From: a virus
DNA length: 64,000 bases
IMG/VR virus record: IMGVR_UViG_3300045988_122072
Coordinates: 1 to 64,000 of that record
Direction: 5' to 3' (one strand)
In this document: in pieces, positions 1-64,000 of the stretch
Layout: the number at the start of each line of letters is the position of its first letter
How positions within the stretch are numbered: position 1 is the first letter of the stretch
Position numbers and translations under genes: made by a program
Notes under the pieces: generated by a model
What the model was told of the DNA's origin: nothing
Database searches by the model: none
The model's input: the letters and a program-made list of their open reading frames with translations, nothing else

Positions 1-1803
1 ATATAACATTGCACTTCTAACTGTGCCATCAAACTTTGGGGATGCATTATCTGCAAAAATTGTTATAGCACCAAGGTATGAATTAGACAAAACATACTGT
101 CTATTACTTGTTGTTACAATAGAATCGCCATCAATTGTCTTCACCCAATCTATTTCATTGGGCAGAGCATCCATAGGCAACTTCTTAAGACTTTTTCTGT
201 AAATATGTGCACTTGTAACGCCATCTGGGAACATTGTTTCTGAAACAGTTAAACTATTAGTACTAGAACCCATGCCAGAGTTAGATATTTTTACTCCAAT
301 AGTATCAATATCTCCAAGAGTAAATGAACCATAAGAGCCAGAAGTATATGTAAGATTTTCAAATCTAGTATTATTTACTTCAAGGCATAATATCGCATTA
401 GCTGCGTTTATAGCTAAATAATGATCGTCTTCAAAACTACTATAAGTAGTTGTCCAAGTACCAAATTCTTCCCAATATGGTACTTCCAAAGATTTATTCT
501 TGATATAATCTTTTGCTGTTTCGTCATTCTGGTTCCAGTCTGGTTGGACTAGTTCACTAGAAGAAATAGCGCCAATATTAGTTCTGGCTGTTGCTTTTTG
601 CTCGTCTGTGAGAGTTTGAGACTCAGAATATTTTACATAATTATTTGCAATATCCGTTGATGTTCCTAGCTCTGTTGTTTGCAGCACCCAACCCTTAGTA
701 TTAATTATACCAGTTAAATCAGCAAGAATATATTGACCATTTGAGGTAGCAACTAAATTAGCAACAACTACATTGTTTTCAAGTGAATAGCCAAAACTTG
801 TAAATGTCAGATTACCATAAGTGTTATCAACATATGTAATAGCAATAGGACGTCCAGCAAGTATTGCTTCTTTAACTTGAGTTGGTGTTACAGTAGTTGT
901 ATTACCTGTTAGTATATCAATACCAAGATTTGTTTTTGCTTGATTTTGTTGATCTTTTGTAAGGGCCTGTTCAGTATAACTAACAAAACTATCGTTAGTT
1001 AGCTCACTGGTCTTGGTGGGGATTTCAACTGTTTGTGCAGTGGAACCATCGAATTTAGTTGTTGTGTCACCTTTGGTAAGAGTTAGGGCATTACTAACTT
1101 GAGTTGCATTGTTTGCCCACTTCGCACTAGACTCAGTAACAGATGTGAAGTCCCACTTTTGTGTGGTTTTATTATACGTGTTTATATTGATTGTACCAGG
1201 AAAAGTTATAACATTGAGAAACTGAACTTTGTATACAGTTAGAGTATCTGTATCTGTATAGTCCACCTGAACAAACACAGATTCAACTTGTTTGTCACCT
1301 GTTAGTGGAGATATTCTAAGAAGATTATCTTGACTAAAAGGGTCTTCTGGAGTTGTTCCGTCTTCTTTTATTTTTTGTGCATAAAGAAATAGTTGTGTTG
1401 CGGTAGTGCCTCGCTTGGGGATATTGAGCTTATAAAATCCTGTTTTACCAAACTGCCATAAACCAATTCTATAATTTACGAATTTAGTATTATCAAATAC
1501 TGATTCAAGTGTCATTTCAATTATAGACTTATCATCAATACCCTTGAGTTTATCATAAATCTTCCCTTGGCTCTCATTCAAATCATTATACAAATATTCA
1601 TCCGTAAAAGGAATTTCATTATAATACAAAAGTCTTCCCTTAGCCGTATCATATCTACCAACTTTGAAGCGAGTTTTCCCCGCTGCGGTGTCAACAATAA
1701 TCAATTCGCCATCAAGCGGTTGGAATGTAGTTGCTACTGCCTCCCAATTAGCAGCAGTATCTCGCTTATTCTTAACGCGAGTATTAAATGTTTTATTCGC
1801 CAC
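1..1803 (-). CDS. Tail fibre-like protein; its C-terminal part lies beyond the window start
   Basis: Minus-strand frame is open from GTG 1801-1803 (AAGGAG 8 nt upstream) to position 1. It is absent from the ORF track because there is no stop in the window. N-terminus VANKTFNTRVKNKRDTAANWE..GELIIVDT..RFKVG parallels ORFs 11238-12767, 15232-16530 and 16554-18158. Fibre motifs QKATARTNIG and PDWNQNDETAKDYIKNK are present. Confidence 0.75.
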   Translation of the reverse strand, partial: MANKTFNTRVKNKRDTAANWEAVATTFQPLDGELIIVDTAAGKTRFKVGRYDTAKGRLLYYNEIPFTDEYLYNDLNESQGKIYDKLKGIDDKSIIEMTLESVFDNTKFVNYRIGLWQFGKTGFYKLNIPKRGTTATQLFLYAQKIKEDGTTPEDPFSQDNLLRISPLTGDKQVESVFVQVDYTDTDTLTVYKVQFLNVITFPGTININTYNKTTQKWDFTSVTESSAKWANNATQVSNALTLTKGDTTTKFDGSTAQTVEIPTKTSELTNDSFVSYTEQALTKDQQNQAKTNLGIDILTGNTTTVTPTQVKEAILAGRPIAITYVDNTYGNLTFTSFGYSLENNVVVANLVATSNGQYILADLTGIINTKGWVLQTTELGTSTDIANNYVKYSESQTLTDEQKATARTNIGAISSSELVQPDWNQNDETAKDYIKNKSLEVPYWEEFGTWTTTYSSFEDDHYLAINAANAILCLEVNNTRFENLTYTSGSYGSFTLGDIDTIGVKISNSGMGSSTNSLTVSETMFPDGVTSAHIYRKSLKKLPMDALPNEIDWVKTIDGDSIVTTSNRQYVLSNSYLGAITIFADNASPKFDGTVRSAMLY

Positions 1804-1865
1804 TATAAACACTCCTTTACAAATTTTGCATACCGACTAAGCCGATAAGCAATATTATTTATTTT

Positions 1866-3218
1866 TTATTTCCATTTTCCTATTACAAAGAAATCCACAG
1901 TCACACTTACAGATGTTGCAGCATCGCCCAAATTATGTATTCCCAATTCCGGTGTCCATGTTGGTGTCCCTGCTTTTTTATTATATTGATAAAACGATTG
2001 AGAGCCATGAAGATATGGGATGCAAATAGGGGTAGAAATAAATAACCCATCTGGATATTTTTTTGCAATAGTCGAATTTATATCTGAATCTGCGGACATG
2101 GCTAAAGTAATTTTTGTTGTAGACCACGCAAGCACAAGCCCACTATCTTTTTTAATGTATGTCCAATCATCACTAGAAACCATTTCTCCATCAAGATAGC
2201 TCAGTAAATCTGCCGCCAGTTTTACTTTAGCAATTGAGCCATCATCAATTGGGGGCTTATAGCTATCAACATATCCTTTTGTTGCAACGTCACTAGCATT
2301 TACAGGAGTTTTAACATTGGAGATTAAAGTTTCGTTCATATCAAGAGAATCTGCAGAAATTGATGCGCTACCAAGTCTGGCGTCTGTTGTTCCAACTTGC
2401 ATTCTTAAAGCGCCATTTGAAGGTGTGCTGACATCAATAAGTGTAGTATTCTTACCTCCAATGTCTACTTCAGCTCCAAGTAATTGGTCATCAACATACT
2501 TCTTATTTGCCGCATCGGTGTCCAATTCCGGTGCCGCAATATTTCTTAGCTTTACCGACTCATCACCGTTCGCACCATAAAACTCTAATGAAGGCTTGGA
2601 AACTGAATTCGTGCTATCAAAACTACCTGTAGCTTGGATATATGTACCAAAATCATTGCCGTTGCCATCAAGCCTACTAAAATCTAATTCTGCACCACCC
2701 AATGTCGCTTTGTCATTGCTAATGCCATCTTTTACAGTCAGGGTACCAGTTACAACACCGCTCATGCTACTAACTTTCGTATCAGCATATTTTTTGGCTT
2801 CCGAAAGAGCGTTATCGCCTTCCGTTCCAGCATATCTCTCCGCTTGCTCTAGTATGTCATCAGCATAACTTTTTGCAGACTCTAATGTATTTGAATCCCC
2901 AGTTGATATATTATCCTTAAGCGTTGCAACTTGCTCTGCAATGTTAGCCTTAAGCTGGTTGATTTCTTTTGTGAGTTCTGTGCCTTGTGTATCAGATTCT
3001 TTCGCTATTTGCGCAATTTTATCATTAAGCATTTTTCCTTGATTTGCAGATAATGGTTTATTTTGATTAGAGCTAGTCAAACTATTTATAACGTCACTTT
3101 GCAATAAAAATACACTATCTTCAGTCAATGTGGGCAAATCAACAACATGCTCACCATCGGTTAGGTTGCCAATATTATATACCTCTCCGTTAATATCAAT
3201 AGTATTTATATATGCCAT
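1866..3218 (-). CDS. Tail fibre / receptor-binding protein with the MAYIN..NLTDG N-terminal module
   Basis: ORF track 1866-3236. ATG at 3218 follows GGAGG. MAYINTIDINGEVYNIGNLTDGEHVVDLP parallels the N-terminus of the 2362-aa protein. The middle part looks coiled-coil. Confidence 0.6.
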   Translation of the reverse strand: MAYINTIDINGEVYNIGNLTDGEHVVDLPTLTEDSVFLLQSDVINSLTSSNQNKPLSANQGKMLNDKIAQIAKESDTQGTELTKEINQLKANIAEQVATLKDNISTGDSNTLESAKSYADDILEQAERYAGTEGDNALSEAKKYADTKVSSMSGVVTGTLTVKDGISNDKATLGGAELDFSRLDGNGNDFGTYIQATGSFDSTNSVSKPSLEFYGANGDESVKLRNIAAPELDTDAANKKYVDDQLLGAEVDIGGKNTTLIDVSTPSNGALRMQVGTTDARLGSASISADSLDMNETLISNVKTPVNASDVATKGYVDSYKPPIDDGSIAKVKLAADLLSYLDGEMVSSDDWTYIKKDSGLVLAWSTTKITLAMSADSDINSTIAKKYPDGLFISTPICIPYLHGSQSFYQYNKKAGTPTWTPELGIHNLGDAATSVSVTVDFFVIGKWK

Positions 3219-3293
3219 TTTTTCACCATCCTCCACAATTTTTTAATTGTGAAATGAGGAGCGCTATATTTCAAACACTCCTCATCAAAATCC

Positions 3294-4037
3294 TTATAAT
3301 CCTAATTTGTTTTTTAATTCAACATATACTGTTGACTGATATTCTTCTGGGATTTCATCACCATAAGATACCGCAGAGATAATCTCCATATCTTGCAATG
3401 ATTCAATATAACTTTTTAATGAATTAAAATATGATATATGATAAGTTTTAAATAGATTCGCCATCTCAATAATTTTACCCATATCATTAATAGAATAATA
3501 TTTACATACACATCCATCTGCATGATATGGAATTTTTTGTACACCATTTGAAATCATCTGGGCAGAAGTAATTAAATTTAATTGGTCTTGTAAAGTCAAA
3601 GAAAAATGATATATATTGTTATCACTTAACTTAATATCAAATCCATCAACTATCATTTTATTACATTTTGAATTCATCTCATTAATTTTGGACTCTTTAA
3701 CATATTCTACAGTAACATCAGGTTCCGTAATGGCTGGTTCTTGCTCTTCTGGCTCATCTAATATTTGGATGTCTTCATTTGCTTCAACTGCCTTATAAAG
3801 AACTTCGTATTCAGATTTGTCAATTTCGACAACGTCTGCTGTCAGAAAATCTTTCGTACCACTTTGACATGGAAGCATCCAACTATCATGATATACCTGT
3901 TCACCACATTGAATATATTGAGCCTCTGATTCATCACAAGATAAAAAAACTTCATGCTTTTTCTGAAATTTTCTTAAATCTATTGTCGATCCAATACCGA
4001 CAAATTTATCATCAATAATTATTTTGTAATATCTCAT
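3294..4037 (-). CDS. Hypothetical protein in the fibre module
   Basis: ORF track 247 aa; GAGGTG upstream of the ATG; lies between two fibre genes; no motif recognised. Confidence 0.7.
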   Translation of the reverse strand: MRYYKIIIDDKFVGIGSTIDLRKFQKKHEVFLSCDESEAQYIQCGEQVYHDSWMLPCQSGTKDFLTADVVEIDKSEYEVLYKAVEANEDIQILDEPEEQEPAITEPDVTVEYVKESKINEMNSKCNKMIVDGFDIKLSDNNIYHFSLTLQDQLNLITSAQMISNGVQKIPYHADGCVCKYYSINDMGKIIEMANLFKTYHISYFNSLKSYIESLQDMEIISAVSYGDEIPEEYQSTVYVELKNKLGL

Positions 4038-4051
4038 AACAGCTCACCTCA

Positions 4052-7000
4052 TTAGATCGAGAAACATGGACAAACGCCATCTTCACGTGATGATACATAA
4101 TAAATGTTATTACAAATACCAGATGATGTGGTATAAACAAAGTACCTATCATAACCAATAACTGGAGATCTACTATAATAGCCATTTGCAACGCCATTTT
4201 TTGTTTTAATTCTAGCGGAATCGCTTGTGAACCACGCAATATGAGTACCTTCGCTATTATATGGTTGCGACTGAATTCCAGATAGCTCAATATAAGAGGG
4301 CAAATACACATAGTCTTTAGAGAATACAATTTCTTGAGATTGTCCACCAGCACTTGCAGGAATTTGAACTTGCTTTATAATTGATTTCCACACTGTTGGG
4401 AATGCATTATATACTCTGCTATTTACAAATTGTCTCATAGAAGAGTCTTCCCAACCACCAACATTTGTCCCAGTATAATTCATCCTATGCGTATAATTTA
4501 ATAGATTTTTGCAAATAAAAGATGCACCAGTTTTTCTACTGGAGTCACTTGCAAATCTATAGCGCTCATCCCCATAATATTCAAAACGAATAGTCTCATG
4601 AGGCCATGCCGCTAAATCTCTTGCAATAGAATCGCCCAAATCCTCAAACCATACTTTGGCCCAGTGGATATAGCCTTTACCAAGGTCGTCGACAGAACCA
4701 TTAGATAAGAACTTGAAACCACCAAGAACAATTGTTGCTTCGGTGCTTGTACTACGGTTACGTGTCAATACATTATATGAGATACTGTCAGCGCATACTC
4801 CGCTACCACCAGCGGCACTATTAAAAGAGTAAATATGCAAATCATCTTCACCTTGTATATGTCTTAAGACAACAAGGTCTCTATTGGTGCCATAACTAAC
4901 TATTTTACTAGTATTACCCCATTGAATCTCGGCATTGCTTCCATTATATTTTAGTCTGAAGCCTTCAGAACCATCATATTCGAAGCAAGACAATAGTGTC
5001 GCGTCTGCCGCAGCATCTTCACACTCAAAGTCAATTGCCATTGTGAAAGATTTAGAGTCCGCACCAAATAGCTTTATACCAGTATCTATGACATTTGCAC
5101 TCGTTCCATCAAAATGTTTTTCATCCGCAAAGAAATTTTCATCAACATTAGTAAACGAATAATCTTGACCCATACGAATATCAATATAATCTTTTTGCTC
5201 GAAATAATCGTTTGCCTTTTTCGCAGTCGCAACAGCATACACTTGAACCGGCGTCATATTTGCCAAATCAGTACCTGCTGCTGGCAAGCCATTCTGAGTA
5301 TCCCACTTAGCATATACATCTGTATCACCAGTAATGAATCCAGTATTCTTATCCCATCCAATAAAGACATTATAAATATAAGCATCTTCGTTATCGTTCA
5401 TAGTGGGGTAATCACCATCATATTCTACGCCAGTTCCATATTCAACACCTGTTTTTGTTGCTAAAATAACACCCGCTTGTTGTAACCAACGAACAGTATA
5501 TGTCCTAATGGTCTCTGTATATTTTGCCGTTACAGTCATAGCGGCAGTAACATTAGTATTGATGCCGTCCCACTCAGAGAATGTATAATTATATTGGGCA
5601 GTACTTGCCATGGTCGGAGTATCAATTTCTCCAGATGCAATTGGATCAACCGCTTTGCTTCCTTGGTCAACATACTGGACATAATCATTACCTTTTTTAT
5701 CTTTAATAGGTGTACCATCAGCATTTAAGAATGTAACTCTGTACTGAGTAATAATGCCATTATAAGTTACAGTTAAATCTGGCCATGCAGCAGCATAGGC
5801 ATCCAACTCTCTCTGTCTTGCCTGACCAGCAATATGAACCTTACCAGCAAGCATATTATTATTCATCTTAAGAATCTTATTTAGCAAATCAGTATTAGAG
5901 ACTGTCCAATCAATTCCAATTAATCTTAAAATCTGTAATGTATCAGCAGCGTCTTCAACAATTGTATATTCATCGACTACAGAATCCTCAACAGTTAAAG
6001 ATTCTAGATTATCATAAGTTGCCTGTAAATCAGTAAGATATCTCAGATTCTTTAAAGTTAAACTATTAATTGTCGCTGGTAGATGTGCCAGAGCAATCTT
6101 ACCATTCGCTGCAAACAATACGCCAGTAATCGAAGTCCCCTCAGCATAAAGCTTTTCTAAGTTTCCACAACTTGAAAGATTAACAGAACCAGTTAGATTC
6201 GGGCAATTACGGATGTCTAGTTCTTCAAGAAGCGCATTATTACCAAGGTTTAGGTTGGTCAAAAATACATTAGAATATCCAGAAGTACTATTGCCGATAA
6301 TTAACTTCTGAAGCTTGGAAGCCTTTGAGAAATCATTATCGTGAATGTAACATGCAGAGATATCATTTAGTGCCTGAATACGAGAAGCACAATAAATTAA
6401 TACTGCCGTATCATCCATCTTTGTAAGTGGGCAAGTAATCTCGTATGTCCGCCCAGCTTTTGCACGAATTTGTTGAGCGCTTGGGGAATTTCCGAACAAT
6501 ACAGACAAGTACATATCAGAATATGGGACAATGTTTAGCGTATAATTAGGTGCAACAACTACGCCAGAAGGAGTATTACACCTAAACATGATTTGGTCTG
6601 CTTTGATATTGGCTGATAGATATTTCGTGCCCATATAAGCAGCTTGATCACGCTCAAATTGTCTACGCTGATATTTCTTGCGACCATTCATCATAGACTC
6701 CAAGAAACGAGGAGTAGGTTCTGGAGTTTCACCAGCGTTTAGACCACCACCTTGGTATGTACGATAATATTTACGTTCAATATCAAGTCTCCAAAGTTCT
6801 TCTGGGAATTGTGCTTGCCAATCATCAAATTCATTGATTAAAGAAGTGGCACTAAAGCATCCTTCACCATCAAGAGTCTGATACATTGTCGCAAGATCAT
6901 TCTTCATTAAATCACGAATACGACACCAAAATACACTGTCTGCCGCATTGAAAATATAGCCAGAAGATTTGTCTCCATCCGTTCTATAATCAGTATCTTC

Positions 7001-10000
7001 CTTACCGTAAGTCATTGTTAATTCACCCGAGTTATTAATTCCCAAACCCGTATCGTTATCATAGTCAAACAGTTCAAAGCGATACTTACCGTCTGCGCAT
7101 TTAGCATAGTGCCAGAAGGTATTCTTTGCCCTGTTATCTATCATAGTATATCTTTCAGTGAATAAGTACCAATATAAAGCGGAATCTTTAATGAACCAAT
7201 TATCGAATTGTGATACAAACTCCTCATCAGTAGACGTAATTACCCATTCATAAAAATCTCGCCATACTTGTTTATTCAATAATCTTTGTGCTTCTTGTTC
7301 TTCCGAAGTGGCAGTAGTCATACCATCTTTTGTTTCTCCGCCCATCTCATAGCGGAATTCAAATGATCCATCCCAATCATTATATAAAGCATCATATGCC
7401 GCATTTCCAGTTTTCCACTGATCTTTAGTAATAGGATAAACCATATTGCCATTACTATCAGTAACGCCAGTTTGGAATGTGCTATTTGCGAGAGTGTTAT
7501 CACTTACTTCAATTACAAATTCCTTTAAATCTGTAACATCATTAACACGAGTAGCATCAGTCTTTTTAGAGTCGCCTATATTTGCCAAGCCATAAAAATG
7601 CCAATCATTATCTTTAAATTCTTTATGCTGAGTCATATCTGGATCTGTTTCCTTAATGAATACTACACAATTTTTAAATTCCATGCTATTCTTACATTTT
7701 GGATCTTTCTCCATAGCAACAGTTTTATACGGCAAATAATCATTATATCTCTTCTGAAGTAAAGCATTGTTTGCATTCTCAGAAGAAGCGATATTTAATT
7801 TTAAATTAAACCAGTTATTAGGCACAGATGTTCTAGATAAACTTATCTTGCCAGACCCATCACTATATTTAGTCCCATCCCCAAGAATAAGCTCCGTAAC
7901 ATATTCTGTATCTAATGGAATTTTACTAATGATTTGATTTTTACCGTCCGCACACATAATAATATCGATGTTTCTACCAGCATAGCCATATTCATTGGAG
8001 GTAGTGCCCTGGCCTGATATATATCCATTTATAAATTTCCAGTTATCAAGAACAGGGTCTCCGCCTTTATAAATACATTCGACATTAGAATTTTTAACAA
8101 AATCCTTTTTGTCTGTAGTAAAACGAGGGCATTCAATCTTAATAATTCTTAACTGAGGGCAAGCCTCTGCTACAGACTCAGGGGTTAAAGCATTGTTCTC
8201 ATCATAAATCTGATTACGATTATATCTTGCAATCATTTCATCGGAATCTCTGGCATCTGCAATGAAGTTAGAAAGAATGTTAGAATCAGTCAGAGCAGAA
8301 GTGTATGCTTTCATACGATAAATATGAACATCACAACCTGTAGAACCAATAGTAATAGGTACAGGCTCATACTGATACAGTCTATGAGTAGAGTCATAAA
8401 TCATTGGTCTTAAACCAACGCCATCCTCATAGCTCATAATAACGGCTGTTGCGTCTGGATTATCTTTATCGAGTGAGTTAATGTTAAACTCAAACTCAAT
8501 AACATCTTCCTCACTATAAGGAATATACAGACTCTTAATACTAGACTTCAAATACGCCTCATGAACATTCATTTCCAAACCAACAACTGTTGCGTCAGCT
8601 TGGCAAGTTAAAAATGTTGCATCGGCTTTTCTAACATTTGTAGTCTTAAAGATGCACTTGAACTCAGAACCATAAGTGCTTGCATCTCTTTCAAATAGGT
8701 TATAATTTATAGTAGCAGTAGTTCCAGCTTTAACACAGAAATACTGATTCCCATCTGTATCCAATTGATAACCGCCATTAACCCAGTCAAAATTATCTGA
8801 AACTGTCATAGAAACATTAGTATTAGAATCTTTCCATAGTCTATCTGCGTCACTATTTGATAATCCCGTTGGATTAAAATCAAACGCAAGATTAGCGGTA
8901 ATTGGCTCAATGGTAATTCCTAACTCTTTAATGTCCATTACTATCGTTAGAGTCGTGTTTCTACAGGTGATTGTTAATGTGTGTTCTCCAATATCGGATG
9001 ACTTATATGCCCAAACATCTGATGTACCAGACATGGTCTGCGTAGCAACAACTTTACCATCGACGCTCCTTGTAACAGTTGGAGTTTCTGTCTTTGGGTC
9101 AAATACATAGAATGGAATATTAGTCGAATTATACTGCTTCGCCTCTACCTTGCCATAATGATCATATCTATAGATACAACCAATGACTGGGGTCTCATTG
9201 CTCTCGTCATACCAAATAATATCCTTGAAAATATGCTCCGTTTCAACATTTTTACCATTAATAGTCGCAGTAATATAACATTCTAACAAATGCGCACCAT
9301 ACGTTTGCGCTGGCAATGTATAAGACTGCAATGTACCAGAAGAACTTGTAGTAACAGTACCAATTTCTGTACCATCAAGAACAAAATGTACTGTTTTGCT
9401 AACAGCACCATATGGCGTATATGTAAAATTCACGGCACTATTTGCCTCATATGCAATCTTATCGCTAAATGAGGATTCGAGCCTAATATCAACCTTTTGC
9501 ACAGTCCAAGACTTAACTGCGACACTGCCAGCAGCATCGACAACTGTCAACGTGAATTTTTGGGTGCCAATATTGACATAATCAGTCATATCAAATGTAT
9601 TAGTACCTTGAACCAATGCTCCAGTAGATAGAACAGTATTTCCAAGTTTCCAAGTATATGTACCATCGACATATTCGCCATCACTGTCTGTTGAAGAATA
9701 ACTAAAACTAATTTCTACTTTATCAGTCGTCGTCACAATAATAGGAGACTCTGTAATACGTTCTACTTTAAGTGTAGTAGTTGTCGTGCTACCTCCGCCT
9801 CCACCAGTAATTACAAACTGACTCTTCACTTCTTCTTTTTCGTTCTTAACTTCATATAGAGTAAATACATTTTCCTTTTCTTCACCAGTAGCAAGAGTTG
9901 TGGTGCCATATGTCGCATAATAAGTATAGCCCTCGGTATCTAAGCCATCTAAATCTTGCCTAAGTGTATCTACGGCTCTACTTAACGAACTAATATTCGT

Positions 10001-11140
10001 CGTGTTAGAATCAATATCAGTTTTTAATGTAGAAATTTTGTTATCTGTCTGTGTTTTAGTATAAGTGTCTCCACCAATAATGCAAAATGCACCATCAATA
10101 TAACGATAATGTATATACAGGCCATCACCATTTTTAACATAATAATCGGAAAATTCATTACCTGTTTCAGGAATGGTGTCTACAATATGTGCAACAGTTC
10201 CTGCAACCATTTTCCAAGAATTATCAATCCACTTATAATAAAAACATCCAGCATCCGAATATAAAATATAATCTGTCTCTTTTTCTCCAGTTTGTGGCAG
10301 TTCGGTTACAACAGTTGTAGAAGATCCTTTAAACTCATCCCACTTCTGTGTGCCAGCTTGATCAGTAATCCACCAATATTTTGTATAGCCAGTATTAGAG
10401 CTATTCGGGATAAGATAAAAAGTCCTTGATTCTCCAGTTGCGGGTAATTCATCAACTACTTCAATGGCATATGGTTCGTAATCTGATATAGACTGATCTG
10501 TATACTCCTTAGCATTATTAAACACAGTATTAACATCAGCAACTTCTGGAATTCCAAATGCTGTGATGTCTTCTTTGGTGACGGCAGAAGTTTGATTAAC
10601 ATGCCCAGTATCGTCTACGGCAATCTTATATAAGCCAATTGCTTTTTGGTCATAAGTAGGATGCTGATATTCTTTAATTCCAAGGGCTGTAATATCTTCT
10701 TTGGTGACATCCTGAACACTACTAATATGTCCGGTATTATCTACAGTAACCTTATAAAGCCCGGATTCTTTTGAGTTATAAACAGGATGGGCGTACTTAT
10801 TTGCACCATTTTCAATGCCAGCTAATTTATTTTTTTCAGTAGTAGTATAATCATTCGTTGATAATCCCTTGCCGCTCACCTTATCGACTTTATTATTATT
10901 AATTTTATCTTGTACACTTTGTACAACAAACGTATCATTTTTTGTTAAGTTATTTGGCAAACTAACAGTATAAGTCCCATTAGTAAGCTCAGATGCAGAT
11001 ATTCCATCTTGTAATGTGTTTTTAGTTACAAATTCATCATCTGCACTCAATTTTGGCAATCTAACAACATACGACCCATCTGTTAAATTTTCTAGATTAT
11101 ATGTTTTGCCCCTAACAGTAACTTTATTTATATAGGCCAT
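4052..11140 (-). CDS. Giant multidomain tail / receptor-binding protein (2362 aa)
   Basis: GGAGG SD. N-terminal module MAYINKVTVRGKTYNLENLTDG. Fibre motif KGLSTNDYTTTEKNKLAGIE. Tandem HP.Y..K..GLYK..VD.TGH....VTKEDITA.GI repeats. CotH-like stretch (NLKLNIASSENANNALLQKRYNDYLP; YTMIDNRAKNTFWHY..FELFDYDNDTGLG). Leucine-rich repeats (LEELDIRNCPNLTGSVNLSSCGNLEKLYAEGTSITGV). Two Listeria-Bacteroides-type repeats (YRVTFLNADG..FSEWDG; YTVRWLQ..FIGWDKNTGFITGDTDVYAKW). C-terminal end NGYYSRSP. Confidence 0.8.
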   Translation of the reverse strand: MAYINKVTVRGKTYNLENLTDGSYVVRLPKLSADDEFVTKNTLQDGISASELTNGTYTVSLPNNLTKNDTFVVQSVQDKINNNKVDKVSGKGLSTNDYTTTEKNKLAGIENGANKYAHPVYNSKESGLYKVTVDNTGHISSVQDVTKEDITALGIKEYQHPTYDQKAIGLYKIAVDDTGHVNQTSAVTKEDITAFGIPEVADVNTVFNNAKEYTDQSISDYEPYAIEVVDELPATGESRTFYLIPNSSNTGYTKYWWITDQAGTQKWDEFKGSSTTVVTELPQTGEKETDYILYSDAGCFYYKWIDNSWKMVAGTVAHIVDTIPETGNEFSDYYVKNGDGLYIHYRYIDGAFCIIGGDTYTKTQTDNKISTLKTDIDSNTTNISSLSRAVDTLRQDLDGLDTEGYTYYATYGTTTLATGEEKENVFTLYEVKNEKEEVKSQFVITGGGGGSTTTTTLKVERITESPIIVTTTDKVEISFSYSSTDSDGEYVDGTYTWKLGNTVLSTGALVQGTNTFDMTDYVNIGTQKFTLTVVDAAGSVAVKSWTVQKVDIRLESSFSDKIAYEANSAVNFTYTPYGAVSKTVHFVLDGTEIGTVTTSSSGTLQSYTLPAQTYGAHLLECYITATINGKNVETEHIFKDIIWYDESNETPVIGCIYRYDHYGKVEAKQYNSTNIPFYVFDPKTETPTVTRSVDGKVVATQTMSGTSDVWAYKSSDIGEHTLTITCRNTTLTIVMDIKELGITIEPITANLAFDFNPTGLSNSDADRLWKDSNTNVSMTVSDNFDWVNGGYQLDTDGNQYFCVKAGTTATINYNLFERDASTYGSEFKCIFKTTNVRKADATFLTCQADATVVGLEMNVHEAYLKSSIKSLYIPYSEEDVIEFEFNINSLDKDNPDATAVIMSYEDGVGLRPMIYDSTHRLYQYEPVPITIGSTGCDVHIYRMKAYTSALTDSNILSNFIADARDSDEMIARYNRNQIYDENNALTPESVAEACPQLRIIKIECPRFTTDKKDFVKNSNVECIYKGGDPVLDNWKFINGYISGQGTTSNEYGYAGRNIDIIMCADGKNQIISKIPLDTEYVTELILGDGTKYSDGSGKISLSRTSVPNNWFNLKLNIASSENANNALLQKRYNDYLPYKTVAMEKDPKCKNSMEFKNCVVFIKETDPDMTQHKEFKDNDWHFYGLANIGDSKKTDATRVNDVTDLKEFVIEVSDNTLANSTFQTGVTDSNGNMVYPITKDQWKTGNAAYDALYNDWDGSFEFRYEMGGETKDGMTTATSEEQEAQRLLNKQVWRDFYEWVITSTDEEFVSQFDNWFIKDSALYWYLFTERYTMIDNRAKNTFWHYAKCADGKYRFELFDYDNDTGLGINNSGELTMTYGKEDTDYRTDGDKSSGYIFNAADSVFWCRIRDLMKNDLATMYQTLDGEGCFSATSLINEFDDWQAQFPEELWRLDIERKYYRTYQGGGLNAGETPEPTPRFLESMMNGRKKYQRRQFERDQAAYMGTKYLSANIKADQIMFRCNTPSGVVVAPNYTLNIVPYSDMYLSVLFGNSPSAQQIRAKAGRTYEITCPLTKMDDTAVLIYCASRIQALNDISACYIHDNDFSKASKLQKLIIGNSTSGYSNVFLTNLNLGNNALLEELDIRNCPNLTGSVNLSSCGNLEKLYAEGTSITGVLFAANGKIALAHLPATINSLTLKNLRYLTDLQATYDNLESLTVEDSVVDEYTIVEDAADTLQILRLIGIDWTVSNTDLLNKILKMNNNMLAGKVHIAGQARQRELDAYAAAWPDLTVTYNGIITQYRVTFLNADGTPIKDKKGNDYVQYVDQGSKAVDPIASGEIDTPTMASTAQYNYTFSEWDGINTNVTAAMTVTAKYTETIRTYTVRWLQQAGVILATKTGVEYGTGVEYDGDYPTMNDNEDAYIYNVFIGWDKNTGFITGDTDVYAKWDTQNGLPAAGTDLANMTPVQVYAVATAKKANDYFEQKDYIDIRMGQDYSFTNVDENFFADEKHFDGTSANVIDTGIKLFGADSKSFTMAIDFECEDAAADATLLSCFEYDGSEGFRLKYNGSNAEIQWGNTSKIVSYGTNRDLVVLRHIQGEDDLHIYSFNSAAGGSGVCADSISYNVLTRNRSTSTEATIVLGGFKFLSNGSVDDLGKGYIHWAKVWFEDLGDSIARDLAAWPHETIRFEYYGDERYRFASDSSRKTGASFICKNLLNYTHRMNYTGTNVGGWEDSSMRQFVNSRVYNAFPTVWKSIIKQVQIPASAGGQSQEIVFSKDYVYLPSYIELSGIQSQPYNSEGTHIAWFTSDSARIKTKNGVANGYYSRSPVIGYDRYFVYTTSSGICNNIYYVSSREDGVCPCFSI

Positions 11141-11169
11141 TAGTTTTCATTCCTCCTTGTATAGAGTCT

Positions 11170-11202
11170 AAAAAAATAGGAGAGGCGTAATGCCCCTCCT
11201 AT
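11170..11202 (-). terminator. Rho-independent terminator
   Basis: Minus strand reads UAGGAGGGGC-auuac-GCCUCUCCUA followed by UUUUUUU, just after the stop of ORF 11238-12767. Confidence 0.75.
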
Positions 11203-11237
11203 TAAATAAACTACTTAATGTGAAGGGGCAATGCCAC

Positions 11238-12767
11238 TTAGACAGTTGGTGTACTAATTACAGTACTAGCACTACCGCAGTCGAAAATAATATAATCAGT
11301 CTGCTCTAGAGCTTCAATCTTATGATTGTGATCTAACTTAGAATAAACGGTATCGTGGTTGTGACCAGCGGCTGCAAACTCAGAAGCGTTATGAGTTAGA
11401 AGGTCGCCAGTAACCTCGGAAGCGTCTAGCTTACCATTAATCTTGGTTGCAAGGGCATCTGCAAGATCAGTCTCGGCAACCTTATCCTTGTTAGCAAGCG
11501 CACCAGTAGGAACGGTAACGTCAACTGCCTTATCAGCAGGAGTTAGTGCAACACCATTAACCTTGACAGTCTCAATTACGTTGACCTGTGCGCCATCAGC
11601 AATACCTTCTAGCTTGGTCTTCTCATCAGTGGTATAGTCATTGGTAGATAGGCCCTTACCTTCTACCTTGTCAACCTTCTTGTCAATGTTACCCTGAAGA
11701 GTAGCCTGTGCTGCCTCAACAGCATCCTTAACAGTCTTCGCTACAGAACCAGCTTCATTATCTTTGCCGTTTAAAGTAGCAATAGCGGTCTTATTAGCCT
11801 GAACTTCACCAGACAGAGTGCTATATTCACCTTGGTGAGAAGCGGCATAATCAATTAGTTCCTTAAAGGTATTGACAGTTTGATCATCGCTAACTTTAGT
11901 GGCAAACTCATTAATAGCATCTGCTACCTTCTTGTCAACAGAACCTTCAACTGCAGAAGTGCCATTTAGCTTAGTAATAGCATCAGCATTGGCCTTGATA
12001 CCGGCCTTAACATCGGCATCATTATAAGTTGCAGCAGCCTGAGCATCGGAAATCATTTCGACAACAGTCTTGTTTTCTGGGACTGTGCCCACCTTACCAG
12101 AAAGAGCATTTACTGCAGCCTGAGCATCAGTACCAGCTTTCTTGGCGGCTGCAATAGCAGAATCCTTACCATCAGCATAAGCCTTAGCGTTGTCTTCTGC
12201 GGTCTGAGCGGCACCATTAGCGTCATAAGCGGTAGACTCAGTATAAGCAGCAGAACCTAGGCCCTTAACAGCTACATCCTCGCCATTAAACTTAACAGTA
12301 CCATTAGCAGTACCAGTGGCTAGAGTATAGACAGTCTCTGGAATAGTGATAGTGCTTACAGGTTGAGCACCCCATTCACCATTAAGAGACTTGGAATACA
12401 GATAAAACTTTCTGCCATTTTCAGCATCAGCTTCAATTTTATATTGAGTGTCAGTATCCTGTATCTCCCCAGAGATATAATCCGCTAGACCCTTAATTTC
12501 AGATGCCTGATATTCTGGCTTAGTAGAAGCCTTTGCCCAGCTGTATACATCTGCAGAAAGTCCAGAAATCCAGTCAAGCTCATTAAATGTCTTAGCGCCA
12601 TCGCCGCACTTCATTAGTACGGTTGGTTCATTGGTTGCCTGATTACTATCAGCAGGAACAACGCAAATTGCTAATTCTCCTGCAAGAAGAACAGGATTCT
12701 TAGTATGCCAATTTGTATAAGTATCGTACTTGAGTTTTAAACGTACATTAAAAGTTTTATTGGCCAT
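11238..12767 (-). CDS. Tail fibre protein (HylP/Mtd_N-like N-terminus)
   Basis: 509 aa. N-terminus MANKTFNVRLKLKYDTYTNW..LLAGELAI..KCGDG..F.ELDW. Fibre motif KGLSTNDYTTDEKTKLEGI. AAGGAG SD. Confidence 0.75.
   Translation of the reverse strand: MANKTFNVRLKLKYDTYTNWHTKNPVLLAGELAICVVPADSNQATNEPTVLMKCGDGAKTFNELDWISGLSADVYSWAKASTKPEYQASEIKGLADYISGEIQDTDTQYKIEADAENGRKFYLYSKSLNGEWGAQPVSTITIPETVYTLATGTANGTVKFNGEDVAVKGLGSAAYTESTAYDANGAAQTAEDNAKAYADGKDSAIAAAKKAGTDAQAAVNALSGKVGTVPENKTVVEMISDAQAAATYNDADVKAGIKANADAITKLNGTSAVEGSVDKKVADAINEFATKVSDDQTVNTFKELIDYAASHQGEYSTLSGEVQANKTAIATLNGKDNEAGSVAKTVKDAVEAAQATLQGNIDKKVDKVEGKGLSTNDYTTDEKTKLEGIADGAQVNVIETVKVNGVALTPADKAVDVTVPTGALANKDKVAETDLADALATKINGKLDASEVTGDLLTHNASEFAAAGHNHDTVYSKLDHNHKIEALEQTDYIIFDCGSASTVISTPTV
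11715..12089. repeat. Fibre shaft module, copy 1 (shared with 13109-13477)
   Basis: Encodes GTVPENKTVVEMISDAQAAATYNDADVK..DKKVADAINEFATKVSDDQTVNTFKELIDYAASHQGEYSTLSGEVQANKTAIATLNG. It is close to the 800-aa protein segment at both protein and DNA level. Confidence 0.8.
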
Positions 12768-12802
12768 TTATATCATTCTCCTTTAAATTGTAATAATAAT
12801 AG

Positions 12803-15205
12803 TTAAGCATTACCGCCATTCATGACAAGTTCAACGCCATCCTCAACAAAGACCTTACTAATGCCAACAGCCTTAACGCTAAGAACGCCATCAGTTGCCT
12901 CAATTGTAGAGCCATCTGCCTGTGCAAGACCAAGCGCTTCAGAAGTAGCGGCTGGAATAGCAATATTTACGCTCTTGTCGGCAGCAATGTCAATAGCAGT
13001 GCCATTTAGCTTAATAGACTCAATAACGTTAGCTTGAGCTGCATCCCACTGCGCAATCTTACCATCGGTAACTTTACCTTCAAGAGTAGAAATACGAACA
13101 ATTACTGGCTCGACGGCATCTTCAACAGTCTTAGCAACAGAACCAGCGCCAGTACCATTGAGTGTAGCAATAGCGGTAGTATTCTTCTGAACCTCACCAG
13201 AAAGAGTACTATATTCGCCTTTGTGAGCAGCGGCATAATCAATTAACTCCTTAAAGGTGTTAACAGTCTGGTCGTCGCTAACCTTAGTCGCAAAGTCATT
13301 AATAGCATCCGCTACTTTCTTATCAACAGAACCGTCAACATTAGAGTCGCCATTTAAAGTATCAATTGCACTCTTGTTGGACTGGATAGAGGCTTTAACT
13401 TCGGCATCGTCATAAGTGGCAGCAGTCTTAGCATCAGCGATCATTTCAACAATGGTCTTACCCTCAGTAACAGTACCGATCTTGGTATTGATGCCAGAGA
13501 TAGCAGTTGCATTCTCAGAAATTAGACCAGCAGCAGTCTTACCATCAGCAATGGTGCCAACCTTGCCACTTAGTGCATCAACTGCATTCTGAGCGGCAAC
13601 GGCCTTGCCGTCTGCGGTAGCAGCAGCCTCATAGGCGCCCTTAACGGTGCCGGAGTAATCAACGCCATCGGTCTGACCGAGAATTGCACTCTTTATGGCG
13701 GCATCCTTGCTAGAGGCATCGTTAATAGCTTCGGTCTTAGCGGTAGAAATTGCAGTGCTAACCTTATCAACATCAACCTTACCTTCAAGTACAGTAACTC
13801 TGGCAGATACACCAGCGTCACCAGTAACTAGACCATCAGCATAAGCCTTTGCATCGGTTAAAGCAGAAGTTGCCTTCTCGTCTGCATACTTCTTAGCGCC
13901 CTTGATAGTGTCAACAGTAGACTTGTCTTCGGCAGTGCCAACGAGAGTATTCTTCGCATCGCCAATATCAGACATAGTCGCAGCCTTATTGGTAGATGCG
14001 TCATAATTAGTTTCGAAAACTAGGTTGTCTTGCTTGCCGCTAAGAGCGGTAACAAGACCATTAACCTGATCCTTCTCAATAGTAGGAATGTCTTCCTTGG
14101 TAAGAGCAGCAAGACCAGTGACTAGACCGTTGCTATCAACGGTAACTTTAATACCAGTGCCAGCCTGAGTTGCAGCGTTCTTTGGAACTGCCTTATCAGC
14201 AGTAGCCTTTACTGCGGTAATAGCATCAGAATTCGTAGTGTCTGCCTCTTCAAGAGCTGCAATCTTAGTGTTATAAGCACTCTGATCGACATAATTACCA
14301 GCGTCCTGCTTTGCATCCCAAGCCTCAATCTGCTTGGCAGTAATGCCAGCAGCAGGCTTCTTCTCAAGAGTGTCCACACGACCAGCAAGAGCAGTCAGAT
14401 CAGCAGCCTTAGCATAGTCACCGATTTGTAGTGCATTAATAGCGTCAGTTACATAGGCAACAACAGTAGCCTTCTCGCCTTCACCGCCAATGCCAGCAAC
14501 AATAGCCTGAAGCTTAGTAACCGCAGCAGAAAGGTCTGCAGCTTCGGTGCCATGAGTGCTAATCCACTCGGCAATTTCCTTTAGTGTGTCAAAGGAAGTG
14601 TCGGCTCCATCGACAATCTTGGCGACTTCCTCGGAAGCAATAGTGCGGACAGACTTAGTGGTGTCTTCACCCTGAAGAGTGGAGATAGCAGTCTCGTTAG
14701 CCTTAATACGTGCACGCAAACCGTTTTCATCATCTGCACCGACGGTGGTTTTAAGAGCATTCACATCAGATTGAGCGGCTTCTGCAGTAGTCTGAGCGTT
14801 GGCAGCATTAGTTACGCCCTTATCTGCTTGTGCCTGAGCGGTAGCAATTAAAGCGTATAAACCAGTTGCGGCGGTCTCACCCTGAGCGGCAGAGCCTACT
14901 TTATCAACAAGACTATCTACTTTTCCTTGTAGTGTAGCAACATCGGACGCAAGGTCTCCAGAAGCGGTTGTTTGAGCGAGTTTCACTAGAGTGCCTGCCT
15001 CACTAGAAATCATGTAAGCTTCGCACTTACCATCTTCGACAAGAGCTAAAACCTGTCCGACATAAGCAGTAGCGCCAGACTGAGCATAAGTTTCAAGTTC
15101 AGTTTTGCTATACCATACAGCAGTGGTGTCAAGAGGGATTGGATTACCACGCTTGATATTCATTGGTAGCGCCATATAGGCAGCATCATTTAAAATTGTA
15201 GCCAT
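12803..15205 (-). CDS. Ala/Thr-rich coiled-coil fibre shaft protein
   Basis: 800 aa; GGAGG SD; long low-complexity A/T/K/D-rich heptad-like sequence; contains FDTLKEIAEWIS and GIKVTVDSNGLVTGLAALTKEDIPTI fibre motifs. Confidence 0.65.
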   Translation of the reverse strand: MATILNDAAYMALPMNIKRGNPIPLDTTAVWYSKTELETYAQSGATAYVGQVLALVEDGKCEAYMISSEAGTLVKLAQTTASGDLASDVATLQGKVDSLVDKVGSAAQGETAATGLYALIATAQAQADKGVTNAANAQTTAEAAQSDVNALKTTVGADDENGLRARIKANETAISTLQGEDTTKSVRTIASEEVAKIVDGADTSFDTLKEIAEWISTHGTEAADLSAAVTKLQAIVAGIGGEGEKATVVAYVTDAINALQIGDYAKAADLTALAGRVDTLEKKPAAGITAKQIEAWDAKQDAGNYVDQSAYNTKIAALEEADTTNSDAITAVKATADKAVPKNAATQAGTGIKVTVDSNGLVTGLAALTKEDIPTIEKDQVNGLVTALSGKQDNLVFETNYDASTNKAATMSDIGDAKNTLVGTAEDKSTVDTIKGAKKYADEKATSALTDAKAYADGLVTGDAGVSARVTVLEGKVDVDKVSTAISTAKTEAINDASSKDAAIKSAILGQTDGVDYSGTVKGAYEAAATADGKAVAAQNAVDALSGKVGTIADGKTAAGLISENATAISGINTKIGTVTEGKTIVEMIADAKTAATYDDAEVKASIQSNKSAIDTLNGDSNVDGSVDKKVADAINDFATKVSDDQTVNTFKELIDYAAAHKGEYSTLSGEVQKNTTAIATLNGTGAGSVAKTVEDAVEPVIVRISTLEGKVTDGKIAQWDAAQANVIESIKLNGTAIDIAADKSVNIAIPAATSEALGLAQADGSTIEATDGVLSVKAVGISKVFVEDGVELVMNGGNA
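13109..13477. repeat. Fibre shaft module, copy 2 (shared with 11715-12089)
   Basis: Encodes GTVTEGKTIVEMIADAKTAATYDDAEVK..DKKVADAINDFATKVSDDQTVNTFKELIDYAAAHKGEYSTLSGEVQKNTTAIATLNG. Confidence 0.8.
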
Positions 15206-15231
15206 ATTATATATCCTCCTTCTTCAATTGA

Positions 15232-16530
15232 TTAACCTAACGTAATTGTATAAGTTTCGGTAGAGTCAATACTAGCAGGCTGATATACCCAAACCTTGTA
15301 AGCCTTCATAAAATCAGTGCCATTCGCACCTGCGACATTAACAGTACTAGGTTGCTTGACGAAGCTTGCTGTTGCGTCAGCATTCATTGCGCTAGGCATG
15401 AGAACCTTAGTTACGTTAATTGCACTATCATTAGGAATTGCAACAATAACACGGGTAGCTCCTGTCTTGCTGGAAGCCGCAATAGTTCCAAGTGTCTTCT
15501 TGGCAGCAGCGCCACCCTTAGTAAGACTACGAATCAGAGCAGAATCAATAGGATCAGTACCATTATCAACGCCATAGAAGAAATTACGGAATGGAGTATA
15601 GATAGCAACAACGGTTTTTCCCTTGCTGCCAGCAGCGATACCAGCAACTGTGGCAGTACCACCAAGGTTATCTTTAGGGGTAGCGCCAGCATCATAAGTA
15701 GCAGTAGCGGAGAAATTGACTGTTACAGCAGTTTCGCCAAGAGTAAAATTATAACTATAAGGAGTACTAGCGGTATCACCTGTAGCAATATTTTCGCCAC
15801 CGCTATACTTAACACTCGTTGCCCAAGTCTTAGCGGTAATTCCTGTTGCCGGGCCATAAGTATAAGAACCAGCATTTAGAGTGGAAGTCATTGTTCCGAT
15901 CTTAGAAACAGCAGTACCAACTTCAAGGTTCTGGCCTGTCTGAGTGCCGCCGAGAGAAACAGAAGGCTGTGTTACGGTGGGCTGAGCCTTTTTAGCAAGA
16001 ATAGAAGCAAGAACTTCTTTTACATTCTTACCTGCCGCTGGAAGGGTTGCAGAGCCAGTAGAACCAACCGCAGGAAGCTCACCAATCTGCTTAGTATAAG
16101 TTAGATCTTCGTTAAAATAAACATTTTCAGCATTGTAGTTGCCATCCATCGCGCCCCAAGCAGTGCCATTATAAACATAACCAGTATAAGACTGCTTATC
16201 TCCGCCAAATGTGCGTTTTACAACAGTAATATCACCCTTTGAAGGAGCGGTAATGACACGAGCAATTGCCTGTGCGTCGGTCTCGCCATCGTTGGGAACA
16301 ACTTCGGTAAAATTATCTTCAGCGGCGGCAATAAGGGAATTGATTTGAGTTTCGTCTGCACCGGCATAACCAAGCTCATCCCATGCAGTAACGCCGTCGC
16401 CAATCTTAAACTTGTTAGTATCATTTTCGACACCAAATTCACCCTTGGCTAGAATTGGCTTTTTAGTGCTCCAATTCTCAGCGGTGTCGTTTCGCATAAT
16501 AATTGTCGTTTTTAGTGTTTTAGTACCCAT
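15232..16530 (-). CDS. Tail fibre protein (HylP/Mtd_N-like N-terminus)
   Basis: 432 aa. RNDTAENW..ILAKGEFGVENDTNKFKIGDGVTAWDELGY. GGAGG SD. Confidence 0.7.
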   Translation of the reverse strand: MGTKTLKTTIIMRNDTAENWSTKKPILAKGEFGVENDTNKFKIGDGVTAWDELGYAGADETQINSLIAAAEDNFTEVVPNDGETDAQAIARVITAPSKGDITVVKRTFGGDKQSYTGYVYNGTAWGAMDGNYNAENVYFNEDLTYTKQIGELPAVGSTGSATLPAAGKNVKEVLASILAKKAQPTVTQPSVSLGGTQTGQNLEVGTAVSKIGTMTSTLNAGSYTYGPATGITAKTWATSVKYSGGENIATGDTASTPYSYNFTLGETAVTVNFSATATYDAGATPKDNLGGTATVAGIAAGSKGKTVVAIYTPFRNFFYGVDNGTDPIDSALIRSLTKGGAAAKKTLGTIAASSKTGATRVIVAIPNDSAINVTKVLMPSAMNADATASFVKQPSTVNVAGANGTDFMKAYKVWVYQPASIDSTETYTITLG

Positions 16531-16553
16531 ATAGATAAAACCTCCTTAAAAAA

Positions 16554-18158
16554 TTAAGCTCCACCACCAGAAAGAATAATTTCATCATCTTCTGATTGCA
16601 GAATTTTATCAAAAGTCAATGAATTGACCTCAAGTGTCCCATCTTCAGCAATAGAAACTTTATTAGCTTCAGAAGAAGACTTAATTAACTCCGAAGCAGT
16701 AATAGTAACCGCTCCAGTTTTACCGTTTACAGACTCTACGCCAGATAAACCTGAACCACTAGGTATATCAACAGCCTCCCATTCGGTAGGGTTGCCGTCT
16801 GCATCAATGGTTTTGATTTTAACAATTTGTCCAGTAGTTGCACCAGTAATATTTAATGGATTCTTTGCCTCGGCCTTCGTCATATACTTGTCAGCAACGC
16901 TCTGCTCCGTCATATAGCCCTTAGCATCAAGTTCACTATCAGTTACATACTCATCTGGAATTTCAGTAATAAACCTACTCACATCTGGGATATCTTCAGT
17001 TTTAGCATAAGAAGCAAGGGCATTACTTACATAATCCTTTGTAGTATAATTCTCTAGACTTTGATGTTCTGTTAAAAACCCACTATCATTAGTTAGCTGA
17101 CTTGTCTTGGTAGGAAGGTCTGCCTTTTGTGCATACTTTGCCATGTAATAAGGTTCTTCAAAACTATGGCAATCTTCATTAGATAGATTAATTCTAATAA
17201 TATCCGAACCAATTAGATTTTTCCCATCATCATACCAATTAGCATGCCAATACCATCCAATGAATTTTCCTGCTAAAGAACTTTTACCAAAATATGTCCA
17301 TGTATCATTATCTAGCGTTGCAATTGGGAGCCATACAAGGCTATATTTACATCCATGCTCGTCAATGCCAGAGAACTCGTAATTTTCAAATTCATAATAT
17401 GTATCATCTGTGATATCTTTGTCCAAAGATTCTCTAAAATATTTTGCATTTGATGGGGCAAATAACTTTACGCTCATATAGTATTGATTATCTCTATTGG
17501 CAGTCCATTCAGTATCGCTTGGAACCATAACACGAACTTCATCTTGATAATAATTAACTAAAGTTCCAGTTGGCACATTGCCAATCTCAACTTTATTACG
17601 AACTGCACGATGGTCAAGAACGTCAATTAATGGACTCTTCTTATTTAAAGCCTCAATATCACTAGCCATTTTTGCAGCGCCAGTCTTATCATTCTTAATC
17701 CAATCAGAAACTTCTTTTAATGTATCAAAGTCTTCAGGCGCACCATTAATAACTTGTGCAATAGCATCTGCAACAGTTTCTTTGACAGAGCCATCTCCAT
17801 CTCCAGTTAACGCAGCAATCGCTGCCTCATTATCGCTTATCCGCTTCTTTAATGCAGAATCATCATATTCAGGCCCACCGCTTGTAGCAGCTTCTTTTAT
17901 TAATTGAATAATAGTTTTATCGTCTGGTATTGTGCCAATTTTATCCTTAAGTTCATTAAATTCTTTTGCAACCTGAGCAGCATCATTTGCATAAGGCAGC
18001 GCACTAAAAACATCTGTGCCATTACCAATTTTAAACAAGCCGGTGTCATTTTCGACAGCAAATTCGCCAGCCAATAAAACAAGAGTAGAATTTTTCCAAT
18101 TTTCCGAAGTGTCATTCTTAAGCTGAATGCGCACATTATTAAAACTTGACTTAGCCAT
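16554..18158 (-). CDS. Tail fibre protein (HylP/Mtd_N-like N-terminus)
   Basis: The ORF track starts at GTG 18167. ATG 18158 lies 8 nt after GGAGG. KNDTSENW..LLAGEFAVENDTGLFKIGNG..LPY. Also FDTLKEVSDWIKND. Confidence 0.7.
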   Translation of the reverse strand: MAKSSFNNVRIQLKNDTSENWKNSTLVLLAGEFAVENDTGLFKIGNGTDVFSALPYANDAAQVAKEFNELKDKIGTIPDDKTIIQLIKEAATSGGPEYDDSALKKRISDNEAAIAALTGDGDGSVKETVADAIAQVINGAPEDFDTLKEVSDWIKNDKTGAAKMASDIEALNKKSPLIDVLDHRAVRNKVEIGNVPTGTLVNYYQDEVRVMVPSDTEWTANRDNQYYMSVKLFAPSNAKYFRESLDKDITDDTYYEFENYEFSGIDEHGCKYSLVWLPIATLDNDTWTYFGKSSLAGKFIGWYWHANWYDDGKNLIGSDIIRINLSNEDCHSFEEPYYMAKYAQKADLPTKTSQLTNDSGFLTEHQSLENYTTKDYVSNALASYAKTEDIPDVSRFITEIPDEYVTDSELDAKGYMTEQSVADKYMTKAEAKNPLNITGATTGQIVKIKTIDADGNPTEWEAVDIPSGSGLSGVESVNGKTGAVTITASELIKSSSEANKVSIAEDGTLEVNSLTFDKILQSEDDEIILSGGGA

Positions 18159-18702
18159 TGCTGTCACCTCCGCTTATTAGTGTTATGTCTATATCTTCAC
18201 AAGTACAACTAATTATATTGTCTTCGCTAATTTTAATTCCATCACCAGCAATAAGTTTATCCTGTTTTTTATCAATTAGAGCAAGTATTTCCGCATTGCC
18301 ACCGGGAGTAGCATCACTCGGGGTAGAACCAATGCAATAACAACCTCTATCGCATTTAAATGCCAGCATATTTGAAACAATACGATTATTATTTTCATAT
18401 ACACCAAATACACCTACTAAAAATTCTCCTTGCCCAGTCATTACTTCTGCCGGGACATAACATTCTCCTTGCTCATTTAACTCGATAATTACTTTCTTCT
18501 CTTCGTTATGTTTTACATAATCACTCATGCTCTGAAAAACTGCCATCTTTTGGATGCCAGCCCAATCGGTGGATTTGAACTCAAATCTGCACATTAAAGT
18601 ATTAATAATTCCGCTTGTACCAACTGCGCTCCTCACTACAGACAATTTATTATGTCGAGCACTAATTATAATGGTTGCAAAAGTAGTTTCGATGTTTGAC
18701 AT
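18151..18702 (-). CDS. Hypothetical structural-module protein
   Basis: 183 aa; GGAGG SD; 8-nt overlap with the downstream fibre gene. Confidence 0.7.
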   Translation of the reverse strand: MSNIETTFATIIISARHNKLSVVRSAVGTSGIINTLMCRFEFKSTDWAGIQKMAVFQSMSDYVKHNEEKKVIIELNEQGECYVPAEVMTGQGEFLVGVFGVYENNNRIVSNMLAFKCDRGCYCIGSTPSDATPGGNAEILALIDKKQDKLIAGDGIKISEDNIISCTCEDIDITLISGGDSNG

Positions 18703-18727
18703 TCAACCACCTCCTTAAAATAAAGAA

Positions 18728-18946
18728 TTATGGTCTGCGTTTCTTCCATTCCTCATAAAGACTTCTTGTTAGTGTATTTCTTTCAAACACAAAAACAAGC
18801 TGATTAGTACGAGTACCACAGCTTAGAATATCAAGAAGTTCCGCGTTATTTTGTAAATACATTTGAACTTGAGGGACACATGTAATATACACGCATTTAT
18901 CTGAATCATATAACAGACCAGGAATAATATTAGATTTTGCTTGCAT
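18728..18946 (-). CDS. Small hypothetical protein
   Basis: ORF track 18728-18952. The second ATG has better spacing to AAGGAG. The pattern ..LVFVFERN.. resembles small phage proteins such as 35496-35723. Confidence 0.55.
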   Translation of the reverse strand: MQAKSNIIPGLLYDSDKCVYITCVPQVQMYLQNNAELLDILSCGTRTNQLVFVFERNTLTRSLYEEWKKRRP

Positions 18947-18968
18947 TTTCATTTCTCCTTTTTGTCCT

Positions 18969-19010
18969 AAAAAAATAAGGTGCTACGCTTTACATGAAGC
19001 TTAACACCTT
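18969..19010 (-). terminator. Rho-independent terminator (imperfect stem)
   Basis: Minus strand: AAGGUG..(inner AAGCUU/AAGC pairing)..CACCUU followed by AUUUUUUU, after the stop of 19053-19352. Confidence 0.5.
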
Positions 19011-19052
19011 AATATTGTATTTAATTGTAAAACTACTTCATGTGATTGCAGA

Positions 19053-19352
19053 TTATTCTGCCTTTTTGACAGGAAACTCAATCTTCTTTGGTTCCTGCAT
19101 AATGACGCCAAGATCGCGCTTGATGCATTTATTAAAATTCTTAGTATCAGAAATATCACAGGCGGATAGAAGCTCCTTTGCCTCTTCCTTAGTGATTAGC
19201 TCGAAATTGAAATTTGTACAAGTTTCAAAAATATCTTTGCAGTTATCGCTGCAGAATGAATTCATCCACAGTGGGAGGGCACGGTAGTCCCAACAGCTAC
19301 TGCAATATGAATAGGTCTTGCCACAGCACAGACATGTACGAGGATATCTCAT
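19053..19352 (-). CDS. Cys-rich (MYND/HIT-like) Zn-finger ORF. It is either an independent gene or exon 2 of the 255-aa upstream gene
   Basis: 99 aa, CLCCGKTYSYCSSC...FCSDNCKDIF. AAGGAG lies 9 nt upstream of the ATG. It is also in frame with a predicted intron 3' splice site at 19357/19356. Confidence 0.6.
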   Translation of the reverse strand: MRYPRTCLCCGKTYSYCSSCWDYRALPLWMNSFCSDNCKDIFETCTNFNFELITKEEAKELLSACDISDTKNFNKCIKRDLGVIMQEPKKIEFPVKKAE

Positions 19353-19358
19353 GAGACG

Positions 19359-20435
19359 TCACTCCTTTATGTTAGTTTTAGTTGTAAGAGATAATATTTT
19401 AGGATGTGTTTCAAAAATATCGATATTAGATTTATTTAAAATATATTCACGAAGTTGTTCTAGAGTATTATTGTGAGTACCATATAGGTTGTGGAAGGAG
19501 CCATCTTTTGTAGAATCGTGGCAATCCTTACATAATGTTATACCATTATCTACCGAATATCTGAGCTCATCATGTTCTGAAAACGAGTATACATGATGGG
19601 CATTTAGTCTACCACCAACTTTGCCACAACACTGGCATGTATAATTATCACGTTCGTATACTAGAGTACGCCAATTTTTATATTCACTACGATGTCGAAG
19701 AGTATCATTTTCTCCATTTATGCCGCCCTTCCAAAAATGATTGTTAGCGCCTCTACGCTCAATGCCAGCCCGTTCATTTTCGCATTTTCTGCATGTAAAA
19801 CCATAAATTGCTGCATTTGCTATCTTCTGAAGATAGTCTTCATGCACTTTATTTGGGCAAGTGAACCAGACCTTTTCTTCTGAATGCGGAGCGTATTCAT
19901 ATGGTGTTTTATCATTTTTCTCAGACCAACGGTCAAGAATTTCTGGATACTTAGCTCCAAGGCTATCTAATGGATGAACTTTTCTATTGATACAATAAGG
20001 GCATCCAATCCCATTAACAAAAGATCGTGGAGCTTGACCATAAACATGATACTCATGCTTTTGGCATTGAATAATAATTTCGCCACATATACGACCAGCG
20101 GGAACTTCCCATGGAGAAACATCATTACTACTATGCCAACGTGACCACAAATAATCTTCTCCATATTTATCAATGACTACTTGTGCAACACTATTGCATT
20201 TCCTACACTTTCCAGAAGAATGGCTTCTAGTTAAAACGGTAATATAAAATTCTTCGCTTTCATGAATACCGCGAGGACATTTAAACCAATATTTTTTATT
20301 ACTTTGATAACCCACATCTTTAGTAGTACACCCATTTTTATCAACATCAAATCTTTCATTCAAATCTAATCTATTGTTTTCTACACACCACTCATAAAAT
20401 GTTTTAGTAACACTAAACTGATTACCATATTCCAT
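19359..20435 (-). CDS. HNH homing endonuclease (intron A-encoded)
   Basis: C-terminal HNH motif CQCCGKVGGRLNAHHVYSF..NGITLCKDCHD. Repeated Zn-ribbon units (YWFKCPRGIHE, VWFTCPNKVHE). ATG 20435 lies 5 nt after GGAGG. Confidence 0.85.
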   Translation of the reverse strand: MEYGNQFSVTKTFYEWCVENNRLDLNERFDVDKNGCTTKDVGYQSNKKYWFKCPRGIHESEEFYITVLTRSHSSGKCRKCNSVAQVVIDKYGEDYLWSRWHSSNDVSPWEVPAGRICGEIIIQCQKHEYHVYGQAPRSFVNGIGCPYCINRKVHPLDSLGAKYPEILDRWSEKNDKTPYEYAPHSEEKVWFTCPNKVHEDYLQKIANAAIYGFTCRKCENERAGIERRGANNHFWKGGINGENDTLRHRSEYKNWRTLVYERDNYTCQCCGKVGGRLNAHHVYSFSEHDELRYSVDNGITLCKDCHDSTKDGSFHNLYGTHNNTLEQLREYILNKSNIDIFETHPKILSLTTKTNIKE

Positions 20436-20549
20436 AAATATTACCTCCATAATAACATCTCCACTTTTAAACATCGCAAGAAGGTAGGGTGTGGAGGCAC
20501 CCTACCTTGTCAAAAGAGCCAATTACCTCTCTTTCTATCTTGCGTTGAT

Positions 20550-20578
20550 ATTATATCACATTAATTTTGTTTTGTCAA
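20550..20578 (-). promoter_or_regulatory. Consensus sigma-70-type promoter inside intron A
   Basis: Minus strand TTGACA (20573-20578), 17 nt, TATAAT (20550-20555). The -35 is part of the palindrome TTGTCAAGGACTTGACAA (20572-20589). The spacer contains an ACAAAATTAA box (20561-20570). Confidence 0.65.
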
Positions 20579-21000
20579 GTCCTTGACAAATTATTCCTCG
20601 CTAGGAATAACGATGGAGAATACTATTGCGTTTAAGCAAGGCGCTACACTTGCCCGGTCTTATGACCCTTTATCTTTCGATAAAGTACAGACTATATCTT
20701 CACCCACATAAGTGGGGCACACCACTTCCATAACCAATCGCTTGTTATGTACTTCTCTTAACGAGAATAGTCGTTGAGGTTTTCTCTATTCGAGACTTAC
20801 CTGCTGATTTCCCATTATAACAGATACTTAGGATTTAACCATATATCTATCTCATAACTTTTTTCTACTTTCGTGACCATTACGTTTAAGCATGTTTCAT
20901 CTTTCCGCTTTGGTATATGAGCTTTAGGGATTTCCAGCATTTCAATGTGTTATTTATCATATAAATTACTTTATACGGAAACTATTCGTAGAAAGCCACA

Positions 21001-21768
21001 TTATGCAGCCATCACTTCTAATTTCTTTTCCTTGTCGCAGTATGCCTGTTGAGCCTTACCACTGAAAGGATGAGCGCCATCTGTCGCAACAGACCAGTCG
21101 AAGTCAGGACTAAGCTTAAAGTTGGGGAAGATGAGATAACAGTGAATTAAAGTAGTCTGATCACATACGTCGCAGCCAAGAACTTCCATGACGAACTTAC
21201 AGCCGACAGGGAATTCAGTAGCGGAGTTGACAACTTCAACAGCATTCTCAGTCTCATAGTCATACATAACGAATAGCTCGTCACTAGCATTTAGACCGGT
21301 AGGCAGCTTCATATTCTGGCCAGCAATGGAGAACTCTGTCTCAGAGGCAGCAGTACCCTTGGTGTACTTCTTACCAAAAGTGCTATCGCCATTTAGAACA
21401 TAAATTTCCTTAACTTCGCCCTTGGGAGCATGCTTTAGCTCATAAGAACCAGTGCCATATTCGAAGCTCTCCATAGCAGGAGCAGTAATCTTAGCAGAAG
21501 AGCTGGCAACCTTCTTGGAAGTACCAAGCTGAGTAGCCATTAGATTCATATCGAAAATAGCGTTCTCAGCAGAGAACTCGGCACTCTTAGCACGATAGAA
21601 CGTAGCAATAGGAGTACCTAGAGCGTCAACAGCATCAGTGGATTCAGATGCGCAGTTTAGAGAAACATTCTGCATCTGGTTGATAGAGAATAGTATGGAA
21701 TCGTCCTTCTGAGATAGAGCAATACCACGAGTAACTCTATTGATAACAAAGTTATTAATGTCAAACAT
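21001..21768 (-). CDS. Structural-module protein (possible tail/neck component). The 3' end may be remodelled by splicing of intron A
   Basis: 255 aa; GGAGG SD; the stop lies 11 nt downstream of the predicted 5' splice site (21014/21013). Confidence 0.7.
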   Translation of the reverse strand: MFDINNFVINRVTRGIALSQKDDSILFSINQMQNVSLNCASESTDAVDALGTPIATFYRAKSAEFSAENAIFDMNLMATQLGTSKKVASSSAKITAPAMESFEYGTGSYELKHAPKGEVKEIYVLNGDSTFGKKYTKGTAASETEFSIAGQNMKLPTGLNASDELFVMYDYETENAVEVVNSATEFPVGCKFVMEVLGCDVCDQTTLIHCYLIFPNFKLSPDFDWSVATDGAHPFSGKAQQAYCDKEKKLEVMAA

Positions 21769-21813
21769 AATAATTTCCTCCTAAAAATAATAATTTTAAT
21801 ATTAAAGAGATAA

Positions 21814-22548
21814 TTAAATCTCCTTTAACCAATTCAAATCCGCCTTATTTATTTTCTTTGTATCTATCATGCCAGAATAACATCCAGCAAGTAGATGGTC
21901 TGCATTATTGATAATTTGTAGGCGAGCCAAATCATCAAAAAATTCTACAAATCCCTCATTTCTCACATAATCCTTCGTATATCCCATACGAACCTTTACA
22001 GAAGAAATAAGCGGCAACAGATATGATTTAAAAGGCTTTTCTTGATTTAACCTAATTTTCATTCTGTCTTCATCTATAAGGATTTGTTTGGTTGTCTTAT
22101 TTGCCGCACGTTCTATTTTTGGCGTAATATTATGAACCTTTCTTAAATAATTTACAATTCTTAAATAAATTAATTTATCAATCTTTATACCAGATTCTAA
22201 ATCCGCCAAAACAATATCGCCATTTTCCTTATTTCTATATGGTTTTAATTTAGTAAAATCTAAATCACCAAACAGCAATTCAGTATTTTCTTTTGATAAC
22301 GTCGGGGCAAGCATCATAAACAACTCAAAATCTTCAATCTCCATCCAATCTAACCCCATATCCCAAAGTTTGGACTTAAGGTCGCTCGGAATAGCAGTTA
22401 AAGTATGAACAACACTAAAATATTTTGCTTCACCAAAATCTACAATATCTCCAATTTTCGCCTGTTTAATTTTTATTTTATCATTAATAATATAATCGTC
22501 TCCAAAATATAATTGGAGAGGATCTACTTCAAAAATATCAGAACTCAT
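21814..22548 (-). CDS. Hypothetical structural-module protein
   Basis: 244 aa; overlaps the upstream gene by 11 nt; GAGGAA upstream. Confidence 0.7.
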   Translation of the reverse strand: MSSDIFEVDPLQLYFGDDYIINDKIKIKQAKIGDIVDFGEAKYFSVVHTLTAIPSDLKSKLWDMGLDWMEIEDFELFMMLAPTLSKENTELLFGDLDFTKLKPYRNKENGDIVLADLESGIKIDKLIYLRIVNYLRKVHNITPKIERAANKTTKQILIDEDRMKIRLNQEKPFKSYLLPLISSVKVRMGYTKDYVRNEGFVEFFDDLARLQIINNADHLLAGCYSGMIDTKKINKADLNWLKEI

Positions 22549-23050
22549 ATTTGTTCCTCGTTACAGCTTTATTTAGAGAATTAGTTCTGGTAAGCTCAAA
22601 TTTTAAAGTACGAGTGGAGTACGCAGTGTCCGTTACCCCCTCTTTGTTGTATATCAATTTTGCTTGCATACCGAACATATTAGACCATCCAAAAATATCA
22701 CGAATTAAATACCCAAGTAAATCATGTCGCTCAATTCCATATGGAGTTTTAATATCATCCGCATGACAAAACACAACAAATTGTACATATTGAATTTTCA
22801 TGACACTATTATATTGATGGTCTTCTATGTCATCCACACTAAAGCATATAAAATTTCTTGCAACATCCTGCACCTCTGGCACTCGAATATATGCAAAGAT
22901 ATTTGTGTTTAAATAATCATCTGGGCTTGAAGGATCTAGTTCACGATTATTTAACGCCTCAATAATATCTGGATCTGATGTAAGTTTTTGACGAATTAAA
23001 CGTTTCATGCTAGACACATCATCATCAATATTTTGAATATCTCTAATCAT
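22538..23050 (-). CDS. Hypothetical structural-module protein
   Basis: 170 aa; GGAGG SD; TAATG overlap with the upstream stop. Confidence 0.7.
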   Translation of the reverse strand: MIRDIQNIDDDVSSMKRLIRQKLTSDPDIIEALNNRELDPSSPDDYLNTNIFAYIRVPEVQDVARNFICFSVDDIEDHQYNSVMKIQYVQFVVFCHADDIKTPYGIERHDLLGYLIRDIFGWSNMFGMQAKLIYNKEGVTDTAYSTRTLKFELTRTNSLNKAVTRNKYEF

Positions 23051-24345
23051 TAACTAACCACCTCCATAACCGTTTCTGCTGCGTACTTACCGTCTTTGTT
23101 TGCGGCCGACACAACAATTTTTTTACCAACCATGCTATACAATTGTAAACAACGTAATTTAAGAGCATTCCAATTATCTTCTGCTGGTGCAACATTAATT
23201 TTAAATATTTCTTCTCCATTGACACTACACGTAACATCACATGCATCAACATCCGATGGCGTAGAAACATCGTCTCTAAAACTTAAATCAGATAGCATGA
23301 CATTAGAAGGGCAATCGTCAGATGGTTCAATTTCCCAATCATCATTATGATAATGAAGATTAATAGAGCATAATAACTGGTTATCATTCATAAATGACAA
23401 TTTCCATATTGGCTTATCTGCAACATATACCAAATTAAATGCATCCCAAAACTCTGCCGTAAATACCTTAGAACTACCGCCAACACGCAATGTAGCATCT
23501 TTGCCATTATAAGTAATTCTCCCCGTCGGGGATTCTTCCTCTGGCATTTCAAGTCCGGCATCAATATAATGAGGCTCTTTTAATCTACAATATTGACAAA
23601 TTTCGTTTTTAGTAATGTCGTGCTCTTTATTCGTACACCAATTTGCTAAGCCATATTTTCCACAGTCTTCCTGCATTGTCGCTTGGACTTGTTTAAATGT
23701 CAAACGTGTAATACCAACCGGGATTGTATCTAATACCTTAGATAATTCCCACGCTAAAGGCACCTTCCTTCCACTATCATAAATCAATACGCGTTGATTA
23801 TAACTAAGCGTTTGCGTATATGGAGTTGTTGGTAATAGCATGATGGTTTGATCTTCTGGCGTAGTAAAAATATAATCAGTCCAAAGACCAGAGTTATAAG
23901 AACTCTGCGTTCTCTGTACGCACTCACACTTATAAACTTTATCTTCATGTACCCATTTTAATGTCCAGTTACACTTTAATACATAATACATATGAAACTG
24001 CGGTTGATGATCATCAAGAATGACGAGCCATCTTTGTAATTCACCCGCATCATCTGGGATATCAACATATGACCCAACAGGAATCTTAACATGAGGTCGA
24101 AATTGTAGCTTATATACTTCTTCGTCACCGCTTATTGAACGGCGCGTATCAATAATAAACTTAGCGTCTAGTTTTTTTAATTCAATTTCGTTTGGCACAG
24201 AAGTGACAAAAACCTCACGATATGCAGGGTCTCGTTTGAAGGTGGCGTTGATCGTACTATCGGCATTGCGCAAATAAGCATCGCATTGACATTTCCCTAA
24301 TCTTTCCATACGAGTTTTAAATGAATCAAGCATTATCATCACCAT
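23050..24345 (-). CDS. Hypothetical structural-module protein (431 aa)
   Basis: Long ORF translationally coupled to both neighbours; exact start uncertain among three close ATGs. Confidence 0.7.
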   Translation of the reverse strand: MVMIMLDSFKTRMERLGKCQCDAYLRNADSTINATFKRDPAYREVFVTSVPNEIELKKLDAKFIIDTRRSISGDEEVYKLQFRPHVKIPVGSYVDIPDDAGELQRWLVILDDHQPQFHMYYVLKCNWTLKWVHEDKVYKCECVQRTQSSYNSGLWTDYIFTTPEDQTIMLLPTTPYTQTLSYNQRVLIYDSGRKVPLAWELSKVLDTIPVGITRLTFKQVQATMQEDCGKYGLANWCTNKEHDITKNEICQYCRLKEPHYIDAGLEMPEEESPTGRITYNGKDATLRVGGSSKVFTAEFWDAFNLVYVADKPIWKLSFMNDNQLLCSINLHYHNDDWEIEPSDDCPSNVMLSDLSFRDDVSTPSDVDACDVTCSVNGEEIFKINVAPAEDNWNALKLRCLQLYSMVGKKIVVSAANKDGKYAAETVMEVVS

Positions 24346-24628
24346 CTTTCAAGGCATTAACTAAATTAGCCGCATCAAGTATAGCCTTGCGGAACTGAGA
24401 AGGATCCCTTCGTGCTGTCTCTAAACAACTAATAATAGTCAATATTTCTGGCTGATAATTAAACATTTTATTTAATCCACTTATTTGATTAATCAATGAT
24501 TGCATATGGGCATCTAAAAAAGGGTGTTCATTCTCTTTTTGATAAAGACAACTAATAATTGCTCCATATAAATAACGTTTTTGCTCTATAATCTGCATTT
24601 GAGGGATATCTCCATAAATAGTATTCAT
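24326..24628 (-). CDS. Small head/neck-module protein
   Basis: ORF track 24326-24679; ATG 24628 is preceded by GGGAGG. Confidence 0.6.
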   Translation of the reverse strand: MNTIYGDIPQMQIIEQKRYLYGAIISCLYQKENEHPFLDAHMQSLINQISGLNKMFNYQPEILTIISCLETARRDPSQFRKAILDAANLVNALKDGDDNA

Positions 24629-24641
24629 AGTAATTCCTCCC

Positions 24642-25061
24642 TCAAGTCCAATACGAACCATATCCATATGTATAATCACGGCTTAGCCTTTGCGCTTCTA
24701 ACTTCATTTTTTCATCCAACGCTATTAATTCCGCAAGATGCTGAGACTGAGAATAATATTTCTGCTCTTTATCAGCAAAAACTTGCTTGGTCAATAAAAC
24801 AGAATTAACTTGCGGCTCAAGCCACTGCCTCACAACTAAAATTGCAAGAATTTCCTTCTCTACATCTAATAAATCTACGTTAAATTGCTTATTCTCTTCA
24901 TCTCGATTAGAAAGGTCATTTTTGCATTTTCTAAATTGTGAAATAGCGCTCATAAGCCATCCATGGAACATATCTTCCAAATCTTCCTCTGGAAGTAATG
25001 CAAGATCTGGGTCTTCAATTTTAGAAGCAGCTCTTTCATAAATTTCAGAAAAAGGAGTCAT
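24642..25061 (-). CDS. Putative head-tail connector/adaptor protein
   Basis: 139 aa, acidic N-terminus DPDLALLPEEDLEDMFHGWL. Size and position right after the capsid gene cluster are typical of gp6/gp15-like adaptors. Assignment is by position only. Confidence 0.4.
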   Translation of the reverse strand: MTPFSEIYERAASKIEDPDLALLPEEDLEDMFHGWLMSAISQFRKCKNDLSNRDEENKQFNVDLLDVEKEILAILVVRQWLEPQVNSVLLTKQVFADKEQKYYSQSQHLAELIALDEKMKLEAQRLSRDYTYGYGSYWT

Positions 25062-25075
25062 TTAAATAACCCCCT

Positions 25076-25609
25076 TTACTCAATCATTAATTTTAACTCT
25101 GTGCCAAGAATTTCATCCAGTGCGTTAATCTTTGCAATACTATCTAAAGAACCATTACGAATTTTATCCCCAGCAATATTCTTGATAGAATCTTTAAATC
25201 CAACAGGAATCTCACGGAGTCTTTTCTTAAACTGATTAATAGGTAGATTGAATAAATTATCGACATCTAGTGCAGCAACCTTTGCGTAAAGGGCCTTAAG
25301 TTCGGGCCACTGTTCAAGTAACTCTTCGTCCTCAATTACAAAATACGGGGCATTTAGATAAGCAGACCTAGTAGACCTAAGAGCTTGGAGATCTTGAAAT
25401 TCTACCTCAGTAGCATCACCATAATCTGCCCATGTGTATAGTAATTGAGACTTCTTGCCGGGTAATAGCAGTTCTCCGAACGTCACAGACTTGCACAAAA
25501 TAACATCATCTTGCGCAAATTTACGAGGAGCCTTCTTCTTGGGTTCTTCCTTGATAATTTCTTCAGTAGGAGCCTCGGCCTCTACCTTCTTGGTTCTTGT
25601 ATTTGCCAT
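25076..25609 (-). CDS. Hypothetical head-module protein
   Basis: 177 aa; AAGGAG SD; basic Lys-rich N-terminus. Confidence 0.7.
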   Translation of the reverse strand: MANTRTKKVEAEAPTEEIIKEEPKKKAPRKFAQDDVILCKSVTFGELLLPGKKSQLLYTWADYGDATEVEFQDLQALRSTRSAYLNAPYFVIEDEELLEQWPELKALYAKVAALDVDNLFNLPINQFKKRLREIPVGFKDSIKNIAGDKIRNGSLDSIAKINALDEILGTELKLMIE

Positions 25610-25656
25610 ATTAAATTTCTCCTTTTATCCTAATAATTAATTTTATATTGTTTAAA

Positions 25657-25906
25657 TTACTTAACAATCTTCCACATACCAAACTTCTGGTTAGTAATAA
25701 CACTAAGGCCCATCTTAGTCTGAACCTCGTAATCATACGTAAGATCCATATGAGTACCAGCGTCCTGAACCTGATACATCTGAGTGTCGCCTTCATAAAC
25801 TAGCTTGATGAAAGGCTCGACACCAACGGGCATGATAAACAGAATATCATTAGCAATTAGATACTGAGTGGTATCATTAAGCTTAAAGCCCTGCTTTAAC
25901 TCAACA
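25657..25906 (-). CDS. Major capsid protein, exon 2 (predicted)
   Basis: An 83-codon open frame with no start codon or SD ends at TAA 25657-25659. It encodes VELKQGFKLNDTTQYLIANDILFIMPVGVEPFIKLVYEGDTQMYQVQDAGTHMDLTYDYEVQTKMGLSVITNQKFGMWKIVK. Joined to exon 1 it gives a 1089-nt, in-frame, 362-aa product. Confidence 0.7.
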
Positions 25907-25915
25907 CCTTTATGT

Positions 25916-26734
25916 TTAACAATTTTTATTTTCCAACATTACCCATGATAATGGCTCTCCGGTAACTGGGTGCTTACCGGCATGTTTTTGTTCTCCAACT
26001 AAACAGGCTTTAATACAACCTTTACAAATATTATATTTATTTTCTGCTTCTCTCATTGTTATAAAACATTCATCAAGTTGTGGGCAATATACACTTATGC
26101 CATTCTTTTTTCTTGCCGCTCCGATTTTCTTACGGGTTTCTTCTGAACGGAATGTACTCCCGCCCCTTCCAGATTTTTTAGCAGCTTTACTACGATTAGT
26201 ATGACACACTTCATCCCAATTAATGGATTTTATTTCTTGAAGCTTAGATTCGGATGTATTAATATATTCGTCGTAATACATAAAATCACGATGTATCTTT
26301 AACATTTCCCACATTGTGGTATTGCTAATATTATTGTCAATATAACAATCTTTGACTGTATCATATATTTTATCATCACATAATCTTATAACACGTCTTG
26401 CAGATGGATTTTTATAACCAGAAAATTTTTCTGAATATACCTTCCTTGCTTCTTCGTATTCTTCTGGAGTTAATTCATATCTTTTTTGATTCTTATCTTT
26501 CACAAACGCCATTAACGTATATGCATGTGCCAGCTTATCATCATCAGGATTTTCTTCGGCAAGTAATTTATGTGCAATAAAATGTTCCCTAGCAAACAAA
26601 TCAATTAAATTTTCTTCTTTGTCAGATCCATTTTTACACTTAGGAATAATATGATGTCTTTCGTGATATTCATCATCATACATAAAACGTCCACGAGTTT
26701 GTAAAATGTTATCAATAAATTCTTTATAACTCAT
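25916..26734 (-). CDS. HNH homing endonuclease with NUMOD-like DNA-binding modules (intron B-encoded)
   Basis: HERHHIIPKCKNGSDKEENLIDLFAREHFIAHKLL (HNH). SEETRKKIGAARKKNG (NUMOD3-like). ATG 26734 follows AGAGG. The ORF-track start 26815 lies inside the intron core. Confidence 0.85.
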   Translation of the reverse strand: MSYKEFIDNILQTRGRFMYDDEYHERHHIIPKCKNGSDKEENLIDLFAREHFIAHKLLAEENPDDDKLAHAYTLMAFVKDKNQKRYELTPEEYEEARKVYSEKFSGYKNPSARRVIRLCDDKIYDTVKDCYIDNNISNTTMWEMLKIHRDFMYYDEYINTSESKLQEIKSINWDEVCHTNRSKAAKKSGRGGSTFRSEETRKKIGAARKKNGISVYCPQLDECFITMREAENKYNICKGCIKACLVGEQKHAGKHPVTGEPLSWVMLENKNC

Positions 26735-26946
26735 ATTTACCTCTTTTAAAAAATATTGTTGGAAAATAAAAATACAGAACGCTACTTCTGTGTTGTTGAA
26801 AAATTCAACCTCCATCTTTCAATAGAGAGCAGACTATATCTTCATTCTTTCGAATGCGCACCACTTCGAACGCCAACCACTTGCGTCCTACTCCCATTAC
26901 GGGATAGTCGTTGAACCTTCATCTTAACATTAATTTTGTATTATAC

Positions 26947-26974
26947 ATTATACCTTAAAATTTTAATTTGTCAA
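26947..26974 (-). promoter_or_regulatory. Consensus sigma-70-type promoter inside intron B
   Basis: Minus strand TTGACA (26969-26974), 16 nt, TATAAT (26947-26952). A second TATAAT lies at 26940-26945, followed by an ACAAAATTA box (26931-26939). Confidence 0.6.
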
Positions 26975-27171
26975 GATACTTGGCTGCTGATTGTCCATTA
27001 TTACAACATTTAGGATTTAACCATGTGTCATCTGTATTTGTTTTTTCTACTTTCGTAGCATTCACGCTCGACTTTACAGTCCACGTTGTAGCCAATACAG
27101 TTTTAGGATTTTCCAGCAATTCAATGCGTTATTTTTCGAACAGTTTTCACTGTACGCGACCTATTTATTTA

Positions 27172-28010
27172 AGTCTAATTCCTTCCCAATAACCAAACTT
27201 ACCAGTGGTGTGCTTCTCATCCTTCATGCTACCAGAAGCCCATTCAACCTTAGTAAGATCAAACACACTAGCAAGAGCAGCGCGAGTACCCATAATAACG
27301 ACTTCGGAATCAGATGCCATACCAACATCCATACATAGAGTACGTAAGGTTTCCTTGGTTGCATCACTTAGAGCAGAAGACTTATACCACTGAGCGCCTA
27401 GAGTAGTACCAACACCCATTAGAGCCTCATATAGAGCCTGATTGACATAACGATCAAAAGCTTCAGTAATCTTACCAACTAGAGTTGCAAAATCTTCAAC
27501 GCCAGTAAGTAGTCTTTCAAATTCTGCGTAAACCTTAAGACCATACCAGCTAGTCTCAACACTAAAGGTCTTGCCAGCTCCTAGTCTCTGTCTAATAATG
27601 TCGTGATGGTTGCCAGAGACTTTCATTACAGAAAGAACACTCTGATCTGGGCAATAGAACTCGTTCTTATCACCAAGTGCTAGATTACGAATTTCAACAA
27701 ACTCCTTGAAGAAAGGATTCTCCTGCCAGCCACTAACTAGAGCATCATCAATAACGACCTCAATTAGATCAAAAAGAACTGCCTGATTTCTACGAATACC
27801 TCTACGAATTTCTGCCTTGGTGGACTTTTCGTCGCAACCAATAACATTGCGGAAAATCTCAACAATCTTCTGATTTGCTTCCTTTACGGAAATGCCATCT
27901 AGAGCATTGTGAGCATAGTCAAGCATTAGCTTATTAAAAGCATTATAATCATTCTCATTATTATCAAATACATTCTTAACATTCATATCAAACTGCATAA
28001 ACTTAGCCAT
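27172..28010 (-). CDS. Major capsid protein, exon 1 (predicted)
   Basis: ATG 28010 lies 8 nt after GGAGG. The ORF runs to ..GKFGYWEGIRL. An in-frame TAA lies 2 codons past the predicted 5' splice site. Its position after portal and scaffold supports a capsid call. Confidence 0.7.
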
Positions 28011-28039
28011 AATTATTTCCTCCTTTCTCAATTTTCAAA

Positions 28040-28567
28040 TTACGCGCCTAGACTTACGACATGGAGTCTGTAAGAAACGCTATTAGTGTAGTTAACCTTC
28101 TCAACGATCTGAAGAACAACGCCAGTCTTAGGAGCGGCATTAGCCTCCTTATAAAGACCATTCTCAATCTCTACATAATTACCAACAACAGGAGCGGTAG
28201 CTAGAGCAGCAATAGCATTGGCAGAAACGGTGAAAATATCATCAACGTATAGTTCATAAGCTCTTGCAACTTCACCAGCAGCATTATAGAAATATCTTTC
28301 CTCTTGGTAAGAACGTCTATCGGAATTATATCCAATAGGAGGAGTGAGCACTAGGTAGGGCTTCTTGCCAGCAGCATAATCTGCGGAATCAAAAACCTGT
28401 GCCTCAACCCATGCACCTCTAGTAACAATAGAACCATTGTCTAAATCCTTGTGGCACTTCATAGACAGAATATGACCAGCGCCGGTGGCTTTTAGTAGAG
28501 AACTTTCAGCAACAACGTGCTCAGCTCCGACAATTTTATCAAAAACATTTGCCATAACTAATTTCAT
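28040..28567 (-). CDS. Hypothetical head-module protein (possible decoration/accessory protein)
   Basis: 175 aa, between the scaffold-like gene and the capsid gene. The start is ambiguous (ATG 28567 or 28555). Confidence 0.65.
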   Translation of the reverse strand: MKLVMANVFDKIVGAEHVVAESSLLKATGAGHILSMKCHKDLDNGSIVTRGAWVEAQVFDSADYAAGKKPYLVLTPPIGYNSDRRSYQEERYFYNAAGEVARAYELYVDDIFTVSANAIAALATAPVVGNYVEIENGLYKEANAAPKTGVVLQIVEKVNYTNSVSYRLHVVSLGA

Positions 28568-28594
28568 CCTTTCATAATTAAAAATTGTTTAATA

Positions 28595-28620
28595 TAACAA
28601 AAGTCGTTATGAATAACGAC
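28595..28620 (-). terminator. Rho-independent terminator
   Basis: Minus strand GUCGUUA-uuca-UAACGAC followed by UUUUGUU, after the stop of 28645-30366. Confidence 0.55.
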
Positions 28621-28644
28621 CTTAGTTTAATAATTTTATATTGT

Positions 28645-30366
28645 TTAATCTTTCTTAAATAAATTACCATAAGCAGAAGCCTTTTTATCTTCCTTCTTAC
28701 TAAAATTAAATCCAAGACTATGAGACTTCTTGTCCTTCGCAGCAAACTGTGCTTTCTTTACACTGGCAGCGAATAGCAAATCACACTTATTCTGAATCTC
28801 TTCAACAGAATACTTTTCGGAATCGTTCACAAGTGTCTTAAATTCATCAGACTCACGGATACTATCATATGCTTCATCTGCAAAAATAGCATCTTTTGCG
28901 GCTTTCTGCTCTGCGGCATCATAACTATCCTTAAATGTCTTAAGCTCATTATATTTTGCCTCAAGTTCAGCATAATCTCCACGTAGTTTGTCTACGGCTA
29001 TTTTTTCAGATTCAGTCAATAGCATCTGGAACACTTCTGTACGCTCACCATCAAGAGATACATTTTCTCCGTCAATAGCATAACCCTGTTTATAAAATTT
29101 TCCATTGCACCATCCCTGCATTATGAAGTAATTATCATAAACAGCATAAATTCCATACCATTCATTGTCTGCCTCTTCATATTCTCCAAGAAGATTATAA
29201 AGAGCATATCTGATATCCTCATGAGAAATTTCAATCTTAAAATTCTTTACAAAATTTTCACCCTTCTTCTTAGACTCATCATCTTCAGTAGAAGCGCCTT
29301 CACCATCTTCTGGATCTTCATCTTCGCTTGGTTCTGGTTCTGTTGGCTGTGGATCTGTAGTGCCTGTGCCTTCGCCATCGCCTTCACCAACGCTAGGATC
29401 TGTTTCTCCGGCATCACCAGTATCAGAACCCGCACCACCATCATCATCTGCATACTTCTTATTCTTAAATTCCTCAAATGCGACATCAAGCTCATCATCT
29501 GACATGTTTTCATAATCAAAATCCAGCTCTTCTGCAGTAAAATCATACTTCTCTAGAAGTTCCTCAAAATGATTCATTTCTCTTCTCACTCCCTTCTCTG
29601 TATTGTTTTTATTGAAATTAGACAATGTACTGTCAAGCTTGTCTAATATTTCAACCAATTTTTCTTGATAATTAAATACAGGCTCCTTTTGACAGAAATC
29701 TGCAATATCAGCTCTTGCGCCAAGCATTCCTTCGCCTATTTCATTACCATGTTCATCACAGCCTAATAAAGTGCAACCGCCGAAATAAAAATCTGTCAAA
29801 TCAAGATATTTCTCTTTGGCATTATAAGAAAGCTCATTGATAACCAATTCGCAGCTTACTTTTGTTCCATTCTTTCTACGAATGATATTCGCAGCTTCAG
29901 TATATTCTTCTGGAATAACAGCATATGCATTAACATATGTCTTATCCTTTTCTTCATCATACTCAAGATAAGGATCTTCTGCCGTAAAACAACCAACTTG
30001 CTTTTCTGTATAAACTATCTTTTCATCACCATTTTCATCTTCTTCAATTTCCATATTGTGAGCATAAAAATCATATGTTCCATCATCAAGTTGATGAATA
30101 TATGCTAAGACAGGTCTATATTTTAAAGTAGGCATAGCGGTCTCCATATTCTCTTTAGAAATATGACTTCCGTTTCTATTGGTTTCGGTGTGACAAACTT
30201 TAAATTTTAATTTAAGCATCCCAGGCATATAATTATCAGATACTTCAAAATTTGCAGGAGTAGAAACAACAATCGGGTTGCCTTTTTCTTTTGAACTAAA
30301 ATTAACAGACTTATTTTGTTCTACAAAGAACTGATATAAATTATCAAGCGTTAAAATTTTATGCAT
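28645..30366 (-). CDS. Prohead protease-like / scaffold-like fusion protein
   Basis: 573 aa. The N-terminal part (RPVLAYIHQ.., TKVSCELVI) is loosely reminiscent of HK97-type prohead protease. A central highly acidic tract reads DDDGGAGSDTGDAGETDPSVGEGDGEG..EDEDPEDGEG. The C-terminus looks coiled-coil. It lies between the portal and capsid genes. Confidence 0.45.
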   Translation of the reverse strand: MHKILTLDNLYQFFVEQNKSVNFSSKEKGNPIVVSTPANFEVSDNYMPGMLKLKFKVCHTETNRNGSHISKENMETAMPTLKYRPVLAYIHQLDDGTYDFYAHNMEIEEDENGDEKIVYTEKQVGCFTAEDPYLEYDEEKDKTYVNAYAVIPEEYTEAANIIRRKNGTKVSCELVINELSYNAKEKYLDLTDFYFGGCTLLGCDEHGNEIGEGMLGARADIADFCQKEPVFNYQEKLVEILDKLDSTLSNFNKNNTEKGVRREMNHFEELLEKYDFTAEELDFDYENMSDDELDVAFEEFKNKKYADDDGGAGSDTGDAGETDPSVGEGDGEGTGTTDPQPTEPEPSEDEDPEDGEGASTEDDESKKKGENFVKNFKIEISHEDIRYALYNLLGEYEEADNEWYGIYAVYDNYFIMQGWCNGKFYKQGYAIDGENVSLDGERTEVFQMLLTESEKIAVDKLRGDYAELEAKYNELKTFKDSYDAAEQKAAKDAIFADEAYDSIRESDEFKTLVNDSEKYSVEEIQNKCDLLFAASVKKAQFAAKDKKSHSLGFNFSKKEDKKASAYGNLFKKD

Positions 30367-30414
30367 GTAATTTCCTCCTTTCTTGCAGAATAACTATAAA
30401 CTCTAAAAAAGAGA

Positions 30415-30591
30415 TTACAGACATAAAATATTAGTAAATGCTATCTTCTTGCCATATTCAGCAAAATTAAAATTCGTAGGCGCATTTATAAATACCCACG
30501 AATCATTTGTCTTATTTACCAGTTTAAAGATGGAAGCAAGTTTCTTTGCCACTTCTGGATCTTTTGTAACAATAAATTTTTTAGTATTCAT
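30415..30591 (-). CDS. Small hypothetical protein (58 aa, below the ORF-track cutoff)
   Basis: ATG 30591 lies 6 nt after GGAGGA. MNTKKFIVTKDPEVAKKLASIFKLVNKTNDSWVFINAP.. The stop is TAA at 30415-30417. Confidence 0.55.
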   Translation of the reverse strand: MNTKKFIVTKDPEVAKKLASIFKLVNKTNDSWVFINAPTNFNFAEYGKKIAFTNILCL

Positions 30592-30603
30592 GGCAGCTCC
30601 TCC

Positions 30604-32148
30604 TTACTTTACATTCTTTTCGCCATCTCTTGTAGCTTGACCTTCGTCACTTAATGGCTCATCACTTGTCGGTCTACCATCAGAACCATCTCCGTTTTCT
30701 GACAATCCGCTCTGCACATTGCTAGATACCAACGGAGCAACCCACTTCGTCCTTGCTAATCCAAGTTTATCTTCTAGATACTCTAAAGAACGGCACTGAG
30801 CAGGGTTAATTCCTAATAATGATGCCATTTGCATTTTAACTGGTAAGCCATATTGCCCCAACTTTAATAATTGGTCAATTTTGTCATCCTTAAAATATTT
30901 ACTAACATCAGAAAATTCAACAATTACATCTTCTATGCTAAGATTCTGTTTAATATAAAAATTAATCCATACATTGAACTGATTCACGACAGCCATAGCC
31001 GTCATACTCTCTGCCATCATAGCAAATTTAAAACTTGTGCTGTTAGTAATCTTATTAGAATTTAAAACAATATCACCATTGGCTTCAATAAGGTTTTGAT
31101 ATGCCTTATTAACAACATTAGTATCCTCAGCGGCATTTTGATTAAAATCAATACTATCCAAATCCATTGGAGATAGACCAATAGCAATACCTTCTGGAAT
31201 GATACCTAATAACTTTTCATAAAACTGATTTGCAAGCTCCAAATCTATAGCAAAATCATCTACTTCTTTCGAACCAGAAATAGTAGGGATCTTTGCCCAA
31301 ATTAATTTATAAGCACTTAACTCATCCTTAACCGCCTGAATTTGAGATAAATCAACAAGATCAATTAAAGAGTTGAACATCCCTGAAAATGGTGGTACAG
31401 GATAAGCCAAATTATCTTCATTAATCTTTAAACAAAAAGTTTGTTCTGGAGGTAACTCCTGCCAACGTAACTTACTATCAGATTTATAAGAATTATACAT
31501 CTTCTTAAAAACGGGATCATACACGTCAAGATAAAAACTATTAGAACCATCAAAAAATGAAAAGTTAAATGCAAAATTTATTTTTCCGCTATAATAATCC
31601 ACGCTTGAAATTTTACAATAATCAGGATCTAATATATGTATAAAAAACATATCTTCTTCTGGATTACCGTAACAGAATCCAAATACAACATCATCCAGCC
31701 ATGCTTTAATTAAACATTTACGAATTTGTGTGTCTAAATGCATCCCTTGAACATAATTGCTTGTCTTAATATAATTTTGATAAGAAGATTCTTCAACCTC
31801 ACCATTATCATTTAATTTAGGATAAACAATATAACTTTTTGCATCAAATTGATTGGCCTTATTTAATACCAACCTTCTATATACATGACTAACGGTATAT
31901 AAAAATTCAGATAAATTCCTTAAATTTTTCTGATTGGCTTCCGTGGAAGGATTCTGAAGATAGCTTCTAAGATTGTCCTTAGAATATACCGTATAAGACC
32001 TAGATTGATTCTGAGTTAGATCAATTAACTGCAAAATATCTTTAACTGCAGCAAATCTCGCTCTGGCTTTTTCGTCTTTTTGGAGAGCCGCTATGCGCTC
32101 TTGTTCTGTTAGCTCTTTCTTTTTCTGTTCAAAACTTTCCAAAGGCAT
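30604..32148 (-). CDS. Portal protein (by position and size)
   Basis: 514 aa, immediately downstream of the large terminase; GGAGG SD; no specific motif verified. Confidence 0.6.
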   Translation of the reverse strand: MPLESFEQKKKELTEQERIAALQKDEKARARFAAVKDILQLIDLTQNQSRSYTVYSKDNLRSYLQNPSTEANQKNLRNLSEFLYTVSHVYRRLVLNKANQFDAKSYIVYPKLNDNGEVEESSYQNYIKTSNYVQGMHLDTQIRKCLIKAWLDDVVFGFCYGNPEEDMFFIHILDPDYCKISSVDYYSGKINFAFNFSFFDGSNSFYLDVYDPVFKKMYNSYKSDSKLRWQELPPEQTFCLKINEDNLAYPVPPFSGMFNSLIDLVDLSQIQAVKDELSAYKLIWAKIPTISGSKEVDDFAIDLELANQFYEKLLGIIPEGIAIGLSPMDLDSIDFNQNAAEDTNVVNKAYQNLIEANGDIVLNSNKITNSTSFKFAMMAESMTAMAVVNQFNVWINFYIKQNLSIEDVIVEFSDVSKYFKDDKIDQLLKLGQYGLPVKMQMASLLGINPAQCRSLEYLEDKLGLARTKWVAPLVSSNVQSGLSENGDGSDGRPTSDEPLSDEGQATRDGEKNVK

Positions 32149-32160
32149 CGGCCTCCTTTC

Positions 32161-34209
32161 TTATCCAAATATTTTTTCAATTTGTTTGCGTGGAGTAACA
32201 GGTAGCATGTCTATAAGTTTATAATTTGTTGTACGTTTTTTATTACGAATACGCTCTGCACGTTTTTCTGAAAGTGCCCATGCACATAACGCCGCACAAT
32301 AGCTTCTATCGTCGTGCAACTTATTTGCTTTTTCTGGTATTAAGTCAAAAGAGTCTTTCCCAGAATCTCTTTTTTTACGAACCATATTCACCATTTCTTC
32401 TTTCATTGCATCAATATTTTTCAGTGCAATTTCTTGATATGGATCAAGTTTTACAATTTTTGTTTTAATACAAGAAGATTTTTTCATTTCTTCTTCGACC
32501 TTTTGAGCAAATTCTATTTCTGGAATGTTTTGCTTTTTCAGTTCTTCAGAAATGCGTTTCTTCTCTGAATTATATAATTTATCATCGACCTCAAATAACG
32601 TTAAATAGCCCTTATTATCATAATCATTCGTGAAACTAATGCAATCAAGATTCATCATTTCAATAAGTGCTTCATATATAATCGACTTATATTGAGTAGG
32701 GGAGACAAGCTTTAATTTATTAATAGCATTAGGATATTTACTAACATAATCAGCGCTATATTCCTTATCTATTAAGCCTCTATGTTTATTTCCCTTATCA
32801 TCTACCCAATCTTCCATCAGATAGTCAGCAATATTTACGCCGCCACCACCAGAACCAGCATCTATTAAAATTGCTTCTATGTTTTCATAATCTGGAGCGT
32901 TTCCATTATAATCCAATATAAGTTCTTTTAAATATTTAATCTGATCTGGTGTCTGCATTGGGCTTTTACGTTTTTTACCAACATCTAATAAATTAACACA
33001 ATTTACAATACGCCCTTTATAATTACCATGTTCGTCAACATAAAGTTCCATTATAAGAATAACGCTATTATCTCTGGAACGAGCAGGGTCATATGCAAAT
33101 ATAAATTTCTTTTTACCCGTATCATTATATAACAACGGGACACGAGTTTCGCTATTACGAGCAATAGTGCCGCGCTTAATAATAGCATTTAGCCCAGCAT
33201 CGGTAGTAAATTCACAATAATACTCACGACGTGCCTTTTCTGGGTTCGTTGCCATTTCGGTTTCAACTGTACTACGCATAAGCAAAGGAGCGATAACCTT
33301 ACCATGCATAGTCGGTTTAAAAGCAACCTCACAATCTATATGAGCAACAAAATAATCTTGGTCTCCCATAAGTTGTCGCTTAGCAAATTCTCTATATAAG
33401 CGATAAAATTCAGTATCAGTACTCGATGCTGAACTAATATAAAATTTTTGGTTTGGAATATTTGTAGGAAATGTACGAAGTCTAATTGGGTCAATAAGAT
33501 TGCCATCTCTGTCTTTACCAGTTTTAAAGCTTTTATTGACAATAGCAAATGCGCCATAAACCTTCATCATTTCTGCCGACAAGAAACCAGATTCATCAAA
33601 TATTACAGTTCCACGCATACCTCTCTTGGCGTCTATATTACTATTTAAAGTTTGAGTCATTGAACCATTATATAAAGAATACGTAAAACCATTGCTTGAA
33701 TGACTGAATCCATCTCCTGCAGCATTTTTAATTTCAACTTCGTGCTTAAAAATATATCCAGTTGAACCAACCATTTCATCAATATTGTCATTTGCCAGAC
33801 GTTCGAGCGTTGTAAATGTTTGTTCAGCCTGTCCGCCTGATCCTGACGCTATATAACTCCAAAAGTTATTGAATAACATACCTTTAGACATAAGAATTAA
33901 ATCAATTACCGTAGATTTTCCTAATCCACGAGTTGCCACAACAAGAACATTTGGGCAATTCCAAGACCTTTGAACTATCCATGCTTGTGCATCAATTAAT
34001 TCTATACCGAAAAAATCACTTATAAATCTAACAGGATTACATTGATAATATTTTTGTAATTCTGCAATTTTTATAAGTGATTCTATTTTACGAGTTGACA
34101 TTGCATATACACCGGGTTTTACATACACAGTGTTACTTTCATTCATTATATCCGAAAGATATCTGTCATTCATTTCATCAATTATTTTGATCTTCATCTG
34201 ACTGCTCAT
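32161..34209 (-). CDS. terL: Terminase large subunit
   Basis: Walker A-like VVATRGLGKST. Walker B-like VIFDESGF. C-terminal nuclease-like acidic motifs (AYDPARSRDNSV, ILIDAGSGGGG). ATG 34209 lies about 9 nt after GGAGG. Confidence 0.8.
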   Translation of the reverse strand: MSSQMKIKIIDEMNDRYLSDIMNESNTVYVKPGVYAMSTRKIESLIKIAELQKYYQCNPVRFISDFFGIELIDAQAWIVQRSWNCPNVLVVATRGLGKSTVIDLILMSKGMLFNNFWSYIASGSGGQAEQTFTTLERLANDNIDEMVGSTGYIFKHEVEIKNAAGDGFSHSSNGFTYSLYNGSMTQTLNSNIDAKRGMRGTVIFDESGFLSAEMMKVYGAFAIVNKSFKTGKDRDGNLIDPIRLRTFPTNIPNQKFYISSASSTDTEFYRLYREFAKRQLMGDQDYFVAHIDCEVAFKPTMHGKVIAPLLMRSTVETEMATNPEKARREYYCEFTTDAGLNAIIKRGTIARNSETRVPLLYNDTGKKKFIFAYDPARSRDNSVILIMELYVDEHGNYKGRIVNCVNLLDVGKKRKSPMQTPDQIKYLKELILDYNGNAPDYENIEAILIDAGSGGGGVNIADYLMEDWVDDKGNKHRGLIDKEYSADYVSKYPNAINKLKLVSPTQYKSIIYEALIEMMNLDCISFTNDYDNKGYLTLFEVDDKLYNSEKKRISEELKKQNIPEIEFAQKVEEEMKKSSCIKTKIVKLDPYQEIALKNIDAMKEEMVNMVRKKRDSGKDSFDLIPEKANKLHDDRSYCAALCAWALSEKRAERIRNKKRTTNYKLIDMLPVTPRKQIEKIFG

Positions 34210-35449
34210 TTTCGGATACCTCCTCGTCAACAGGTTCTATTTCACTAAGAGGGGAGAAGAGTTCATTTAAATTGATAAGATTCTCTTGCGGCAATAAATC
34301 ATGCTCAGACAGCGTATCTTTCAAATCTAAATTTTCTCTCAATAAAATCCTACATATCTCTTTATAATTTTCTCTTTCGCTAGTAAGTTGAGTTACAAGT
34401 TTTCTTTGCTCTGCGACAATATCAGAATATTCAGATTCATCAAGAGCAAGTTGCTTTAAAATAGAAGCATTGCTCAAATCCATAACCTGTTGCATGCCTT
34501 TACATGTTGCAATGTCAAATCCGTTGACTTCTCCCTCACGGAGATTTAATTCTTTAATTTTCTTAATTTTACCAGTCCAAGTATTTTCGCCCTTACTCTG
34601 ATTTTTATTATGTTTTAAACTTAAACAAGATTGTTCTGCCAACAAAGAAACAGTAGAGGCTACATTTTTCTTAGAATCTAAATAAGATTTAATTTCACCA
34701 GATTTATTGGAAACATTTGGAGAAGACATAGCTTTAGCAATCATATCATCTAATTTTGCTTGTTGTAAAAAACCACGAACAATAGTAATTGCGGAAGAGG
34801 TTCTCATCATGTCATCATTTTCTCCACTTGCATCCAAATATCCAATCAACTGAGAGTAGAGTAGTGGTTTATCTTCTTCTTGTTCATGCTCAAAAGGATC
34901 ATATCCAAGTAATCTAACAACGTCTACACGGTTCTTTTCATACTCTTCATTGATTTCTTGATTTTTTGGGCGTTGGTCTTCTGATAATTCCTTACCAATA
35001 TCTTGTTTAGCTTGCTTAATTGCTTCCTCTTTATAATTTGCAAATAAATCTCCATCACGCCAACGCATTGTCTTATATTGTGGCATACTAATATTTTTAA
35101 TATATGCCGCCCATATATTGCTACGTTGCTTTGGATTTTTATCATTTATATACTCAAAATAACTAGAATTCCAAATATTTTCGAGGAAGGGTTTATCAAG
35201 ACGTTCAAGTGCTTCTTGGACGGACGCCTTCGTACAATCGCCATATGTCTTAGTCCTAGCGTTATAATTTCTTGCAATTTTTTCCGCACAGTCCTTACAC
35301 ATTACCGTTTTGCCAGTCATCACAAGTGGGTCAGAGCTCATATAAAAATCTCCAGCTTTTTTAATGGTATTACAATATGGGCATAAGTATTTTTCAATTT
35401 GACAAGCCTTAGAAGTTGCCTTTCTACCCGCACTTTTACCTGTTGCCAT
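34178..35449 (-). CDS. Hypothetical protein upstream of terL (possible small terminase / packaging accessory)
   Basis: About 423 aa. N-terminal Zn-ribbon CPYCN..CKDC. Acidic C-terminus. Function assigned by position only. Confidence 0.35.
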   Translation of the reverse strand: MATGKSAGRKATSKACQIEKYLCPYCNTIKKAGDFYMSSDPLVMTGKTVMCKDCAEKIARNYNARTKTYGDCTKASVQEALERLDKPFLENIWNSSYFEYINDKNPKQRSNIWAAYIKNISMPQYKTMRWRDGDLFANYKEEAIKQAKQDIGKELSEDQRPKNQEINEEYEKNRVDVVRLLGYDPFEHEQEEDKPLLYSQLIGYLDASGENDDMMRTSSAITIVRGFLQQAKLDDMIAKAMSSPNVSNKSGEIKSYLDSKKNVASTVSLLAEQSCLSLKHNKNQSKGENTWTGKIKKIKELNLREGEVNGFDIATCKGMQQVMDLSNASILKQLALDESEYSDIVAEQRKLVTQLTSERENYKEICRILLRENLDLKDTLSEHDLLPQENLINLNELFSPLSEIEPVDEEVSENEQSDEDQNN

Positions 35450-35495
35450 CACTCTTCCTCCCTTCTACTTAGCATTTTGTAACGAATATTATATA

Positions 35496-35723
35496 TTATT
35501 CCGTACAAATCTCAACGGATTCATCAGTTGCCTGTTTCTTAAGACTGTCATTCAGCTCTGCAAACGCAGCCTCGAAAGCCTCATCACGTTTAAAAACAAA
35601 AATAGTCTTATCTGGATTTTCTTTAGACTGCTTAATATCTGCAATGGTACATCCAGCGCGTAGTAAACGTCTGGCGCATCCGGGGTTAAAAACTAGCTTA
35701 AAATTCTTTTTAATATCTTCCAT
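35496..35723 (-). CDS. Small hypothetical protein
   Basis: ATG 35723 follows AAGGAG. MEDIKKNFKLVFNPGCARRLLRAGCTIADIKQSKENPDKTIFVFKRD. Confidence 0.6.
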   Translation of the reverse strand: MEDIKKNFKLVFNPGCARRLLRAGCTIADIKQSKENPDKTIFVFKRDEAFEAAFAELNDSLKKQATDESVEICTE

Positions 35724-35760
35724 TTTATTATGTTCTCCTTTATTTTTTCTTGTTTTCAAT

Positions 35761-35792
35761 ATAAAAGCGGCAGTAATTATATATTACTGCCG
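35761..35792 (-). terminator. Hairpin terminator (possibly bidirectional)
   Basis: A roughly 10-bp palindromic stem CGGCAGTAAT-(TATA)-ATTACTGCCG spans 35767-35792, flanked by A- and T-rich runs, right after the stop of 35798-36994. Confidence 0.55.
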
Positions 35793-35797
35793 TTTTA

Positions 35798-36994
35798 TTA
35801 AAGTTTTATATTATATTCTACGACGTTTCCTTTGCCTTTCTCTAAAACGAATAGGGTAGCACCAGGATCAGACGCTTTATTTAAAGATAACGAATAATCA
35901 TCAACACCTATAATGCTAGGAACACTAATAATATCAGATTCAATTCCGACATTGCTACTTGACTTATGATGCTTGTGTCCACCAATTAAATAATCAATAT
36001 GTACCTTATAAATTCTAGAAAAGTCTTTAATCGCTTGTTCAAGGGACTTTCCTTCACCATGATACCCAAAAATATTATATCCGGCAATTTGATCAAATAC
36101 ATAGCCAGTAGGATTCTGAATGAATTCAAAATTAGGATTATCTCCAAGTCTATCCATAAGCTTATCTGTAATAATATATGATACATTTTCATCCTTGAAT
36201 GTATTTTTAGGTTGTCCCAACATCCTAAGTTGACAATGATTAGAATCTTTCACCATTTGATATCTAACTTTTACATACTTGGTTAATTCATTTAACCACT
36301 CTGTAATAAAACGTCCATATCTCGCGGTGCTTTCGATAACTCCATATCTTAATTTCATAAGTGCAGAGACTCTTAAACATCCCTCAATTTCGTCGCCAAG
36401 ATCATAAACATTTAGTATATCAAAGCCTTCTTTATTACAAATCTGAAGAACTTGATTAAGTAAATTCCACATTCTTTTTTCAAAAATTTCAGGAGAATAT
36501 TCATTTAAAATTTCCCCAAAAAGTCCTTGAATACATAAATCTTTCCCATAATGAGGATCTGCAAAAACTAAGTTTCCAAACCTTGTATTATATTTTGGCT
36601 CAATGACACGAGGAATATCTAGCTTTGGCATTTCTCTAATTGCCTCGGCAATATGTTCTGCGATAAGTTCTTCTCTTGCTTCTTCTCTAAGCCATCTATT
36701 ATATTCCACTTTTTCTGTCTGCAGCTTTTTACGTTCCTTTTCAATGCCTTTACGTTCAGAACGAATTTTTTCAAGATATTCATCTTCTGTAAAAAATGCA
36801 CCTTCATTTGCTTCCATCATTTTATTAAAACTCTGCACTTTTTTTCTATATGCACTCTCACCGTAGTTATATCCAAGAGATTCATTTAATATGTCTGCAA
36901 TATTTTGCCACGTCCATCCTTGTGACTCTTTCATGGAGCATATGCGCAGTATATATTGCTCTTCGTTTTCATTACTTAATTTATCATAACTCAT
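35798..36994 (-). CDS. Calcineurin-like metallophosphoesterase with N-terminal HTH-like region
   Basis: Motifs FADPHYG, VYDLGDEIEG, KDSNHCQ, GYHGEG and GGHKHH, in the canonical order of the Mre11/SbcD-type phosphoesterase fold. Confidence 0.75.
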   Translation of the reverse strand: MSYDKLSNENEEQYILRICSMKESQGWTWQNIADILNESLGYNYGESAYRKKVQSFNKMMEANEGAFFTEDEYLEKIRSERKGIEKERKKLQTEKVEYNRWLREEAREELIAEHIAEAIREMPKLDIPRVIEPKYNTRFGNLVFADPHYGKDLCIQGLFGEILNEYSPEIFEKRMWNLLNQVLQICNKEGFDILNVYDLGDEIEGCLRVSALMKLRYGVIESTARYGRFITEWLNELTKYVKVRYQMVKDSNHCQLRMLGQPKNTFKDENVSYIITDKLMDRLGDNPNFEFIQNPTGYVFDQIAGYNIFGYHGEGKSLEQAIKDFSRIYKVHIDYLIGGHKHHKSSSNVGIESDIISVPSIIGVDDYSLSLNKASDPGATLFVLEKGKGNVVEYNIKL

Positions 36995-37006
36995 AAAACC
37001 ACCCCA

Positions 37007-37312
37007 TTATTCACCATTAATTCTATATCTAAATGGCTGGCTAAATTTAGCATATGGGATGACTCTTTCTGGTGCCATCAAAGTTGTATTATCATGTGGG
37101 TTTCTTACTTCACGCGGAGCAACTCTACGAGCACCAATTGTAACACCGGGAATTAACTTCATCTCAGCATTTTCATCAAAGTTTGCTTCCTGCATAACGT
37201 CCGTAACTAGCGCCTCTAAAGCAGTCAGAAACTCTTCAATATTATACTTATAAAAGCCTGTACGGTCTGCGAGTTCATTAATTATATCTTGCTTTTTTAG
37301 TATTTTATTCAT
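37007..37312 (-). CDS. HU/IHF-family DNA-binding protein
   Basis: 101 aa. The helical N-terminus and the arm region GARRVAPREVRNPHDNTTLMAPERVIPYAKFS fit the HU/IHF beta-arm pattern. Confidence 0.7.
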   Translation of the reverse strand: MNKILKKQDIINELADRTGFYKYNIEEFLTALEALVTDVMQEANFDENAEMKLIPGVTIGARRVAPREVRNPHDNTTLMAPERVIPYAKFSQPFRYRINGE

Positions 37313-37336
37313 TTTTTGTTCCTCCTAATTTGTATT

Positions 37337-37525
37337 TTATTCATAATCCTCATCATACGAAATAGACATAGATACTGGCTTTTCTAGAAAATCTACAAAC
37401 AATCTAGATAATTCAATAAATTCACCAGTATCAGGGTTCTCAATACCAATAATGCCATCCTCGTCTAATCCAAGCACTCCCTTTGCAGAGAGTTTATAAT
37501 TCTTATTAATACTTGCCTTTGCCAT
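37337..37525 (-). CDS. Small hypothetical protein
   Basis: 62 aa; GGAGG SD. Confidence 0.65.
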   Translation of the reverse strand: MAKASINKNYKLSAKGVLGLDEDGIIGIENPDTGEFIELSRLFVDFLEKPVSMSISYDEDYE

Positions 37526-37541
37526 ATTATGTTCCTCCTAA

Positions 37542-38252
37542 TCATTCAAGTTCGTCGGCTTTTGTTGAAACAATACCTCTATGATTGGTCGTTAAATGAC
37601 AAATCTGTGCATATGGTTCATCTTTGAAATGTTCAATATATTTAACAAAACCACTATTTTCTGGATGGTGGTACAAATCACATTGTCCACTATGTCCGAT
37701 TACAATAGTTTTAGAAGTATCAGAAATTCTTGTTAAAACCTTTTTTAATTCATCTGTATACATATTTTGTGATTCTTCAATAATAACAACTTTATTTTCT
37801 AAATTGCATCCTCTTAGATAAACATGAGAAATGCAATCAATATATCCAGTTCCATTCTTTTGATTTTCTACTCCTTCTTGGATGACAGAAGTAAATGGAT
37901 TAATTCCAAGCTTCGCAAGTGCATCATATAATGGAGTAGTGTAAATAGATACTTTTTCATCAGCGCTACCCGGAAGAAATCCAAGTTTTTCTTCCTGAAC
38001 AGGGCTAACTATATACACGATGCCATCATACTCGCCATGTTGCACTAAAAGATTTGCAGCAGCTACAGCCATTAACGTCTTGCCTGTACCAGCTCTCGCG
38101 TTCGCAAATACGATTAATTTATCTGGATTCAAAATGGCATTTACAAATTCCTTTTGCTCGTTATCTAATTTAAGACCATAAAAAGGGTGCCCTTCAACAG
38201 TTTTTGGGGCGTCCCCGTACTCATTTGTAACAGTCTTTTTCTTTGTAGCCAT
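37542..38252 (-). CDS. phoH: PhoH-like ATPase
   Basis: Walker A ARAGTGKT. VVIIEESQNMY..LTRISDTSKTIVIGHSGQCDL matches the PhoH IvDEaQN..TRig..sk.v.tGD..Q.DL pattern. Confidence 0.8.
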   Translation of the reverse strand: MATKKKTVTNEYGDAPKTVEGHPFYGLKLDNEQKEFVNAILNPDKLIVFANARAGTGKTLMAVAAANLLVQHGEYDGIVYIVSPVQEEKLGFLPGSADEKVSIYTTPLYDALAKLGINPFTSVIQEGVENQKNGTGYIDCISHVYLRGCNLENKVVIIEESQNMYTDELKKVLTRISDTSKTIVIGHSGQCDLYHHPENSGFVKYIEHFKDEPYAQICHLTTNHRGIVSTKADELE

Positions 38253-38266
38253 ATAGTCCCTCCAAA

Positions 38267-38881
38267 TTATAGAATTTCATCAATATCTTTAATAATTCCA
38301 TCAACCATGCCAAGAGTAACAGCCTCTTCACATGTGATATACCATTCTGTACTCTTTTTTTTATTAAAAGTCTTAGAGTCAATGGATGTTTTATCTAAAA
38401 TATAATTTCTCATCTTGTCAACAAGGGCTTTATATTGTTTCATTTGCTCAGTTGTTTGCTCAAATGAACCACCACAGCCACCACTTCCGCTATGAAGCAA
38501 ATAATTAGTATTTGGCATAGCAAAACGCTTATGTCCAGATAATGCAATTAAACATGCTGCGGAATATGCCCATCCCATATTAACAGTTATAATTGGTGTC
38601 TTACTGGTTTCTACAAGTCCAACAAAAGACAATGTATCTTCTAATGTACCGCCAGGAGAATTAATAAATATCTTAATTGGCTTTCTATCCTCTGGTGGAG
38701 TACCTTTGTCTTCTCTGTTCCAATTCATAATCAGCTTTGATGCTTCAAATAGACTTTCATCAATTTCGCCCTCGATCCAAATACTACGATTTTCTACATC
38801 CTTATAGAACTGTAGGAGTTCTGGGTTTGGCAACGAAAGATTCTCAATTGAATTTGGAATTGCGATTGCTAATTGTTCCAT
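38267..38881 (-). CDS. clpP: ClpP-family serine protease
   Basis: IFINSPGGTLEDTLSFVGL..TVNMGWAYSAACLIALSG..NTNYLLHSG fits the ClpP (S14) Ser/His context. Confidence 0.75.
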   Translation of the reverse strand: MEQLAIAIPNSIENLSLPNPELLQFYKDVENRSIWIEGEIDESLFEASKLIMNWNREDKGTPPEDRKPIKIFINSPGGTLEDTLSFVGLVETSKTPIITVNMGWAYSAACLIALSGHKRFAMPNTNYLLHSGSGGCGGSFEQTTEQMKQYKALVDKMRNYILDKTSIDSKTFNKKKSTEWYITCEEAVTLGMVDGIIKDIDEIL

Positions 38882-38978
38882 GTTTTGTACCTCCCTGTTG
38901 TGTGTTTTATTTAATAAAATATAAGCTTTTTTCTTATATCATTACTATTTTGTTCTAACTTTAGTTTACTGAAATGCC

Positions 38979-39007
38979 AAAAATGCAAGAGAATTCCTTG
39001 CATTTTT
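38979..39007 (-). terminator. Bidirectional rho-independent terminator
   Basis: AAAAATGCAAG-7 nt-CTTGCATTTTT: a perfect 11-bp stem including the A/T tracts, after the stop of the GIY-YIG gene. Confidence 0.7.
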
Positions 39008-39012
39008 GACAT

Positions 39013-39021
39013 TAATTTTGT
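39013..39021 (-). promoter_or_regulatory. ACAAAATTA box
   Basis: An exact 9-mer lies between the inverted TTGACA/TGTCAA pair (39005-39029), immediately upstream of the terminator hairpin. Confidence 0.35.
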
Positions 39022-39038
39022 GTTGTCAAATTAACAAA

Positions 39039-39752
39039 TCACTTCACATTTTTATTGTACCATCGCTTTTGCCTCTCTCTATTAATCAATTTGTTATGCT
39101 CTGTTTGACATTTTTCACATCTACAAATTGCTGTTGCCAATGGATTAATAACTACATCAATTCCACAATCAATACAAACAATCACTTTATTTTGAGCTGG
39201 CGCACGCTTTCTGCAATCTTCACATCTTTTAATTTTATTAGAATATGGGATCTTCTTAGTATGAGATTTGTTCCACTTTAATTTAATTTCAAATAATGCT
39301 CCGCATTGTGAACACTTTCTTATGGCAGGATCTCCATTGTTAAATCTTTCTTGATATTTTTCAAAAGACTGCTCTTTATGCCTTCTTCTTATTGTATTTT
39401 GCATAGAAGAAATTTGCTTTAATATAGAAGATTTAGAACGAATATGATTCTCTCCGCCAGATTTTAAATTATATCCCTTATCTGGATTTGTAGTTTCTAA
39501 TTTTTCTATTAATAATTCTTCAAAATGATTAGCTTCTTCCTGAGTTAAATTTGAAGCAATGACTTCATGCTCAAAATTATCCCAACCATATTTTTGAATA
39601 GCATGATAAAAATATGAAGATAATTCATACCCTAATCCATTGCGCCAACGTTTATTTGGATCGTCTCCATATTTCGTTTGTCCAACATATTTTTTTTCAT
39701 TTATCTTATTAATATGCATATAAACACAATAAGTATCATTGTAAATTTCCAT
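39039..39752 (-). CDS. GIY-YIG homing endonuclease (free-standing) with C-terminal Zn-ribbons
   Basis: YCVYMHINKINEKKYVGQT..RWRNG..HAIQKYGWDNFEHEVI..EEANHFEELLIEKL..GYNLKSGG. C-terminal Zn-ribbons CSQCG..CEDC..CIDCG..CRCEKCQ. Confidence 0.8.
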   Translation of the reverse strand: MEIYNDTYCVYMHINKINEKKYVGQTKYGDDPNKRWRNGLGYELSSYFYHAIQKYGWDNFEHEVIASNLTQEEANHFEELLIEKLETTNPDKGYNLKSGGENHIRSKSSILKQISSMQNTIRRRHKEQSFEKYQERFNNGDPAIRKCSQCGALFEIKLKWNKSHTKKIPYSNKIKRCEDCRKRAPAQNKVIVCIDCGIDVVINPLATAICRCEKCQTEHNKLINRERQKRWYNKNVK

Positions 39753-40635
39753 TATCACTCATTGCAACCCTCCTATTTTTCATCATCGCATTTCTCTGAT
39801 ATTCTAACTGCTTTTGATGTTGGCATTCTTCACATCTACAACTTCTCTTATTAGAAGATGCTACAATAAAATGAGTTCCACATTCAATACATTCAATTTC
39901 TTTAGTACCCATTGGTTCATAATTTTCTCTATGAATACCGCAATATTGCATAGCATTATTTCTTACACGGAACCATCTTCCGCACGCCTTACATCTTTTA
40001 TATCCACCATTTTTATAATTCAAAAATGCATAAGCAAGTTCCAAATAATCATATTCATCAAGCGTAAGAATAACTTCGCCCTCATCATGATCTACAAAAG
40101 CGGCAGTCAAGGCATTATAACCTATGCTAAAATTCTGTTTGAGCAATCCTTCCTTATATGCAAACCCAAAATATAAATCTCTATCTTTAGCTGGAATAAC
40201 AACCCTTGCAAACTTAAATATTTCAGAAGTCTTTGCATAGAATGTATCATTATCTCTTTGACTTTCGGCATTTTGATATTTTGCTAATGCTAAAATGACA
40301 AATGCAATTTTTTCTTTCCTTATATCATTTAAAGACATAATTTTGTCCATTTCTCTTTTTGTAATATTAATAGTATTTACATCTTTAATTTTATATTTAT
40401 AAGCCTTATTAATATCCTTATTAATGGTATTTATATACCCCTGATACATAAAACCATTATAATTTTGAGCCATAAAGTCAACAATTTTCCAAAATACATC
40501 ATTCTTATCTGCAGGATTTAATTGTGTATAATAAATTGCTGCATTCCAAATTGCTTGAGTTATACTAACTCCATCAATATTTTTATCCTCTATAATGCTA
40601 TAAATCCTACTTTTTTCATTAAAATTAAATCTCAT
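39736..40635 (-). CDS. Hypothetical protein with C-terminal double Zn-ribbon
   Basis: 299 aa. Its C-terminus CKACGRWFRV..CIECGTHFIV..CRCEECQ parallels the C-terminus of the adjacent GIY-YIG protein. Confidence 0.7.
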   Translation of the reverse strand: MRFNFNEKSRIYSIIEDKNIDGVSITQAIWNAAIYYTQLNPADKNDVFWKIVDFMAQNYNGFMYQGYINTINKDINKAYKYKIKDVNTINITKREMDKIMSLNDIRKEKIAFVILALAKYQNAESQRDNDTFYAKTSEIFKFARVVIPAKDRDLYFGFAYKEGLLKQNFSIGYNALTAAFVDHDEGEVILTLDEYDYLELAYAFLNYKNGGYKRCKACGRWFRVRNNAMQYCGIHRENYEPMGTKEIECIECGTHFIVASSNKRSCRCEECQHQKQLEYQRNAMMKNRRVAMSDNGNLQ

Positions 40636-43456
40636 CTATAATTTCACCTCCAATTCTAATAGTTTTATTAGAAAATTTCGTACCACAACAACAAAAATCT
40701 GCATTTTCACTCTTTTCTGGATATGTAAGAGTATTATCATGTTTTTCTAACATATTTTTAATAATTTGAGTACCGCAAACATCCCAAACTATAGTTTTAC
40801 TCATTTTCCCAGTATAACAAATATCTAATAAAATATCACAAAGAGACTCTTCATTCGGGCAAATAGACGTCATATCTTCTATGAGAGTTTCGAGAAGTCT
40901 GTCTTTGTCCTCTAATAATATCTTTCTTTCTTCTTCATTATTAATTTTTCTACTATTTAAAGCCTTCAAATTCATTAAATAATGCTCGCACAAACCTTTT
41001 ATTTCTGCATAAGAGCTTCTTCTTACATTATTTTTTGATTTATAAATACTATAGTCAAATTCTAATTCTTCACAAGAAAAATTTCCGTCAAATTTCTCTT
41101 CTATTTTTCTACAAATACGATTCATAGTAGAAGGAGACATATCAATAGGGCATTTTGCAGAACAATATTGAACAAATTTAGCCTCATCTTCACTTAAATT
41201 ATCCATTTTTAGCATATCTTCAAACGAAATACCATATAGACCAATTGATTTTGAATTAACTTCTTCAATAAATTTTTGATAATTAATTCTTTCTGTATCG
41301 TAGTTATACATAAAGAAATACGGCTTTTTATTTGCACAAATTGTTTGATTAAATGCTTTTTTCTCTTGAATTTCCTCAGAATCATCAGGCTTTATGATAT
41401 TTGCGCCATATTGATACCATTCTTTTGGCATCGGAATAGGTAAAATCCCCTTTGCTTTATCAATTTCTCTTTGTTGCAGTGCTTGACCACATTGAGTTCT
41501 ATATCTTAATGTTTCATATTCTTTACTATTTGGGGCATAATTTGCCATCAAACTTGTCATTTGTGTAATTTTATTTGTTATGGAACCAATTTTACTGCCA
41601 AATCCAGCCTTATTTGAAGCAATTATATCCTCTTCTTTAACTACTTTTTTAGGAGCCTTTGTCTGTATACAATTCAATGCAGGAAGATTAGTTTGTCTTC
41701 TTATCAATGACACATTATTTGTTGTAAATAATAAATCACCATCAAAATCAAAGCCATTTAATGCAGCGGGCATTGTGTCCCACCCATTTACAACTATACA
41801 AGTATCAATATATTGAAACCAATCAAGAGCTTTTTTATCTTTACATATATTTTGAGCAACTATAGAATGAGCATTACTCATTGGAGCTCTAAAACAAAGA
41901 ACTCTATCTACGCCTTCATCATACCAATATTTACTATAAATTTCACCAGCCTTTAAAATTCCATGTGGTTCCAGCCCAAACATACTTTCACAAAGGGCAT
42001 ATAAATCCCCAGAAAGGATTTGGAAGTTCCCATGCAGATCCAAAACGCCAATTTTAGCATCTTTTATTCGTCTATTTATCATTTTTTTGATTTTTGAGCG
42101 AATATAAGGATCATTTATAGCAATTTTATCAATCATAAGCGCTTTTGCAATATTTTCAGCAAAGATTACATTTTTCTCATTTAATCCCTTGCCACATAAA
42201 TATGCAACGCTTTTTCTTGGATCTAACTCCATAATATCTTTAATTTCATTAACTGTTAGTGCAATAAGCTCATCTATATCATCATCTGTAAGGTCTAAAG
42301 ACTGTATAAATTGATAATTTAATTGCCTTATATCATCATTTTCTTCTTCAGATGTCTTTGTAACTCTTAAAGTATAATGATTCGCAATACATTTTTCATA
42401 ATAATCTTCCCATGAAGAATAACTGCCGCACAACTTAAGCTGGCTTTCAGTTAATATTAAATCAGCATCGCGTATATCTCTTTCTTTCCCCCAATAATCT
42501 TTAATTAAATACTTTTCTGGATGTTCTGCAGACGCACCAATAATTTCTTCTGCGAATCTAATAAAATCAAAAGTAAGAGCCATGCCTTTTGTAAAAGCAC
42601 AACGCATATTACATCCGCTCATTGTATGTTCTGAGTTTCCATTTAGCTCTCCATTCCACCTTTTAGACAAGTGGGGGAGCATCATTGAACATCCATCCGA
42701 CATATTATTTTCAAAATCTTCATTATGTTTTTCTGTTACTTTTGGTTCTACCGTTGGATCACTGTCATCTATTTCAATAAAATTCGTCTTAAAATGAACA
42801 ACACAGTCTTTTACAACAATAATGCCTCCGGGAATATTACTTTCACGAGATCTAGGCCAGCTAACTGGGATTGATGCACTAGCGGCAAGTGATTCATAGG
42901 CTCCATACTTAGCAGGAGAGAGCTTTACATCTGTATTTCTGCCATTTGCTATGCGTCTCTTTAACTCATCATGAATATTTACACTTTGCCCATTGTACTC
43001 AACGAATCTATCTGCGGCATATACAACACTGGATGTTTTTACTCCATTGGTAGTGCAAATCAATCTTTTATATGCAATTCCATTTACTTTAAACCCTTTA
43101 TTTGCTCTATCATAATCAGACTTTTTATCAAAAACCACACATAAATAGTCCTTTTTGAACTGTAAATCATATAATTCTGTATATTTTTCTGAAACTTTTT
43201 TCTTATTGTCATCACTATTTGGCTGTTTTTTAATTTCTTTTATGTCTTTTTTAATTTGTTTTGCTCTTGAATCATAATCCTCGGTTCCATTTAGCTCATT
43301 AATCCAAGTTAAAATTTGCGAATCAGCCAAAGAAACAACAACCCCAGGAATTTTTCTTGCGTCTGACAATGGTAATTCTAATTCCCAATTATTTTGCTTG
43401 AGCAGACTTGAATTAATTTTATATATATACTGTTGTGTTTTTTGCTGTTTTGCCAA
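40625..43456 (-). CDS. YonO/RdRP-like single-subunit two-barrel RNA polymerase
   Basis: Metal-binding loop NGFDFDGDLLF is encoded at 41735-41749 (gat ttt gat ggt gat). It is preceded by VLCFRAPMSNAHSIV. N-terminal barrel motifs are NMSDGCSMML and MRCAFTKGMALTFD. There is no ATG near the 5' end; the likely start is TTG 43456, 7 nt after GGAGG. Confidence 0.75.
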   Translation of the reverse strand: MAKQQKTQQYIYKINSSLLKQNNWELELPLSDARKIPGVVVSLADSQILTWINELNGTEDYDSRAKQIKKDIKEIKKQPNSDDNKKKVSEKYTELYDLQFKKDYLCVVFDKKSDYDRANKGFKVNGIAYKRLICTTNGVKTSSVVYAADRFVEYNGQSVNIHDELKRRIANGRNTDVKLSPAKYGAYESLAASASIPVSWPRSRESNIPGGIIVVKDCVVHFKTNFIEIDDSDPTVEPKVTEKHNEDFENNMSDGCSMMLPHLSKRWNGELNGNSEHTMSGCNMRCAFTKGMALTFDFIRFAEEIIGASAEHPEKYLIKDYWGKERDIRDADLILTESQLKLCGSYSSWEDYYEKCIANHYTLRVTKTSEEENDDIRQLNYQFIQSLDLTDDDIDELIALTVNEIKDIMELDPRKSVAYLCGKGLNEKNVIFAENIAKALMIDKIAINDPYIRSKIKKMINRRIKDAKIGVLDLHGNFQILSGDLYALCESMFGLEPHGILKAGEIYSKYWYDEGVDRVLCFRAPMSNAHSIVAQNICKDKKALDWFQYIDTCIVVNGWDTMPAALNGFDFDGDLLFTTNNVSLIRRQTNLPALNCIQTKAPKKVVKEEDIIASNKAGFGSKIGSITNKITQMTSLMANYAPNSKEYETLRYRTQCGQALQQREIDKAKGILPIPMPKEWYQYGANIIKPDDSEEIQEKKAFNQTICANKKPYFFMYNYDTERINYQKFIEEVNSKSIGLYGISFEDMLKMDNLSEDEAKFVQYCSAKCPIDMSPSTMNRICRKIEEKFDGNFSCEELEFDYSIYKSKNNVRRSSYAEIKGLCEHYLMNLKALNSRKINNEEERKILLEDKDRLLETLIEDMTSICPNEESLCDILLDICYTGKMSKTIVWDVCGTQIIKNMLEKHDNTLTYPEKSENADFCCCGTKFSNKTIRIGGEIIDEI

Positions 43457-43480
43457 ACGCACCGCCTCCAAACCACAAAA

Positions 43481-43720
43481 TTATTCGCCAACTTCTCTTA
43501 TTTCATAACAATTTTCACAATATTTATTACCATTTTCAACTTCTACATATGTTCCACAGAGCCAGTCATTACATCCATCACATTTATATGTTTCTGCATA
43601 GGCTCCACCACAAGATGGGCACCCATCCCATTCTTCATATGGAGGGGAGTCCAAACCGTGTGTTTCTATCCAATGTTTAGGCTCGTCAAAAACACATCCA
43701 CAATCCAAGCAAATAAACAT
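43481..43720 (-). CDS. Small Zn-ribbon protein
   Basis: CLDCG..CPSCGG..CDGC..CENC; the start is probably ATG 43720. Confidence 0.6.
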   Translation of the reverse strand: MFICLDCGCVFDEPKHWIETHGLDSPPYEEWDGCPSCGGAYAETYKCDGCNDWLCGTYVEVENGNKYCENCYEIREVGE

Positions 43721-43741
43721 AATTATCACCACCATCCAAAA

Positions 43742-44086
43742 TTACTCAACCGTCATTGTCATAAGATTTCCATTTTGATCTGAAATGCCAATAAAACTTA
43801 TATTTGTCGTTAATGATTTATTAGATATATAACTTGCAACCTTACCATTATGAGAATAACAATCAACCGTATCTGTTGACATTTCAATTGTATTCAATAT
43901 TGGTTTTACTAATTGAGTAATATATACTTGTTGGCCATTCATATTTGTACGTATTTTCAAATAAAATAGTTCACCACTTTCAAAATCAACGGCACTCATA
44001 TCATAATAAGAAGTCCCACAATACGGGCATTTATTCTTATCAATATCATATGGAGCTCCGCAATTAGGGCAGTTTCTTCTTCGCAT
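43742..44086 (-). CDS. Small protein with N-terminal Zn-ribbon
   Basis: CPNCGAPYDIDKNKCPYCG; AAGGAG SD before ATG 44086. Confidence 0.65.
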   Translation of the reverse strand: MRRRNCPNCGAPYDIDKNKCPYCGTSYYDMSAVDFESGELFYLKIRTNMNGQQVYITQLVKPILNTIEMSTDTVDCYSHNGKVASYISNKSLTTNISFIGISDQNGNLMTMTVE

Positions 44087-44097
44087 CAAACCACTCC

Positions 44098-44394
44098 TTA
44101 ATAGGCTGCTTCTTCTTTAATAAATTTTAAAATTTCTTTTGCGCAACCATCATCATCTGTATGGCACTCAAAGCATCTAAACGTAGTCGCACAATCATGA
44201 TATACGAGCTTAGAAAACCAAGATGCAAGCTCTTCATCAGACATAGAACGAAATTTATCACCATTCGTCATTGGAACTTCAATTTCACCAGTTCCATTAC
44301 ATTCAAAACATTTTTCACTCCAGATGGAGCAACTATTAAATTTTGAAATAAAACCATGCCCATCACAAGCAGGGCAATTAATTTTCTTTTTCAT
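44098..44394 (-). CDS. Small protein with DnaJ-type CxxCxGxG Zn finger
   Basis: CPACDGHG...CFECNGTGE. Confidence 0.65.
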   Translation of the reverse strand: MKKKINCPACDGHGFISKFNSCSIWSEKCFECNGTGEIEVPMTNGDKFRSMSDEELASWFSKLVYHDCATTFRCFECHTDDDGCAKEILKFIKEEAAY

Positions 44395-44402
44395 AATTCA
44401 CC

Positions 44403-44798
44403 TCAACCAAATTGATATTCTACATGACCGCATCTATCACAACAATATTCATATTTCGCAGGATAAGAAGTTAGCACTACCATTTCATTGCGACGCATAC
44501 CGCCTTTATGACATTTAGGGCAAATATACTTTGGTTCTGACCATTCTTGTGGATAGCACATAGAATCTTCAATAAATTTACGATATTCATCCGCAGTAGG
44601 GAGCCCTGTATTTAATTCACTCACAGATACATCACCGGTATTTTTACAATAAATAATTTGCAATGTCTTCATATCAGTGGTCGTAGTAGTGGTTACAGTC
44701 TTATTAATAGGAAAATCATTATTCTGACAATTCTCACAAGGGTTAATGATACTCCAATATGGCCCGTTATATGGACAATTCTCACATAATTTATTCAT
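44403..44798 (-). CDS. Cys-rich small protein
   Basis: 131 aa; CENCP..CENCQ..CPKCH..CDRCG; GGAGG SD. Confidence 0.65.
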   Translation of the reverse strand: MNKLCENCPYNGPYWSIINPCENCQNNDFPINKTVTTTTTTDMKTLQIIYCKNTGDVSVSELNTGLPTADEYRKFIEDSMCYPQEWSEPKYICPKCHKGGMRRNEMVVLTSYPAKYEYCCDRCGHVEYQFG

Positions 44799-44803
44799 AT
44801 ATT

Positions 44804-44902
44804 TTACCTCCGTATATTTTTTAAATTATTTTTATCAAAACGGTTAATAGCGAAAAGTCCTACAATAAATGCTAGAACAATCACGCATACTTCTAAAGAC
44901 AT
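44804..44902 (-). CDS. 32-aa hydrophobic peptide (single predicted TM)
   Basis: GGAGG lies 8 nt before ATG 44902. MSLEVCVIVLAFIVGLFAINRFDKNNLKNIRR. Its stop overlaps the SD of the next gene. Confidence 0.5.
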   Translation of the reverse strand: MSLEVCVIVLAFIVGLFAINRFDKNNLKNIRR

Positions 44903-45031
44903 AATAAAACCTCCAAAATTTAATCATTATACAATTGAAATACAATACTAATTTAAATATCAATACATGCACCCATGAGTTTATACTATTAAAATTTTCA
45001 TTTGAATTAATATTGTATTGTAATAAAAATA

Positions 45032-45304
45032 TTACTTATTTCTGCTTGCCTGTAGACGAGCGGCAATTGCAGCCCTTTGCTCATCTGATAGATTTACCTG
45101 CTTAGGAGGAGAAACCTTAATCCAAGACTTAGGCACCTCAAACTTCGACATTTCATCTGAACTACGAATAACATGAATATCCGGATTCACACCAACAAGT
45201 TTATTAAGCTTATTTTTCAAAGCTTTGTTGAAAGTATAAACAGAAGCAGTCTTTTCTTCTTCGTTAAAATTAATAATTGTTTCGCGTTCATAAGATGTTA
45301 ACAT
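45032..45304 (-). CDS. Small hypothetical protein
   Basis: 90 aa; GGAGG SD. Confidence 0.65.
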   Translation of the reverse strand: MLTSYERETIINFNEEEKTASVYTFNKALKNKLNKLVGVNPDIHVIRSSDEMSKFEVPKSWIKVSPPKQVNLSDEQRAAIAARLQASRNK

Positions 45305-45345
45305 AGATATACAACCTCCATTAATATCATATTATTCTTACTTCT

Positions 45346-45771
45346 TTAATCCCACAACGAAAAGAAGTATTCGCTAAAGAGTTTAAAAAACTCATTTTTA
45401 GCATTTGTCTGTGTTTCATATTCTGTTTTCCAATCCATATTGTCATAAATTTCATTATTTTCGTCCATTTTATCAAGAAGGTCAATCATTTTATCAAGGA
45501 TAGTATCATATGCCTTTTCATTTTCTTCACTCCATGTTTCGTAATCATTGAATTCAACAACACATGGACTACCGAGTCTATTATGACGATAATTTATTAA
45601 AATCTCTCGCATCATATCTATAAAATATGCAAAGGTTTCCCATTTGGCAACAGGAGAGTAGCCATGCTTGAGCGTAAAGAAAATGCGTTTAAAAAGAATA
45701 TGGATATCTCTGAAATTTTTCCAGAAATACTTACCACGGTACATAAAAAGGCCACAAGTAATTTTATTCAT
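45346..45771 (-). CDS. Hypothetical protein
   Basis: ATG 45771 lies 7 nt after GGAGG; the ORF-track start 45777 is TTG. Confidence 0.65.
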   Translation of the reverse strand: MNKITCGLFMYRGKYFWKNFRDIHILFKRIFFTLKHGYSPVAKWETFAYFIDMMREILINYRHNRLGSPCVVEFNDYETWSEENEKAYDTILDKMIDLLDKMDENNEIYDNMDWKTEYETQTNAKNEFFKLFSEYFFSLWD

Positions 45772-45773
45772 AG

Positions 45774-46094
45774 TCAATCCTCCATTTTACGCATATCATC
45801 ATTGAACCTCTTTTCTGTAGCTTCAACATCTGCCAAAACATCCTCTTTTGTCTTACCAAGCTTCTTGATGGTGCGTTCAATTGTATCTTTGGCCCAAACT
45901 GCTAGATTGTCCCAGCCAACGCACCAAACAATACCTACAATATCACTATAAGGCTCTAGACCTTCTTTCAAACATTCTTCACAATAAGCAGAACTGCAAG
46001 AACTTAGTGTAGATGCCGCAACGGCCACAGGAGCTTCCTTACCACATACTTCACAAGTGCCCATATGGGCAACATCATTAAATGTCTTTTTCAT
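45774..46094 (-). CDS. Small Cys-containing hypothetical protein
   Basis: 106 aa. Confidence 0.6.
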   Translation of the reverse strand: MKKTFNDVAHMGTCEVCGKEAPVAVAASTLSSCSSAYCEECLKEGLEPYSDIVGIVWCVGWDNLAVWAKDTIERTIKKLGKTKEDVLADVEATEKRFNDDMRKMED

Positions 46095-46185
46095 TATAAT
46101 TCAACCTTCCCTTATCAAATTTAATTTCTCCATGTATGTTTTTGTCTCTTAGATTCTTTAGTTCATCAGCATCAATTGGGCGCAT
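46078..46185 (-). CDS. 35-aa ORF, possibly a fragment of the neighbouring paralogue family
   Basis: GGAGGG lies 7 nt before ATG 46185. MRPIDADELKNLRD resembles MRLIDANELRD of 46189-46437. Confidence 0.35.
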   Translation of the reverse strand: MRPIDADELKNLRDKNIHGEIKFDKGRLNYNEKDI

Positions 46186-46188
46186 TAG

Positions 46189-46437
46189 TCAGCCCTCCAG
46201 TTCACCATACTTGCAGAAAAATTCTGAATCGTCTGGGCATTTCGTTTTGAGCACCCAGCAGTAGATATAATATTCTCCTTCATCATGATATTTGCAGTCC
46301 TTACACCGTACTACAGGTACAGCATCTACGGTAGGTGCTGTATCAATGCAATAAAATGTCGTTTCCTTATCATCATATTCACCGAAGTGTTCATTCTCAA
46401 TAGTGTCTCTTAGCTCATTAGCGTCAATCAGCCGCAT
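46189..46437 (-). CDS. Small Cys-rich protein (IDANEL / VPVVRCKDCK family)
   Basis: ATG 46437 follows GGAGG. MRLIDANELRD..APTVDAVPVVRCKDCKYH. Confidence 0.6.
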   Translation of the reverse strand: MRLIDANELRDTIENEHFGEYDDKETTFYCIDTAPTVDAVPVVRCKDCKYHDEGEYYIYCWVLKTKCPDDSEFFCKYGELEG

Positions 46438-46723
46438 CACCGTCACCTCCGTCCATCTTCGCGCCGCATCGCCAGCAATATCCGCCTATAATTGCCGTAT
46501 GCGGGTTTTCGTGTGCACCGCATTTTGAGCACTCAAAATATTTGCCCACAGGTACCGTTTTCTCAATCCACCGCCCATGTCTCACCGGGGCCACATCGGC
46601 AACGGGTGCATTTTTAATTCGCTGGATTGCGTCTTCTGTTCTATCTCTTTGATATGGATATTCGACAGATTTCAGCCATTCAAATTCTGCAAGCAACGCT
46701 TCCCGATCTATATATTCAGGCAT
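46424..46723 (-). CDS. Small Zn-ribbon protein (DVAPVRHGRW family)
   Basis: YIDREALL..ADVAPVRHGRWI..CSKCG..CWRCGAKMDG; start uncertain (46738, 46732 or 46723). Confidence 0.6.
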   Translation of the reverse strand: MPEYIDREALLAEFEWLKSVEYPYQRDRTEDAIQRIKNAPVADVAPVRHGRWIEKTVPVGKYFECSKCGAHENPHTAIIGGYCWRCGAKMDGGDGDAAD

Positions 46724-46991
46724 TATATTCATCTCCATCCATTTTTGCGCCGCAATTGGGGCAGTATGACGACCTTACTTTATTTTTTCTATTACACCAA
46801 GCGTAATCTTCCTTGTATACTTTTTTATGACAAATTGAACAATATACCCCCGCATTCGAGCAATCGGTTAACGATATCCAATGTCCATGTCGTACCGGAG
46901 CAACATCAGTTATAAATGAATTCATACAAGAATAGCAGACTTGTATGCCTTCTGGAATAATTTCTCCGCAGCATACGCAACGATTCTCCAT
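46716..46991 (-). CDS. Small Zn-ribbon protein (DVAPVRHGHW family)
   Basis: CVCCG..TDVAPVRHGHWI..CSICH..CPNCGAKMDG; GGAGG SD. Confidence 0.65.
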   Translation of the reverse strand: MENRCVCCGEIIPEGIQVCYSCMNSFITDVAPVRHGHWISLTDCSNAGVYCSICHKKVYKEDYAWCNRKNKVRSSYCPNCGAKMDGDEYNA

Positions 46992-47004
46992 ATTTAAGCA
47001 CCTC

Positions 47005-47247
47005 CTATAATTTTGTATTGTTATTAAAATATTTTTCCCAAGTAGAAGTAGGGCAGTCTAGATAATTTAGATCAATGTCGTCATTCCATTCAACTTGTGG
47101 CCCAGTCTGTTCATCTGCAAAATGACAAACACAATTTACAGCAACACCATCTAATGCATCTTGCTTGATTAGAGTCTTAATTTCGTCCAGAGATAGGTCG
47201 TCTTCTAGGTCGCAGACATATAACGTCATTTTATAAAGTTGTGCCAT
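47005..47247 (-). CDS. Small acidic hypothetical protein
   Basis: ATG 47247 follows GGAGG. The ORF-track start 47289 would overlap the promoter. Confidence 0.6.
   Translation of the reverse strand: MAQLYKMTLYVCDLEDDLSLDEIKTLIKQDALDGVAVNCVCHFADEQTGPQVEWNDDIDLNYLDCPTSTWEKYFNNNTKL
47008..47016 (-). promoter_or_regulatory. ACAAAATTA box
   Basis: AATACAAAATTATAGGAGG lies directly upstream of the SD of 46716-46991 and overlaps the last codons of 47005-47247. Confidence 0.35.
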
Positions 47248-47262
47248 TTTCTGTACCTCCAT

Positions 47263-47271
47263 TAATTTTGT
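47263..47271 (-). promoter_or_regulatory. ACAAAATTA box
   Basis: GTACAAAATTAATGGAGG lies between the -10 at 47278-47283 and the SD of 47005-47247. Confidence 0.35.
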
Positions 47272-47277
47272 ACTGTT

Positions 47278-47305
47278 ATTATAACACATTTTCCCAATTT
47301 GTCAA
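47278..47305 (-). promoter_or_regulatory. Consensus sigma-70-type promoter
   Basis: Minus strand TTGACA (47300-47305), 16 nt, TATAAT (47278-47283). Confidence 0.7.
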
Positions 47306-47309
47306 TAGG

Positions 47310-47672
47310 TTATAGCTCATCAAAATCATCTTCCTGTAGTGCTCTTTGTACAGTTCTTAGACTACAGCCAAGCGCATTTGCGATTTCTTGATTATCCATG
47401 CCCTGTTCATTTAGTTCTTTAATTTTGTCACTTGAGTATTTTGGCTGCCTTCCTTTTGCTTTAAGGGCAGAATTATATCTTTCCTTTGCTTTATTCATAC
47501 TGCACTCAATAGCTCCTTTAATAATTGCTTGAATCATTGGATCGTCTGTAGTAATTTCTCCAGATGTACCAAAAGACATAATTTGCCATAAAATTTCTTT
47601 TGCAGTAGTTTCATCAAAACCCTCTATCAATGTTCTCCATTTGCCATAGAATACAAAATTTTCATATTCCAT
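47310..47672 (-). CDS. HTH DNA-binding protein (first gene of the minus arm)
   Basis: 120 aa. C-terminal NQEIANALGCSLRTVQRAL is a helix-turn-helix. GGAGG SD. Confidence 0.7.
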   Translation of the reverse strand: MEYENFVFYGKWRTLIEGFDETTAKEILWQIMSFGTSGEITTDDPMIQAIIKGAIECSMNKAKERYNSALKAKGRQPKYSSDKIKELNEQGMDNQEIANALGCSLRTVQRALQEDDFDEL

Positions 47673-47689
47673 TTTTCACACCTCCTCAT

Positions 47690-47698
47690 TAATTTTGT
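47690..47698 (-). promoter_or_regulatory. ACAAAATTA box
   Basis: AAAACAAAATTAATGAGGAGG lies in the leader of 47310-47672. Confidence 0.35.
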
Positions 47699-47710
47699 TT
47701 TGTTGAGTGG

Positions 47711-47739
47711 ATTATATCATAGGATGTAAAATTTGTCAA
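47711..47739 (-). promoter_or_regulatory. Consensus sigma-70-type promoter of the minus arm
   Basis: Minus strand TTGACA (47734-47739), 17 nt, TATAAT (47711-47716). Confidence 0.75.
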
Positions 47740-47820
47740 GACATAAATGACAAAAACTTTTGTCGTTGTCGCGACATAAATGACAAAATAGCGACAGACA
47801 ACGACGACACGACATAAAGT
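47740..47820. repeat. Iteron-like boxes GACATAAATGACAAAA x2 plus a partial third, with a flanking imperfect inverted repeat
   Basis: Exact 16-mers lie at 47740-47755 and 47773-47788. GACATAAAGT lies at 47811-47820. GTCGTTGTCGC and GCGACAGACAACGAC flank the second box. Confidence 0.7.
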
Positions 47821-47880
47821 TAATATAAATAATAATAATAATATAAATATTAATAAGAATAACAATATTAATAAGAATAA
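47821..47880. repeat. Nearly pure A/T tract with direct repeats
   Basis: ATATTAATAAGAATAA occurs at 47847-47862 and 47865-47880. AATATAAATA occurs twice. An (AAT)n run is present. Only 3 G/C bases in 60 nt. Confidence 0.7.
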
Positions 47881-47883
47881 TAC

Positions 47884-47908
47884 GGATTTACTATGTAAAT
47901 CCTTTTTT
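47884..47908 (+). terminator. Rho-independent terminator-like hairpin
   Basis: GGATTTA-ctatg-TAAATCC followed by TTTTTT. Confidence 0.5.
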
Positions 47909-48034
47909 ACATTTTGTCATTATATTTTGGCTAGGTATGATTCGCATTGATACATGTCTTTGGATGGTTAGAAGTAGCCCCATATATGGTACGTTTGTTT
48001 TATAATATATGTATGTGTATTATATCAACCCTCT

Positions 48035-48123
48035 AGCGAGTTTTTGCCGACTCGTTTCACTTCGTCTGCAAAAAGCGTCCCAGTCATGGGACTCTCGCTT
48101 TGTCTGGCTTGCTAAAGCAAACC
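48035..48123 (+). ncRNA. Candidate small structured RNA (strand and extent uncertain)
   Basis: Nested helices: AGCGAG (48035-40) with CUCGCU (48094-99); UUUUUGC (48041-47) with GCAAAAA (48068-74); GUCCCA-guca-UGGGAC (48077-92); then GGCUUGC-uaaa-GCAAACC (48106-23). It is a GC-richer island in an AT-rich non-coding region. A possible promoter is TTGTTT-17-TATTAT at 47995-48023. Confidence 0.25.
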
Positions 48124-48661
48124 ATCCAAAATAAGATTTGAAACGGATTTGGGCAATGATTAGTTGGTGTGTAAATGTTTGTATAGTAATTGGACAGATA
48201 TTTTTGATGAATTTTATATATTCTGGATTGAATTATAAAGAAATTGTTGGTTAAATTAGCTGTTTTACAATTTTGATGCCGTAATAATTAAGAGAAAATT
48301 TATAGCAAAAGTTTAATATATAGGTAATTATATGTTGTTATTTTACGATTCATATTGTTAATTTAATCTGATAAATGATTTGTTTTATAATTTATATAAT
48401 GGATAATTTTGTATAAAGAGACGTGTAAAATGGGTTTGATGATAGAAGATTATTAGAAAAGAGTGCCGTTTTATGTGGTAGTGGTTAACGATATTTAGAT
48501 GATATTTAGGTAATATTTGACACAATGATAGTGAAAAAGTTTAGAGAAATTTTTCTGAGTTAGTGTATATGATAACCTCGTGTACCCAACATTGAAAAAA
48601 CCATTGCAAACGCTAGTTTTATGTACCCCGGATGCGTGATTACACGTCGAAAAAATCAATT

Positions 48662-48698
48662 TTCTCAAAATATCAATTTTGAGAAGTTTTTTGCTTTT
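48662..48698 (+). terminator. Rho-independent terminator
   Basis: TTCTCAAAA-tatcaa-TTTTGAGAA followed by GTTTTTTGCTTTT. Confidence 0.55.
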
Positions 48699-48724
48699 CT
48701 GGCTGTCAAAACACAAAAAAATTG

Positions 48725-48733
48725 TGCTATGTT
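48725..48733 (+). promoter_or_regulatory. Possible extended -10 promoter for the plus arm
   Basis: TGcTATGTT lies about 75 nt upstream of the first plus-strand gene; there is no good -35. Confidence 0.25.
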
Positions 48734-48809
48734 GGTGGTGGGCAACGGCTCAGCGGTTGACTGAGTTTGTTAGCTTTAGCTACTTAACTGTAGCAGATTG
48801 GAGTTAATC

Positions 48810-49175
48810 ATGTTGAAAGTTACTTTGGCAAATGGTACTGTTATCGAGGCTTCTACCGTTGAAGAATTGGCTGCTGTTCAGTCTCTTCTTTCTTCTTCTG
48901 TTCCTAGTAAACCTACCAGGACTACTGGAATGAGTGCTGCTGAAAAGTGGGAAAAGAACAAAGCTGACAGAGCCGCTGAACGTGAGGCATTTTACAAGAC
49001 ACATAAATGTGTCAAGACAGCTGACGAAAATAGGGCTATGGTCTATGAAGCTATGGGCTATGTTCCTAAGTCTGGAATGTACTTTGACAAGGCACTTTAC
49101 AAGGCTACTGCAAAGAAACTTGGCGTTCTTGGTAAGTCCGGCAAGGTTGTCGGCACTTATGAAGAGATCAAGTAA
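48810..49175 (+). CDS. Hypothetical protein (first gene of the plus arm)
   Basis: ATG 48810 lies 6 nt after GGAG; followed by a strong terminator. Confidence 0.7.
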   Translation: MLKVTLANGTVIEASTVEELAAVQSLLSSSVPSKPTRTTGMSAAEKWEKNKADRAAEREAFYKTHKCVKTADENRAMVYEAMGYVPKSGMYFDKALYKATAKKLGVLGKSGKVVGTYEEIK

Positions 49176-49193
49176 CGCGACCTGATCCCTATA

Positions 49194-49229
49194 GCCTCTC
49201 ACCCTTCGGGGTGAGGGGCTTATTTTTTT
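49194..49229 (+). terminator. Rho-independent terminator
   Basis: GCCTCTCACCC-ttcg-GGGTGAGGGGC followed by TTATTTTTTT. Confidence 0.8.
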
Positions 49230-49423
49230 GTGTGAACGGTTTTGTATTTTTTCAAGCCGTTCACTTTTCTTATGTTCTCGTGTCTATGTGTTTTTGCATA
49301 GATGCGTTTTTATATATTTCACCGGGCTATGAGGTGTGAGTCCCCATAGCTCAACAAACAAACACCCAGTGTGAAACAGACGAGCATTATATGCGAGTCA
49401 ATAATATTTAGGAGGTACAAATT

Positions 49424-49627
49424 ATGAAAAAGTCCATTATCATCTTCTCTGCTATCTGTCTCATGCTCATTGCCTATATCATTGGTGTCAAGGTTGGTCG
49501 CAACGAGGCTATTCATAATGCTTACTTGGTGAGTGACGACGGCGATACCTACGTCATTGGTTACGGCTACAATAATGACGACGAGCTTGACGATGAATAT
49601 CATGAGTACATTCGAGAGGAGGAATAA
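49424..49627 (+). CDS. Small membrane-anchored acidic protein
   Basis: GGAGG SD; MKKSIIIFSAICLMLIAYIIGV hydrophobic N-terminus; acidic C-terminus. Confidence 0.7.
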   Translation: MKKSIIIFSAICLMLIAYIIGVKVGRNEAIHNAYLVSDDGDTYVIGYGYNNDDELDDEYHEYIREEE

Positions 49628-49630
49628 CCT

Positions 49631-49834
49631 ATGAACAAACTAACCCTTATCCAATTGCTCAACGTAGCAAACATCCCTTTCTTATCTTACACTGACAAGG
49701 TTGTCTTTGTGGTTGAGGATGAACTTCACAAATGCTTTCTCGATGAGAATGACTGTGTAGCCGCAGAAGAAACATGGTCTGACGGATGCACACTTGATGA
49801 TTATGTCAAAGAAGCTGGGAGGAATGATTTATGA
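49631..49834 (+). CDS. Small hypothetical protein
   Basis: 67 aa; GGAGGA SD. Confidence 0.65.
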   Translation: MNKLTLIQLLNVANIPFLSYTDKVVFVVEDELHKCFLDENDCVAAEETWSDGCTLDDYVKEAGRNDL

Positions 49835-49953
49835 AATGTATCGATTGTTGTTACTGTTGGAAGGACGAGGATGATAAATATCCTTGTTGTCATTGGGCAT
49901 CCAAATGTCCTGATGACATTCCACCATGTGAGGATGAGGAGGCTGATGAATAA
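49831..49953 (+). CDS. 40-aa Cys-rich peptide
   Basis: ATGA overlap with the upstream stop. GGGAGG lies 8 nt upstream. MKCIDCCYCWKDEDDKYPCCHWASKCPDDIPPCEDEEADE. Confidence 0.5.
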   Translation: MKCIDCCYCWKDEDDKYPCCHWASKCPDDIPPCEDEEADE

Positions 49954-49955
49954 AT

Positions 49956-50171
49956 ATGAGCGTTGAATTCCTACTTAAAACTCTTGCACTCAAGTGCAAA
50001 AATATCATTTGCACCGACCTTAGCATTGTGTTTGAGGTCGGTAATGTTTTGCATGAAGCAATGTATGCACATGGTCATGTCTATCAGGAGTACATCTTGG
50101 ATGACATGACGCTCAACGACTACATTGCACTTTGCAAAACTTATCATGTTCACTATCAACAAATTGCTTAG
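49956..50171 (+). CDS. Small hypothetical protein
   Basis: 71 aa, tightly packed after the previous stop. Confidence 0.6.
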   Translation: MSVEFLLKTLALKCKNIICTDLSIVFEVGNVLHEAMYAHGHVYQEYILDDMTLNDYIALCKTYHVHYQQIA

Positions 50172-50327
50172 TAGGAACACAAAATGACATTTACATTCAC
50201 TGACCTGAAGAATCTCTACTGAAGTGATAGTTATGACATCTACCAAAAAGGTATCCACTACACATTGAGTACCAAATCACTTAACTGTGATGGTATTTAT
50301 GCTCGACTCAAATTTGGAGGTAATGAT

Positions 50328-50459
50328 ATGAATGTCAACTGGGATGAGCAGTATGCTCAGCTTGAGATGGATGAGGCTTATGACAAGTATCTTGACAGGT
50401 GTGCCATACTCGGCATGCCTCCAATGCCTTTCGGTGTGTGGAAGAAGTACTACAAATAA
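50328..50459 (+). CDS. Small hypothetical protein
   Basis: ATG 50328 follows GGAGG; MNVNWDEQYAQLEMDEAYDKYL.. Confidence 0.55.
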   Translation: MNVNWDEQYAQLEMDEAYDKYLDRCAILGMPPMPFGVWKKYYK

Positions 50460-50470
50460 ACCTGTAGCAA

Positions 50471-50509
50471 AAGCCCTTGACTTATGTCGAGGGCTTCTCT
50501 ATGGGCTTA
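50471..50509 (+). repeat. Conserved intergenic hairpin element, copy 1
   Basis: AAGCCCTTGAC-ttat-GTCGAGGGCTT followed by CTCTATGGGCTTA; paralogous to 51116-51155. Confidence 0.65.
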
Positions 50510-50568
50510 TTTAATGACCACCCACTAGCAATAGGGGTTAAGGTCAAGCTCATAGGAAGGAGCAAACA

Positions 50569-50766
50569 ATGACTAAGTTTGAGCAAAGAGGTATCAATTT
50601 CCAGTATGATGCAACAACTAAGGAGCAAGCACAAAAATCTTTCCAATATTCTTGCGACTGCTGCTGCAACAAGGGTATGCGCATTGATTGCGACCACTGC
50701 GCAATCAGCTACACCCACAAAATGGTTGTGGCGTATTTTGAAACTAAGGAGGAAGAAGCCCACTAA
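50569..50766 (+). CDS. Small Cys-rich protein
   Basis: 65 aa; AGGAG SD; CDCCCNKGMRIDCDHC. Confidence 0.65.
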   Translation: MTKFEQRGINFQYDATTKEQAQKSFQYSCDCCCNKGMRIDCDHCAISYTHKMVVAYFETKEEEAH

Positions 50767-50818
50767 CAATTAAATGTCACTGGTCAAATCAACAAGTATA
50801 AAACAGGAGGATTGCAAT

Positions 50819-51013
50819 ATGACTAAACAGCAGCGAGACATCATTGACGCCAAGAAAGAAGTATTCCGTGGTTTCTGCCTCAAGTGGGACAAGGACATTG
50901 AGCGCCGCTTCCTTGATGAGTGCTCCCGGCGTCCTAATGCCGACCATCAAATCATCATGGACAGGCTGACTCATGACAAAATTCAGGAGCGTTTCGATGA
51001 GTTCTACGGATGA
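50819..51013 (+). CDS. Small hypothetical protein
   Basis: ATG 50819 follows AGGAGG. Confidence 0.6.
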   Translation: MTKQQRDIIDAKKEVFRGFCLKWDKDIERRFLDECSRRPNADHQIIMDRLTHDKIQERFDEFYG

Positions 51014-51115
51014 CTAGTTACAACCCATGCTGGCTAAGCAACGAGGTGTGCAACGTCAATAAGTCACAATTTTTCCGATGAGCCGCGCCAGTTCCAACTG
51101 AATAAAACCTATATG

Positions 51116-51155
51116 AAGCCCTTGACCTTGCGTCGAGGGTTTCCTTATGGGCTTT
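51116..51155 (+). repeat. Conserved intergenic hairpin element, copy 2
   Basis: AAGCCCTTGAC-cttgc-GTCGAGGGTTT followed by CCTTATGGGCTTT. Confidence 0.65.
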
Positions 51156-51170
51156 GCTCAGAGACTTGCA

Positions 51171-51212
51171 TAAAACACGAATCAAACAGACAAGTGTAAA
51201 ACACGAGTCAAA
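51171..51212 (+). repeat. Direct repeats TAAAACACGA(A/G)TCAAA x2
   Basis: Copies lie at 51171-51186 and 51197-51212. A partial TAAAACGTGG lies at 51231-51240. All are upstream of 51249-51746. Confidence 0.6.
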
Positions 51213-51248
51213 TTTAATAGCCGACGGGCTTAAAACGTGGAGGTTTTT

Positions 51249-51746
51249 ATGAATAAGCAGGAAGTTATGAAGGCTCTGGCTATCTGCGGTGGTATCAATC
51301 GTGTGGGCTGTGAGGAGTGTCCTTACTATGGTGTGGAGAGCTGTGATGCTCGTATGAACAACGATGCTATTGCTCTGCTCAATTCTGAGCCTGAGCATAA
51401 CTCCAAACCCGCTTATCACACCGCTTACATCTACACCAAGCACGACAACCTGAGCAAGTGGTTCAATGTGAATTGCAGCAAGTTCATTGTTGACGGCAAC
51501 ATGGAGTACTCCGCACACTTCGTAAGAGCCGAAGCACATTATGCTCAGGAGCGTATCGTTAAGCTCGTTATCCTTGTTCGTCATGAGGCTGGCAAGTGCA
51601 TTTGCCGCATCAAGTGTCCCATCAATCCTCTGCCCATTAAGGGCGAGTTTGAAACTACTGCTGCCGCTGATGTTGGCAGACTGATTATGTCCATGGGCTG
51701 GAACTTCAGCCACAAGATTGAACTCAACTCTCCGCTTTACAAATAA
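51249..51746 (+). CDS. Hypothetical protein with N-terminal Cys motif
   Basis: ATG 51249 follows GGAGG; ALAICGGINRVGCEECPYYGVESCDARMNNDAIALL. Confidence 0.7.
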   Translation: MNKQEVMKALAICGGINRVGCEECPYYGVESCDARMNNDAIALLNSEPEHNSKPAYHTAYIYTKHDNLSKWFNVNCSKFIVDGNMEYSAHFVRAEAHYAQERIVKLVILVRHEAGKCICRIKCPINPLPIKGEFETTAAADVGRLIMSMGWNFSHKIELNSPLYK

Positions 51747-51822
51747 GGCGGAGCGCAAGAAAGGGGGTGATGCCAAAACAATTATATCCACGCAAATCAT
51801 TAAATTTTAGGAGGTAAATCAA

Positions 51823-52071
51823 ATGAAACTCAAAAGCGAAATTCCTTTCATCAAGGCAAACTTCAGTAAAATCCCCAACTTGCCCGAGTATGCCGAAAGA
51901 CTCAAGGCAAATGGGAACTACAAGGACTTCGGCACTCGTCTTGCTTGGGATTGCATCCACGCAACCATCCCAAGCGAAATTGTTTGCGGCTGGTACGACA
52001 AGTACAACTGCCATGACGACCATATCACAACCGCAGCAAAAGCTGCATTAAGGGAAATGGGGGTACTCTAA
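51823..52071 (+). CDS. Small hypothetical protein
   Basis: 82 aa; GGAGG SD. Confidence 0.7.
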   Translation: MKLKSEIPFIKANFSKIPNLPEYAERLKANGNYKDFGTRLAWDCIHATIPSEIVCGWYDKYNCHDDHITTAAKAALREMGVL

Positions 52072-52244
52072 TGAAGGCAAATGAATATATGCGCCAGCTT
52101 AAAGCCGCGTTCCCAAAGGCAGATGCAATTTATGAGGACACAATCATTGATATCTGTGGCATGGAAGGGTTTCTTTCTTTAAGGGAAAGCCGCCTGATCG
52201 AACTGTGCGGTGTTCTCGAATGCAGACGACTTTATGCCATTTAA
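52071..52244 (+). CDS. 57-aa hypothetical protein
   Basis: TAATG overlap with the upstream stop; MKANEYMRQLKAAFPKADAIYEDTIIDICGMEGF.. Confidence 0.5.
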   Translation: MKANEYMRQLKAAFPKADAIYEDTIIDICGMEGFLSLRESRLIELCGVLECRRLYAI

Positions 52245-52268
52245 GGCAAATGGAAAGGAGAATGTAAA

Positions 52269-52781
52269 ATGACTGAATATCAAGCTCAAGCGAAATCATT
52301 CCTTGCTAACTGCAAGGCAACAATGGAAATCAACTTTGTTGGAAGGGAAATTCCTTCCCACTGGTTGGGCGAAACCAAGCCGCACAACAAGTATCAGTTC
52401 ACCATCACAACTCCCAAAGGCAAATACACAAGTTACTTCTGGGACAGTCTGCACAACACCGAGGTAAGCGAAATGACTGCCGATAATCTTGCGTGTAAGA
52501 AATACAAGGCACACTATGATGTGCTCAGGATGCATGAAAGAACCAATGTGTTGCGTGAACTCAGAAAACTCAAGGCAAACGCAATTCCTACCGAATACGA
52601 CATCCTTGCAGCCGTAGAGAAGTACAGCTACGACAGCTTCAGCGACTTCTGCTCCGAGTCTGGCTACAGTACCGACAGTATCTCTGCAAGGGAAACATTC
52701 CTTGCTTGTGGTGAGGAATATGCAGGGCTTCGCCGTATCTTTACGGAGGAGCAAATGGAAATGTTAAGGGAAATTAATTAA
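52269..52781 (+). CDS. Hypothetical protein
   Basis: 170 aa; AAGGAG SD. Confidence 0.7.
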   Translation: MTEYQAQAKSFLANCKATMEINFVGREIPSHWLGETKPHNKYQFTITTPKGKYTSYFWDSLHNTEVSEMTADNLACKKYKAHYDVLRMHERTNVLRELRKLKANAIPTEYDILAAVEKYSYDSFSDFCSESGYSTDSISARETFLACGEEYAGLRRIFTEEQMEMLREIN

Positions 52782-52794
52782 GGAGGTAAGGCAA

Positions 52795-53028
52795 ATGACA
52801 TTCAAGGAATTTATGCACACACCTAACTCGCACCTTGACAATCTTGCAAGGGAAGCAGAAGCTCAGAGAACTGCTGACGAGGAAGCCATCTTTGATGAAC
52901 GAATCAGCAAGGCAGAACAGTGTCTGATTGACAACGGAATTGAACCAGATGAAGCACCTGTTGTTCTTCAGGCATTGGGTTACATTCTGCTCGATGAAGA
53001 ACTTTATCCAGAGGAGGAATCAAAATGA
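52795..53028 (+). CDS. Small acidic hypothetical protein
   Basis: 77 aa; GGAGG SD. Confidence 0.7.
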   Translation: MTFKEFMHTPNSHLDNLAREAEAQRTADEEAIFDERISKAEQCLIDNGIEPDEAPVVLQALGYILLDEELYPEEESK

Positions 53029-53231
53029 CCATTCAAGATAAACTCGGCATTATTTATGCTATTTCTGATTGTTCGGGTAGGTCATGCAATAATTGTGTCG
53101 CAGGGAAAACATGTCGTGGCGGACAAAAAACCTTTGTCATTGACCTGGTAAACGAAGTTAAAGCTCTTATCAAAGAGCGAGATGAGGCAGTTGCTGAACT
53201 TGCCGCCCTCAAAGAAAAACCCGAAAATTAA
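53025..53231 (+). CDS. Small hypothetical protein
   Basis: 68 aa; ATGA overlap; CSGRSCNNCVAGKTC motif followed by a coiled coil. Confidence 0.65.
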   Translation: MTIQDKLGIIYAISDCSGRSCNNCVAGKTCRGGQKTFVIDLVNEVKALIKERDEAVAELAALKEKPEN

Positions 53232-53236
53232 ACAAT

Positions 53237-53245
53237 ACAAAATTA
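53237..53245 (+). promoter_or_regulatory. ACAAAATTA box
   Basis: AACAATACAAAATTATTA lies in the 35-nt gap before the lipoprotein gene. Confidence 0.35.
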
Positions 53246-53266
53246 TTACTGAAAGGAAATAAAACC

Positions 53267-53686
53267 ATGAAAAAGATTCTTGCTATCGTTCTTGCCCTGC
53301 TCGTTATCCTGTCCATGACTGCTTGCGCCAACTCTACCATGAAGGCAACTGAGCCTACCGAAAAGGAAAGCGATATCATTGAAGATGCATTCGTAAGCGA
53401 AATTGATGCAGAGTTCAAGTTGATTTTCGGAGATGATATGCTCTTCTCCATGTACGAGGACGAATGCTACTCCATCGTAATTAGCTTTGAAGGAATTCAG
53501 GATATCTATGATTATTATCACAGAATCCCTGACGAAGTATCTGACTCCATCGCGGAAATGAGCAACGCAACTTGTGAAGCAGGTCTTGACAATATGTTTG
53601 TGGTGGTGAGTGACATTGACCAGACAGAGCTACTCATCATCTACAACGGGACTGATGTAACGGAGGAGGTGCTCAATGCAGACTGA
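53267..53686 (+). CDS. Putative lipoprotein
   Basis: MKKILAIVLALLVILSMTAC: signal peptide with a lipobox-like MTAC. Confidence 0.7.
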   Translation: MKKILAIVLALLVILSMTACANSTMKATEPTEKESDIIEDAFVSEIDAEFKLIFGDDMLFSMYEDECYSIVISFEGIQDIYDYYHRIPDEVSDSIAEMSNATCEAGLDNMFVVVSDIDQTELLIIYNGTDVTEEVLNAD

Positions 53687-53789
53687 AATCAAATGTGAAC
53701 ATGGGCATTACGTTGTCTATGTGAATGGAAAATTCTATTGCAGCGCTGATACATACAGCGAGGCAGAAAGAGAAATTGAGGAGGATTAA
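53676..53789 (+). CDS. 37-aa small protein
   Basis: GGAGGAGG lies 6 nt upstream; MQTEIKCEHGHYVVYVNGKFYCSADTYSEAEREIEED. Confidence 0.5.
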   Translation: MQTEIKCEHGHYVVYVNGKFYCSADTYSEAEREIEED

Positions 53790-53792
53790 ATC

Positions 53793-55607
53793 ATGTTCAA
53801 TGTTGGTGACAAGGTAATTGGCGTTCCTTGTTCTCCATACAGCATCACAGGATGTGGATGGATTGGCGTTGTAACTAAAATTATAGGCGAACACACCATG
53901 AAGGTGTTCGATGAAACATCCGGCGAATTTATTGTTGAGAAAAAATATTTCAAACTGTTCAAGGCAGAAGAAAAGGAGGAAAATAAAATGGATGTAAAAG
54001 AAATTATCACTGAGGAAGAAAAGGAAATGCTTCTTGAGGACATGAAGCATCTGCTTGATGAGTATGACTACGACTACACCGAGGAAGCGCTCGACAGGAT
54101 CATTAACACATGGGCAGAAAACAAGGCAGACCTTATCACCGCTTTCAAGAAGCATCCGAACTATCTCAAAGGCAAATTCATGATTGTATTCAGCCACAAT
54201 TTTGCACGCGAGACAAGCACCAATGCGCTTAGAGACTTTGCCAAATGGCTTCTGGATTTGGACAATACACTTGCAGTAAGGGAATTCATGCCTGATGACA
54301 TGAAAGACTATTGCACGTCTTATGGTAAAAAACTTCCTGAAGCTATCTTCAATTTCGTTATCAATCTGTACCAATTTTCTGACCAGTACATTGACGAGGC
54401 AACCGCAGGTAAATTTAATGAAATGTTGCCTGACATTCACGCTCACAACGGACAGAAGATGAGCCGCGTTATGAGCAAGCTGCTCACATACATTGGCTAC
54501 AATAAGCTGCCCGACTACAATAGGGAATTTGCAAAGTATGCTGATGCAATCAATCCGCTTCAGATTGTAAGGCATACCGTTCTTTCTGTGAACCCGCTTG
54601 ATTATCTCACCATGTCGTTTGGTAATTCGTGGGCAAGCTGCCATACCATCGACAAGACCAATAAGAGAAATATGCCGAACAGTTATGAGGGGATGTATTC
54701 CTCTGGCACTGTAAGCTACATGTTGGATAAGCCTTCCATGGTATTCTATACTGTGGACGCAGCCTACGGAGGGAAAGATTTCTGGCATGAGCCTAAGATT
54801 AACCGTCAGATGTTCCATTGGGCAGAAGACAAACTCGTACAGGGCAGACTGTACCCGCAAGACAATGACGGAAACGGTGGTGCATATGCTCCTTACAGAG
54901 AAATTGTCCAAAAGATTATGTCCGAAATCTTTGAGTTTCCGAATCTGTGGACTGTCTCAAAGGGAACTGATGCGGCAAGCAAATATGTGGTATCCGAAGG
55001 CACTCACTATAGAGACTATGAGAGCTACAGTAATTGCACACTTTCTCGTCCGAAGGGAAGCGAGAATGAAGAATACTTCACCGTTGGTCATGCACCGATT
55101 TGTATCAAGTGCGGCTATGAACATGACAAACAGGGAAATATTTCTTGCTGCGCTAGTAAAGTAACTTGCGCAAATTGCGGTTGTCTCATTGAAAGTGATA
55201 GCGAAGAAGTCGTTTGGATTAACGGAGAACCGTATTGCAGCGATTGTGTAAGCTGGTGCGACTGCTGTGATAGCTACGTTGTTGGCGGTGTAACAGAAGT
55301 AGATGGTGGCAATTTTGTGTGTGACGATTGTTTGGAAGATTACTACAGACAGTGTCACGATTGTGGAGAGTACCATAGGGAAATCCGCATGGTATATGTA
55401 GATTCCATTGAAGATTATGTTTGCCGCGATTGTCTTGAAGAGAATTATTGTTTCTGCGATGACTGTGGAGAATACTTCAGAAGCGGAGACTTGACAGAGC
55501 ATAACGGACGTTGGCTATGTGATAGTTGTCTTGAAGGAGCGGAAGCACAGGAAGAAGACGATGAAGAAGAAAACTCCGAGGCAAACGCCGAAGAACAGGC
55601 TATTTAA
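53793..55607 (+). CDS. Large protein of unknown function, paralogue 1 (WASCHTIDK core, four C-terminal Zn-ribbon repeats, acidic tail)
   Basis: 604 aa; GGAGGA SD. The core NPLDYLTMSFGNSWASCHTIDKTNKRNMPNSYEGMYSSGTVSYMLD..LVQGRLYPQDNDGN aligns with 58943-60484. Confidence 0.85.
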   Translation: MFNVGDKVIGVPCSPYSITGCGWIGVVTKIIGEHTMKVFDETSGEFIVEKKYFKLFKAEEKEENKMDVKEIITEEEKEMLLEDMKHLLDEYDYDYTEEALDRIINTWAENKADLITAFKKHPNYLKGKFMIVFSHNFARETSTNALRDFAKWLLDLDNTLAVREFMPDDMKDYCTSYGKKLPEAIFNFVINLYQFSDQYIDEATAGKFNEMLPDIHAHNGQKMSRVMSKLLTYIGYNKLPDYNREFAKYADAINPLQIVRHTVLSVNPLDYLTMSFGNSWASCHTIDKTNKRNMPNSYEGMYSSGTVSYMLDKPSMVFYTVDAAYGGKDFWHEPKINRQMFHWAEDKLVQGRLYPQDNDGNGGAYAPYREIVQKIMSEIFEFPNLWTVSKGTDAASKYVVSEGTHYRDYESYSNCTLSRPKGSENEEYFTVGHAPICIKCGYEHDKQGNISCCASKVTCANCGCLIESDSEEVVWINGEPYCSDCVSWCDCCDSYVVGGVTEVDGGNFVCDDCLEDYYRQCHDCGEYHREIRMVYVDSIEDYVCRDCLEENYCFCDDCGEYFRSGDLTEHNGRWLCDSCLEGAEAQEEDDEEENSEANAEEQAI

Positions 55608-55622
55608 GGGAGGTAAATGAAT

Positions 55623-56534
55623 ATGAATAAAGAGTTTGAAAAAATCTGCCGCATGTCTCAGAAATCACTAAAGAATCATGTGAAACAGAAACTGGTAAAA
55701 ACACACGGCGAAATTGTCAGCGGGGATGGTTTTGTGTTTGCACAAGGCAAATTCCCCGTGCTCTTGATGGCACATCTTGACACAGTGCACAAAAGCTTGC
55801 CGACCATGGTTGAATATGATACAGAACAGAACATTATTTCTTCTCCTAATGGAATTGGAGGGGATGATCGATGTGGTGTATACATGATTTTTAAGATTCT
55901 CAAAAAATATAACTGCTCAGTCCTTTTCTGCGAGGATGAGGAGATTGGATGTGTTGGCGCAGGGAAATTCATTAAAACAGAACTTGCAAAGGAACTTGAT
56001 TTTAATTACATCATTGAGTTCGACCGTGCCAACGCAAACGACGCAGTATTTTATCAGTGCGCAAATGATGAGTTCGAAAAATTCATCACAAAGGAATTCT
56101 ATAAGACAGCATTCGGTTCGTTCTCTGATATTTGCGAGGTTGCGCCATTCATTGGGTGTGCGGCAGTGAATCTCAGCTGTGGATATTACAGAGCGCATAC
56201 CACAAGCGAATATGTGGTGATTTCTGAAATGGAAAGGAGTATTCAGGAAGCATGCAAGATTCTTGAAAGGACAACGGAAAACGACAAATTCAATTATGTG
56301 GAAAGCTATTGCAGTGCCGCAGCAGATTGGATTGATGATATGTATGATGACTATTATGGCAGCAAGTATTATGTTGTCGAATATGTAGACAAAAATAATA
56401 TTATGTGCTGGTATGATACGATTGCACATTCCAAGGCAGAGGCAGTCGGCAAATTCGTTATGGAATGCCCCGACATTCCTTTCGAAAACGTAATTGACGT
56501 CATGGTTGACAGTAACGTATATAACTATATCTAA
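55623..56534 (+). CDS. M20/M28/M42-type zinc metallopeptidase-like protein
   Basis: LLMAHLDTVH, GIGGDDRCGV and FCEDEEIGCVGA, in the order expected for co-catalytic metallopeptidases. ATG 55623 has better SD spacing than 55617. Confidence 0.65.
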   Translation: MNKEFEKICRMSQKSLKNHVKQKLVKTHGEIVSGDGFVFAQGKFPVLLMAHLDTVHKSLPTMVEYDTEQNIISSPNGIGGDDRCGVYMIFKILKKYNCSVLFCEDEEIGCVGAGKFIKTELAKELDFNYIIEFDRANANDAVFYQCANDEFEKFITKEFYKTAFGSFSDICEVAPFIGCAAVNLSCGYYRAHTTSEYVVISEMERSIQEACKILERTTENDKFNYVESYCSAAADWIDDMYDDYYGSKYYVVEYVDKNNIMCWYDTIAHSKAEAVGKFVMECPDIPFENVIDVMVDSNVYNYI

Positions 56535-56542
56535 TAACAAAA

Positions 56543-56551
56543 ACAAAATTA
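56543..56551 (+). promoter_or_regulatory. ACAAAATTA box
   Basis: AACAAAAACAAAATTATT lies just after the peptidase stop. Confidence 0.35.
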
Positions 56552-56581
56552 TTGCCAACTGGCAGAAAGGGAATTGACATT

Positions 56582-56941
56582 ATGAAAAACATCACCATCA
56601 TCAAGGCTAAGTACATTGTGGAGAGCGACCGTCGTAAAGGTAAGGCAGTCATGTGTCTTGACACTGGTGAGGTATTCACTAGTGCAAAGGAATGTGCAGA
56701 TAAAAAGCATATGCCGTATGATAATTTTGCATATAAACTGCGCGATGGCAAGATTGCCGTGGATGGCAAACTGTATTGCTATGTCGAAGACATGAGCTAC
56801 TATGCAAACGCTATTCAGTCCAGAATCTATGCAAAGGCAAAGATGGAGTATGATGCGGCGGTGCTCCAGTTGGCAGAGATTGAGCGCAAAAAGACAGTTG
56901 CAAAGGCAAAGGTTGATAAGCTGAAAATGATTGTTGAATGA
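56582..56941 (+). CDS. Hypothetical protein
   Basis: ATG 56582 (the ORF-track start is TTG 56552); C-terminal coiled coil. Confidence 0.6.
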   Translation: MKNITIIKAKYIVESDRRKGKAVMCLDTGEVFTSAKECADKKHMPYDNFAYKLRDGKIAVDGKLYCYVEDMSYYANAIQSRIYAKAKMEYDAAVLQLAEIERKKTVAKAKVDKLKMIVE

Positions 56942-56955
56942 GGAGGTAAAGTAAA

Positions 56956-57150
56956 ATGAAAAAATTTCGCAAATGGTTCTTCAAACTGCTCACGGGCTAT
57001 GATCTGGTTGAATATGAAGATATATTGAATGAATGGGGCAAAACACTCAAGATTGCAAAGGAAGTACAACAAACTAATGAAGCAGTTTGCAAACATTCTG
57101 GTGAAGTTATAGATCTACTGAAGCGTTATGTTAATGAGGTGGCAAAGTAA
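56956..57150 (+). CDS. Small hypothetical protein
   Basis: 64 aa; GGAGG SD. Confidence 0.65.
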   Translation: MKKFRKWFFKLLTGYDLVEYEDILNEWGKTLKIAKEVQQTNEAVCKHSGEVIDLLKRYVNEVAK

Positions 57151-57156
57151 AGCAAG

Positions 57157-57185
57157 TTGACACAGCAGTATAATAAGGGTAAAAT
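57157..57185 (+). promoter_or_regulatory. Sigma-70-type promoter
   Basis: TTGACA (57157-57162), 17 nt, TAAAAT (57180-57185). Confidence 0.6.
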
Positions 57186-57231
57186 AATTACGAATAATGT
57201 ATAGGTCTTGTTAATAAAGGGAGGTAAACAA

Positions 57232-57378
57232 ATGGTTGTTATTTTACTTATTATCATTGCTTGTGTACTACTATTCGGAAAGGACGAAACAAAAGACGGG
57301 ATTATTGCTCTCATTGGAACTATCGTAGTCTTTGCAATTATTGCAATGATTGCAAATGCATGTGGATTTTTAGACTAA
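57232..57378 (+). CDS. 48-aa peptide with two hydrophobic segments
   Basis: GGGAGG SD; MVVILLIIIACVLLFGKDETKDGIIALIGTIVVFAIIAMIANACGFLD. Confidence 0.55.
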   Translation: MVVILLIIIACVLLFGKDETKDGIIALIGTIVVFAIIAMIANACGFLD

Positions 57379-57384
57379 ACAAAA

Positions 57385-57411
57385 TAGTTTGTCCTATAAT
57401 AGGGCAAACTA
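57385..57411 (+). promoter_or_regulatory. 11-bp palindrome enclosing a TATAAT box (operator-like)
   Basis: TAGTTTGTCCT-ATAAT-AGGGCAAACTA. TATAAT lies at 57395-57400, with TAGACT 18 nt upstream. Confidence 0.4.
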
Positions 57412-57455
57412 ACACGAAACGAAAATACAATACGAAATTAAAGGGAGGAATAAAT

Positions 57456-57878
57456 ATGAACGTATCAAAAGAAATCAAAAAGGCAGAGGCAATTAACCGC
57501 ATGAAAGAGCTTGGGCTGTTTGCTCCGTGTATCAAGGCATTCAAGAGAGGCGAGGTGCAGCTTTCTGAACAGACTGGAGGTTTGTATGAGTTCAGCAGCG
57601 ACAAGGAACTTACTGCAAAGGTGCAGGAGTTTGAAAAGGAAAACAATGCGCTTGTGTATCATGTAATTCATACTCCTGTAATGATTGACGGTGAAGTAAT
57701 GGATATGTACAATTTCTTGTATGTATCGGATTATCAAGAGGAATACGAAATGGACAATGCCGACATTAAGGAGGGATATGTGCTTGCATATGTATGGAAC
57801 AAAACTATTGACTACTTCAGCGAGTTTGGCAGCATTGCTGTCAAGGAAAGGTTCGGTGGGCTTGTGCGAATCGGCTAA
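57456..57878 (+). CDS. Hypothetical protein
   Basis: ATG 57456 follows GGGAGG; 140 aa. Confidence 0.7.
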   Translation: MNVSKEIKKAEAINRMKELGLFAPCIKAFKRGEVQLSEQTGGLYEFSSDKELTAKVQEFEKENNALVYHVIHTPVMIDGEVMDMYNFLYVSDYQEEYEMDNADIKEGYVLAYVWNKTIDYFSEFGSIAVKERFGGLVRIG

Positions 57879-57901
57879 GAAAATTTGTTGAATATGACAT
57901 A

Positions 57902-57929
57902 TTGAATTTTGAGAAAGAGGTGATATAAT
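57902..57929 (+). promoter_or_regulatory. Sigma-70-type promoter with extended -10
   Basis: TTGAAT (57902-57907), 16 nt, TGaTATAAT (-10 at 57924-57929). Confidence 0.55.
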
Positions 57930-57946
57930 AAAGGCAAAAGGGGCTG

Positions 57947-58084
57947 ATGCGAATGGAAAACAAAGAGTTACAAGAAGTGGTTGATGTAATACTTCAGGCG
58001 CTACTTGAAATGGAAGAAAGATTAAATAAGAAGTTCGATGAAATAGACAAGTGGTTCGACAAGTTTGAAGAAAAGTCAAAGTAA
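57947..58084 (+). CDS. 45-aa coiled-coil peptide
   Basis: MRMENKELQEVVDVILQALLEMEERLNKKFDEIDKWFDKFEEKSK; followed by a hairpin. Confidence 0.45.
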   Translation: MRMENKELQEVVDVILQALLEMEERLNKKFDEIDKWFDKFEEKSK

Positions 58085-58087
58085 GCG

Positions 58088-58109
58088 AGGGGCATTTGCC
58101 CCTTGTCTT
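58088..58109 (+). terminator. Weak terminator-like hairpin
   Basis: AGGGGC-attt-GCCCCT followed by TGTCTTA (poor U tract). Confidence 0.35.
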
Positions 58110-58116
58110 ACGCAAT

Positions 58117-58125
58117 ACAAAATTA
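58117..58125 (+). promoter_or_regulatory. ACAAAATTA box
   Basis: GCAATACAAAATTAACGGAGG lies directly upstream of the SD of 58139-58927. Confidence 0.35.
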
Positions 58126-58138
58126 ACGGAGGCATCTT

Positions 58139-58927
58139 ATGAAACTTTTACTTAGACAGTTTGGAGACGAATGCTACGTATGGAAAAATGCAGAAATGAA
58201 TGATGAAAAAACATTTATTGTAAATGGGAGAACTGTAAATCAGGGAAACGTCGTATCTATTTATAGAGACAATAGAAATAAATTCGTCAAATGTTCGCAT
58301 TGTGGCACTATTCTCAAGAACGCGGATGTGGAAATCAAGGAACATAGACTTAAAAGTACAACTTCTACAACATGTTTTGGATGCCCGAACTTAAGAACAT
58401 GTGAAGAAATTACAAAGTCGATTAAATATGTGTTGCAAGATGACGGTAAGTATATTGCAACGGTCAAAAGTGAAATGCAGCTCAAGTGCCGTCAGGGATG
58501 GGGCAGATTGTACGACATTAACTCCGAAGATGCAAGAACTGGTTGTAAATATAGGGGATGTATTGATGCAACGATGAAAAGCATTCAGGATATTTTCACA
58601 GAGTACCCCGGTATTTTTGATGACATTATTACCATTGACTGTATTCTGGATACAAATTTCGAAGACAGAACTTCACATAGAAACGGCATGACATATAAAC
58701 TCAAGGGAAGAGACAACATTGTGGCGGTTGTAAACAAGATTGGTATTGTTGACCATTTTAATATCAGTCGTTATTCGCACTGCTGGGATGTTGTATATTC
58801 AAAAAAGTATAATGAATTTTATAAAATTTGGAACGGTTTATATATTAAATGGAATCCAGATGACGAGGATATGCCGCACGGAACCTTGCAAAGAATCAAA
58901 GACAGAATTGCAAAGCTGTATGCTTAA
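58139..58927 (+). CDS. Hypothetical protein
   Basis: 262 aa; GGAGG SD; CSHCG..CFGCP Cys pairs. Confidence 0.75.
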   Translation: MKLLLRQFGDECYVWKNAEMNDEKTFIVNGRTVNQGNVVSIYRDNRNKFVKCSHCGTILKNADVEIKEHRLKSTTSTTCFGCPNLRTCEEITKSIKYVLQDDGKYIATVKSEMQLKCRQGWGRLYDINSEDARTGCKYRGCIDATMKSIQDIFTEYPGIFDDIITIDCILDTNFEDRTSHRNGMTYKLKGRDNIVAVVNKIGIVDHFNISRYSHCWDVVYSKKYNEFYKIWNGLYIKWNPDDEDMPHGTLQRIKDRIAKLYA

Positions 58928-58942
58928 AGGAGGACATAAATT

Positions 58943-60484
58943 ATGGCAAGATACAATGTTGGTGATCGCGTAGTTGTAAGAGAAGGCCTGGGGACTCGTT
59001 CCAGTAATTATGCATATGGATATGGCGACGGGATGGAGCAATATAATGGGCGGACTGTTACGATTGCAAGTTCCAGTGGAAATCAATACCGTATTGAAGA
59101 AGACAACCGTCGGTATTTTTGGGGTGATTCTGATTTTGTTGGTTTAGCAGATGGCTCTAGTGTTCCAGTAGCTCAGCACGCCACTTTCACAAAGGCAAAT
59201 CTGAAAGAAGCATGGGGTCAGTATTGTGACACCGACAAACTCGTTGATGATGTGATGACATTGCTCACTAAGTATAATCACAGAAATAGTGAGCACGGCG
59301 TTTGCACTATGCTTAATGAATACTTCACCAACAAGAAAGACTTGATTGAGCTGTTACAGAAATCTGAGCATTACATGGGAGATATGCGCATGATGATTGA
59401 CATTGAACTTGCAAGAGAAAATAATGCAAGGGACATTTGTGATTTCTGTGATAATTTCTATGTCAATGTAGGTGCAAGTAAACTGTTACTAAAGTACGAA
59501 GATGAGAACGGAAAGAAACTTGAGGATTATCTTAGAACTGGAGTAAAGTACATTACGGCAAAAGATTTGATGAAGCGCGAAGTAGTTTCCAAGTTGAAGA
59601 AAATAACGGATGTACAAAGTAAGTTCGCAGATGATGGGGCAACGATTGCATCTCATGCAAATGAAGATGAATGCTACAATGTGGTACGTAAATTTAGAGG
59701 GGTAAGTCTTTCTACTATTAGCAAAGAATTTTCTGATAGCATGGACGAGAAATATAAAGTAAGAGAAGGTATGAAAACCAGCCGCGCCTTTAACCGCGTG
59801 TGTGGCTTTTATGGAGTAGATAAATTACCTGAATATAACAAACTCTTTGCTCAGTATGCAGACATGGTGAGCAGTCTTAAGCGAAAGCTAAAGTTCTTCA
59901 TCAGTGTGAATCCTATTGACTACTTAACTATGAGTTTTGGCGTAAACTGGGCGAGTTGTCATACGATTGATAAAGAGAATCGTAGACATATAGAAAATAG
60001 TTATCATGGTATGTACTGCGCAGGTACTGTGAGCTATATGCTTGATGCAACATCGATTATCACATTTGTCCATGACCATGTACCCACTGACTGGGAAGAC
60101 GGTAAGATTTATCGCTGCATGTTCCATTATGGACAAAACATTCTTGTGCAAGGACGTGTCTATCCACAAGGGAATGATGGTAATACAGATTTGTACAAAG
60201 TATTCCGTAATTATGTTCAGAATGAGATTACGCCGCTGATTGGGATTACTGATACTACGTGGACGAAAAAGACAAGTGGAGATGTTGCATGTAATGTTAG
60301 CTCTTGCGGGTTGCATTATAAAGATTATGTTCAATTTAGTTATTGTAATGTGTCTTATCCAAGAGAAAGAAGTTTGGCAAAAGACAACGTGATTATGATT
60401 GGTCATACTGGCATCTGTCCTTATTGTGGAAGGGAATTTAGTGCAGATAAGGGAGCAATTAGCCATGCAAATTGTGTAATTTGA
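58943..60484 (+). CDS. Large protein of unknown function, paralogue 2 (WASCHTIDK core)
   Basis: 513 aa; GGAGGA SD. NPIDYLTMSFGVNWASCHTIDKENRRHIENSYHGMYCAGTVSYMLD..LVQGRVYPQGNDGN. A single C-terminal CPYCG..H..C. Confidence 0.85.
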   Translation: MARYNVGDRVVVREGLGTRSSNYAYGYGDGMEQYNGRTVTIASSSGNQYRIEEDNRRYFWGDSDFVGLADGSSVPVAQHATFTKANLKEAWGQYCDTDKLVDDVMTLLTKYNHRNSEHGVCTMLNEYFTNKKDLIELLQKSEHYMGDMRMMIDIELARENNARDICDFCDNFYVNVGASKLLLKYEDENGKKLEDYLRTGVKYITAKDLMKREVVSKLKKITDVQSKFADDGATIASHANEDECYNVVRKFRGVSLSTISKEFSDSMDEKYKVREGMKTSRAFNRVCGFYGVDKLPEYNKLFAQYADMVSSLKRKLKFFISVNPIDYLTMSFGVNWASCHTIDKENRRHIENSYHGMYCAGTVSYMLDATSIITFVHDHVPTDWEDGKIYRCMFHYGQNILVQGRVYPQGNDGNTDLYKVFRNYVQNEITPLIGITDTTWTKKTSGDVACNVSSCGLHYKDYVQFSYCNVSYPRERSLAKDNVIMIGHTGICPYCGREFSADKGAISHANCVI

Positions 60485-60499
60485 AAGGAGAAAGAATAA

Positions 60500-60655
60500 A
60501 TGTCATACAACATGCTGGATATGGAACTTGATTATAAGGATCAGATTAAGTATCTTGAGTCCGAAGTCAAAAGGCTGAAAGCAAAGTGCGATAGGCTTAT
60601 CCGAGAGAATAGAGAATTGAAAGGAGATAACAATGAGAGATCCAAAGAGAATTGA
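60500..60655 (+). CDS. 51-aa coiled-coil peptide
   Basis: AAGGAG SD; MSYNMLDMELDYKDQIKYLESEVKRLKAKCDRLIRENRELKGD..; overlaps the next gene by 23 nt. Confidence 0.45.
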   Translation: MSYNMLDMELDYKDQIKYLESEVKRLKAKCDRLIRENRELKGDNNERSKEN

Positions 60656-60815
60656 CAAGTTTTGTAATATGCTCAAGGCATACTTGTATACGGGTGACGA
60701 CCGGAGGGCTATGCAGTTAGTGTGTAATCTTCAGGCACAGATTGAAAGTGATGGATTCTATCTGGAAGACGATAAGGCAATGGAACTGATTGGGCAGATG
60801 TTAAAAGGAGAATAA
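60633..60815 (+). CDS. Small hypothetical protein
   Basis: 60 aa; AAGGAG SD. Confidence 0.6.
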   Translation: MRDPKRIDKFCNMLKAYLYTGDDRRAMQLVCNLQAQIESDGFYLEDDKAMELIGQMLKGE

Positions 60816-60816
60816 A

Positions 60817-61149
60817 ATGCTGATTAATTATAACAATAATGAAACTAATCATGTAAAGTTTGTTTCTTATACTGGGAAATATCCAAATCTTTGCACTGGA
60901 GATTTAACACTTGAAATTGATGGAGAGATTGCAACGTTTGGCTATGGCTTTGAGTCTAAAGAGAAACCGAAATACCATCGGTTTTGGAGTAGCGGCGGTG
61001 GTCTAAATCCCAATTATGAGGGAGCGTGGCAAGGCGAATGGAAAATTGATATTAATGATATTCCCGAACAGTTCCGTAAATATGCAACGGAAATTAATGA
61101 AGTGTTCAATGATAACGTTGAGTGGGGATGTTGTGGAGGATGTATCTAA
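60817..61149 (+). CDS. Small hypothetical protein ending in WGCCGGCI
   Basis: 110 aa; AAGGAG SD. Confidence 0.7.
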   Translation: MLINYNNNETNHVKFVSYTGKYPNLCTGDLTLEIDGEIATFGYGFESKEKPKYHRFWSSGGGLNPNYEGAWQGEWKIDINDIPEQFRKYATEINEVFNDNVEWGCCGGCI

Positions 61150-61155
61150 AACGAT

Positions 61156-61164
61156 ACAAAATTA
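61156..61164 (+). promoter_or_regulatory. ACAAAATTA box
   Basis: ACGATACAAAATTAAAGGAGG lies directly upstream of the SD of 61180-61608. Confidence 0.35.
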
Positions 61165-61179
61165 AAGGAGGATTTCATT

Positions 61180-61608
61180 ATGGGTAACAGAGCTGTAATC
61201 ACTACGAGGGAGAACTTTAATAACGATGGAGTAGGTGTATACCTGCACTGGAACGGAGGTCGAGATAGTGTACAAGCATTCTTAACCTATTGCAAAATGA
61301 AAGGATATAGAGAGCCGACAAGTGATAATTATGGGTGGGCAAGACTCTGCCAGGTGATTGGAAACTTCTTTGGCGGGGAACTTTCTATTGGGATTGATAA
61401 GTGTAGTCATCTTGACTATGATAACTACGATAACGGAACTTATATCATTGATGGGTGGGACATTGTAGACAGAGAATATTTTAATGAAAACGAGCAGTAT
61501 AATTACGACTTGTATGGAATGCTTTGCGACATTGATGATGCACAGCCAACAAGAGAACAGCTTGGCGCAAATAAAATTAAAGAGATGATTAATAAAGGAG
61601 GATTTTAA
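61180..61608 (+). CDS. Hypothetical protein (YLHWNGG motif)
   Basis: 142 aa; GGAGGA SD; GVGVYLHWNGGRDSVQAFLTYC. Confidence 0.75.
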   Translation: MGNRAVITTRENFNNDGVGVYLHWNGGRDSVQAFLTYCKMKGYREPTSDNYGWARLCQVIGNFFGGELSIGIDKCSHLDYDNYDNGTYIIDGWDIVDREYFNENEQYNYDLYGMLCDIDDAQPTREQLGANKIKEMINKGGF

Positions 61609-61609
61609 T

Positions 61610-62203
61610 ATGGGACAGAGGCTTGTAGTAACAGTAAAAAGTACAGGAGAAGATTTATGTAAAATGTATTTTCATTGGAGTGCATACACAATCTCAGCTC
61701 TAATTGAAGTGAGAGATATGATGGCTGAGTTTCAAATGGAAACAAATAGTAAAGAAGATGCAATTCTTTACTTCATCAGATATTGTGAAGAGTATGGTGG
61801 AGGTATTGATGGTGGTATGGACGGCAAGGAATGGAATTATATCACCAATAAGTATCCGCATTATAAGTTCAAAAGCGAAAACATTAACAGAAATAGAGGG
61901 TTGATTGCAATTTCTGAAGATGGGATGGATGAAATGCAAAGTTGGAGCGAGGGAGATATTTATATCAATCTTGATGAAATGACTGTGCATAATGAACTTT
62001 TCTGGTATTATGACGATATTGATGAATATAATCGAGAGCTGGCAGACCGAGAAGATGAATCTATTACGCTGGACAAAATTCCAGAAGTAGGAGAGATTTG
62101 TGATTTTGATCTTGAAGATATTGACGATGTAATTGCAAATCTTGAAGATATTCCAGGTCATGTTTGTCGTAATGGAAATGAAATTTATGAACTGATTGCT
62201 TAA
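61610..62203 (+). CDS. Hypothetical protein (MYFHWSAYT motif), likely a distant paralogue of 61180-61608
   Basis: 197 aa; GGAGGA SD. It has the same N-terminal layout (beta-strand, H-W, helix) as the upstream gene. Confidence 0.75.
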   Translation: MGQRLVVTVKSTGEDLCKMYFHWSAYTISALIEVRDMMAEFQMETNSKEDAILYFIRYCEEYGGGIDGGMDGKEWNYITNKYPHYKFKSENINRNRGLIAISEDGMDEMQSWSEGDIYINLDEMTVHNELFWYYDDIDEYNRELADREDESITLDKIPEVGEICDFDLEDIDDVIANLEDIPGHVCRNGNEIYELIA

Positions 62204-62216
62204 GGAGGATTTAAAA

Positions 62217-62690
62217 ATGAATAATCAATATGAAGTAACTGCTACTGCTATCAAACAGGCAGAAGAAGCATTAGAAACATTAAAAGATTTTTCAGAAAGT
62301 CAATATAAGGCAAAAGGCAAAACAATGATGGAACAAATTATTGATTATATCACTCGTACGCTATCCAACGCAGATTATATGTTTTGTGGTTGTAAGCATT
62401 ATCATCTTGCATTAAGCAATACTAGAAAACAATTCACTTTTTATATTTATGATAATAGTGCGATTGGTTCTGGTTATCCAGTCTTTTCAATTACGACTAA
62501 TGGAGAGGTAAAAAATGTTTGCACCTTAAGCGAATGGATGATACTTACTCTTGTAAAAGAATGGGGAGAATTCAAAAAAGAACTCGACTTTTCAATTAAG
62601 ACAACAATGAAAATGCGTACAAAAAGTATTAATGATCGACTTGCTCATATTGGATATGTAAATGAGCAGTTATCAAAATGGCATGTATAA
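62217..62690 (+). CDS. Hypothetical protein
   Basis: ATG 62217 follows GGAGGA. Confidence 0.7.
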   Translation: MNNQYEVTATAIKQAEEALETLKDFSESQYKAKGKTMMEQIIDYITRTLSNADYMFCGCKHYHLALSNTRKQFTFYIYDNSAIGSGYPVFSITTNGEVKNVCTLSEWMILTLVKEWGEFKKELDFSIKTTMKMRTKSINDRLAHIGYVNEQLSKWHV

Positions 62691-62712
62691 ATAATTAAAG
62701 GAGGATTTTATT

Positions 62713-63099
62713 ATGAAAGAAATTAAAAAGGAAACTATTGTATATCAAGCATGTGATGGGAAAGAGTTTGTGAATAAAAATGATTGTATGGAATATGAAG
62801 CAAAAGTATTTAAGGATATTAATTTAAAACATTTTGATATTAATATTCCATATGGAGATGATGGATTATATAGCTGGATTGTTTACAAGGTAAATTCTGA
62901 AAATGAGTTTAATATGTTACACGCATATCTTGATTATAACTATGATGATATCTATGGCATTGATGGATATGAAGGAAATGGTTGGTACATTGTACAGGAA
63001 TCTGAATTTGCATGGGCAGATTTACGTCTTATGAATGATGTTGTAAGAGATTTTACAAATATGCTTGCAGAAATTGCAGAAAACACTTTGAAATTTTAA
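62713..63099 (+). CDS. Hypothetical protein
   Basis: 128 aa; GGAGGA SD. Confidence 0.75.
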   Translation: MKEIKKETIVYQACDGKEFVNKNDCMEYEAKVFKDINLKHFDINIPYGDDGLYSWIVYKVNSENEFNMLHAYLDYNYDDIYGIDGYEGNGWYIVQESEFAWADLRLMNDVVRDFTNMLAEIAENTLKF

Positions 63100-63111
63100 G
63101 GAGGAAATCAA

Positions 63112-63378
63112 ATGGATAAGATTAAAATTGACCTTGGATTTGCAACATTAGTTGCCGAAAAGGGAATTGATAATAACTATCGTGAAATATATCTCAGTCT
63201 TGAAGATAAAAACGGTGTATGGCTGCAAGACCTTGCGATTGTTGGACAGCAATATCATTATGACGCAAATGATGGTATTGTACATGACAAGGGAATTGAC
63301 GTAAAAGTATATACGGACTGTGGCAATGAAGATTTCACAGAGGAATTTGAAATTGATGTCTATGAGGAGGAAAATTAA
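63112..63378 (+). CDS. Small acidic hypothetical protein
   Basis: 88 aa; GGAGGA SD. Confidence 0.7.
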   Translation: MDKIKIDLGFATLVAEKGIDNNYREIYLSLEDKNGVWLQDLAIVGQQYHYDANDGIVHDKGIDVKVYTDCGNEDFTEEFEIDVYEEEN

Positions 63379-63723
63379 ATGACTCGTAAAAAGTATTACA
63401 AACTCGTTAATGAATTTTTCCGCATTAAAAATTGGGAGGAAACTTTGGACAAGTATCCAAAAATGTTTAATGCAATTTGCATTTATTGCTTTAAGCTTCC
63501 AAAGAGAGTTCGCAAAGACCTGTTCACAAATCTTGTACAGGGAAATTGGATTCATCTTTGGGAAACGGATGAAGAAAAAGAAATGAACATTGTAGAATTG
63601 TGTAATGACCTTAGAACAGAAGTATTTTATTGCAGCGACAGAATGTCTTGGGACAGACTTTGCCGGATTCATTGGTATTGGCAGAGAATCCAAGATAGAT
63701 TGCGAATGCAGAACAAGGCGTAG
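63379..63723 (+). CDS. Hypothetical protein
   Basis: 114 aa; GGAGGA SD; abuts the upstream stop. Confidence 0.7.
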   Translation: MTRKKYYKLVNEFFRIKNWEETLDKYPKMFNAICIYCFKLPKRVRKDLFTNLVQGNWIHLWETDEEKEMNIVELCNDLRTEVFYCSDRMSWDRLCRIHWYWQRIQDRLRMQNKA

Positions 63724-63743
63724 AGAAATCTGCGTCTTTTCTA

Positions 63744-63771
63744 TTGACAGAATACAAAATTAATGTATAAT
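63744..63771 (+). promoter_or_regulatory. Consensus sigma-70-type promoter
   Basis: TTGACA (63744-63749), 16 nt, TATAAT (63766-63771). The spacer contains an ACAAAATTA box (63754-63762). Confidence 0.7.
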
Positions 63772-63788
63772 TAGAAAGGAAGAAAATT

Positions 63789-64000
63789 ATGGAAAAGAAA
63801 ACAAGAGAAGAATTAAAGGCATTAAGTTATGCTGAAAAGATTGATTATTATGCGCACATTAACGATTTGATTTCTGTTAACAATGGAAATCACAAAACAG
63901 GTATTGGTTGCTTAACAATGTCTATGCCAGTACTTACCTGTAGACCTGACGCTCCATGTCGCAACAACGGAATTTGTTATTGTATGCGTGGACATCAAGC
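63789..64000 (+). CDS. Cys-rich protein, truncated by the window end
   Basis: AAGGAAG upstream. MEKKTREELKALSYAEKIDYY..GIGCLTMSMPVLTCRPDAPCRNNGICYCMRG. The frame is open to position 64000. Confidence 0.6.
   Translation, partial: MEKKTREELKALSYAEKIDYYAHINDLISVNNGNHKTGIGCLTMSMPVLTCRPDAPCRNNGICYCMRGHQ

What the first reader, a model, noticed from the sequence alone, without database searches (positions are those of the whole stretch)
19357..27171. The two introns are paralogues with unrelated endonuclease ORFs, inserted after a shared AATTAGA exon motif
Both ribozyme cores align over roughly 300 nt: P AUUGAA(A/U)UGCUGGAAA, GGUUAAAUCCUAA, Q AAUCAGCAG, R CAACGACUAU, GAAGUGGUG and S GAAGAUAUAGUCUG. 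They show compensatory changes in P2 (CGUAUAAA/UUUAUAUG versus ACAGU/ACUGU, both with GNRA loops) and in P8 (UUCUC/GAGAA versus UCCC/GGGA). Yet the HNH ORFs, at 358 and 272 aa, are not alike. The predicted 5' exon ends are AAATTAGAAGT| and GAATTAGACT|. This fits one intron lineage that moved to a second structural gene by reverse splicing into a similar short target. The endonuclease cassette would then have been replaced or acquired independently.
Basis: partly seen in the sequence, partly recalled or inferred. Interest (0 to 1): 0.65.

Follow-up and report, generated by a model that had tools for sequence, protein, structure and literature searches.

The report
Two phage introns, only distantly related

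Summary
Both group I introns are real (Rfam 68.8 and 60.1 bits, minus strand).

Three parts of the finding fail:
- Intron-less alleles in related phage contigs place intron B at 21020-20623. It is 398 nt with no ORF, 10 codons before the host gene's stop. The 358-aa HNH gene lies outside the intron, downstream of the stop, behind its own perfect TTGACA-17-TATAAT promoter.
- The true flanks are GAATTAGACT|TGTTGAG (A) and GAAAAGAAAT|TATTCTCC (B). In B, "AATTAGA" straddles the exon-intron boundary, so there is no shared exon motif.
- A and B are 61-65% identical. That is no closer than either is to introns of Enterocloster, Clostridioides or Alicyclobacillus phages (60-69%). A's closest relatives at other sites sit at capsid-gene codons 281 and 166 (81-87%).

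The family shows IA2-type features and is related to IStron ribozymes. About 120 copies occupy at least 15 sites in the structural genes of 72 related contigs.

Intron A (27171-25907) is a classic composite mobile intron. Its HNH gene sits in the 3' tail and a promoter sits in the P6 loop. Intron B with its neighbouring endonuclease fits trans or collaborative homing, which is inferred, not shown. This is a known kind of system with a rich new set of examples.

The parts
27172..28010 (-). Major capsid protein gene, exon 1 (ends ...GGAATTAGACT)
   Evidence: phrog_4088 match E=2.4e-52. About 30% identity to annotated major capsid proteins of Bacillus Tsamsa-like phages. Junction fixed by intron-less alleles L052, L053 and L065.
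25907..27171 (-). Intron A: 1265-nt composite group I intron, from 5'-UAAAUAAAUAGGUC... to ...GUUAAACAUAAAGG-3' (omega-G at 25907)
   Evidence: Rfam RF00028 at 68.8 bits. The spliced product reads ...GYWEGIRL/VELKQGFKLN, identical to intron-less homologues. P1 is GACU:GGUC and P10 is UGUU:AAUA, read directly from the sequence.
26774..27171 (-). Ribozyme part of intron A (P1 to P9.2)
   Evidence: Covariation across 22 family members supports P2, P3, P4, P5 and its extension, P6, P7.2, P9 and P9.2.
26947..26974 (-). Perfect sigma-70-type promoter (TTGACA-16-TATAAT) inside the P6 loop of intron A
   Evidence: 12 of 12 match. Across the family a P6 promoter goes with an in-intron endonuclease gene: 43 both, 51 neither, 5 discordant.
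25916..26734 (-). HNH-A, intron-encoded HNH homing endonuclease (272 aa). It lies between P9.2 and the conserved 3' tail, and its stop codon lies inside the tail.
   Evidence: phrog_655 'homing endonuclease' E=6.7e-26. Pfam HNH 20.4 bits, just under the 21.4 cut-off. The same protein family is found in introns at MCP sites 145, 166, 281, 287 and 341.
25657..25906 (-). Major capsid protein gene, exon 2 (starts TGTTGAG...)
   Evidence: phrog_4088 positions 277-331.
21021..21768 (-). Virion structural protein gene ('hostB'), exon 1 (ends ...GAAAAGAAAT)
   Evidence: phrog_2729 E=5.8e-18. Intron-less alleles L003, L004, L005, L006, L009 and L011.
20623..21020 (-). Intron B: 398-nt ORF-less group I intron, from 5'-UAGAAGUGAUGG... 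to ...AAACGCAAUAG-3' (omega-G at 20623)
   Evidence: Rfam 60.1 bits. Splicing gives ...CDKEKKL/FSIVIPSEE*, matching all intron-less alleles. P1 is GAAAU:GUUUC and P10 is UAUUC:GAAUA. The exon and the guide sequence co-vary in relatives (GAGAU:GUCUC in contig 150864). Seventeen complete relatives at the same site, plus one copy cut off by a contig end, are also ORF-less.
20591..20622 (-). hostB exon 2: 32 nt, encoding the last 10 residues and the TAA stop
20550..20578 (-). Perfect sigma-70-type promoter (TTGACA-17-TATAAT with TG) 12 nt downstream of the hostB stop, followed by a conserved structured leader
   Evidence: 12 of 12 match. Promoter and leader are conserved in L004, L007 and L016.
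19359..20435 (-). HNH-B: free-standing endonuclease gene (358 aa from the ATG with a ribosome-binding site; 371 aa from ATG 20474), with DUF4379 zinc-finger repeats and a C-terminal HNH domain
   Evidence: Pfam DUF4379 E=2.8e-12 and HNH 28.4 bits. Homologues sit in the same intergenic slot in contigs whose hostB gene has no intron (093723, 123155).
19053..19352 (-). Separate downstream gene (99 aa, Cys-rich) with its own AAGGAG ribosome-binding site. It is not a 3' exon.
   Evidence: Present directly after hostB in intron-less, endonuclease-less contigs.

Best explanation
The region holds two independent insertions of one widespread group I intron family. The family shows IA2-type features (P7.1/P7.2 and an extended P9 domain) and is related to IStron ribozymes.

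Intron A (1265 nt) sits in the major capsid gene at codon 287 and is a composite mobile intron:
- A complete ribozyme is followed by a 272-aa HNH endonuclease gene, inserted between P9.2 and a conserved 3' tail (GUUAAACAUAA-N-G).
- The gene is probably transcribed from a promoter embedded in the P6 loop.
- The RNA splices itself out so that capsid protein is made.
- In mixed infections the endonuclease is inferred to cut or nick intron-less capsid alleles. Repair then copies the intron together with a few flanking exon bases.

Intron B (398 nt) sits 10 codons before the stop of a virion structural gene and has no ORF. The HNH gene after it is a free-standing homing endonuclease in the intergenic slot, about 45 nt from the intron, with its own promoter. 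The intron most likely spreads by being co-converted whenever that endonuclease triggers repair (trans or collaborative homing).

A and B are distant cousins within a swarm of about 120 related introns at 15 or more sites in this phage clade. Neither is a direct copy of the other.
For: Shown by tool results:
- Rfam hits for both introns.
- Exact junctions from intron-less alleles.
- All site-250 introns are ORF-less and are followed at once by the 3' exon.
- At the hostB locus all four states exist: intron+/endonuclease+ 14 contigs, +/- 4, -/+ 18, -/- 32. The association is positive (Fisher p=0.005, not corrected for phylogeny).
- All six intron-plus MCP-287 alleles share the flanks GGAATTAGACT|TGTTGAG although their capsid genes are only 78-81% identical to the window's. 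The 99-100% identical capsid alleles of contigs 107099, 112501 and 106160 lack the intron and differ at 8 synonymous positions right at the site.
- A P6 promoter goes with an in-intron endonuclease gene (43/51/5, p=6e-22).
- The nhmmer survey found 122 family hits, all on the gene strand. Sites were mapped, and Rfam confirmed 5 introns in L038 and 3 in L010.
- Identity rankings and the NJ tree.
- 54 of 67 predicted pairs show compensatory changes.

From the literature:
- Trans and collaborative homing: PMC2790892, PMC3984707.
- IA2 features of IStron ribozymes: PMC4227781.
Against: - There is no experimental splicing or cleavage data. The endonuclease target sites are unknown.
- Four contigs have intron B without a neighbouring endonuclease gene, and 18 have an endonuclease gene without the intron. 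The two are therefore separable, and the association could partly reflect shared ancestry.
- Pfam HNH for HNH-A is just below the gathering score.
- RNAalifold did not recover P7, P7.1, P8 or P9.1. These were read by eye.
- The NJ tree has no support values.
Confidence: 0.8

Rival explanations
1. One intron copied itself from one structural gene to the other within this phage by reverse splicing into a shared AATTAGA target, and its endonuclease cassette was then swapped.
For: The cores are clearly homologous. The family has evidently changed sites many times. Endonuclease genes differ between closely related cores.
Against: - B's splice sites lie elsewhere, so AATTAGA is not an exon motif in B.
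- The guide sequences differ.
- A and B are 61-65% identical, no closer than either is to introns of unrelated cultured phages.
- B has no internal ORF.
Confidence: 0.04
2. Intron B and HNH-B are unrelated neighbours. The endonuclease is an ordinary intergenic free-standing element that targets the downstream gene or the intergenic region. The intron is vertically inherited or spreads by ordinary recombination, with no functional partnership.
For: All four presence/absence combinations occur. The intergenic slot holds several different nucleases irrespective of the intron. Three contigs have the intron and only 121 nt to the next gene.
Against: - The intron lies about 45 nt from the endonuclease cassette, far inside the co-conversion distances known from T4 (up to 2 kb, PMC2790892). 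Physical hitch-hiking is therefore almost unavoidable if the endonuclease is active.
- Intron presence is enriched next to endonuclease genes (14 of 18 versus 18 of 50).
- Near-identical intron B copies (98-99.7%) occur in contigs whose hostB exons are 89-95% identical.
Confidence: 0.3
3. One or both introns are decaying relics that no longer splice efficiently, and the endonuclease ORFs are inactive.
For: For B, a failure to splice would only replace the last 10 residues by 5 (…KKLEVMAA*), so selection could be weaker. Pfam HNH for HNH-A is just under threshold.
Against: - Both cores score above the Rfam gathering threshold with all core helices intact.
- Helices are kept by compensatory changes across the family.
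- The guide sequence co-varies with the exon.
- Intron A interrupts the capsid gene 82 codons before its end, so splicing is presumably needed to make full-length capsid protein.
- Both ORFs are full length with ribosome-binding sites and perfect promoters.
Confidence: 0.06

Closest known systems
HNH-encoding group I introns of Firmicute phages (SPO1/SP82 I-HmuI, Bastille I-BasI, the multiple introns of Staphylococcus phage Twort)
   Same: [quoted passage not shown] Several introns can sit in one gene, as in Twort orf142 (from my own knowledge; Twort-type Staphylococcus phage introns gave direct blastn hits). Intron A fits this type.
   Different: Here the hosts are capsid and virion genes of an uncultured phage clade with contigs of roughly 130-170 kb. 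The endonuclease sits in the 3' tail after P9.2. A promoter sits in the P6 loop. Site diversity is far higher: at least 15 sites, and up to 4 introns in one 780-bp gene.
Collaborative homing (an ORF-less intron plus a free-standing endonuclease that cuts the intron insertion site, such as F-CphI at psbA of a cyanophage) and trans homing (T4 mobE with the nrdB intron)
   Same: Intron B is ORF-less and lies right next to a free-standing HNH gene with its own promoter. Intron and endonuclease are separable in the population. This is the arrangement described in PMC3984707, PMC2790892 and PMC6083498.
   Different: The cleavage site of HNH-B is unknown, so the two variants cannot be told apart. The same intron family also contains composite intron-plus-endonuclease forms at other sites.
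IStrons (CdISt1, BcISt1, CbISt3/4): an IA2 ribozyme with an IS element in its 3' end
   Same: The ribozyme family is the same. The IStron ribozyme of Clostridium phage c-st matches intron A at 80.8% over 147 nt. P7.1/P7.2 and P9.1/P9.2 are shared (P9.0 was not checked), and the cargo sits at the 3' end (PMC4227781).
   Different: The window's introns carry an HNH homing endonuclease (A) or nothing (B), not a transposase. They occupy fixed, homologous gene sites rather than dispersed IS-type targets.

Membership tests
Group I intron (Rfam RF00028) | Covariance-model score at or above the curated gathering score | tested here: met
   68.8 and 60.1 bits against a cut-off of 50.
Group I intron (Rfam RF00028) | Core helices maintained by covariation | tested here: met
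   RNAalifold on 22 family members: 54 of 67 pairs show compensatory changes in P2, P3, P4, P5, P6, P7.2, P9 and P9.2. P7 and P8 were not recovered by the program and were read by eye.
Group I intron (Rfam RF00028) | 5' exon ends in U paired to G of an internal guide (P1); intron ends in G; P10 pairs with the 3' exon | tested here: met
   A: GACU:GGUC and UGUU:AAUA. B: GAAAU:GUUUC and UAUUC:GAAUA. Junctions are fixed by intron-less alleles, and exon and guide co-vary in relatives.
Group I intron (Rfam RF00028) | Self-splicing activity | not testable with these tools
   Needs in vitro transcription and splicing, or RNA-seq.
Subclass IA2 (as defined for IStron ribozymes in PMC4227781) | P7.1 and P7.2 hairpins, and an extended P9 domain with P9.0, P9.1 and P9.2 | tested here: inconclusive
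   P7.2 and P9.2 are supported by covariation. P7.1 and P9.1 are visible as compensated hairpins in the alignment but were not scored. P9.0 was not assessed. There is direct sequence similarity to the c-st IStron ribozyme.
Composite mobile group I intron (intron-encoded homing endonuclease): intron A | Endonuclease ORF lies wholly inside the intron, and intron-less alleles exist in relatives | tested here: met
   The ORF 26734-25916 lies within 27171-25907. Sixty-six of 72 sequences (71 related contigs plus the window) lack the intron at this site.
Composite mobile group I intron (intron-encoded homing endonuclease): intron A | The endonuclease cleaves the intron-less allele near the insertion site | not testable with these tools
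   There is only the indirect signature of shared flanking exon bases in all intron-plus alleles.
   The intron ends at 20623 and the host gene's stop is at 20593-20591. The HNH ORF starts at 20435 or 20474.
Collaborative or trans homing pair (intron B plus HNH-B) | ORF-less intron with a free-standing endonuclease gene within co-conversion distance | tested here: met
   The gap between the intron's end and the endonuclease promoter is about 45 nt.
Collaborative or trans homing pair (intron B plus HNH-B) | The endonuclease cuts at (collaborative) or near (trans) the intron insertion site and mobilises the intron | not testable with these tools
   The only evidence is a population association of 14/18 versus 18/50.
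IStron | IS transposase (IS200/IS605 or IS607) embedded in the 3' end of the ribozyme | tested here: not met
   The cargo of A is an HNH endonuclease and B has none. Relatives in c-st, Bacillus LY2 and a Clostridioides phage do carry transposase or OrfB genes.

The most novel reading that the evidence does not exclude
This phage clade preserves successive stages in the making of mobile introns, all within one ribozyme family:
- ORF-less introns standing alone.
- ORF-less introns beside free-standing endonuclease genes (window intron B).
- Free-standing endonuclease genes alone.
- Fully composite introns in which an endonuclease gene has entered the 3' tail and a promoter has entered P6 (window intron A).

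The same ribozyme chassis has also taken up LAGLIDADG and GIY-YIG endonucleases and IS transposases at the same docking point. If the hostB-associated endonucleases do cut at codon 250, this would be a natural, population-level record of the collaborative-homing route to composite introns.
Probability: 0.3. Interest if true: 0.6.

Novelty: new member of a known kind. Interest (0 to 1): 0.4.

Why it matters
For annotation, the capsid gene and a virion gene of this phage are split. An automatic caller would report truncated proteins, and would either fuse or misplace the HNH gene.

For biology, the corrected anatomy turns a speculative reverse-splicing story into two textbook-type mobility arrangements sitting 5 kb apart.

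The related contigs form an unusually dense natural data set. They hold about 120 related introns at 15 or more sites, show all four intron/endonuclease presence-absence states at one locus, and carry ORF-less and ORF-containing versions of the same intron at the same site. This data set could test three questions:
- How ORF-less introns persist.
- How endonuclease genes enter introns.
- How guide sequences are retuned when an intron changes site.

Tried and rejected
- Megablast of the 9.2-kb region against cultured phages found nothing, and tblastn of hostB found nothing. The phage is uncultured, so IMG/VR loci were used instead.
- My first hand reading placed B's 3' splice site one base off. 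Translation exposed the error and fixed it.
- An exhaustive splice-junction search timed out. It was replaced by mapping anchored on tblastn matches.
I rejected it because it has its own AAGGAG ribosome-binding site and is a separate gene directly after hostB in intron-less contigs.
- I considered a 3' splice site for B right after P9 (20668). I rejected it because the resulting C-terminus matches no homologue.
- A PDB sequence search gave nothing for HNH-A and only a weak HNH hit (5h0m, E=0.014) for HNH-B.
- A permissive Rfam scan of the HNH-B leader and gene found no known RNA family.
- I looked for a pairing partner for the invariant AGCG in the P9.2 loop and found none convincing.


Full report
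**What is there**

An Rfam scan of the whole window finds exactly two group I introns, both on the minus strand: 27181-26810 (68.8 bits) and 21012-20668 (60.1 bits), against a gathering score of 50.

- The upstream host gene is the major capsid protein (MCP). Its 5' part matches phrog_4088 positions 5-253 and a downstream ORF matches positions 277-331. It is about 30% identical to annotated capsid proteins of Bacillus Tsamsa-like siphoviruses.
- The second host gene matches phrog_2729, 'virion structural protein'. I call it hostB.
- The phage has no close relative among cultured phages.
- IMG/VR holds 71 related contigs, most of roughly 130-170 kb (some shorter or partial), that carry the same structural module.

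**Exact boundaries from intron-less alleles**

Intron A:
- Contigs 112501 and 106160 have capsid genes 97-99% identical in nucleotides to the window's, with no intron. The 1281 nt between the two aligned blocks of the window correspond to 16 nt in them.
- The only junction that has U before the 5' splice site, G as the last intron base, and the reading ...GYWEGIRL/VELKQGFKLN is AGACT|(27171...25907)|TGTTGAG.

Intron B:
- Six intron-less alleles end ...KAQQAYCDKEK(K/R)LF(S/N)IVIPSE(E/D)*, and a seventh (L007) ends ...KKLFSIIIPEEKD*.
- The window contains this tail intact (TATTCTCCATCGTTATTCCTAGCGAGGAATAA) starting at 20622, right after ...AAACGCAAUAG.
- Intron B is therefore 21020-20623, 398 nt, with no ORF. 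It lies 10 codons before the stop codon at 20593-20591.
- The pairings support this. P1 is GAAAU:GUUUC and P10 is UAUUC:GAAUA. In relatives the exon and the guide co-vary: GAGAU:GUCUC in contig 150864 and GAGAU:GUUUC in 110566.
- All 17 complete related introns at this site (a further copy is cut off by a contig end) are 385-398 nt, ORF-less, and followed at once by the 10-11 codon exon.

**Consequences for the finding**

- UAGAAGU is the start of the intron, one arm of an extension hairpin in P1. 'AATTAGA' in B is therefore AAT (exon) plus TAGA (intron).
- The real flanks are GAATTAGACT|TGTTGAG and GAAAAGAAAT|TATTCTCC. They share nothing beyond U at -1 and U at +1.
It directly follows hostB as a separate gene in intron-less contigs.

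**The two endonucleases**

The two proteins are unrelated (BLASTP E=0.7).

HNH-A (272 aa):
- It has an N-terminal HNH motif and matches phrog_655, 'homing endonuclease' (E=6.7e-26).
- It lies inside intron A, between P9.2 and a 3' tail (GUUAAACAUAA-N-G) that is conserved across the family. ORF-less members, including B (UUAAACGCAAUAG), have the same tail.

HNH-B (358 aa):
- It has DUF4379 treble-clef zinc-finger repeats and a C-terminal HNH domain.
- It lies outside intron B, after the host gene's stop codon.
- It is preceded by a perfect TTGACA-17-TATAAT promoter and a conserved structured leader.
- Homologues at 59-60% amino-acid identity occupy the same intergenic slot in contigs 093723 and 123155, whose hostB gene has no intron.

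The only other 12-of-12 promoter match in the 9.2 kb examined lies in the P6 loop of intron A, about 210 nt upstream of HNH-A.

**How related are A and B?**

They are clearly homologous.
- blastn within the window gives E=2.6e-13.
- They share peripheral elements as well as the P/Q/R/S core.
- P2, P7.1, P8, P9, P9.1 and P9.2 differ by compensatory changes.

They are not close.
- They are 61% identical over about 387 aligned columns and 65% over 317 well-aligned core columns.
- On those 317 columns, A is 85-87% identical to introns at MCP codons 281 and 166 (81-82% on the wider alignment). It is 67% identical to an Enterocloster phage intron.
- B is 84-86% identical on the core columns to representative, more divergent introns at its own site. 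Across all site-250 introns the range on the wider alignment is 80-99.7%.
- B is 69% identical to a Clostridioides phage intron, 68% to an Alicyclobacillus phage intron and 68% to the Enterocloster one.
- A and B rank 14th and 18th of 21 for each other.
- Direct blastn against cultured phages agrees. B matches Alicyclobacillus phage KKP_3916 at 168 bits and A matches the Enterocloster phages at 171 bits, against 67 bits for A versus B.
- A rough NJ tree places A with the MCP-281 and MCP-166 introns and B with the site-250 and MCP-145 introns. Introns of cultured phages are interspersed among them.

**The family**

- A profile search finds 122 hits in the 71 related contigs plus the window, all on the gene strand.
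- The hits map to at least 15 sites:
  - MCP codons 145, 166, 281, 287 and 341.
  - hostB codons about 39, 51, 74, 207, 226-232, 242 and 250.
  - Sites in homologues of the genes at 24345, 23050, 22548 and 25061.
- Rfam confirms five introns in L038, four of them in the 780-bp hostB gene, and three consecutive ones in L010.
- RNAalifold on 22 members gives 67 pairs, 54 of which show compensatory changes.
- P7.1/P7.2 and P9.1/P9.2, together with 80.8% identity to the c-st IStron ribozyme, fit the IA2 class as described for IStrons (PMC4227781).
- The cargo is modular:
  - HNH-A-type genes in the MCP introns.
  - LAGLIDADG genes in the introns of the 24345 and 22548 homologues.
  - An annotated I-TevI-like gene after the Enterocloster intron.
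  - OrfB/TnpB or transposase genes after the c-st, Clostridioides and Bacillus LY2 ribozymes.
- Cores 81-87% identical to A (sites 166 and 281) carry endonucleases only 35-38% identical to HNH-A.
- A P6-loop promoter accompanies an in-intron endonuclease gene in 43 introns. It is absent from 51 ORF-less ones, and 5 are discordant (p=6e-22).

**Signs of mobility**

Site A:
- Only 6 of 72 sequences have the intron at MCP codon 287.
- All six share the flanks GGAATTAGACT|TGTTGAG, although their capsid genes are only 78-81% identical to the window's.
- The 99-100% identical alleles of 107099, 112501 and 106160 lack the intron and read ATCCG(C/T)CTTGTGGAACTC. That is eight synonymous differences packed into 22 nt.
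- This pattern is what homing with short co-conversion tracts produces, combined with the P1/P10 pairing requirement. That reading is an inference.

Site B:
- Copies of intron B that are 98-99.7% identical sit in contigs whose hostB exons are 89-95% identical.
- The locus shows intron+/endonuclease+ in 14 contigs, +/- in 4, -/+ in 18 and -/- in 32 (Fisher p=0.005, not corrected for relatedness).
- The intron is about 45 nt from the endonuclease cassette. Any repair event started by that endonuclease should therefore carry the intron along, as in T4 mobE trans homing, or as in collaborative homing if the cut is at the insertion site (PMC2790892, PMC3984707).
- Which of the two applies, or whether the two elements are merely neighbours, cannot be decided from sequence.

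**Verdict**

The anatomy of the second intron and the shared-motif claim are wrong, and with them the specific reverse-splicing scenario falls.

What is really there is one composite mobile intron, plus one ORF-less intron beside a free-standing endonuclease gene. Both come from a very prolific intron family with IA2-type features that is related to IStron ribozymes. These are known kinds of elements, so novelty is modest. The value lies in the unusually rich comparative series found in the related contigs.

Noticed in passing
L038:8800-12200; L010:10700-11860: Extreme intron density in relatives. Rfam confirms five group I introns in 3.4 kb of L038, four of them inside the ~780-bp hostB gene. 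L010 has three back-to-back introns in the last ~35 codons of hostB, separated by micro-exons.
   Followed up: partly
window 26947-26974 and 20550-20578; L070, L019 and L065 P6 loops (alignment A1, columns 270-325): The promoters in P6 loops and upstream of free-standing endonuclease genes share an extended consensus (TTGACAAWACAAAATTAWTGTRATATAAT-like). This could be the phage's own promoter type taken over by the endonuclease genes. I did not count the motif elsewhere in the window.
   Followed up: no
window 20480-20550 (minus strand); L004:10790-10900; L007:10790-10900: A conserved leader lies between the promoter and HNH-B (…CAAGATAGAAAGAGAGGTAATTGGCTCTTTTGACAAGGTAGGGTGCCTCCACACCCTACCTTCTTGCG…). 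It contains a strong GGTAGGGTG/CACCCTACC hairpin and has no Rfam match. It may regulate the endonuclease.
   Followed up: partly
alignment A1, columns 495-508 (window 26791-26774 and 20648-20630): The P9.2 loop carries a motif (G/A)UA(G/A)CG whose A, C and G at positions 3, 5 and 6 are invariant in all 22 family members, including those from cultured phages, while the stem co-varies. This suggests a tertiary contact, but I found no convincing partner.
   Followed up: partly
L102 (Clostridium phage c-st), L103 (Bacillus phage LY2), L101 (Clostridioides phage ES-S-0173-01): The nearest ribozymes in cultured phages are followed by OrfB/TnpB or transposase genes, so they are IStrons. The Enterocloster phage intron (L100) is followed by an annotated I-TevI-like gene. 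In these records the ribozymes themselves are mostly not annotated.
   Followed up: partly
hostB-to-next-gene intergenic slot in many loci (for example L012:11630-12840, L025, L023): This slot is a hot spot for free-standing nucleases. They share DUF4379 zinc-finger repeats but have different C-terminal catalytic domains: HNH in the window, and a non-HNH domain with the motif …PYDN-x-I-x6-IEV-x-G-x-QH… in others that Pfam does not recognise.
   Followed up: partly
L064:10841-12003 compared with window 27172: Introns at MCP codons 281 and 287 lie only 6 codons apart in different genomes, have 82-85% identical cores, and carry endonucleases 37% identical. This may be a short-range site shift or competition for one conserved stretch of the capsid gene.
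   Followed up: partly
L045:5251-5617 compared with L002:4250-5490 (MCP codon 166): The same site holds a 366-nt ORF-less mini-intron in one contig and 1240-1256-nt endonuclease-bearing versions in others. This is direct evidence of gain or loss of the endonuclease gene together with the P6 promoter.
   Followed up: partly
window 19053-19352 (minus strand): A small Cys-rich protein (CxxC…CxxC…CxxxC, 99 aa) is conserved directly after hostB throughout the clade. It has no Pfam or PHROG match.
   Followed up: no
L065, L078 and L080 at MCP codon 287: Three intron-less capsid alleles (contigs 126550, 131808, 107451) carry the intron-type 5' flank ATTAGACTT but the intron-less-type 3' flank GTGGAACTC. 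They may be footprints of intron loss or of partial co-conversion.
   Followed up: no

What the first reader, a model, noticed from the sequence alone, without database searches (positions are those of the whole stretch)
25657..28010. The major capsid gene is split by a group I intron of about 1.27 kb that carries an HNH-NUMOD homing endonuclease
The capsid-like ORF ends abruptly at ..GYWEGIRLK*. About 1.26 kb downstream, an 83-codon frame with no start codon or SD runs to TAA at 25657 (VELKQGFKLNDTTQYLIANDILFIMPVG...GMWKIVK). The interval carries P1 (GACU|/GGUC with a U-G pair), P2 (ACAGU-GAAA-ACUGU), P, Q, R, P8 and S elements of a group I ribozyme, plus an I-HmuI-like HNH ORF. Splicing 27172 to 25906 (omega G at 25907) gives exactly 1089 nt, or 362 aa, reading ..WEGIRL-VELKQG... 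Capsid production would then depend on RNA splicing.
Basis: partly seen in the sequence, partly recalled or inferred. Interest (0 to 1): 0.8.

Follow-up and report, generated by a model that had tools for sequence, protein, structure and literature searches.

The report
Self-splicing intron inside a phage capsid gene
The major capsid gene of this uncultured SPbeta-like phage is interrupted by a 1,265-base mobile self-splicing (group I) intron that carries its own HNH homing-endonuclease gene; this is a well-supported but ordinary example of a known kind of element.

Summary
The observation and its interpretation both hold. Rfam RF00028 (group I intron) matches window 26810-27181(-) over the full model at 68.8 bits (gathering score 50, E=2e-15). 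Joining 28010..27172 to 25906..25657 gives a 1,089-nt, 362-aa ORF. That ORF lines up base for base, with no indel, with uninterrupted capsid genes on independent metagenome contigs (99% aa identity). The exon ends in U paired to G of the guide sequence (GACU/GGUC), the intron ends in G at 25907, and the guide continues into a 4-bp P10 with exon 2. Twenty related ribozymes show compensatory changes in 44 of 76 pairs. The endonuclease ORF (26734..25916, 272 aa) lies after P9.2. A 17-bp long-range helix brackets it, and that helix co-varies in three intron variants. A perfect TTGACA-16-TATAAT sits in the P6 loop. The ORF is under purifying selection. HNH is sub-threshold in this copy, and NUMOD/I-HmuI-like domains appear only in homologues. 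The exon flanks carry a co-conversion-like tract. Capsid-gene group I introns are already known (Tuc2009, LittleE), so this is a new member of a known kind. In relatives the same ribozyme family occupies five sites in this capsid gene, and an ORF-less copy sits in the window's tail tube gene.

The parts
27172..28010 (-). Major capsid protein (YonB-type) exon 1, 839 nt. It ends in U 27172, the second base of a Leu codon. Unspliced, the frame reads two more codons (..LK) to a TAA in the intron.
   Evidence: relatives carry Pfam PF27364 YonB; phrog_4088 1e-77 across residues 23-360 of the spliced product
25907..27171 (-). Group I intron, 1,265 nt, G+C 33% against 40% in the exons.
25657..25906 (-). 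Capsid exon 2, 250 nt, with no in-frame start or Shine-Dalgarno sequence at its 5' end.
26810..27181 (-). Ribozyme core P1-P9 (Rfam RF00028, model positions 1-253 of 253).
   Evidence: covariation
27158..27165 (-). Internal guide sequence 5'-AAUAGGUC-3'. GGUC pairs with exon 1 GACU (U.G at the splice site) to form P1. AAUA pairs with exon 2 UGUU to form P10. Together they make 8 contiguous pairs with the ligated exons.
   Evidence: the guide changes with the exon sequence at each of five insertion sites in relatives
27140..27153 (-). P2 hairpin ACAGU-GAAA-ACUGU.
   Evidence: all 5 pairs show compensatory changes
26947..26974 (-). Perfect sigma-70-type promoter consensus TTGACA-16-TATAAT in the P6 loop, about 210 nt upstream of the endonuclease start. 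Its function is inferred.
   Evidence: the only 12/12 match in the 3.2 kb scanned; present in 15 of 18 ORF-bearing family introns and absent from the ORF-less ones, apart from one 2-mismatch match elsewhere in L037's site-473 intron
26868..26904 (-). P7.1 (26892-26904) and P7.2 (26868-26888) hairpins between P7 and P3', the hallmark of subgroup IA.
   Evidence: P7.2: 6 of 6 pairs compensatory; P7.1: 2 of 4
26774..26856 (-). P8 (26843-26856), 3' strand of P7 (26830-26837), P9 (26810-26827), P9.1 (26795-26809), P9.2 (26774-26791).
   Evidence: P9.2 A-U changes to G-C in the L023 variant
26755..26773 (-). 5' strand of the long-range helix 'P9.3' that brackets the endonuclease ORF.
   Evidence: inverted repeat I1, 20 nt, 95% complementary, 812 nt between the arms; a perfect 15-17 bp helix in all three intron variants, kept by two compensated substitutions and a paired 1-nt deletion
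25922..25939 (-). 3' strand of the bracketing helix P9.3. It overlaps the last codons of the endonuclease ORF.
25916..26734 (-). Intron-encoded HNH homing endonuclease ORF, 272 aa plus stop, with Shine-Dalgarno AAAGAGG at 26740-26746.
   Evidence: phrog_655 'homing endonuclease' 1.8e-25; Pfam HNH 6e-4; family-level HNH, I-HmuI_NUMOD-like and NUMOD3 matches; dN/dS 0.16-0.26
25907..25921 (-). Conserved 3' tail UGUUAAACAUAAAGG ending in the terminal G (omega G, 25907).
   Evidence: the same tail motif ends the family's introns at all five capsid sites and in ORF-less copies
25891..25906 (-). Co-conversion-like tract in exon 2. Seven of the 33 differences from the nearest intron-less allele fall in 13 nt here, and the tract matches the consensus of intron-bearing alleles.
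   Evidence: P about 4e-5 after correcting for window position

Best explanation
The capsid gene is transcribed as one pre-mRNA: exon 1, a 1,265-nt subgroup-IA group I intron, then exon 2. The ribozyme core (P1-P9.2) lies in the first 400 nt or so. The guide sequence AAUAGGUC holds the end of exon 1 (GACU, with U.G at the splice site) and then the start of exon 2 (UGUU). A 17-bp long-range helix loops out the 819-nt endonuclease ORF and brings the conserved 3' tail and the terminal G close to the core. Two guanosine-dependent transesterifications then join 27172 to 25906 and restore a 362-aa YonB-type major capsid protein, so capsid production depends on RNA splicing. The intron is a mobile element. 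Its HNH endonuclease is probably expressed from its own consensus promoter in the P6 loop and its own Shine-Dalgarno sequence. It cuts or nicks intron-less capsid alleles during co-infection, and repair copies the intron together with a few flanking exon bases. Shown here: the ribozyme homology and covariation, the exact boundaries, the presence/absence polymorphism, the flank tract and the purifying selection on the ORF. Inferred: the splicing chemistry, promoter use, and endonuclease activity and specificity.
For: RF00028 matches over the full model at 68.8 bits, E=2.3e-15. The spliced CDS of 1,089 nt is colinear with uninterrupted genes on L001-L004, with 33 substitutions and no indel. P0001 is 99% identical over 100% of the length. 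More distant capsid genes span the junction in one piece. The same intron sits at the same site in at least 12 relatives' loci. The window-type allele occurs in four independent samples. In the family alignment 91.6% of cells are paired against 38-44% when partners are slid, 44 of 76 pairs have changes on both sides, and 0 of 500 shuffles reach that; RNAalifold gives 43 of 68 pairs. P1 and P10 re-match the exon sequence at each of five insertion sites. The ORF-bracketing helix is kept through compensatory changes. The endonuclease ORF is intact in all eight variants, with dN/dS 0.16-0.26. The ribozyme is 95-99% identical to that of L005-type relatives whose exon 1 is 81-85% identical. The exon flank matches intron-bearing alleles rather than the window's own 96-98% identical sister alleles. 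The ligated-exon sequence of the intron-bearing alleles does not occur as DNA in IMG/VR or the JGI metagenomes (positive control).
Against: There are no RNA data, so splicing is inferred. P1 has only 4 exon pairs (6 including the intron-internal UA/UA) and P10 has 4 A/U-rich pairs, so each is weak alone. The window's endonuclease falls just below Pfam's HNH threshold (20.4 against 21.4 bits) and shows no NUMOD match itself. The structural match to I-HmuI is not significant (E=0.089, TM 0.2-0.3). The promoter is only a consensus match. The window is a metagenomic assembly, so the viability of this particular genome is not shown.
Confidence: 0.93

Rival explanations
1. The intron is a decaying, splicing-dead relic, so this genome carries a broken capsid gene (a defective phage or prophage remnant).
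For: The sequence is metagenomic only and no RNA evidence exists. P1 and P10 are short.
Against: The covariance-model match is full length. All core helices are intact and co-vary across relatives. The same arrangement is found in many independent assemblies, on contigs up to about 161 kb. The endonuclease ORF is under purifying selection. The exons keep 99% aa identity to uninterrupted alleles, with no frameshift or stop.
Confidence: 0.03
2. The capsid gene is truly split into two separately translated polypeptides, with a free-standing endonuclease gene between them; the ribozyme-like RNA is incidental.
For: Gene callers annotate a 281-aa product and a separate 58-59-aa YonB-like product.
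Against: Exon 2 has no in-frame start or Shine-Dalgarno sequence at its 5' end, and the internal ATG would drop 25 conserved residues. The junction falls inside a codon. The guide sequence pairs with both exon ends. All uninterrupted homologues are single chains.
Confidence: 0.02
3. It is a group I intron, but the 3' splice site is elsewhere (for example just after P9.2, near 26774), or the intervening sequence is an intein or a group II intron.
For: The Rfam model ends at 26810, about 900 nt before the proposed 3' splice site. ORF-less relatives end right after P9.2.
Against: Only 27172/25906 gives an indel-free match to the uninterrupted genes. The conserved tail ..UUAAACAUAAAGG that ends ORF-less relatives recurs directly before 25906. 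The compensated long-range helix explains the distance. In-frame stops rule out an intein. No other Rfam family matches.
Confidence: 0.02

Closest known systems
[quoted passage not shown]
   Same: A self-splicing group I intron in an essential phage gene. The endonuclease ORF is looped out of a peripheral element and has its own intron-internal promoter and Shine-Dalgarno sequence. [quoted passage not shown] The P7.1/P7.2 hairpins place it in subgroup IA like the T4 introns; that subgroup assignment rests on my own knowledge of the Michel-Westhof classification.
   Different: The host gene is a late structural gene (capsid), not a nucleotide-metabolism gene. The candidate promoter is a host-type sigma-70 consensus in the P6 loop, separated from the ORF by P7-P9.2. 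I found no operator-like copy of the homing site near the promoter, unlike I-TevI.
Capsid-gene introns of mycobacteriophage LittleE (Cluster J) and lactococcal phage Tuc2009
   Same: An intron interrupts the major capsid subunit gene of a siphovirus. The LittleE intron carries an HNH endonuclease gene, and its splicing was shown by protein N-terminal sequencing and RT-PCR. In the same paper other Cluster J phages carry spliced introns in tail genes (PMC3706429), which parallels the window's second intron in the tail tube gene.
   Different: In LittleE the HNH gene is on the opposite strand and the intron type was only 'most likely group I'. Here the ORF is co-oriented and the intron is a clear RF00028 match. 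The phage lineage (SPbeta-like, YonB capsid) and the insertion site are different.
I-HmuI / I-HmuII, HNH endonucleases in the group I introns of the DNA polymerase genes of Bacillus phages SPO1 and SP82
   Same: An N-terminal HNH nuclease followed by NUMOD-type DNA-binding modules, encoded in a group I intron of a phage of Gram-positive hosts. The I-HmuI_NUMOD-like Pfam domain matches 22 of 32 family members, and I-HmuI (1u3e) is the top Foldseek match. These enzymes nick one strand (PMC2988022).
   Different: There is no significant sequence match to I-HmuI in the PDB, with either a single sequence or a profile. The structural match has E=0.089. By sequence, the HNH core resembles group II intron maturase and McrA-type HNH more closely. 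Nicking versus double-strand cutting is unknown here.
Intron-rich phage genomes (Staphylococcus phage Twort orf142 with three introns, from my own knowledge; gut 'Jug' jumbo phages with about 18 group I introns per genome, PMC12880540)
   Same: Several related group I introns invade conserved essential genes, and their presence varies between near-identical genomes.
   Different: Here one closely related ribozyme scaffold occupies five sites within a single 1.1-kb capsid gene across a clade, carrying either HNH or GIY-YIG cargo. The Jug introns are reported as about 206 nt on average.

Membership tests
Group I catalytic intron (Rfam RF00028) | Covariance-model match at or above the curated gathering score, covering the whole model | tested here: met
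   68.8 bits against 50, E=2.3e-15, model positions 1-253 of 253, window 26810-27181(-)
Group I catalytic intron (Rfam RF00028) | 5' exon ends in U paired with G of an internal guide sequence (P1); intron ends in G; P10 with the 3' exon | tested here: met
   GACU|/GGUC with U27172.G; omega G at 25907; UGUU/AAUA lies next to the P1 strand. The guide re-matches the exon at five different sites in relatives.
Group I catalytic intron (Rfam RF00028) | Conserved core helices P3-P9 supported by covariation | tested here: met
   44 of 76 pairs have changes on both sides, 91.6% of cells are paired against 38-44% when slid, and 0 of 500 shuffles reach that; RNAalifold gives 43 of 68. P4 and P7 are invariant, so they say nothing either way. 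I mis-registered P7 (helix 14), and that helix should be ignored.
Group I catalytic intron (Rfam RF00028) | Removing the intron restores an uninterrupted reading frame colinear with intron-less homologues | tested here: met
   1,089 nt, no indel, against L001-L004; 99% aa identity to P0001
Group I catalytic intron (Rfam RF00028) | Guanosine-dependent self-splicing, or a spliced junction seen in RNA | not testable with these tools
   No RNA data or wet-lab assay is available.
Subgroup IA group I introns (the phage type) | Extra hairpins P7.1 and P7.2 between P7 and P3' | tested here: met
   26892-26904 and 26868-26888, both with compensatory changes. No subgroup-specific model was run, so the IA1 versus IA2 split is untested.
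HNH homing endonuclease with NUMOD-type DNA-binding modules (I-HmuI-like) | HNH nuclease motif recognised by Pfam PF01844 at its curated threshold | tested here: inconclusive
   Window ORF: 20.4 bits against a cut-off of 21.4, E=6e-4. 26 of 32 homologues match at E<=0.01. The motif ..ERHHIIPKC..G....NLIDLFAREHFIAH.. is invariant at H28, N42, H51 and H55.
HNH homing endonuclease with NUMOD-type DNA-binding modules (I-HmuI-like) | NUMOD or I-HmuI_NUMOD-like domain (PF07460, PF22083) | tested here: inconclusive
   There is no match in the window ORF even at E<=10. 22 of 32 homologues match PF22083 (best 4.6e-10) and 16 of 32 match NUMOD3 (best 1.6e-21).
HNH homing endonuclease with NUMOD-type DNA-binding modules (I-HmuI-like) | Fold similarity to I-HmuI (PDB 1u3e) | tested here: inconclusive
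   AlphaFold model with pLDDT 84.4. Foldseek's top PDB match is 1u3e, but with E=0.089 and TM 0.20/0.30. No sequence-level PDB match to I-HmuI.
HNH homing endonuclease with NUMOD-type DNA-binding modules (I-HmuI-like) | Site-specific cleavage or nicking of the intron-less allele, and intron homing | not testable with these tools
   Only indirect signs are available: presence/absence polymorphism, the co-conversion-like flank, the ribozyme better conserved than the exons, and no empty cognate site in two collections.
YonB-type (SPbeta-like) major capsid protein | Full-length homology to the family and to annotated major capsid proteins | tested here: met
   All close homologues carry a precomputed PF27364 YonB match. 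phrog_4088 matches at 1e-77 over residues 23-360. tblastn gives 27-31% identity over 92-94% of the length to Bacillus phage genes annotated 'major capsid protein'. The neighbouring genes are YonD, YonG, YonJ, YomW and YomU homologues. My local Pfam copy lacks PF27364 and gives only a weak Phage_cap_E match.

The most novel reading that the evidence does not exclude
The window's intron belongs to one closely related, modular ribozyme family. Across an uncultured clade of 130-170-kb SPbeta-like phages this family has colonised at least five positions of a single 1.1-kb capsid gene (CDS nt 413, 473, 820, 839 and 1002, with up to two seen in one gene) and also the tail tube gene. At each position the guide sequence (P1/P10) is re-matched to the local exon. 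The cargo in the same post-P9.2 slot is either HNH or GIY-YIG, and a host-type consensus promoter is kept in the P6 loop. This would be a natural series of 'retargeted' group I introns. It could show how guide sequence and endonuclease specificity co-evolve when an intron moves to a new site, and whether such introns serve in competition between co-infecting phages.
Probability: 0.55. Interest if true: 0.5.

Novelty: new member of a known kind. Interest (0 to 1): 0.35.

Why it matters
For annotation: gene callers split this capsid gene into a 281-aa and a 58-aa fragment, and an unknown share of metagenomic phage capsid genes are presumably truncated in the same way. An intron-aware join is needed before such genes are used for phylogeny or structure work. 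For biology: capsid protein is among the most heavily produced late proteins, so splicing must be efficient. The intron-encoded nuclease could bias inheritance, or interfere with co-infecting relatives, as shown for the PhiPA3 intron endonuclease (PMC11620839, abstract). The family-wide pattern gives a ready-made comparative set for studying how a group I intron changes target: five sites, a re-matched guide at each, and swapped endonuclease families. None of this changes current understanding of group I introns.

Tried and rejected
1. A megablast of the 2.9-kb region against 50,697 GenBank phage records found nothing, so this phage has no close cultured relative. 2. phmmer and profile searches of the endonuclease against PDB sequences found no I-HmuI match, only weak HNH-core matches to a group II intron maturase and to McrA. 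3. I looked for an I-TevI-style operator, meaning a copy of the homing site near the intron promoter. The best 20-nt match anywhere in the intron is 12-13 of 20, no better than shuffled homing sites, and it is not at the promoter; rejected. 4. A permissive Rfam scan (E<=0.01) for further introns or other RNAs in the window found only the same two group I matches. 5. Host assignment failed. The only hit among GTDB genomes is a 147-kb contig binned as 'uncultured Prevotella sp.', which is probably the phage itself. The strong Shine-Dalgarno sites and TTGACA/TATAAT promoters fit a Gram-positive (Bacillota) host better, but that is inference. 6. My first hand-drawn P7 pairing was one register off (helix 14). 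The P7 columns are invariant in the family, so they give no covariation information anyway. 7. A full-length custom covariance model was not built, because the core exceeds the size limit for calibration. 8. The literature search for group I introns, capsid genes and SPbeta together found no paper describing this clade.
Full report
OBSERVATION. On the minus strand, an ORF that starts at ATG 28010 behind a strong Shine-Dalgarno sequence (AAAGGAGG) ends ..GYWEGIRLK* at 27165. About 1.26 kb downstream, an open frame without a usable in-frame start runs to TAA at 25657. Joining 28010..27172 to 25906..25657 gives 839+250 = 1,089 nt and 362 aa, reading ..WEGIRL|VELKQG... The interval between them is 1,265 nt, with 33% G+C against 40% in the exons.

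IS IT A GROUP I INTRON? Rfam RF00028 matches window 26810-27181(-) over the whole model (1-253 of 253) at 68.8 bits, against a gathering score of 50, with E=2.3e-15. A permissive scan finds only this match and a second RF00028 match at 20668-21012(-).

The boundaries are fixed independently of any RNA model. A 362-aa protein, P0001, is 99% identical to the conceptual product over its full length, and it is encoded by uninterrupted genes on many contigs. On four of those contigs (L001-L004) the gene is exactly 1,089 nt and aligns to the spliced window CDS with 33 substitutions and no indel. More distant capsid genes of Bacillus phages (FADO, Tsamsa, PBC2 and others; 27-31% identity) also cover residues 23-361 in one piece. 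PHROG 4088 covers residues 23-360.

The 281-aa homologues that end ..GIRLK are gene calls from relatives with the same intron at the same place. The window-type allele, with an endonuclease 98% identical, recurs at this site in four independent samples.

ANATOMY (coordinates).
- P1 is GACU|UA (27175-27170) paired with UAGGUC (27163-27158), with U27172.G at the splice site.
- The guide sequence continues as AAUA, which pairs with the first four bases of exon 2 (UGUU) to form P10. So 5'-AAUAGGUC-3' aligns both exon ends over 8 contiguous pairs.
- The core elements follow in order: P2 (27153-27140), P3, P4, P5 with an extension of about 100 nt, P6 with a long loop, P7, P7.1 (26904-26892), P7.2 (26888-26868), P3', P8 (26856-26843), P7', P9 (26827-26810), P9.1 (26809-26795) and P9.2 (26791-26774).
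- P7.1 and P7.2 are the hallmark of subgroup IA, the usual phage type. That assignment rests on my knowledge of the Michel-Westhof scheme; no subgroup model was run.
- The unspliced frame stops two codons into the intron.

COVARIATION. I aligned 20 ribozyme cores, taken from the window and from relatives' capsid and other genes, with MAFFT and without fitting to any structure. RNAalifold finds compensatory changes in 43 of 68 predicted pairs. With a hand-drawn group I structure, 91.6% of cells are paired against 38-44% when partners are slid by 1-3 columns. In that structure 44 of 76 pairs change on both sides, and 0 of 500 shuffles reach the observed values. P2, P3, P6, P7.2, P8 and P9 are especially well supported. 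P4 and P7 are invariant, and I mis-registered P7 in that call.

HOW THE DISTANT 3' SPLICE SITE IS REACHED. The Rfam model ends at P9, about 900 nt before the terminal G. ORF-less relatives (359 and 374 nt in L037, 398 nt in the window's second intron) end right after P9.2 with a conserved tail, for example ..UUAAACAGAAAGG|. In the window, P9.2 is followed by AUUUUUAUUUUCCAACA (within 26773-26755). Its exact complement, UGUUGGAAAAUAAAAAU (within 25939-25922), lies 812 nt downstream, just before the same conserved tail UGUUAAACAUAAAGG| (repeat I1).

This long-range helix, which I call P9.3, loops out the whole endonuclease cassette. In the three sequence variants of this intron the helix stays perfect at 15-17 bp. 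It is maintained by two compensated substitutions (C-G to U-A at two positions) and a paired one-base deletion. The last codons of the ORF overlap its 3' strand. The HNH ORF is therefore an insertion into a peripheral loop of an otherwise compact ribozyme of about 400 nt.

THE ENDONUCLEASE. The ORF is 26734..25916 (272 aa), with Shine-Dalgarno AAAGAGG 6 nt upstream. It matches phrog_655 'homing endonuclease' at 1.8e-25, but Pfam HNH only at 20.4 bits (cut-off 21.4), with no NUMOD match. Of 32 homologues at 38-98% identity, 26 match HNH, 22 match I-HmuI_NUMOD-like (best 4.6e-10) and 16 match NUMOD3 (best 1.6e-21). The HNH residues are invariant.

An AlphaFold model (pLDDT 84.4) has I-HmuI (1u3e) as its best PDB match, but at E=0.089 and TM 0.2-0.3. 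Sequence searches of the PDB do not find I-HmuI. So 'HNH plus NUMOD-like modules' holds at the family level, and 'I-HmuI-like' remains a weak resemblance. The ORF is intact in all eight intron variants seen, with dN/dS of 0.16-0.26. The C-terminal, presumably DNA-binding, half diverges faster.

A CANDIDATE INTERNAL PROMOTER. The only perfect TTGACA-16-TATAAT in the 3.2 kb scanned lies on the coding strand in the P6 loop (26974-26947), about 210 nt upstream of the endonuclease start. A perfect or one-mismatch copy sits at the equivalent place in 15 of 18 ORF-bearing introns of the family, whether the cargo is HNH or GIY-YIG. The ORF-less introns lack one there; the only hit among them is a 2-mismatch match at a different position in L037's site-473 intron. 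Intron-internal promoters for endonuclease genes are established for the T4 introns (PMC2988022). Here the function is inferred. I found no I-TevI-like operator.

SIGNS OF MOBILITY.
(i) The capsid alleles closest to the window (96-98% nt identity) lack this intron. More distant alleles (about 82%) carry it.
(ii) The ribozyme is 95-99% identical between the window and L005-type relatives whose exon 1 is 81-85% identical.
(iii) Seven of the 33 differences from the nearest intron-less allele fall within 13 nt just 3' of the insertion site (P about 4e-5). In that tract, and at -6..-3 relative to some sister alleles, the window matches the consensus of intron-bearing alleles (GGAATTAGACT|TGTYGAGYTAAAGCA) rather than its own lineage. 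This is what exon co-conversion during homing produces (PMC2988022). It also keeps the exon bases needed for P1.
(iv) That ligated-exon sequence does not occur as DNA in IMG/VR or in the JGI metagenome contigs (positive control). Every sampled intron-less allele differs from it at two or more positions between -6 and +10. These may be resistant sites, but that is untested.

CONTEXT. The neighbouring genes are homologues of SPbeta structural proteins (YonJ, YonG, YonD, YonB as capsid, YomW, and YomU as tube), and contigs reach 130-170 kb. No cultured relative exists in GenBank phages at the DNA level. The only GTDB hit is a 147-kb contig in a 'Prevotella' MAG.

Across 52 related loci the capsid gene carries group I introns after CDS nt 413, 473, 820, 839 (the window's site) and 1002. 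Each has U|...G| boundaries, RF00028 matches of 60-98 bits, and its own P1 and P10. Up to two introns were seen in one capsid gene. The cargo is HNH at sites 820 and 839, GIY-YIG at 413, 473 and 1002, or absent.

COMPARISON WITH WHAT IS KNOWN. Group I introns in phage capsid genes are documented. Examples are Tuc2009 and mycobacteriophage LittleE; the LittleE intron carries an HNH gene, and its splicing was shown experimentally. Introns in tail genes are reported in the same paper (PMC3706429). Intron-dense gut phages are also described (PMC12880540). The finding is therefore a new, very well supported member of a known kind. The comparative pattern, with one scaffold, five sites, re-matched guides and swapped nucleases, is the more interesting by-product, and I found no paper describing it for this clade.

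VERDICT. Confidence is 0.93 that this is a functional, mobile, subgroup-IA group I intron whose removal joins 27172 to 25906. Interest is 0.35.

Noticed in passing
window 20623-21020 (-); exons 21021-21768 and 20591-20622: A second, ORF-less group I intron (398 nt; RF00028 60.1 bits) sits near the 3' end of the tail tube (YomU-like) gene. P1 is GAAAU/GUUUC and P10 is UAUUC/GAAUA. Splicing replaces the annotated C-terminus ..KKLEVMAA* with ..KKLFSIVIPSEE*, which matches the uninterrupted tube gene of L002 (..KKLFNIVIPSED*). In L001, L003 and L004 the tube gene calls break off at other points, which suggests further insertion sites.
   Followed up: yes
L005-L052 (relatives); capsid CDS nt 413, 473, 820, 839, 1002: The capsid gene of this clade is an intron hot spot. 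There are five distinct group I insertion sites, with up to two introns seen in one gene (L005, L037, L047, L049, L052, L054). All use one closely related ribozyme scaffold, and the guide sequence is re-matched to each site. The cargo is HNH (sites 820, 839), GIY-YIG (413, 473, 1002) or none.
   Followed up: yes
window 19359-20474 (-), promoter-like site 20550-20578 (-): A free-standing 371-aa zinc-ribbon (DUF4379-like) plus HNH endonuclease gene lies directly downstream of the tube gene. Read by eye, it is preceded by TTGACA-17-TATAAT with an extended -10 (TGA). Equivalent ORFs follow the tube gene in L001-L004. It lies outside the 398-nt intron.
   Followed up: partly
L001-L004, 6.8-7.6 kb and 1.8-3.1 kb in locus coordinates; L006-L011, 0.5-1.5 kb: The relatives' head-gene region holds further variable homing-endonuclease genes (GIY-YIG/NUMOD1, LAGLIDADG_3, DUF723/DUF4379) between the YonG-, YonD- and portal-like genes. 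They are present in some contigs and absent in others. The whole structural module appears to be a playground for selfish nucleases.
   Followed up: no
L001-L004, about 18.2-21 kb in locus coordinates: Genes with the Mtd_N domain (PF18454, the receptor-binding protein of diversity-generating retroelements) lie downstream of the tail genes in the relatives. This suggests a DGR-diversified tail fibre in this clade. I did not check for it in the window.
   Followed up: no
L053 (USJD01000001.1, 147,435 bp): The only match among 185,579 GTDB species genomes is a whole-phage-sized contig binned into an 'uncultured Prevotella sp.' MAG. It is probably a binning artefact rather than host evidence. The window's strong Shine-Dalgarno sites and sigma-70-type promoters suggest a Bacillota host.
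   Followed up: partly

What the first reader, a model, noticed from the sequence alone, without database searches (positions are those of the whole stretch)
40625..43456. The phage encodes a YonO/RdRP-like two-barrel single-subunit RNA polymerase with a non-ATG start
The 943-aa ORF contains the double-psi beta-barrel signature ..VLCFRAPMSNAHSIV..(35 aa)..NGFDFDGDLLF, matching the DxDGD Mg-binding loop in the NADFDGD of multisubunit RNAP beta-prime and the DbDGD of eukaryote-type RdRPs. Upstream lie SDGCS and MRCAFTKGMALTFD, comparable with the RdRP/YonO SDG.G and R..G.KG motifs. YonO of Bacillus prophage SPbeta is the characterised member of this rare family. No ATG exists in the first 250 or so codons. 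TTG at 43456 with GGAGG 7 nt upstream is the likely start. The gene is embedded among many small Zn-ribbon proteins that could be its cofactors.
Basis: partly seen in the sequence, partly recalled or inferred. Interest (0 to 1): 0.75.

Follow-up and report, generated by a model that had tools for sequence, protein, structure and literature searches.

The report
YonO-type phage RNA polymerase gene
A gut phage related to Bacillus phage SPbeta encodes a single-chain, two-barrel RNA polymerase of the known YonO type, which starts at a TTG codon and is always followed by a small zinc-ribbon partner gene that may be its missing initiation factor.

Summary
ORF 40625-43456 (-) encodes 943 aa from a TTG start with a GGAGG Shine-Dalgarno site.

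The interpretation also holds:
- It matches Pfam RdRP PF05183 above the gathering score.
- A family profile aligns to SPbeta YonO with hhalign probability 100% (E 3e-56).
- All eight invariant two-barrel active-site residues are present.
- The AlphaFold model (pLDDT 93.6) matches only RDR2 and QDE-1 among solved structures (E down to 4e-17).
- Downstream genes are collinear with the YonO-dependent late operon of SPbeta (yonJ, yonG, yonF, yonD).

It is therefore most likely a DNA-dependent late-gene RNA polymerase. It is a new member of a known kind, and the family is large, not rare.

A different partner emerges. The downstream 299-aa ORF (39736-40635) overlaps the polymerase stop codon and sits in the same position in 79 of 80 related loci. 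Its zinc ribbon is fused to the C-terminus of YonO in SPbeta-type enzymes that lack the partner gene. It is a candidate DNA-binding initiation factor, but this is inferred, not shown.

The parts
40625..43456 (-). Coding sequence of the 943-aa single-chain two-barrel RNA polymerase (YonO/RdRP type), with a TTG start
   Evidence: ORF. Pfam PF05183. BLASTP and hhalign to YonO. AlphaFold model pLDDT 93.6. Foldseek matches to RDR2 and QDE-1.
43465..43469 (-). GGAGG Shine-Dalgarno site, 8 nt upstream of TTG 43456
   Evidence: Sequence. Purine-rich sites at the same distance in relatives.
42686..42700 (-). SDGCS motif of the first (beta-like) barrel. D254 corresponds to QDE-1 D709 and Rpb2 D837.
   Evidence: Position. 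D254 and G255 are invariant in 76 homologues. Aligned to SDGIG of RDR2 and TDGCG of YonO. Residue roles from PMC2919709.
42566..42607 (-). MRCAFTKGMALTFD motif. R285 and K290 are the two basic residues of the first barrel.
   Evidence: Position. K290 and G291 invariant, R285 at least 90% conserved. Aligned to R..YKG of RDR2.
41858..41902 (-). VLCFRAPMSNAHSIV motif. R523 and P525 belong to the second (beta-prime-like) barrel.
   Evidence: Position. R523 and P525 invariant. They lie 45-47 residues before the Asp triad, as R962 and P964 do in QDE-1.
41726..41758 (-). NGFDFDGDLLF catalytic loop. D570, D572 and D574 form the Mg-binding triad.
   Evidence: Position. Invariant. Aligned to DNDGD of YonO and DLDGD of RDR2. 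The YonO 3D>3N mutant is inactive (PMC5467207).
39736..40635 (-). 299-aa partner gene. Its ATG overlaps the polymerase stop by 11 nt. It has helical and winged-helix-like domains followed by two zinc ribbons. Candidate cofactor.
   Evidence: A homologue lies directly downstream in 79 of 80 IMG/VR loci and in phages c-st, PMBT24, BUCT082 and TR-TP1. Model pLDDT 86.
39928..39999 (-). First zinc ribbon of the partner (C215, C218, C232, H235). Homologous to the C-terminal ribbon of SPbeta YonO (residues 796-820).
   Evidence: BLASTP. hhalign E 2.4e-5. hmmsearch E 4.7e-7.
39820..39897 (-). Second zinc ribbon of the partner (C249, C252, C268, C271). Present only in the closer relatives.
   Evidence: Alignment A2. 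The HMM coverage differs between loci. Shared with the C-terminus of the adjacent GIY-YIG endonuclease.
39039..39758 (-). GIY-YIG homing endonuclease. It overlaps the partner's 3' end and shares the double zinc-ribbon module. It is a mobile neighbour, not part of the polymerase.
   Evidence: Pfam and PHROG hits. BLASTP E 2e-7 to partner residues 213-290. Present in 17 of 20 close and 5 of 60 distant loci.
38973..39013 (-). 18-bp hairpin with a U-rich 3' arm. Possible terminator of the polymerase operon, comparable to the stem-loop after yonO in SPbeta.
   Evidence: Fold dG -21.8 kcal/mol, z -6.7. Terminator-like hit. SPbeta stem-loop annotation.
47278..47739 (-). Two perfect sigma-70-type promoters (47739-47711 and 47305-47278) at the head of the minus-strand block. 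They are the likely host-polymerase promoters for the operon that contains the phage polymerase gene.
   Evidence: 12 of 12 consensus matches with an extended -10. Only weak terminator-like sites lie between them and the gene. Function is inferred.
28645..37312 (-). Presumed target late genes, collinear with SPbeta: HU/yonN-like (37007-37312), yonJ-like (35798-36994), yonG-like (34178-35452), terminase/yonF-like (32161-34230), portal (30604-32148), yonD-like (28645-30366).
   Evidence: BLASTP to SPbeta proteins: yonJ E 5e-63, yonG 9e-13, yonF 4e-11, yonD 2e-9. HU Pfam hit. PHROG portal and terminase hits. Precomputed YonJ_N and YonG_N hits.

Best explanation
The ORF encodes a catalytically competent, single-polypeptide, two-double-psi-beta-barrel RNA polymerase. 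It is orthologous in role to YonO of Bacillus phage SPbeta.

Proposed mechanism:
1. Host RNA polymerase transcribes the early minus-strand operon from consensus sigma-A promoters near 47.3-47.7 kb. This step is inferred.
2. The polymerase is translated from a weak TTG start. The TTG start itself is shown and is conserved.
3. The 299-aa downstream protein is made by translational coupling. The overlap of the two genes is shown.
4. The enzyme then transcribes phage DNA, not RNA, through the late structural and packaging genes downstream (the yonJ, yonG, terminase, portal and yonD homologues). Like YonO, it would be insensitive to host-polymerase controls. This step is inferred from homology and synteny.
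5. Catalysis uses D570, D572 and D574 plus D254 for the two Mg ions. R285, K290 and R523 contact the NTP and RNA. The residues are shown to be conserved; their roles come from the family literature.

Second-level inference, about 40% likely: the 299-aa partner is a subunit or initiation factor that brings DNA or promoter binding to the polymerase. Its zinc ribbon is covalently fused to the polymerase in SPbeta-type enzymes.
For: Homology:
- Pfam RdRP at 55 bits, above the cut-off.
- BLASTP to YonO, E 2e-30.
- Family profile against YonO: probability 100%, E 3.4e-56, residues 103-891 aligned to YonO 112-794.

Active site:
- D254, K290, R523, P525, D570, D572 and D574 are invariant in 76 homologues of 26-56% identity. 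R285 is at least 90% conserved.
- These match the eight invariant two-barrel residues listed in PMC2919709.

Fold:
- AlphaFold pLDDT 93.6, pTM 0.90.
- The top 21 PDB matches are all RDR2 or QDE-1, E 4e-17 to 2e-10. Multisubunit polymerases appear only at E above 0.1.
- The viral structure library returns phage proteins named RdRP.

Function of the reference enzyme: YonO is a strict DNA-dependent RNA polymerase that transcribes the SPbeta late operon (PMC5467207).

Synteny: homologues of yonJ, yonG, yonF and yonD follow the window's gene in the same order and on the same strand.

Partner gene:
- It is adjacent or overlapping in 79 of 80 loci.
- Its ATG overlaps the polymerase stop by 4-11 nt, with a GGAGGTGA site, in the close relatives.
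- The ribbon and the partner gene have complementary distributions. YonO, Perkons and D-1873 have the ribbon fused and no partner gene. The window, c-st, BUCT082, PMBT24 and TR-TP1 have a partner gene and no ribbon on the polymerase.
- The ribbon module is shared with the DNA-binding end of a GIY-YIG endonuclease.
- The weak Foldseek matches of the partner are mostly winged-helix DNA binders.
Against: - No activity, template preference or rifampicin test is possible here. QDE-1, the structural neighbour, uses both RNA and DNA templates.
- No promoter for the enzyme could be identified in the window, and the YonO promoter is itself unknown.
- Unlike SPbeta, the window has no yonK gene and no long yonN-yonK gap or Rfam RNA motif at the head of the late genes.
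- ClpP-like and PhoH genes sit between the polymerase operon and the yonJ homologue, so the start of the late unit is uncertain.
- Sigma-70-like promoters also occur before late-region genes, for example 39029-39002 and 35515-35488. Part of that region may therefore be read by the host polymerase.
- For the partner, the Foldseek matches are not significant (best E 0.2).
- The TR-TP1 partner lacks the ribbon.
- Conserved adjacency does not prove physical interaction.
Confidence: 0.85

Rival explanations
1. It is an RNA-dependent RNA polymerase, as public databases name it. It would copy phage or host transcripts into double-stranded or antisense RNA, rather than transcribe DNA.
For: The Pfam family is named RdRP. 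nr names a 98% identical protein 'RNA-dependent RNA polymerase'. The closest solved structures are RDR2 and QDE-1.
Against: The only characterised phage member, YonO, strongly prefers DNA templates and drives late-gene transcription (PMC5467207). The window's gene sits in the same place relative to the same late genes. The database name is simply inherited from the Pfam family title.
Confidence: 0.06
2. The polymerase is a YonO-type late transcriptase that works alone. The 299-aa downstream protein would be an unrelated DNA-binding regulator, or a remnant of homing-endonuclease traffic, kept next to the gene only by operon inheritance.
For: Purified YonO alone forms stable, processive elongation complexes. 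The partner shares its zinc-ribbon module with an adjacent mobile GIY-YIG endonuclease. The partner's structural matches are not significant. The TR-TP1 homologue lacks the ribbon.
Against: The gene pair is kept in 79 of 80 loci down to 40% polymerase identity, while every other neighbour changes. The start and stop codons overlap. The ribbon is fused to the polymerase exactly in those phages that lack the partner gene. Forrest et al. could not show promoter recognition by YonO alone and left a factor requirement open.
Confidence: 0.45
3. The enzyme serves replication rather than gene expression, for example by making primers or R-loops at the phage origin.
For: Two-barrel enzymes include the archaeal DNA polymerase PolD. 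The gene lies in an early operon.
Against: Deleting yonO abolishes late transcripts specifically. The window's gene is collinear with that system. No replication genes adjoin it.
Confidence: 0.04

Closest known systems
YonO of Bacillus phage SPbeta (single-chain DNA-dependent RNA polymerase; Forrest et al. 2017, PMC5467207)
   Same: It has the same catalytic core: 28% identity over about 460 aa, and a profile alignment over 665 columns. The active-site residues are the same. It holds the same position, upstream of an HU gene and of the yonJ, yonG, yonF and yonD homologues. It follows small early genes and is followed by a hairpin.
   Different: The window's enzyme is 943 aa against 839 aa. It lacks YonO's C-terminal CxxCG...KYCxxC zinc ribbon and ends instead in a small beta-hairpin domain (residues 909-934). 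The ribbon sits on a separate, translationally coupled 299-aa protein. The window has no yonK gene and no yonN-yonK gap with an RNA motif. It comes from a ~163-kb human-gut phage contig, not a Bacillus prophage.
Clostridium phage c-st CST179 + CST178 + CST177
   Same: This is the best match among cultured phages, at 37% identity over 96% of the protein. It has the same split between polymerase and partner. CST177 matches the 299-aa ORF at E 1e-19. The c-st annotators had already noted that CST177 resembles the C-terminus of YonO.
   Different: The c-st polymerase is annotated as two ORFs, because a 317-nt insert sits exactly between the D and G codons of DMD|GD. The window's gene is uninterrupted.
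Eukaryotic cellular RNA-dependent RNA polymerases (Neurospora QDE-1, plant RDR2)
   Same: The overall fold matches: TM about 0.4-0.5 over roughly 900 aligned columns, probability 1.0. The catalytic motifs are collinear. A single chain carries both barrels, without the flap (SBHM) insert.
   Different: Identity is only 11-14%. Those enzymes act on RNA (QDE-1 also on single-stranded DNA) in silencing pathways. This one belongs to a double-stranded DNA phage and is predicted to transcribe DNA.
Other phage two-barrel polymerases (crAss-like gp66, P23-45 tape-measure-fused polymerase, jumbo-phage multisubunit polymerases)
   Same: They belong to the same superfamily and share the DxDGD chemistry.
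   Different: No match to them appears among the significant Foldseek PDB hits (E up to 0.001). After RDR2 and QDE-1, only cellular multisubunit polymerases appear, at E above 0.1. Those enzymes are virion-borne or multisubunit, whereas this one is a YonO-clade non-virion enzyme.

Membership tests
Pfam PF05183 RdRP / two-barrel (double-psi beta-barrel) polymerase superfamily | Profile match above the curated gathering score | tested here: met
   55.1 bits against a cut-off of 23.8, E 7.5e-15, residues 117-635.
Pfam PF05183 RdRP / two-barrel (double-psi beta-barrel) polymerase superfamily | The eight invariant active-site residues: Asp of the first barrel, Arg and Lys of the first barrel, Arg-x-Pro of the second barrel, and the DxDxD triad (QDE-1 D709, R738, K743, R962, P964, D1007, D1009, D1011) | tested here: met
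   The residues are D254, R285, K290, R523, P525, D570, D572 and D574. Their spacings match QDE-1. Seven are invariant and R285 is at least 90% conserved in 76 homologues. Alignments to YonO and RDR2 agree. The residue list comes from PMC2919709.
Pfam PF05183 RdRP / two-barrel (double-psi beta-barrel) polymerase superfamily | Both barrels in one polypeptide, with a global fold like QDE-1 or RDR2 | tested here: met
   The predicted model has pLDDT 93.6. The 21 best PDB matches are RDR2 or QDE-1 at probability 1.0. This rests on a predicted structure, not a solved one.
YonO-type phage late-gene DNA-dependent RNA polymerase | Sequence homology to YonO across the catalytic core | tested here: met
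   BLASTP E 2e-30. hhalign probability 100%, E 3.4e-56.
YonO-type phage late-gene DNA-dependent RNA polymerase | The gene lies upstream of, and on the same strand as, the SPbeta-type late operon | tested here: met
   Homologues of yonJ, yonG, yonF and yonD lie in the same order downstream, together with an HU gene.
YonO-type phage late-gene DNA-dependent RNA polymerase | C-terminal CxxCG...KYCxxC zinc ribbon on the polymerase chain, as in YonO, Perkons and D-1873 | tested here: not met
   The window's polymerase ends without a ribbon. The ribbon is on the separate 299-aa protein. This marks a split-type sub-architecture shared with c-st, BUCT082 and PMBT24.
YonO-type phage late-gene DNA-dependent RNA polymerase | DNA-templated, processive RNA synthesis that depends on the Asp triad, and dependence of late mRNAs on the enzyme | not testable with these tools
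   This needs biochemistry and infection transcriptomics. It is known only for YonO itself.
Eukaryote-type RNA-dependent RNA polymerase (functional class) | Use of an RNA template in vivo | not testable with these tools
   The structural resemblance does not settle template choice. The phage context argues against it.
crAss-like gp66 / multisubunit-like phage polymerases | Closest structural or sequence neighbour is a beta/beta-prime-like enzyme | tested here: not met
   Multisubunit polymerase chains appear only at E above 0.1. No gp66-type chain is among the top 50 matches.

The most novel reading that the evidence does not exclude
YonO/RdRP-type two-barrel polymerases of phages may be two-component enzymes. 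The conserved, translationally coupled partner, made of winged-helix-like domains plus zinc ribbons, would be the polymerase's DNA- or promoter-recognition factor. Functionally it would be analogous to sigma or TFB. In SPbeta only its ribbon survives, fused to YonO. This would answer the question Forrest et al. left open: how YonO finds its promoter.
Probability: 0.3. Interest if true: 0.6.

Novelty: new member of a known kind. Interest (0 to 1): 0.35.

Why it matters
YonO-type enzymes are the simplest known relatives of cellular RNA polymerases, and they are the presumed prokaryotic kin of the eukaryotic RNAi polymerases. This window adds little on its own. The identical protein is already in public metagenome data, and near-identical ones are auto-annotated as 'RNA-dependent RNA polymerase'.

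It does show three things:
- The family is abundant in ~100-170-kb gut phages related to SPbeta.
- A non-ATG start is a conserved feature of the gene.
- The polymerase gene is nearly always paired with one specific zinc-ribbon protein, whose ribbon is fused to YonO itself.

That pairing gives a concrete, testable candidate for the unknown initiation mechanism of this polymerase class. Cultured systems are available for the test: SPbeta, BUCT082 and Enterocloster phage PMBT24.

Tried and rejected
- A plain sequence search of the polymerase against PDB chains found nothing. Only the profile search and the fold search reached RDR2 and QDE-1.
- megablast of 12 kb around the gene against GenBank phages found no match.
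- The search for related loci with the 76-sequence alignment failed because no conserved stretch was long enough. A 15-sequence alignment worked.
- Upstream zinc-ribbon ORFs as cofactors: rejected on conservation, with 0 of 60 distant loci carrying them.
- NCBIfam gave no model for the polymerase, the partner, or the yonJ/yonG homologues.
- The local Pfam copy lacks the YonJ_N and YonG_N models seen in the precomputed hits. Synteny was therefore tested by direct BLASTP to SPbeta proteins.
- The partner protein had no significant hit in the PDB fold search (best E 0.2), the PDB profile search (best E 0.16, ribbon only), or Pfam (ribbon families and DUF6076 in a few members).
- A search for a late-promoter motif in the minus-strand intergenic regions gave only ACAAAATTAATG. 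That motif is tied to sigma-70-type promoters and homing-endonuclease leaders, not obviously to the phage polymerase.
- Rfam found no RNA motif near the window's gene. It also did not recognise the inserts that split the c-st and L026 polymerase genes as group I introns.
- My automatic start-codon picker was unreliable for loci of about 42% identity. Start-codon conservation is therefore claimed only for the 20 closest loci.
- A genome-collection hit labelled 'uncultured Prevotella sp.' carries an 86% identical gene on a 147-kb contig. I treat this as a probable binning artefact. All cultured relatives infect Firmicutes, and the window's genes use GGAGG sites.


Full report
**1. The observation**

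The minus strand carries one long ORF. Its stop codon is at 40625-40627 and it stays open up to TTG 43471. Three in-frame start candidates sit at the 5' end: TTG 43471, GTG 43462 and TTG 43456.

GGAGG lies at 43469-43465. That leaves an 8-nt spacer to TTG 43456, only 2 nt to the GTG, and it overlaps the first TTG. Public gene callers also chose TTG 43456. The identical 943-aa protein is on record (P0001) on four ENA contigs. One of them is the 163,290-bp human-gut scaffold that the window evidently comes from.

The next in-frame ATG is at 42703, which is residue 252. The N-terminal 250 residues are genuinely coding. Distant homologues align from residues 1-10, and the structure model is confident from about residue 10. 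A non-ATG start is therefore required.

TTG at the homologous codon is conserved in 14 of the 20 closest IMG/VR relatives (51-98% identity). Two have ATG there.

The spacing between the last two is 33 aa, not 35.

**2. What the protein is**

- Pfam RdRP (PF05183) matches at 55 bits, above the 23.8-bit cut-off.
- The PHROG matches have no assigned function. They include one full-length family and two 'half' families.
- tblastn against GenBank phages finds 38 records, all phages of Firmicutes: Clostridium c-st at 37%, Enterocloster phages at 36%, Bacillus BUCT082 at 29%, and SPbeta-like phages. Among the last are records whose gene is annotated 'yonO: DNA-directed RNA polymerase'.
- Direct BLASTP to SPbeta YonO gives E 2e-30. 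It aligns SDGCSMMLP with TDGCGMMLP, MRCAFTKGMALTFDF with VRLPWVKGLLVPFDF, and FDFDGD with FDNDGD.
- A 76-sequence family profile aligns to YonO with probability 100% and E 3.4e-56. It covers residues 103-891 against YonO 112-794.
- In that alignment (26-56% identity to the query) the invariant columns include D254, G255, K290, G291, R523, P525, D570, D572 and D574. R285 is at least 90% conserved.
- These are the eight residues that define the active site of all two-barrel polymerases. In QDE-1 they are D709, R738, K743, R962, P964, D1007, D1009 and D1011 (PMC2919709). The spacings match.
- The same profile aligns collinearly to plant RDR2 at the SDG, R..KG and DxDGD motifs.

**3. Structure**

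AlphaFold2 run on the 76-sequence alignment gave pLDDT 93.6 and pTM 0.90.

- Foldseek against the PDB returned 21 matches with E of 0.001 or better. All are RDR2 (maize, Arabidopsis) or QDE-1, with E from 3.9e-17 to 1.7e-10, probability 1.0, and TM about 0.4-0.5 over roughly 900 columns.
- The next hits are the largest subunits of cellular polymerases, at E above 0.1.
- No YonO structure was among the matches.
- The viral structure library returned phage proteins named RdRP.

It is clearly not met.

**4. Context and likely role**

The gene sits in a long minus-strand block (GC skew). In the direction of transcription the order is:

1. Two perfect sigma-70-type promoters at 47739-47711 and 47305-47278.
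2. An HTH gene and about a dozen small ORFs.
3. The polymerase.
4. A 299-aa ORF that overlaps the polymerase stop by 11 nt.
5. A GIY-YIG homing endonuclease.
6. An 18-bp hairpin (dG -21.8 kcal/mol, z -6.7).
7. A ClpP-like protease, PhoH and HU.
8. Homologues of SPbeta yonJ (E 5e-63), yonG (9e-13), terminase yonF (4e-11), portal and yonD (2e-9).
9. Virion and tail genes.

SPbeta has the same order: yonO, stem-loop, yonN (HU), yonK, yonJ, yonG, yonF, yonE, yonD.

Forrest et al. showed the following for YonO (PMC5467207):
- It is a strict DNA-dependent, highly processive RNA polymerase.
- Its Asp triad is essential.
- It is required for plaque formation.
- It transcribes exactly this late operon, starting upstream of yonK.

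By homology and collinearity, I conclude that the window's enzyme is the late-gene transcriptase of an SPbeta-like gut phage. The template choice, rifampicin resistance and target genes are inferred, not shown.

**5. The family is not rare**

An exhaustive phmmer search over 1.84 billion cluster representatives found 1662 clusters with E of 0.001 or better, and 418 with E of 1e-30 or better. IMG/VR holds at least 487 loci. nr already labels a 98% identical protein 'RNA-dependent RNA polymerase [Caudoviricetes sp.]'.

**6.

The upstream ORFs at 43481-44798 are indeed CxxC-rich. They are not conserved with the polymerase, however. Homologues occur in 1-10 of the 20 close loci and in 0 of the 60 distant loci.

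The downstream 299-aa ORF behaves differently.
- It has a homologue directly after the polymerase gene in 79 of 80 IMG/VR loci. The exception is cut off by a contig end.
- It also has homologues in c-st (CST177, E 1e-19), PMBT24, BUCT082 and TR-TP1.
- In the close relatives its ATG overlaps the polymerase stop by 4-11 nt, behind a GGAGGTGA site.

Its model (pLDDT 86) shows a helical N-terminal domain. This is followed by a helix-strand-helix-helix-strand-strand unit (residues about 105-192), and then by two zinc ribbons.

Its PDB fold matches are not significant (best E 0.2). Many are winged-helix DNA binders such as ArsR, Fur, MarR and plasmid Rep; the top-ranked ones are PCI-type subunits of the COP9 signalosome and the proteasome lid. 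I treat this only as a hint.

The first ribbon (C215, C218, C232) is homologous to the C-terminal tail of YonO, residues 796-820. The evidence is BLASTP E 4e-5 via the BUCT082 partner, hhalign E 2.4e-5 and hmmsearch E 4.7e-7.

The distribution of the ribbon and the partner gene is complementary.
- YonO, Perkons and D-1873 polymerases end in the ribbon and have no partner gene.
- The window, c-st, BUCT082, PMBT24 and TR-TP1 polymerases lack the ribbon and have the partner gene.

[quoted passage not shown] From general knowledge of GIY-YIG enzymes, that part is presumably DNA-binding.

A fusion-fission pattern plus strict, coupled adjacency is classic evidence for a functional link. I therefore propose that the partner is a DNA-binding subunit or initiation factor of the polymerase, with about 40% confidence. 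The c-st annotators noted the CST177-YonO resemblance in their record. I found no functional study of it in the searched literature.

**7. What remains open**

I could not locate a promoter for the enzyme. The only over-represented intergenic motif is ACAAAATTAATG, with 6 sites against 0.5 expected. It is tied to sigma-70-type promoters and to the leaders of homing-endonuclease genes.

The window lacks yonK, and it lacks the RNA motifs that sit near the head of the late genes in SPbeta and BUCT082 (DUF3800-VIII) and in c-st (RAGATH-18).

**8. Verdict**

This is a new member of a known kind, and interest in the polymerase itself is modest. The conserved split or fused zinc-ribbon partner is the one element that could repay experiments.

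Noticed in passing
window 26810-27181 (-) and 20668-21012 (-): Two group I catalytic introns score above the Rfam gathering score (68.8 and 60.1 bits). Each is followed by a homing-endonuclease ORF (25916-26815, and the HNH gene at 19359-20474) inside the virion-gene block. I did not work out which host genes they interrupt.
   Followed up: partly
window 20558-20570(-), 26927-26939(-), 39009-39021(-), 47259-47271(-), 47686-47698(-), 63754-63766(+): The motif ACAAAATTAATG(T) occurs 6 times with at most 1 mismatch, against 0.48 expected. At three sites it lies 6-12 nt after a sigma-70 -10 box and just before GGAGG-ATG. At the other three it fills the spacer of a TTGACA-N16/17-TATAAT-like promoter. 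It also precedes the endonuclease gene in the L026 insert. It may be an operator or a leader element; this is unresolved.
   Followed up: partly
L002 (phage c-st) 6630-6946; L026 6969-7996 (also L028): Polymerase genes of relatives are interrupted exactly at invariant codons. In c-st a 317-nt insert lies between D and G of DMD|GD. In L026 and L028 a 1028-nt insert carrying a GIY-YIG endonuclease splits EID|KAKG. The flanking frames rejoin perfectly, so these look like introns. Rfam's group I model does not detect them. Enterocloster phages CB473P1-P3 are also in 2-3 pieces. The two-ORF annotation in c-st and the two 'half' PHROG families probably come from such splits.
   Followed up: partly
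L001 (SPbeta) 6844-6909; L004 (BUCT082) 8632-8697; L002 (c-st) 10923-10983; L061 8804-8882: Rfam RNA motifs of unknown function sit near the head of the late genes in relatives. [quoted passage not shown] RAGATH-18 lies before the HU gene of c-st, and skipping-rope RNA occurs in L061. None is found in the window.
   Followed up: partly
window 39039-39758 (-): A GIY-YIG homing endonuclease overlaps the 3' end of the partner gene by 23 nt. Its C-terminal double zinc ribbon is homologous to that of the partner (E 2e-7). It is present in 17 of 20 close loci but only 5 of 60 distant ones.
   Followed up: yes
window 47278-47739 (-) and 47700-48800: Two 12/12 consensus sigma-70 promoters with an extended -10 head the minus-strand block. 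Gene orientation and GC skew both switch at about 48 kb. This looks like a divergent early control region next to an HTH gene (47310-47672).
   Followed up: no
window 12000-16000 and 50000-56000: These stretches have a GC content of 0.43-0.46, against about 0.33-0.37 elsewhere. The first covers tail-fibre-like genes (12803-16530), which may have been acquired by recombination.
   Followed up: no
L009 (USJD01000001.1): An 86% identical polymerase lies on a 147-kb contig binned as 'uncultured Prevotella sp.'. All cultured relatives infect Firmicutes and the window uses GGAGG ribosome-binding sites, so the label is probably a binning artefact.
   Followed up: no
window 4052-11140 (-): A 2362-aa ORF in the tail region matches only PHROG families of unknown function. 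It may be a giant tail or tape-measure-like protein.
   Followed up: no
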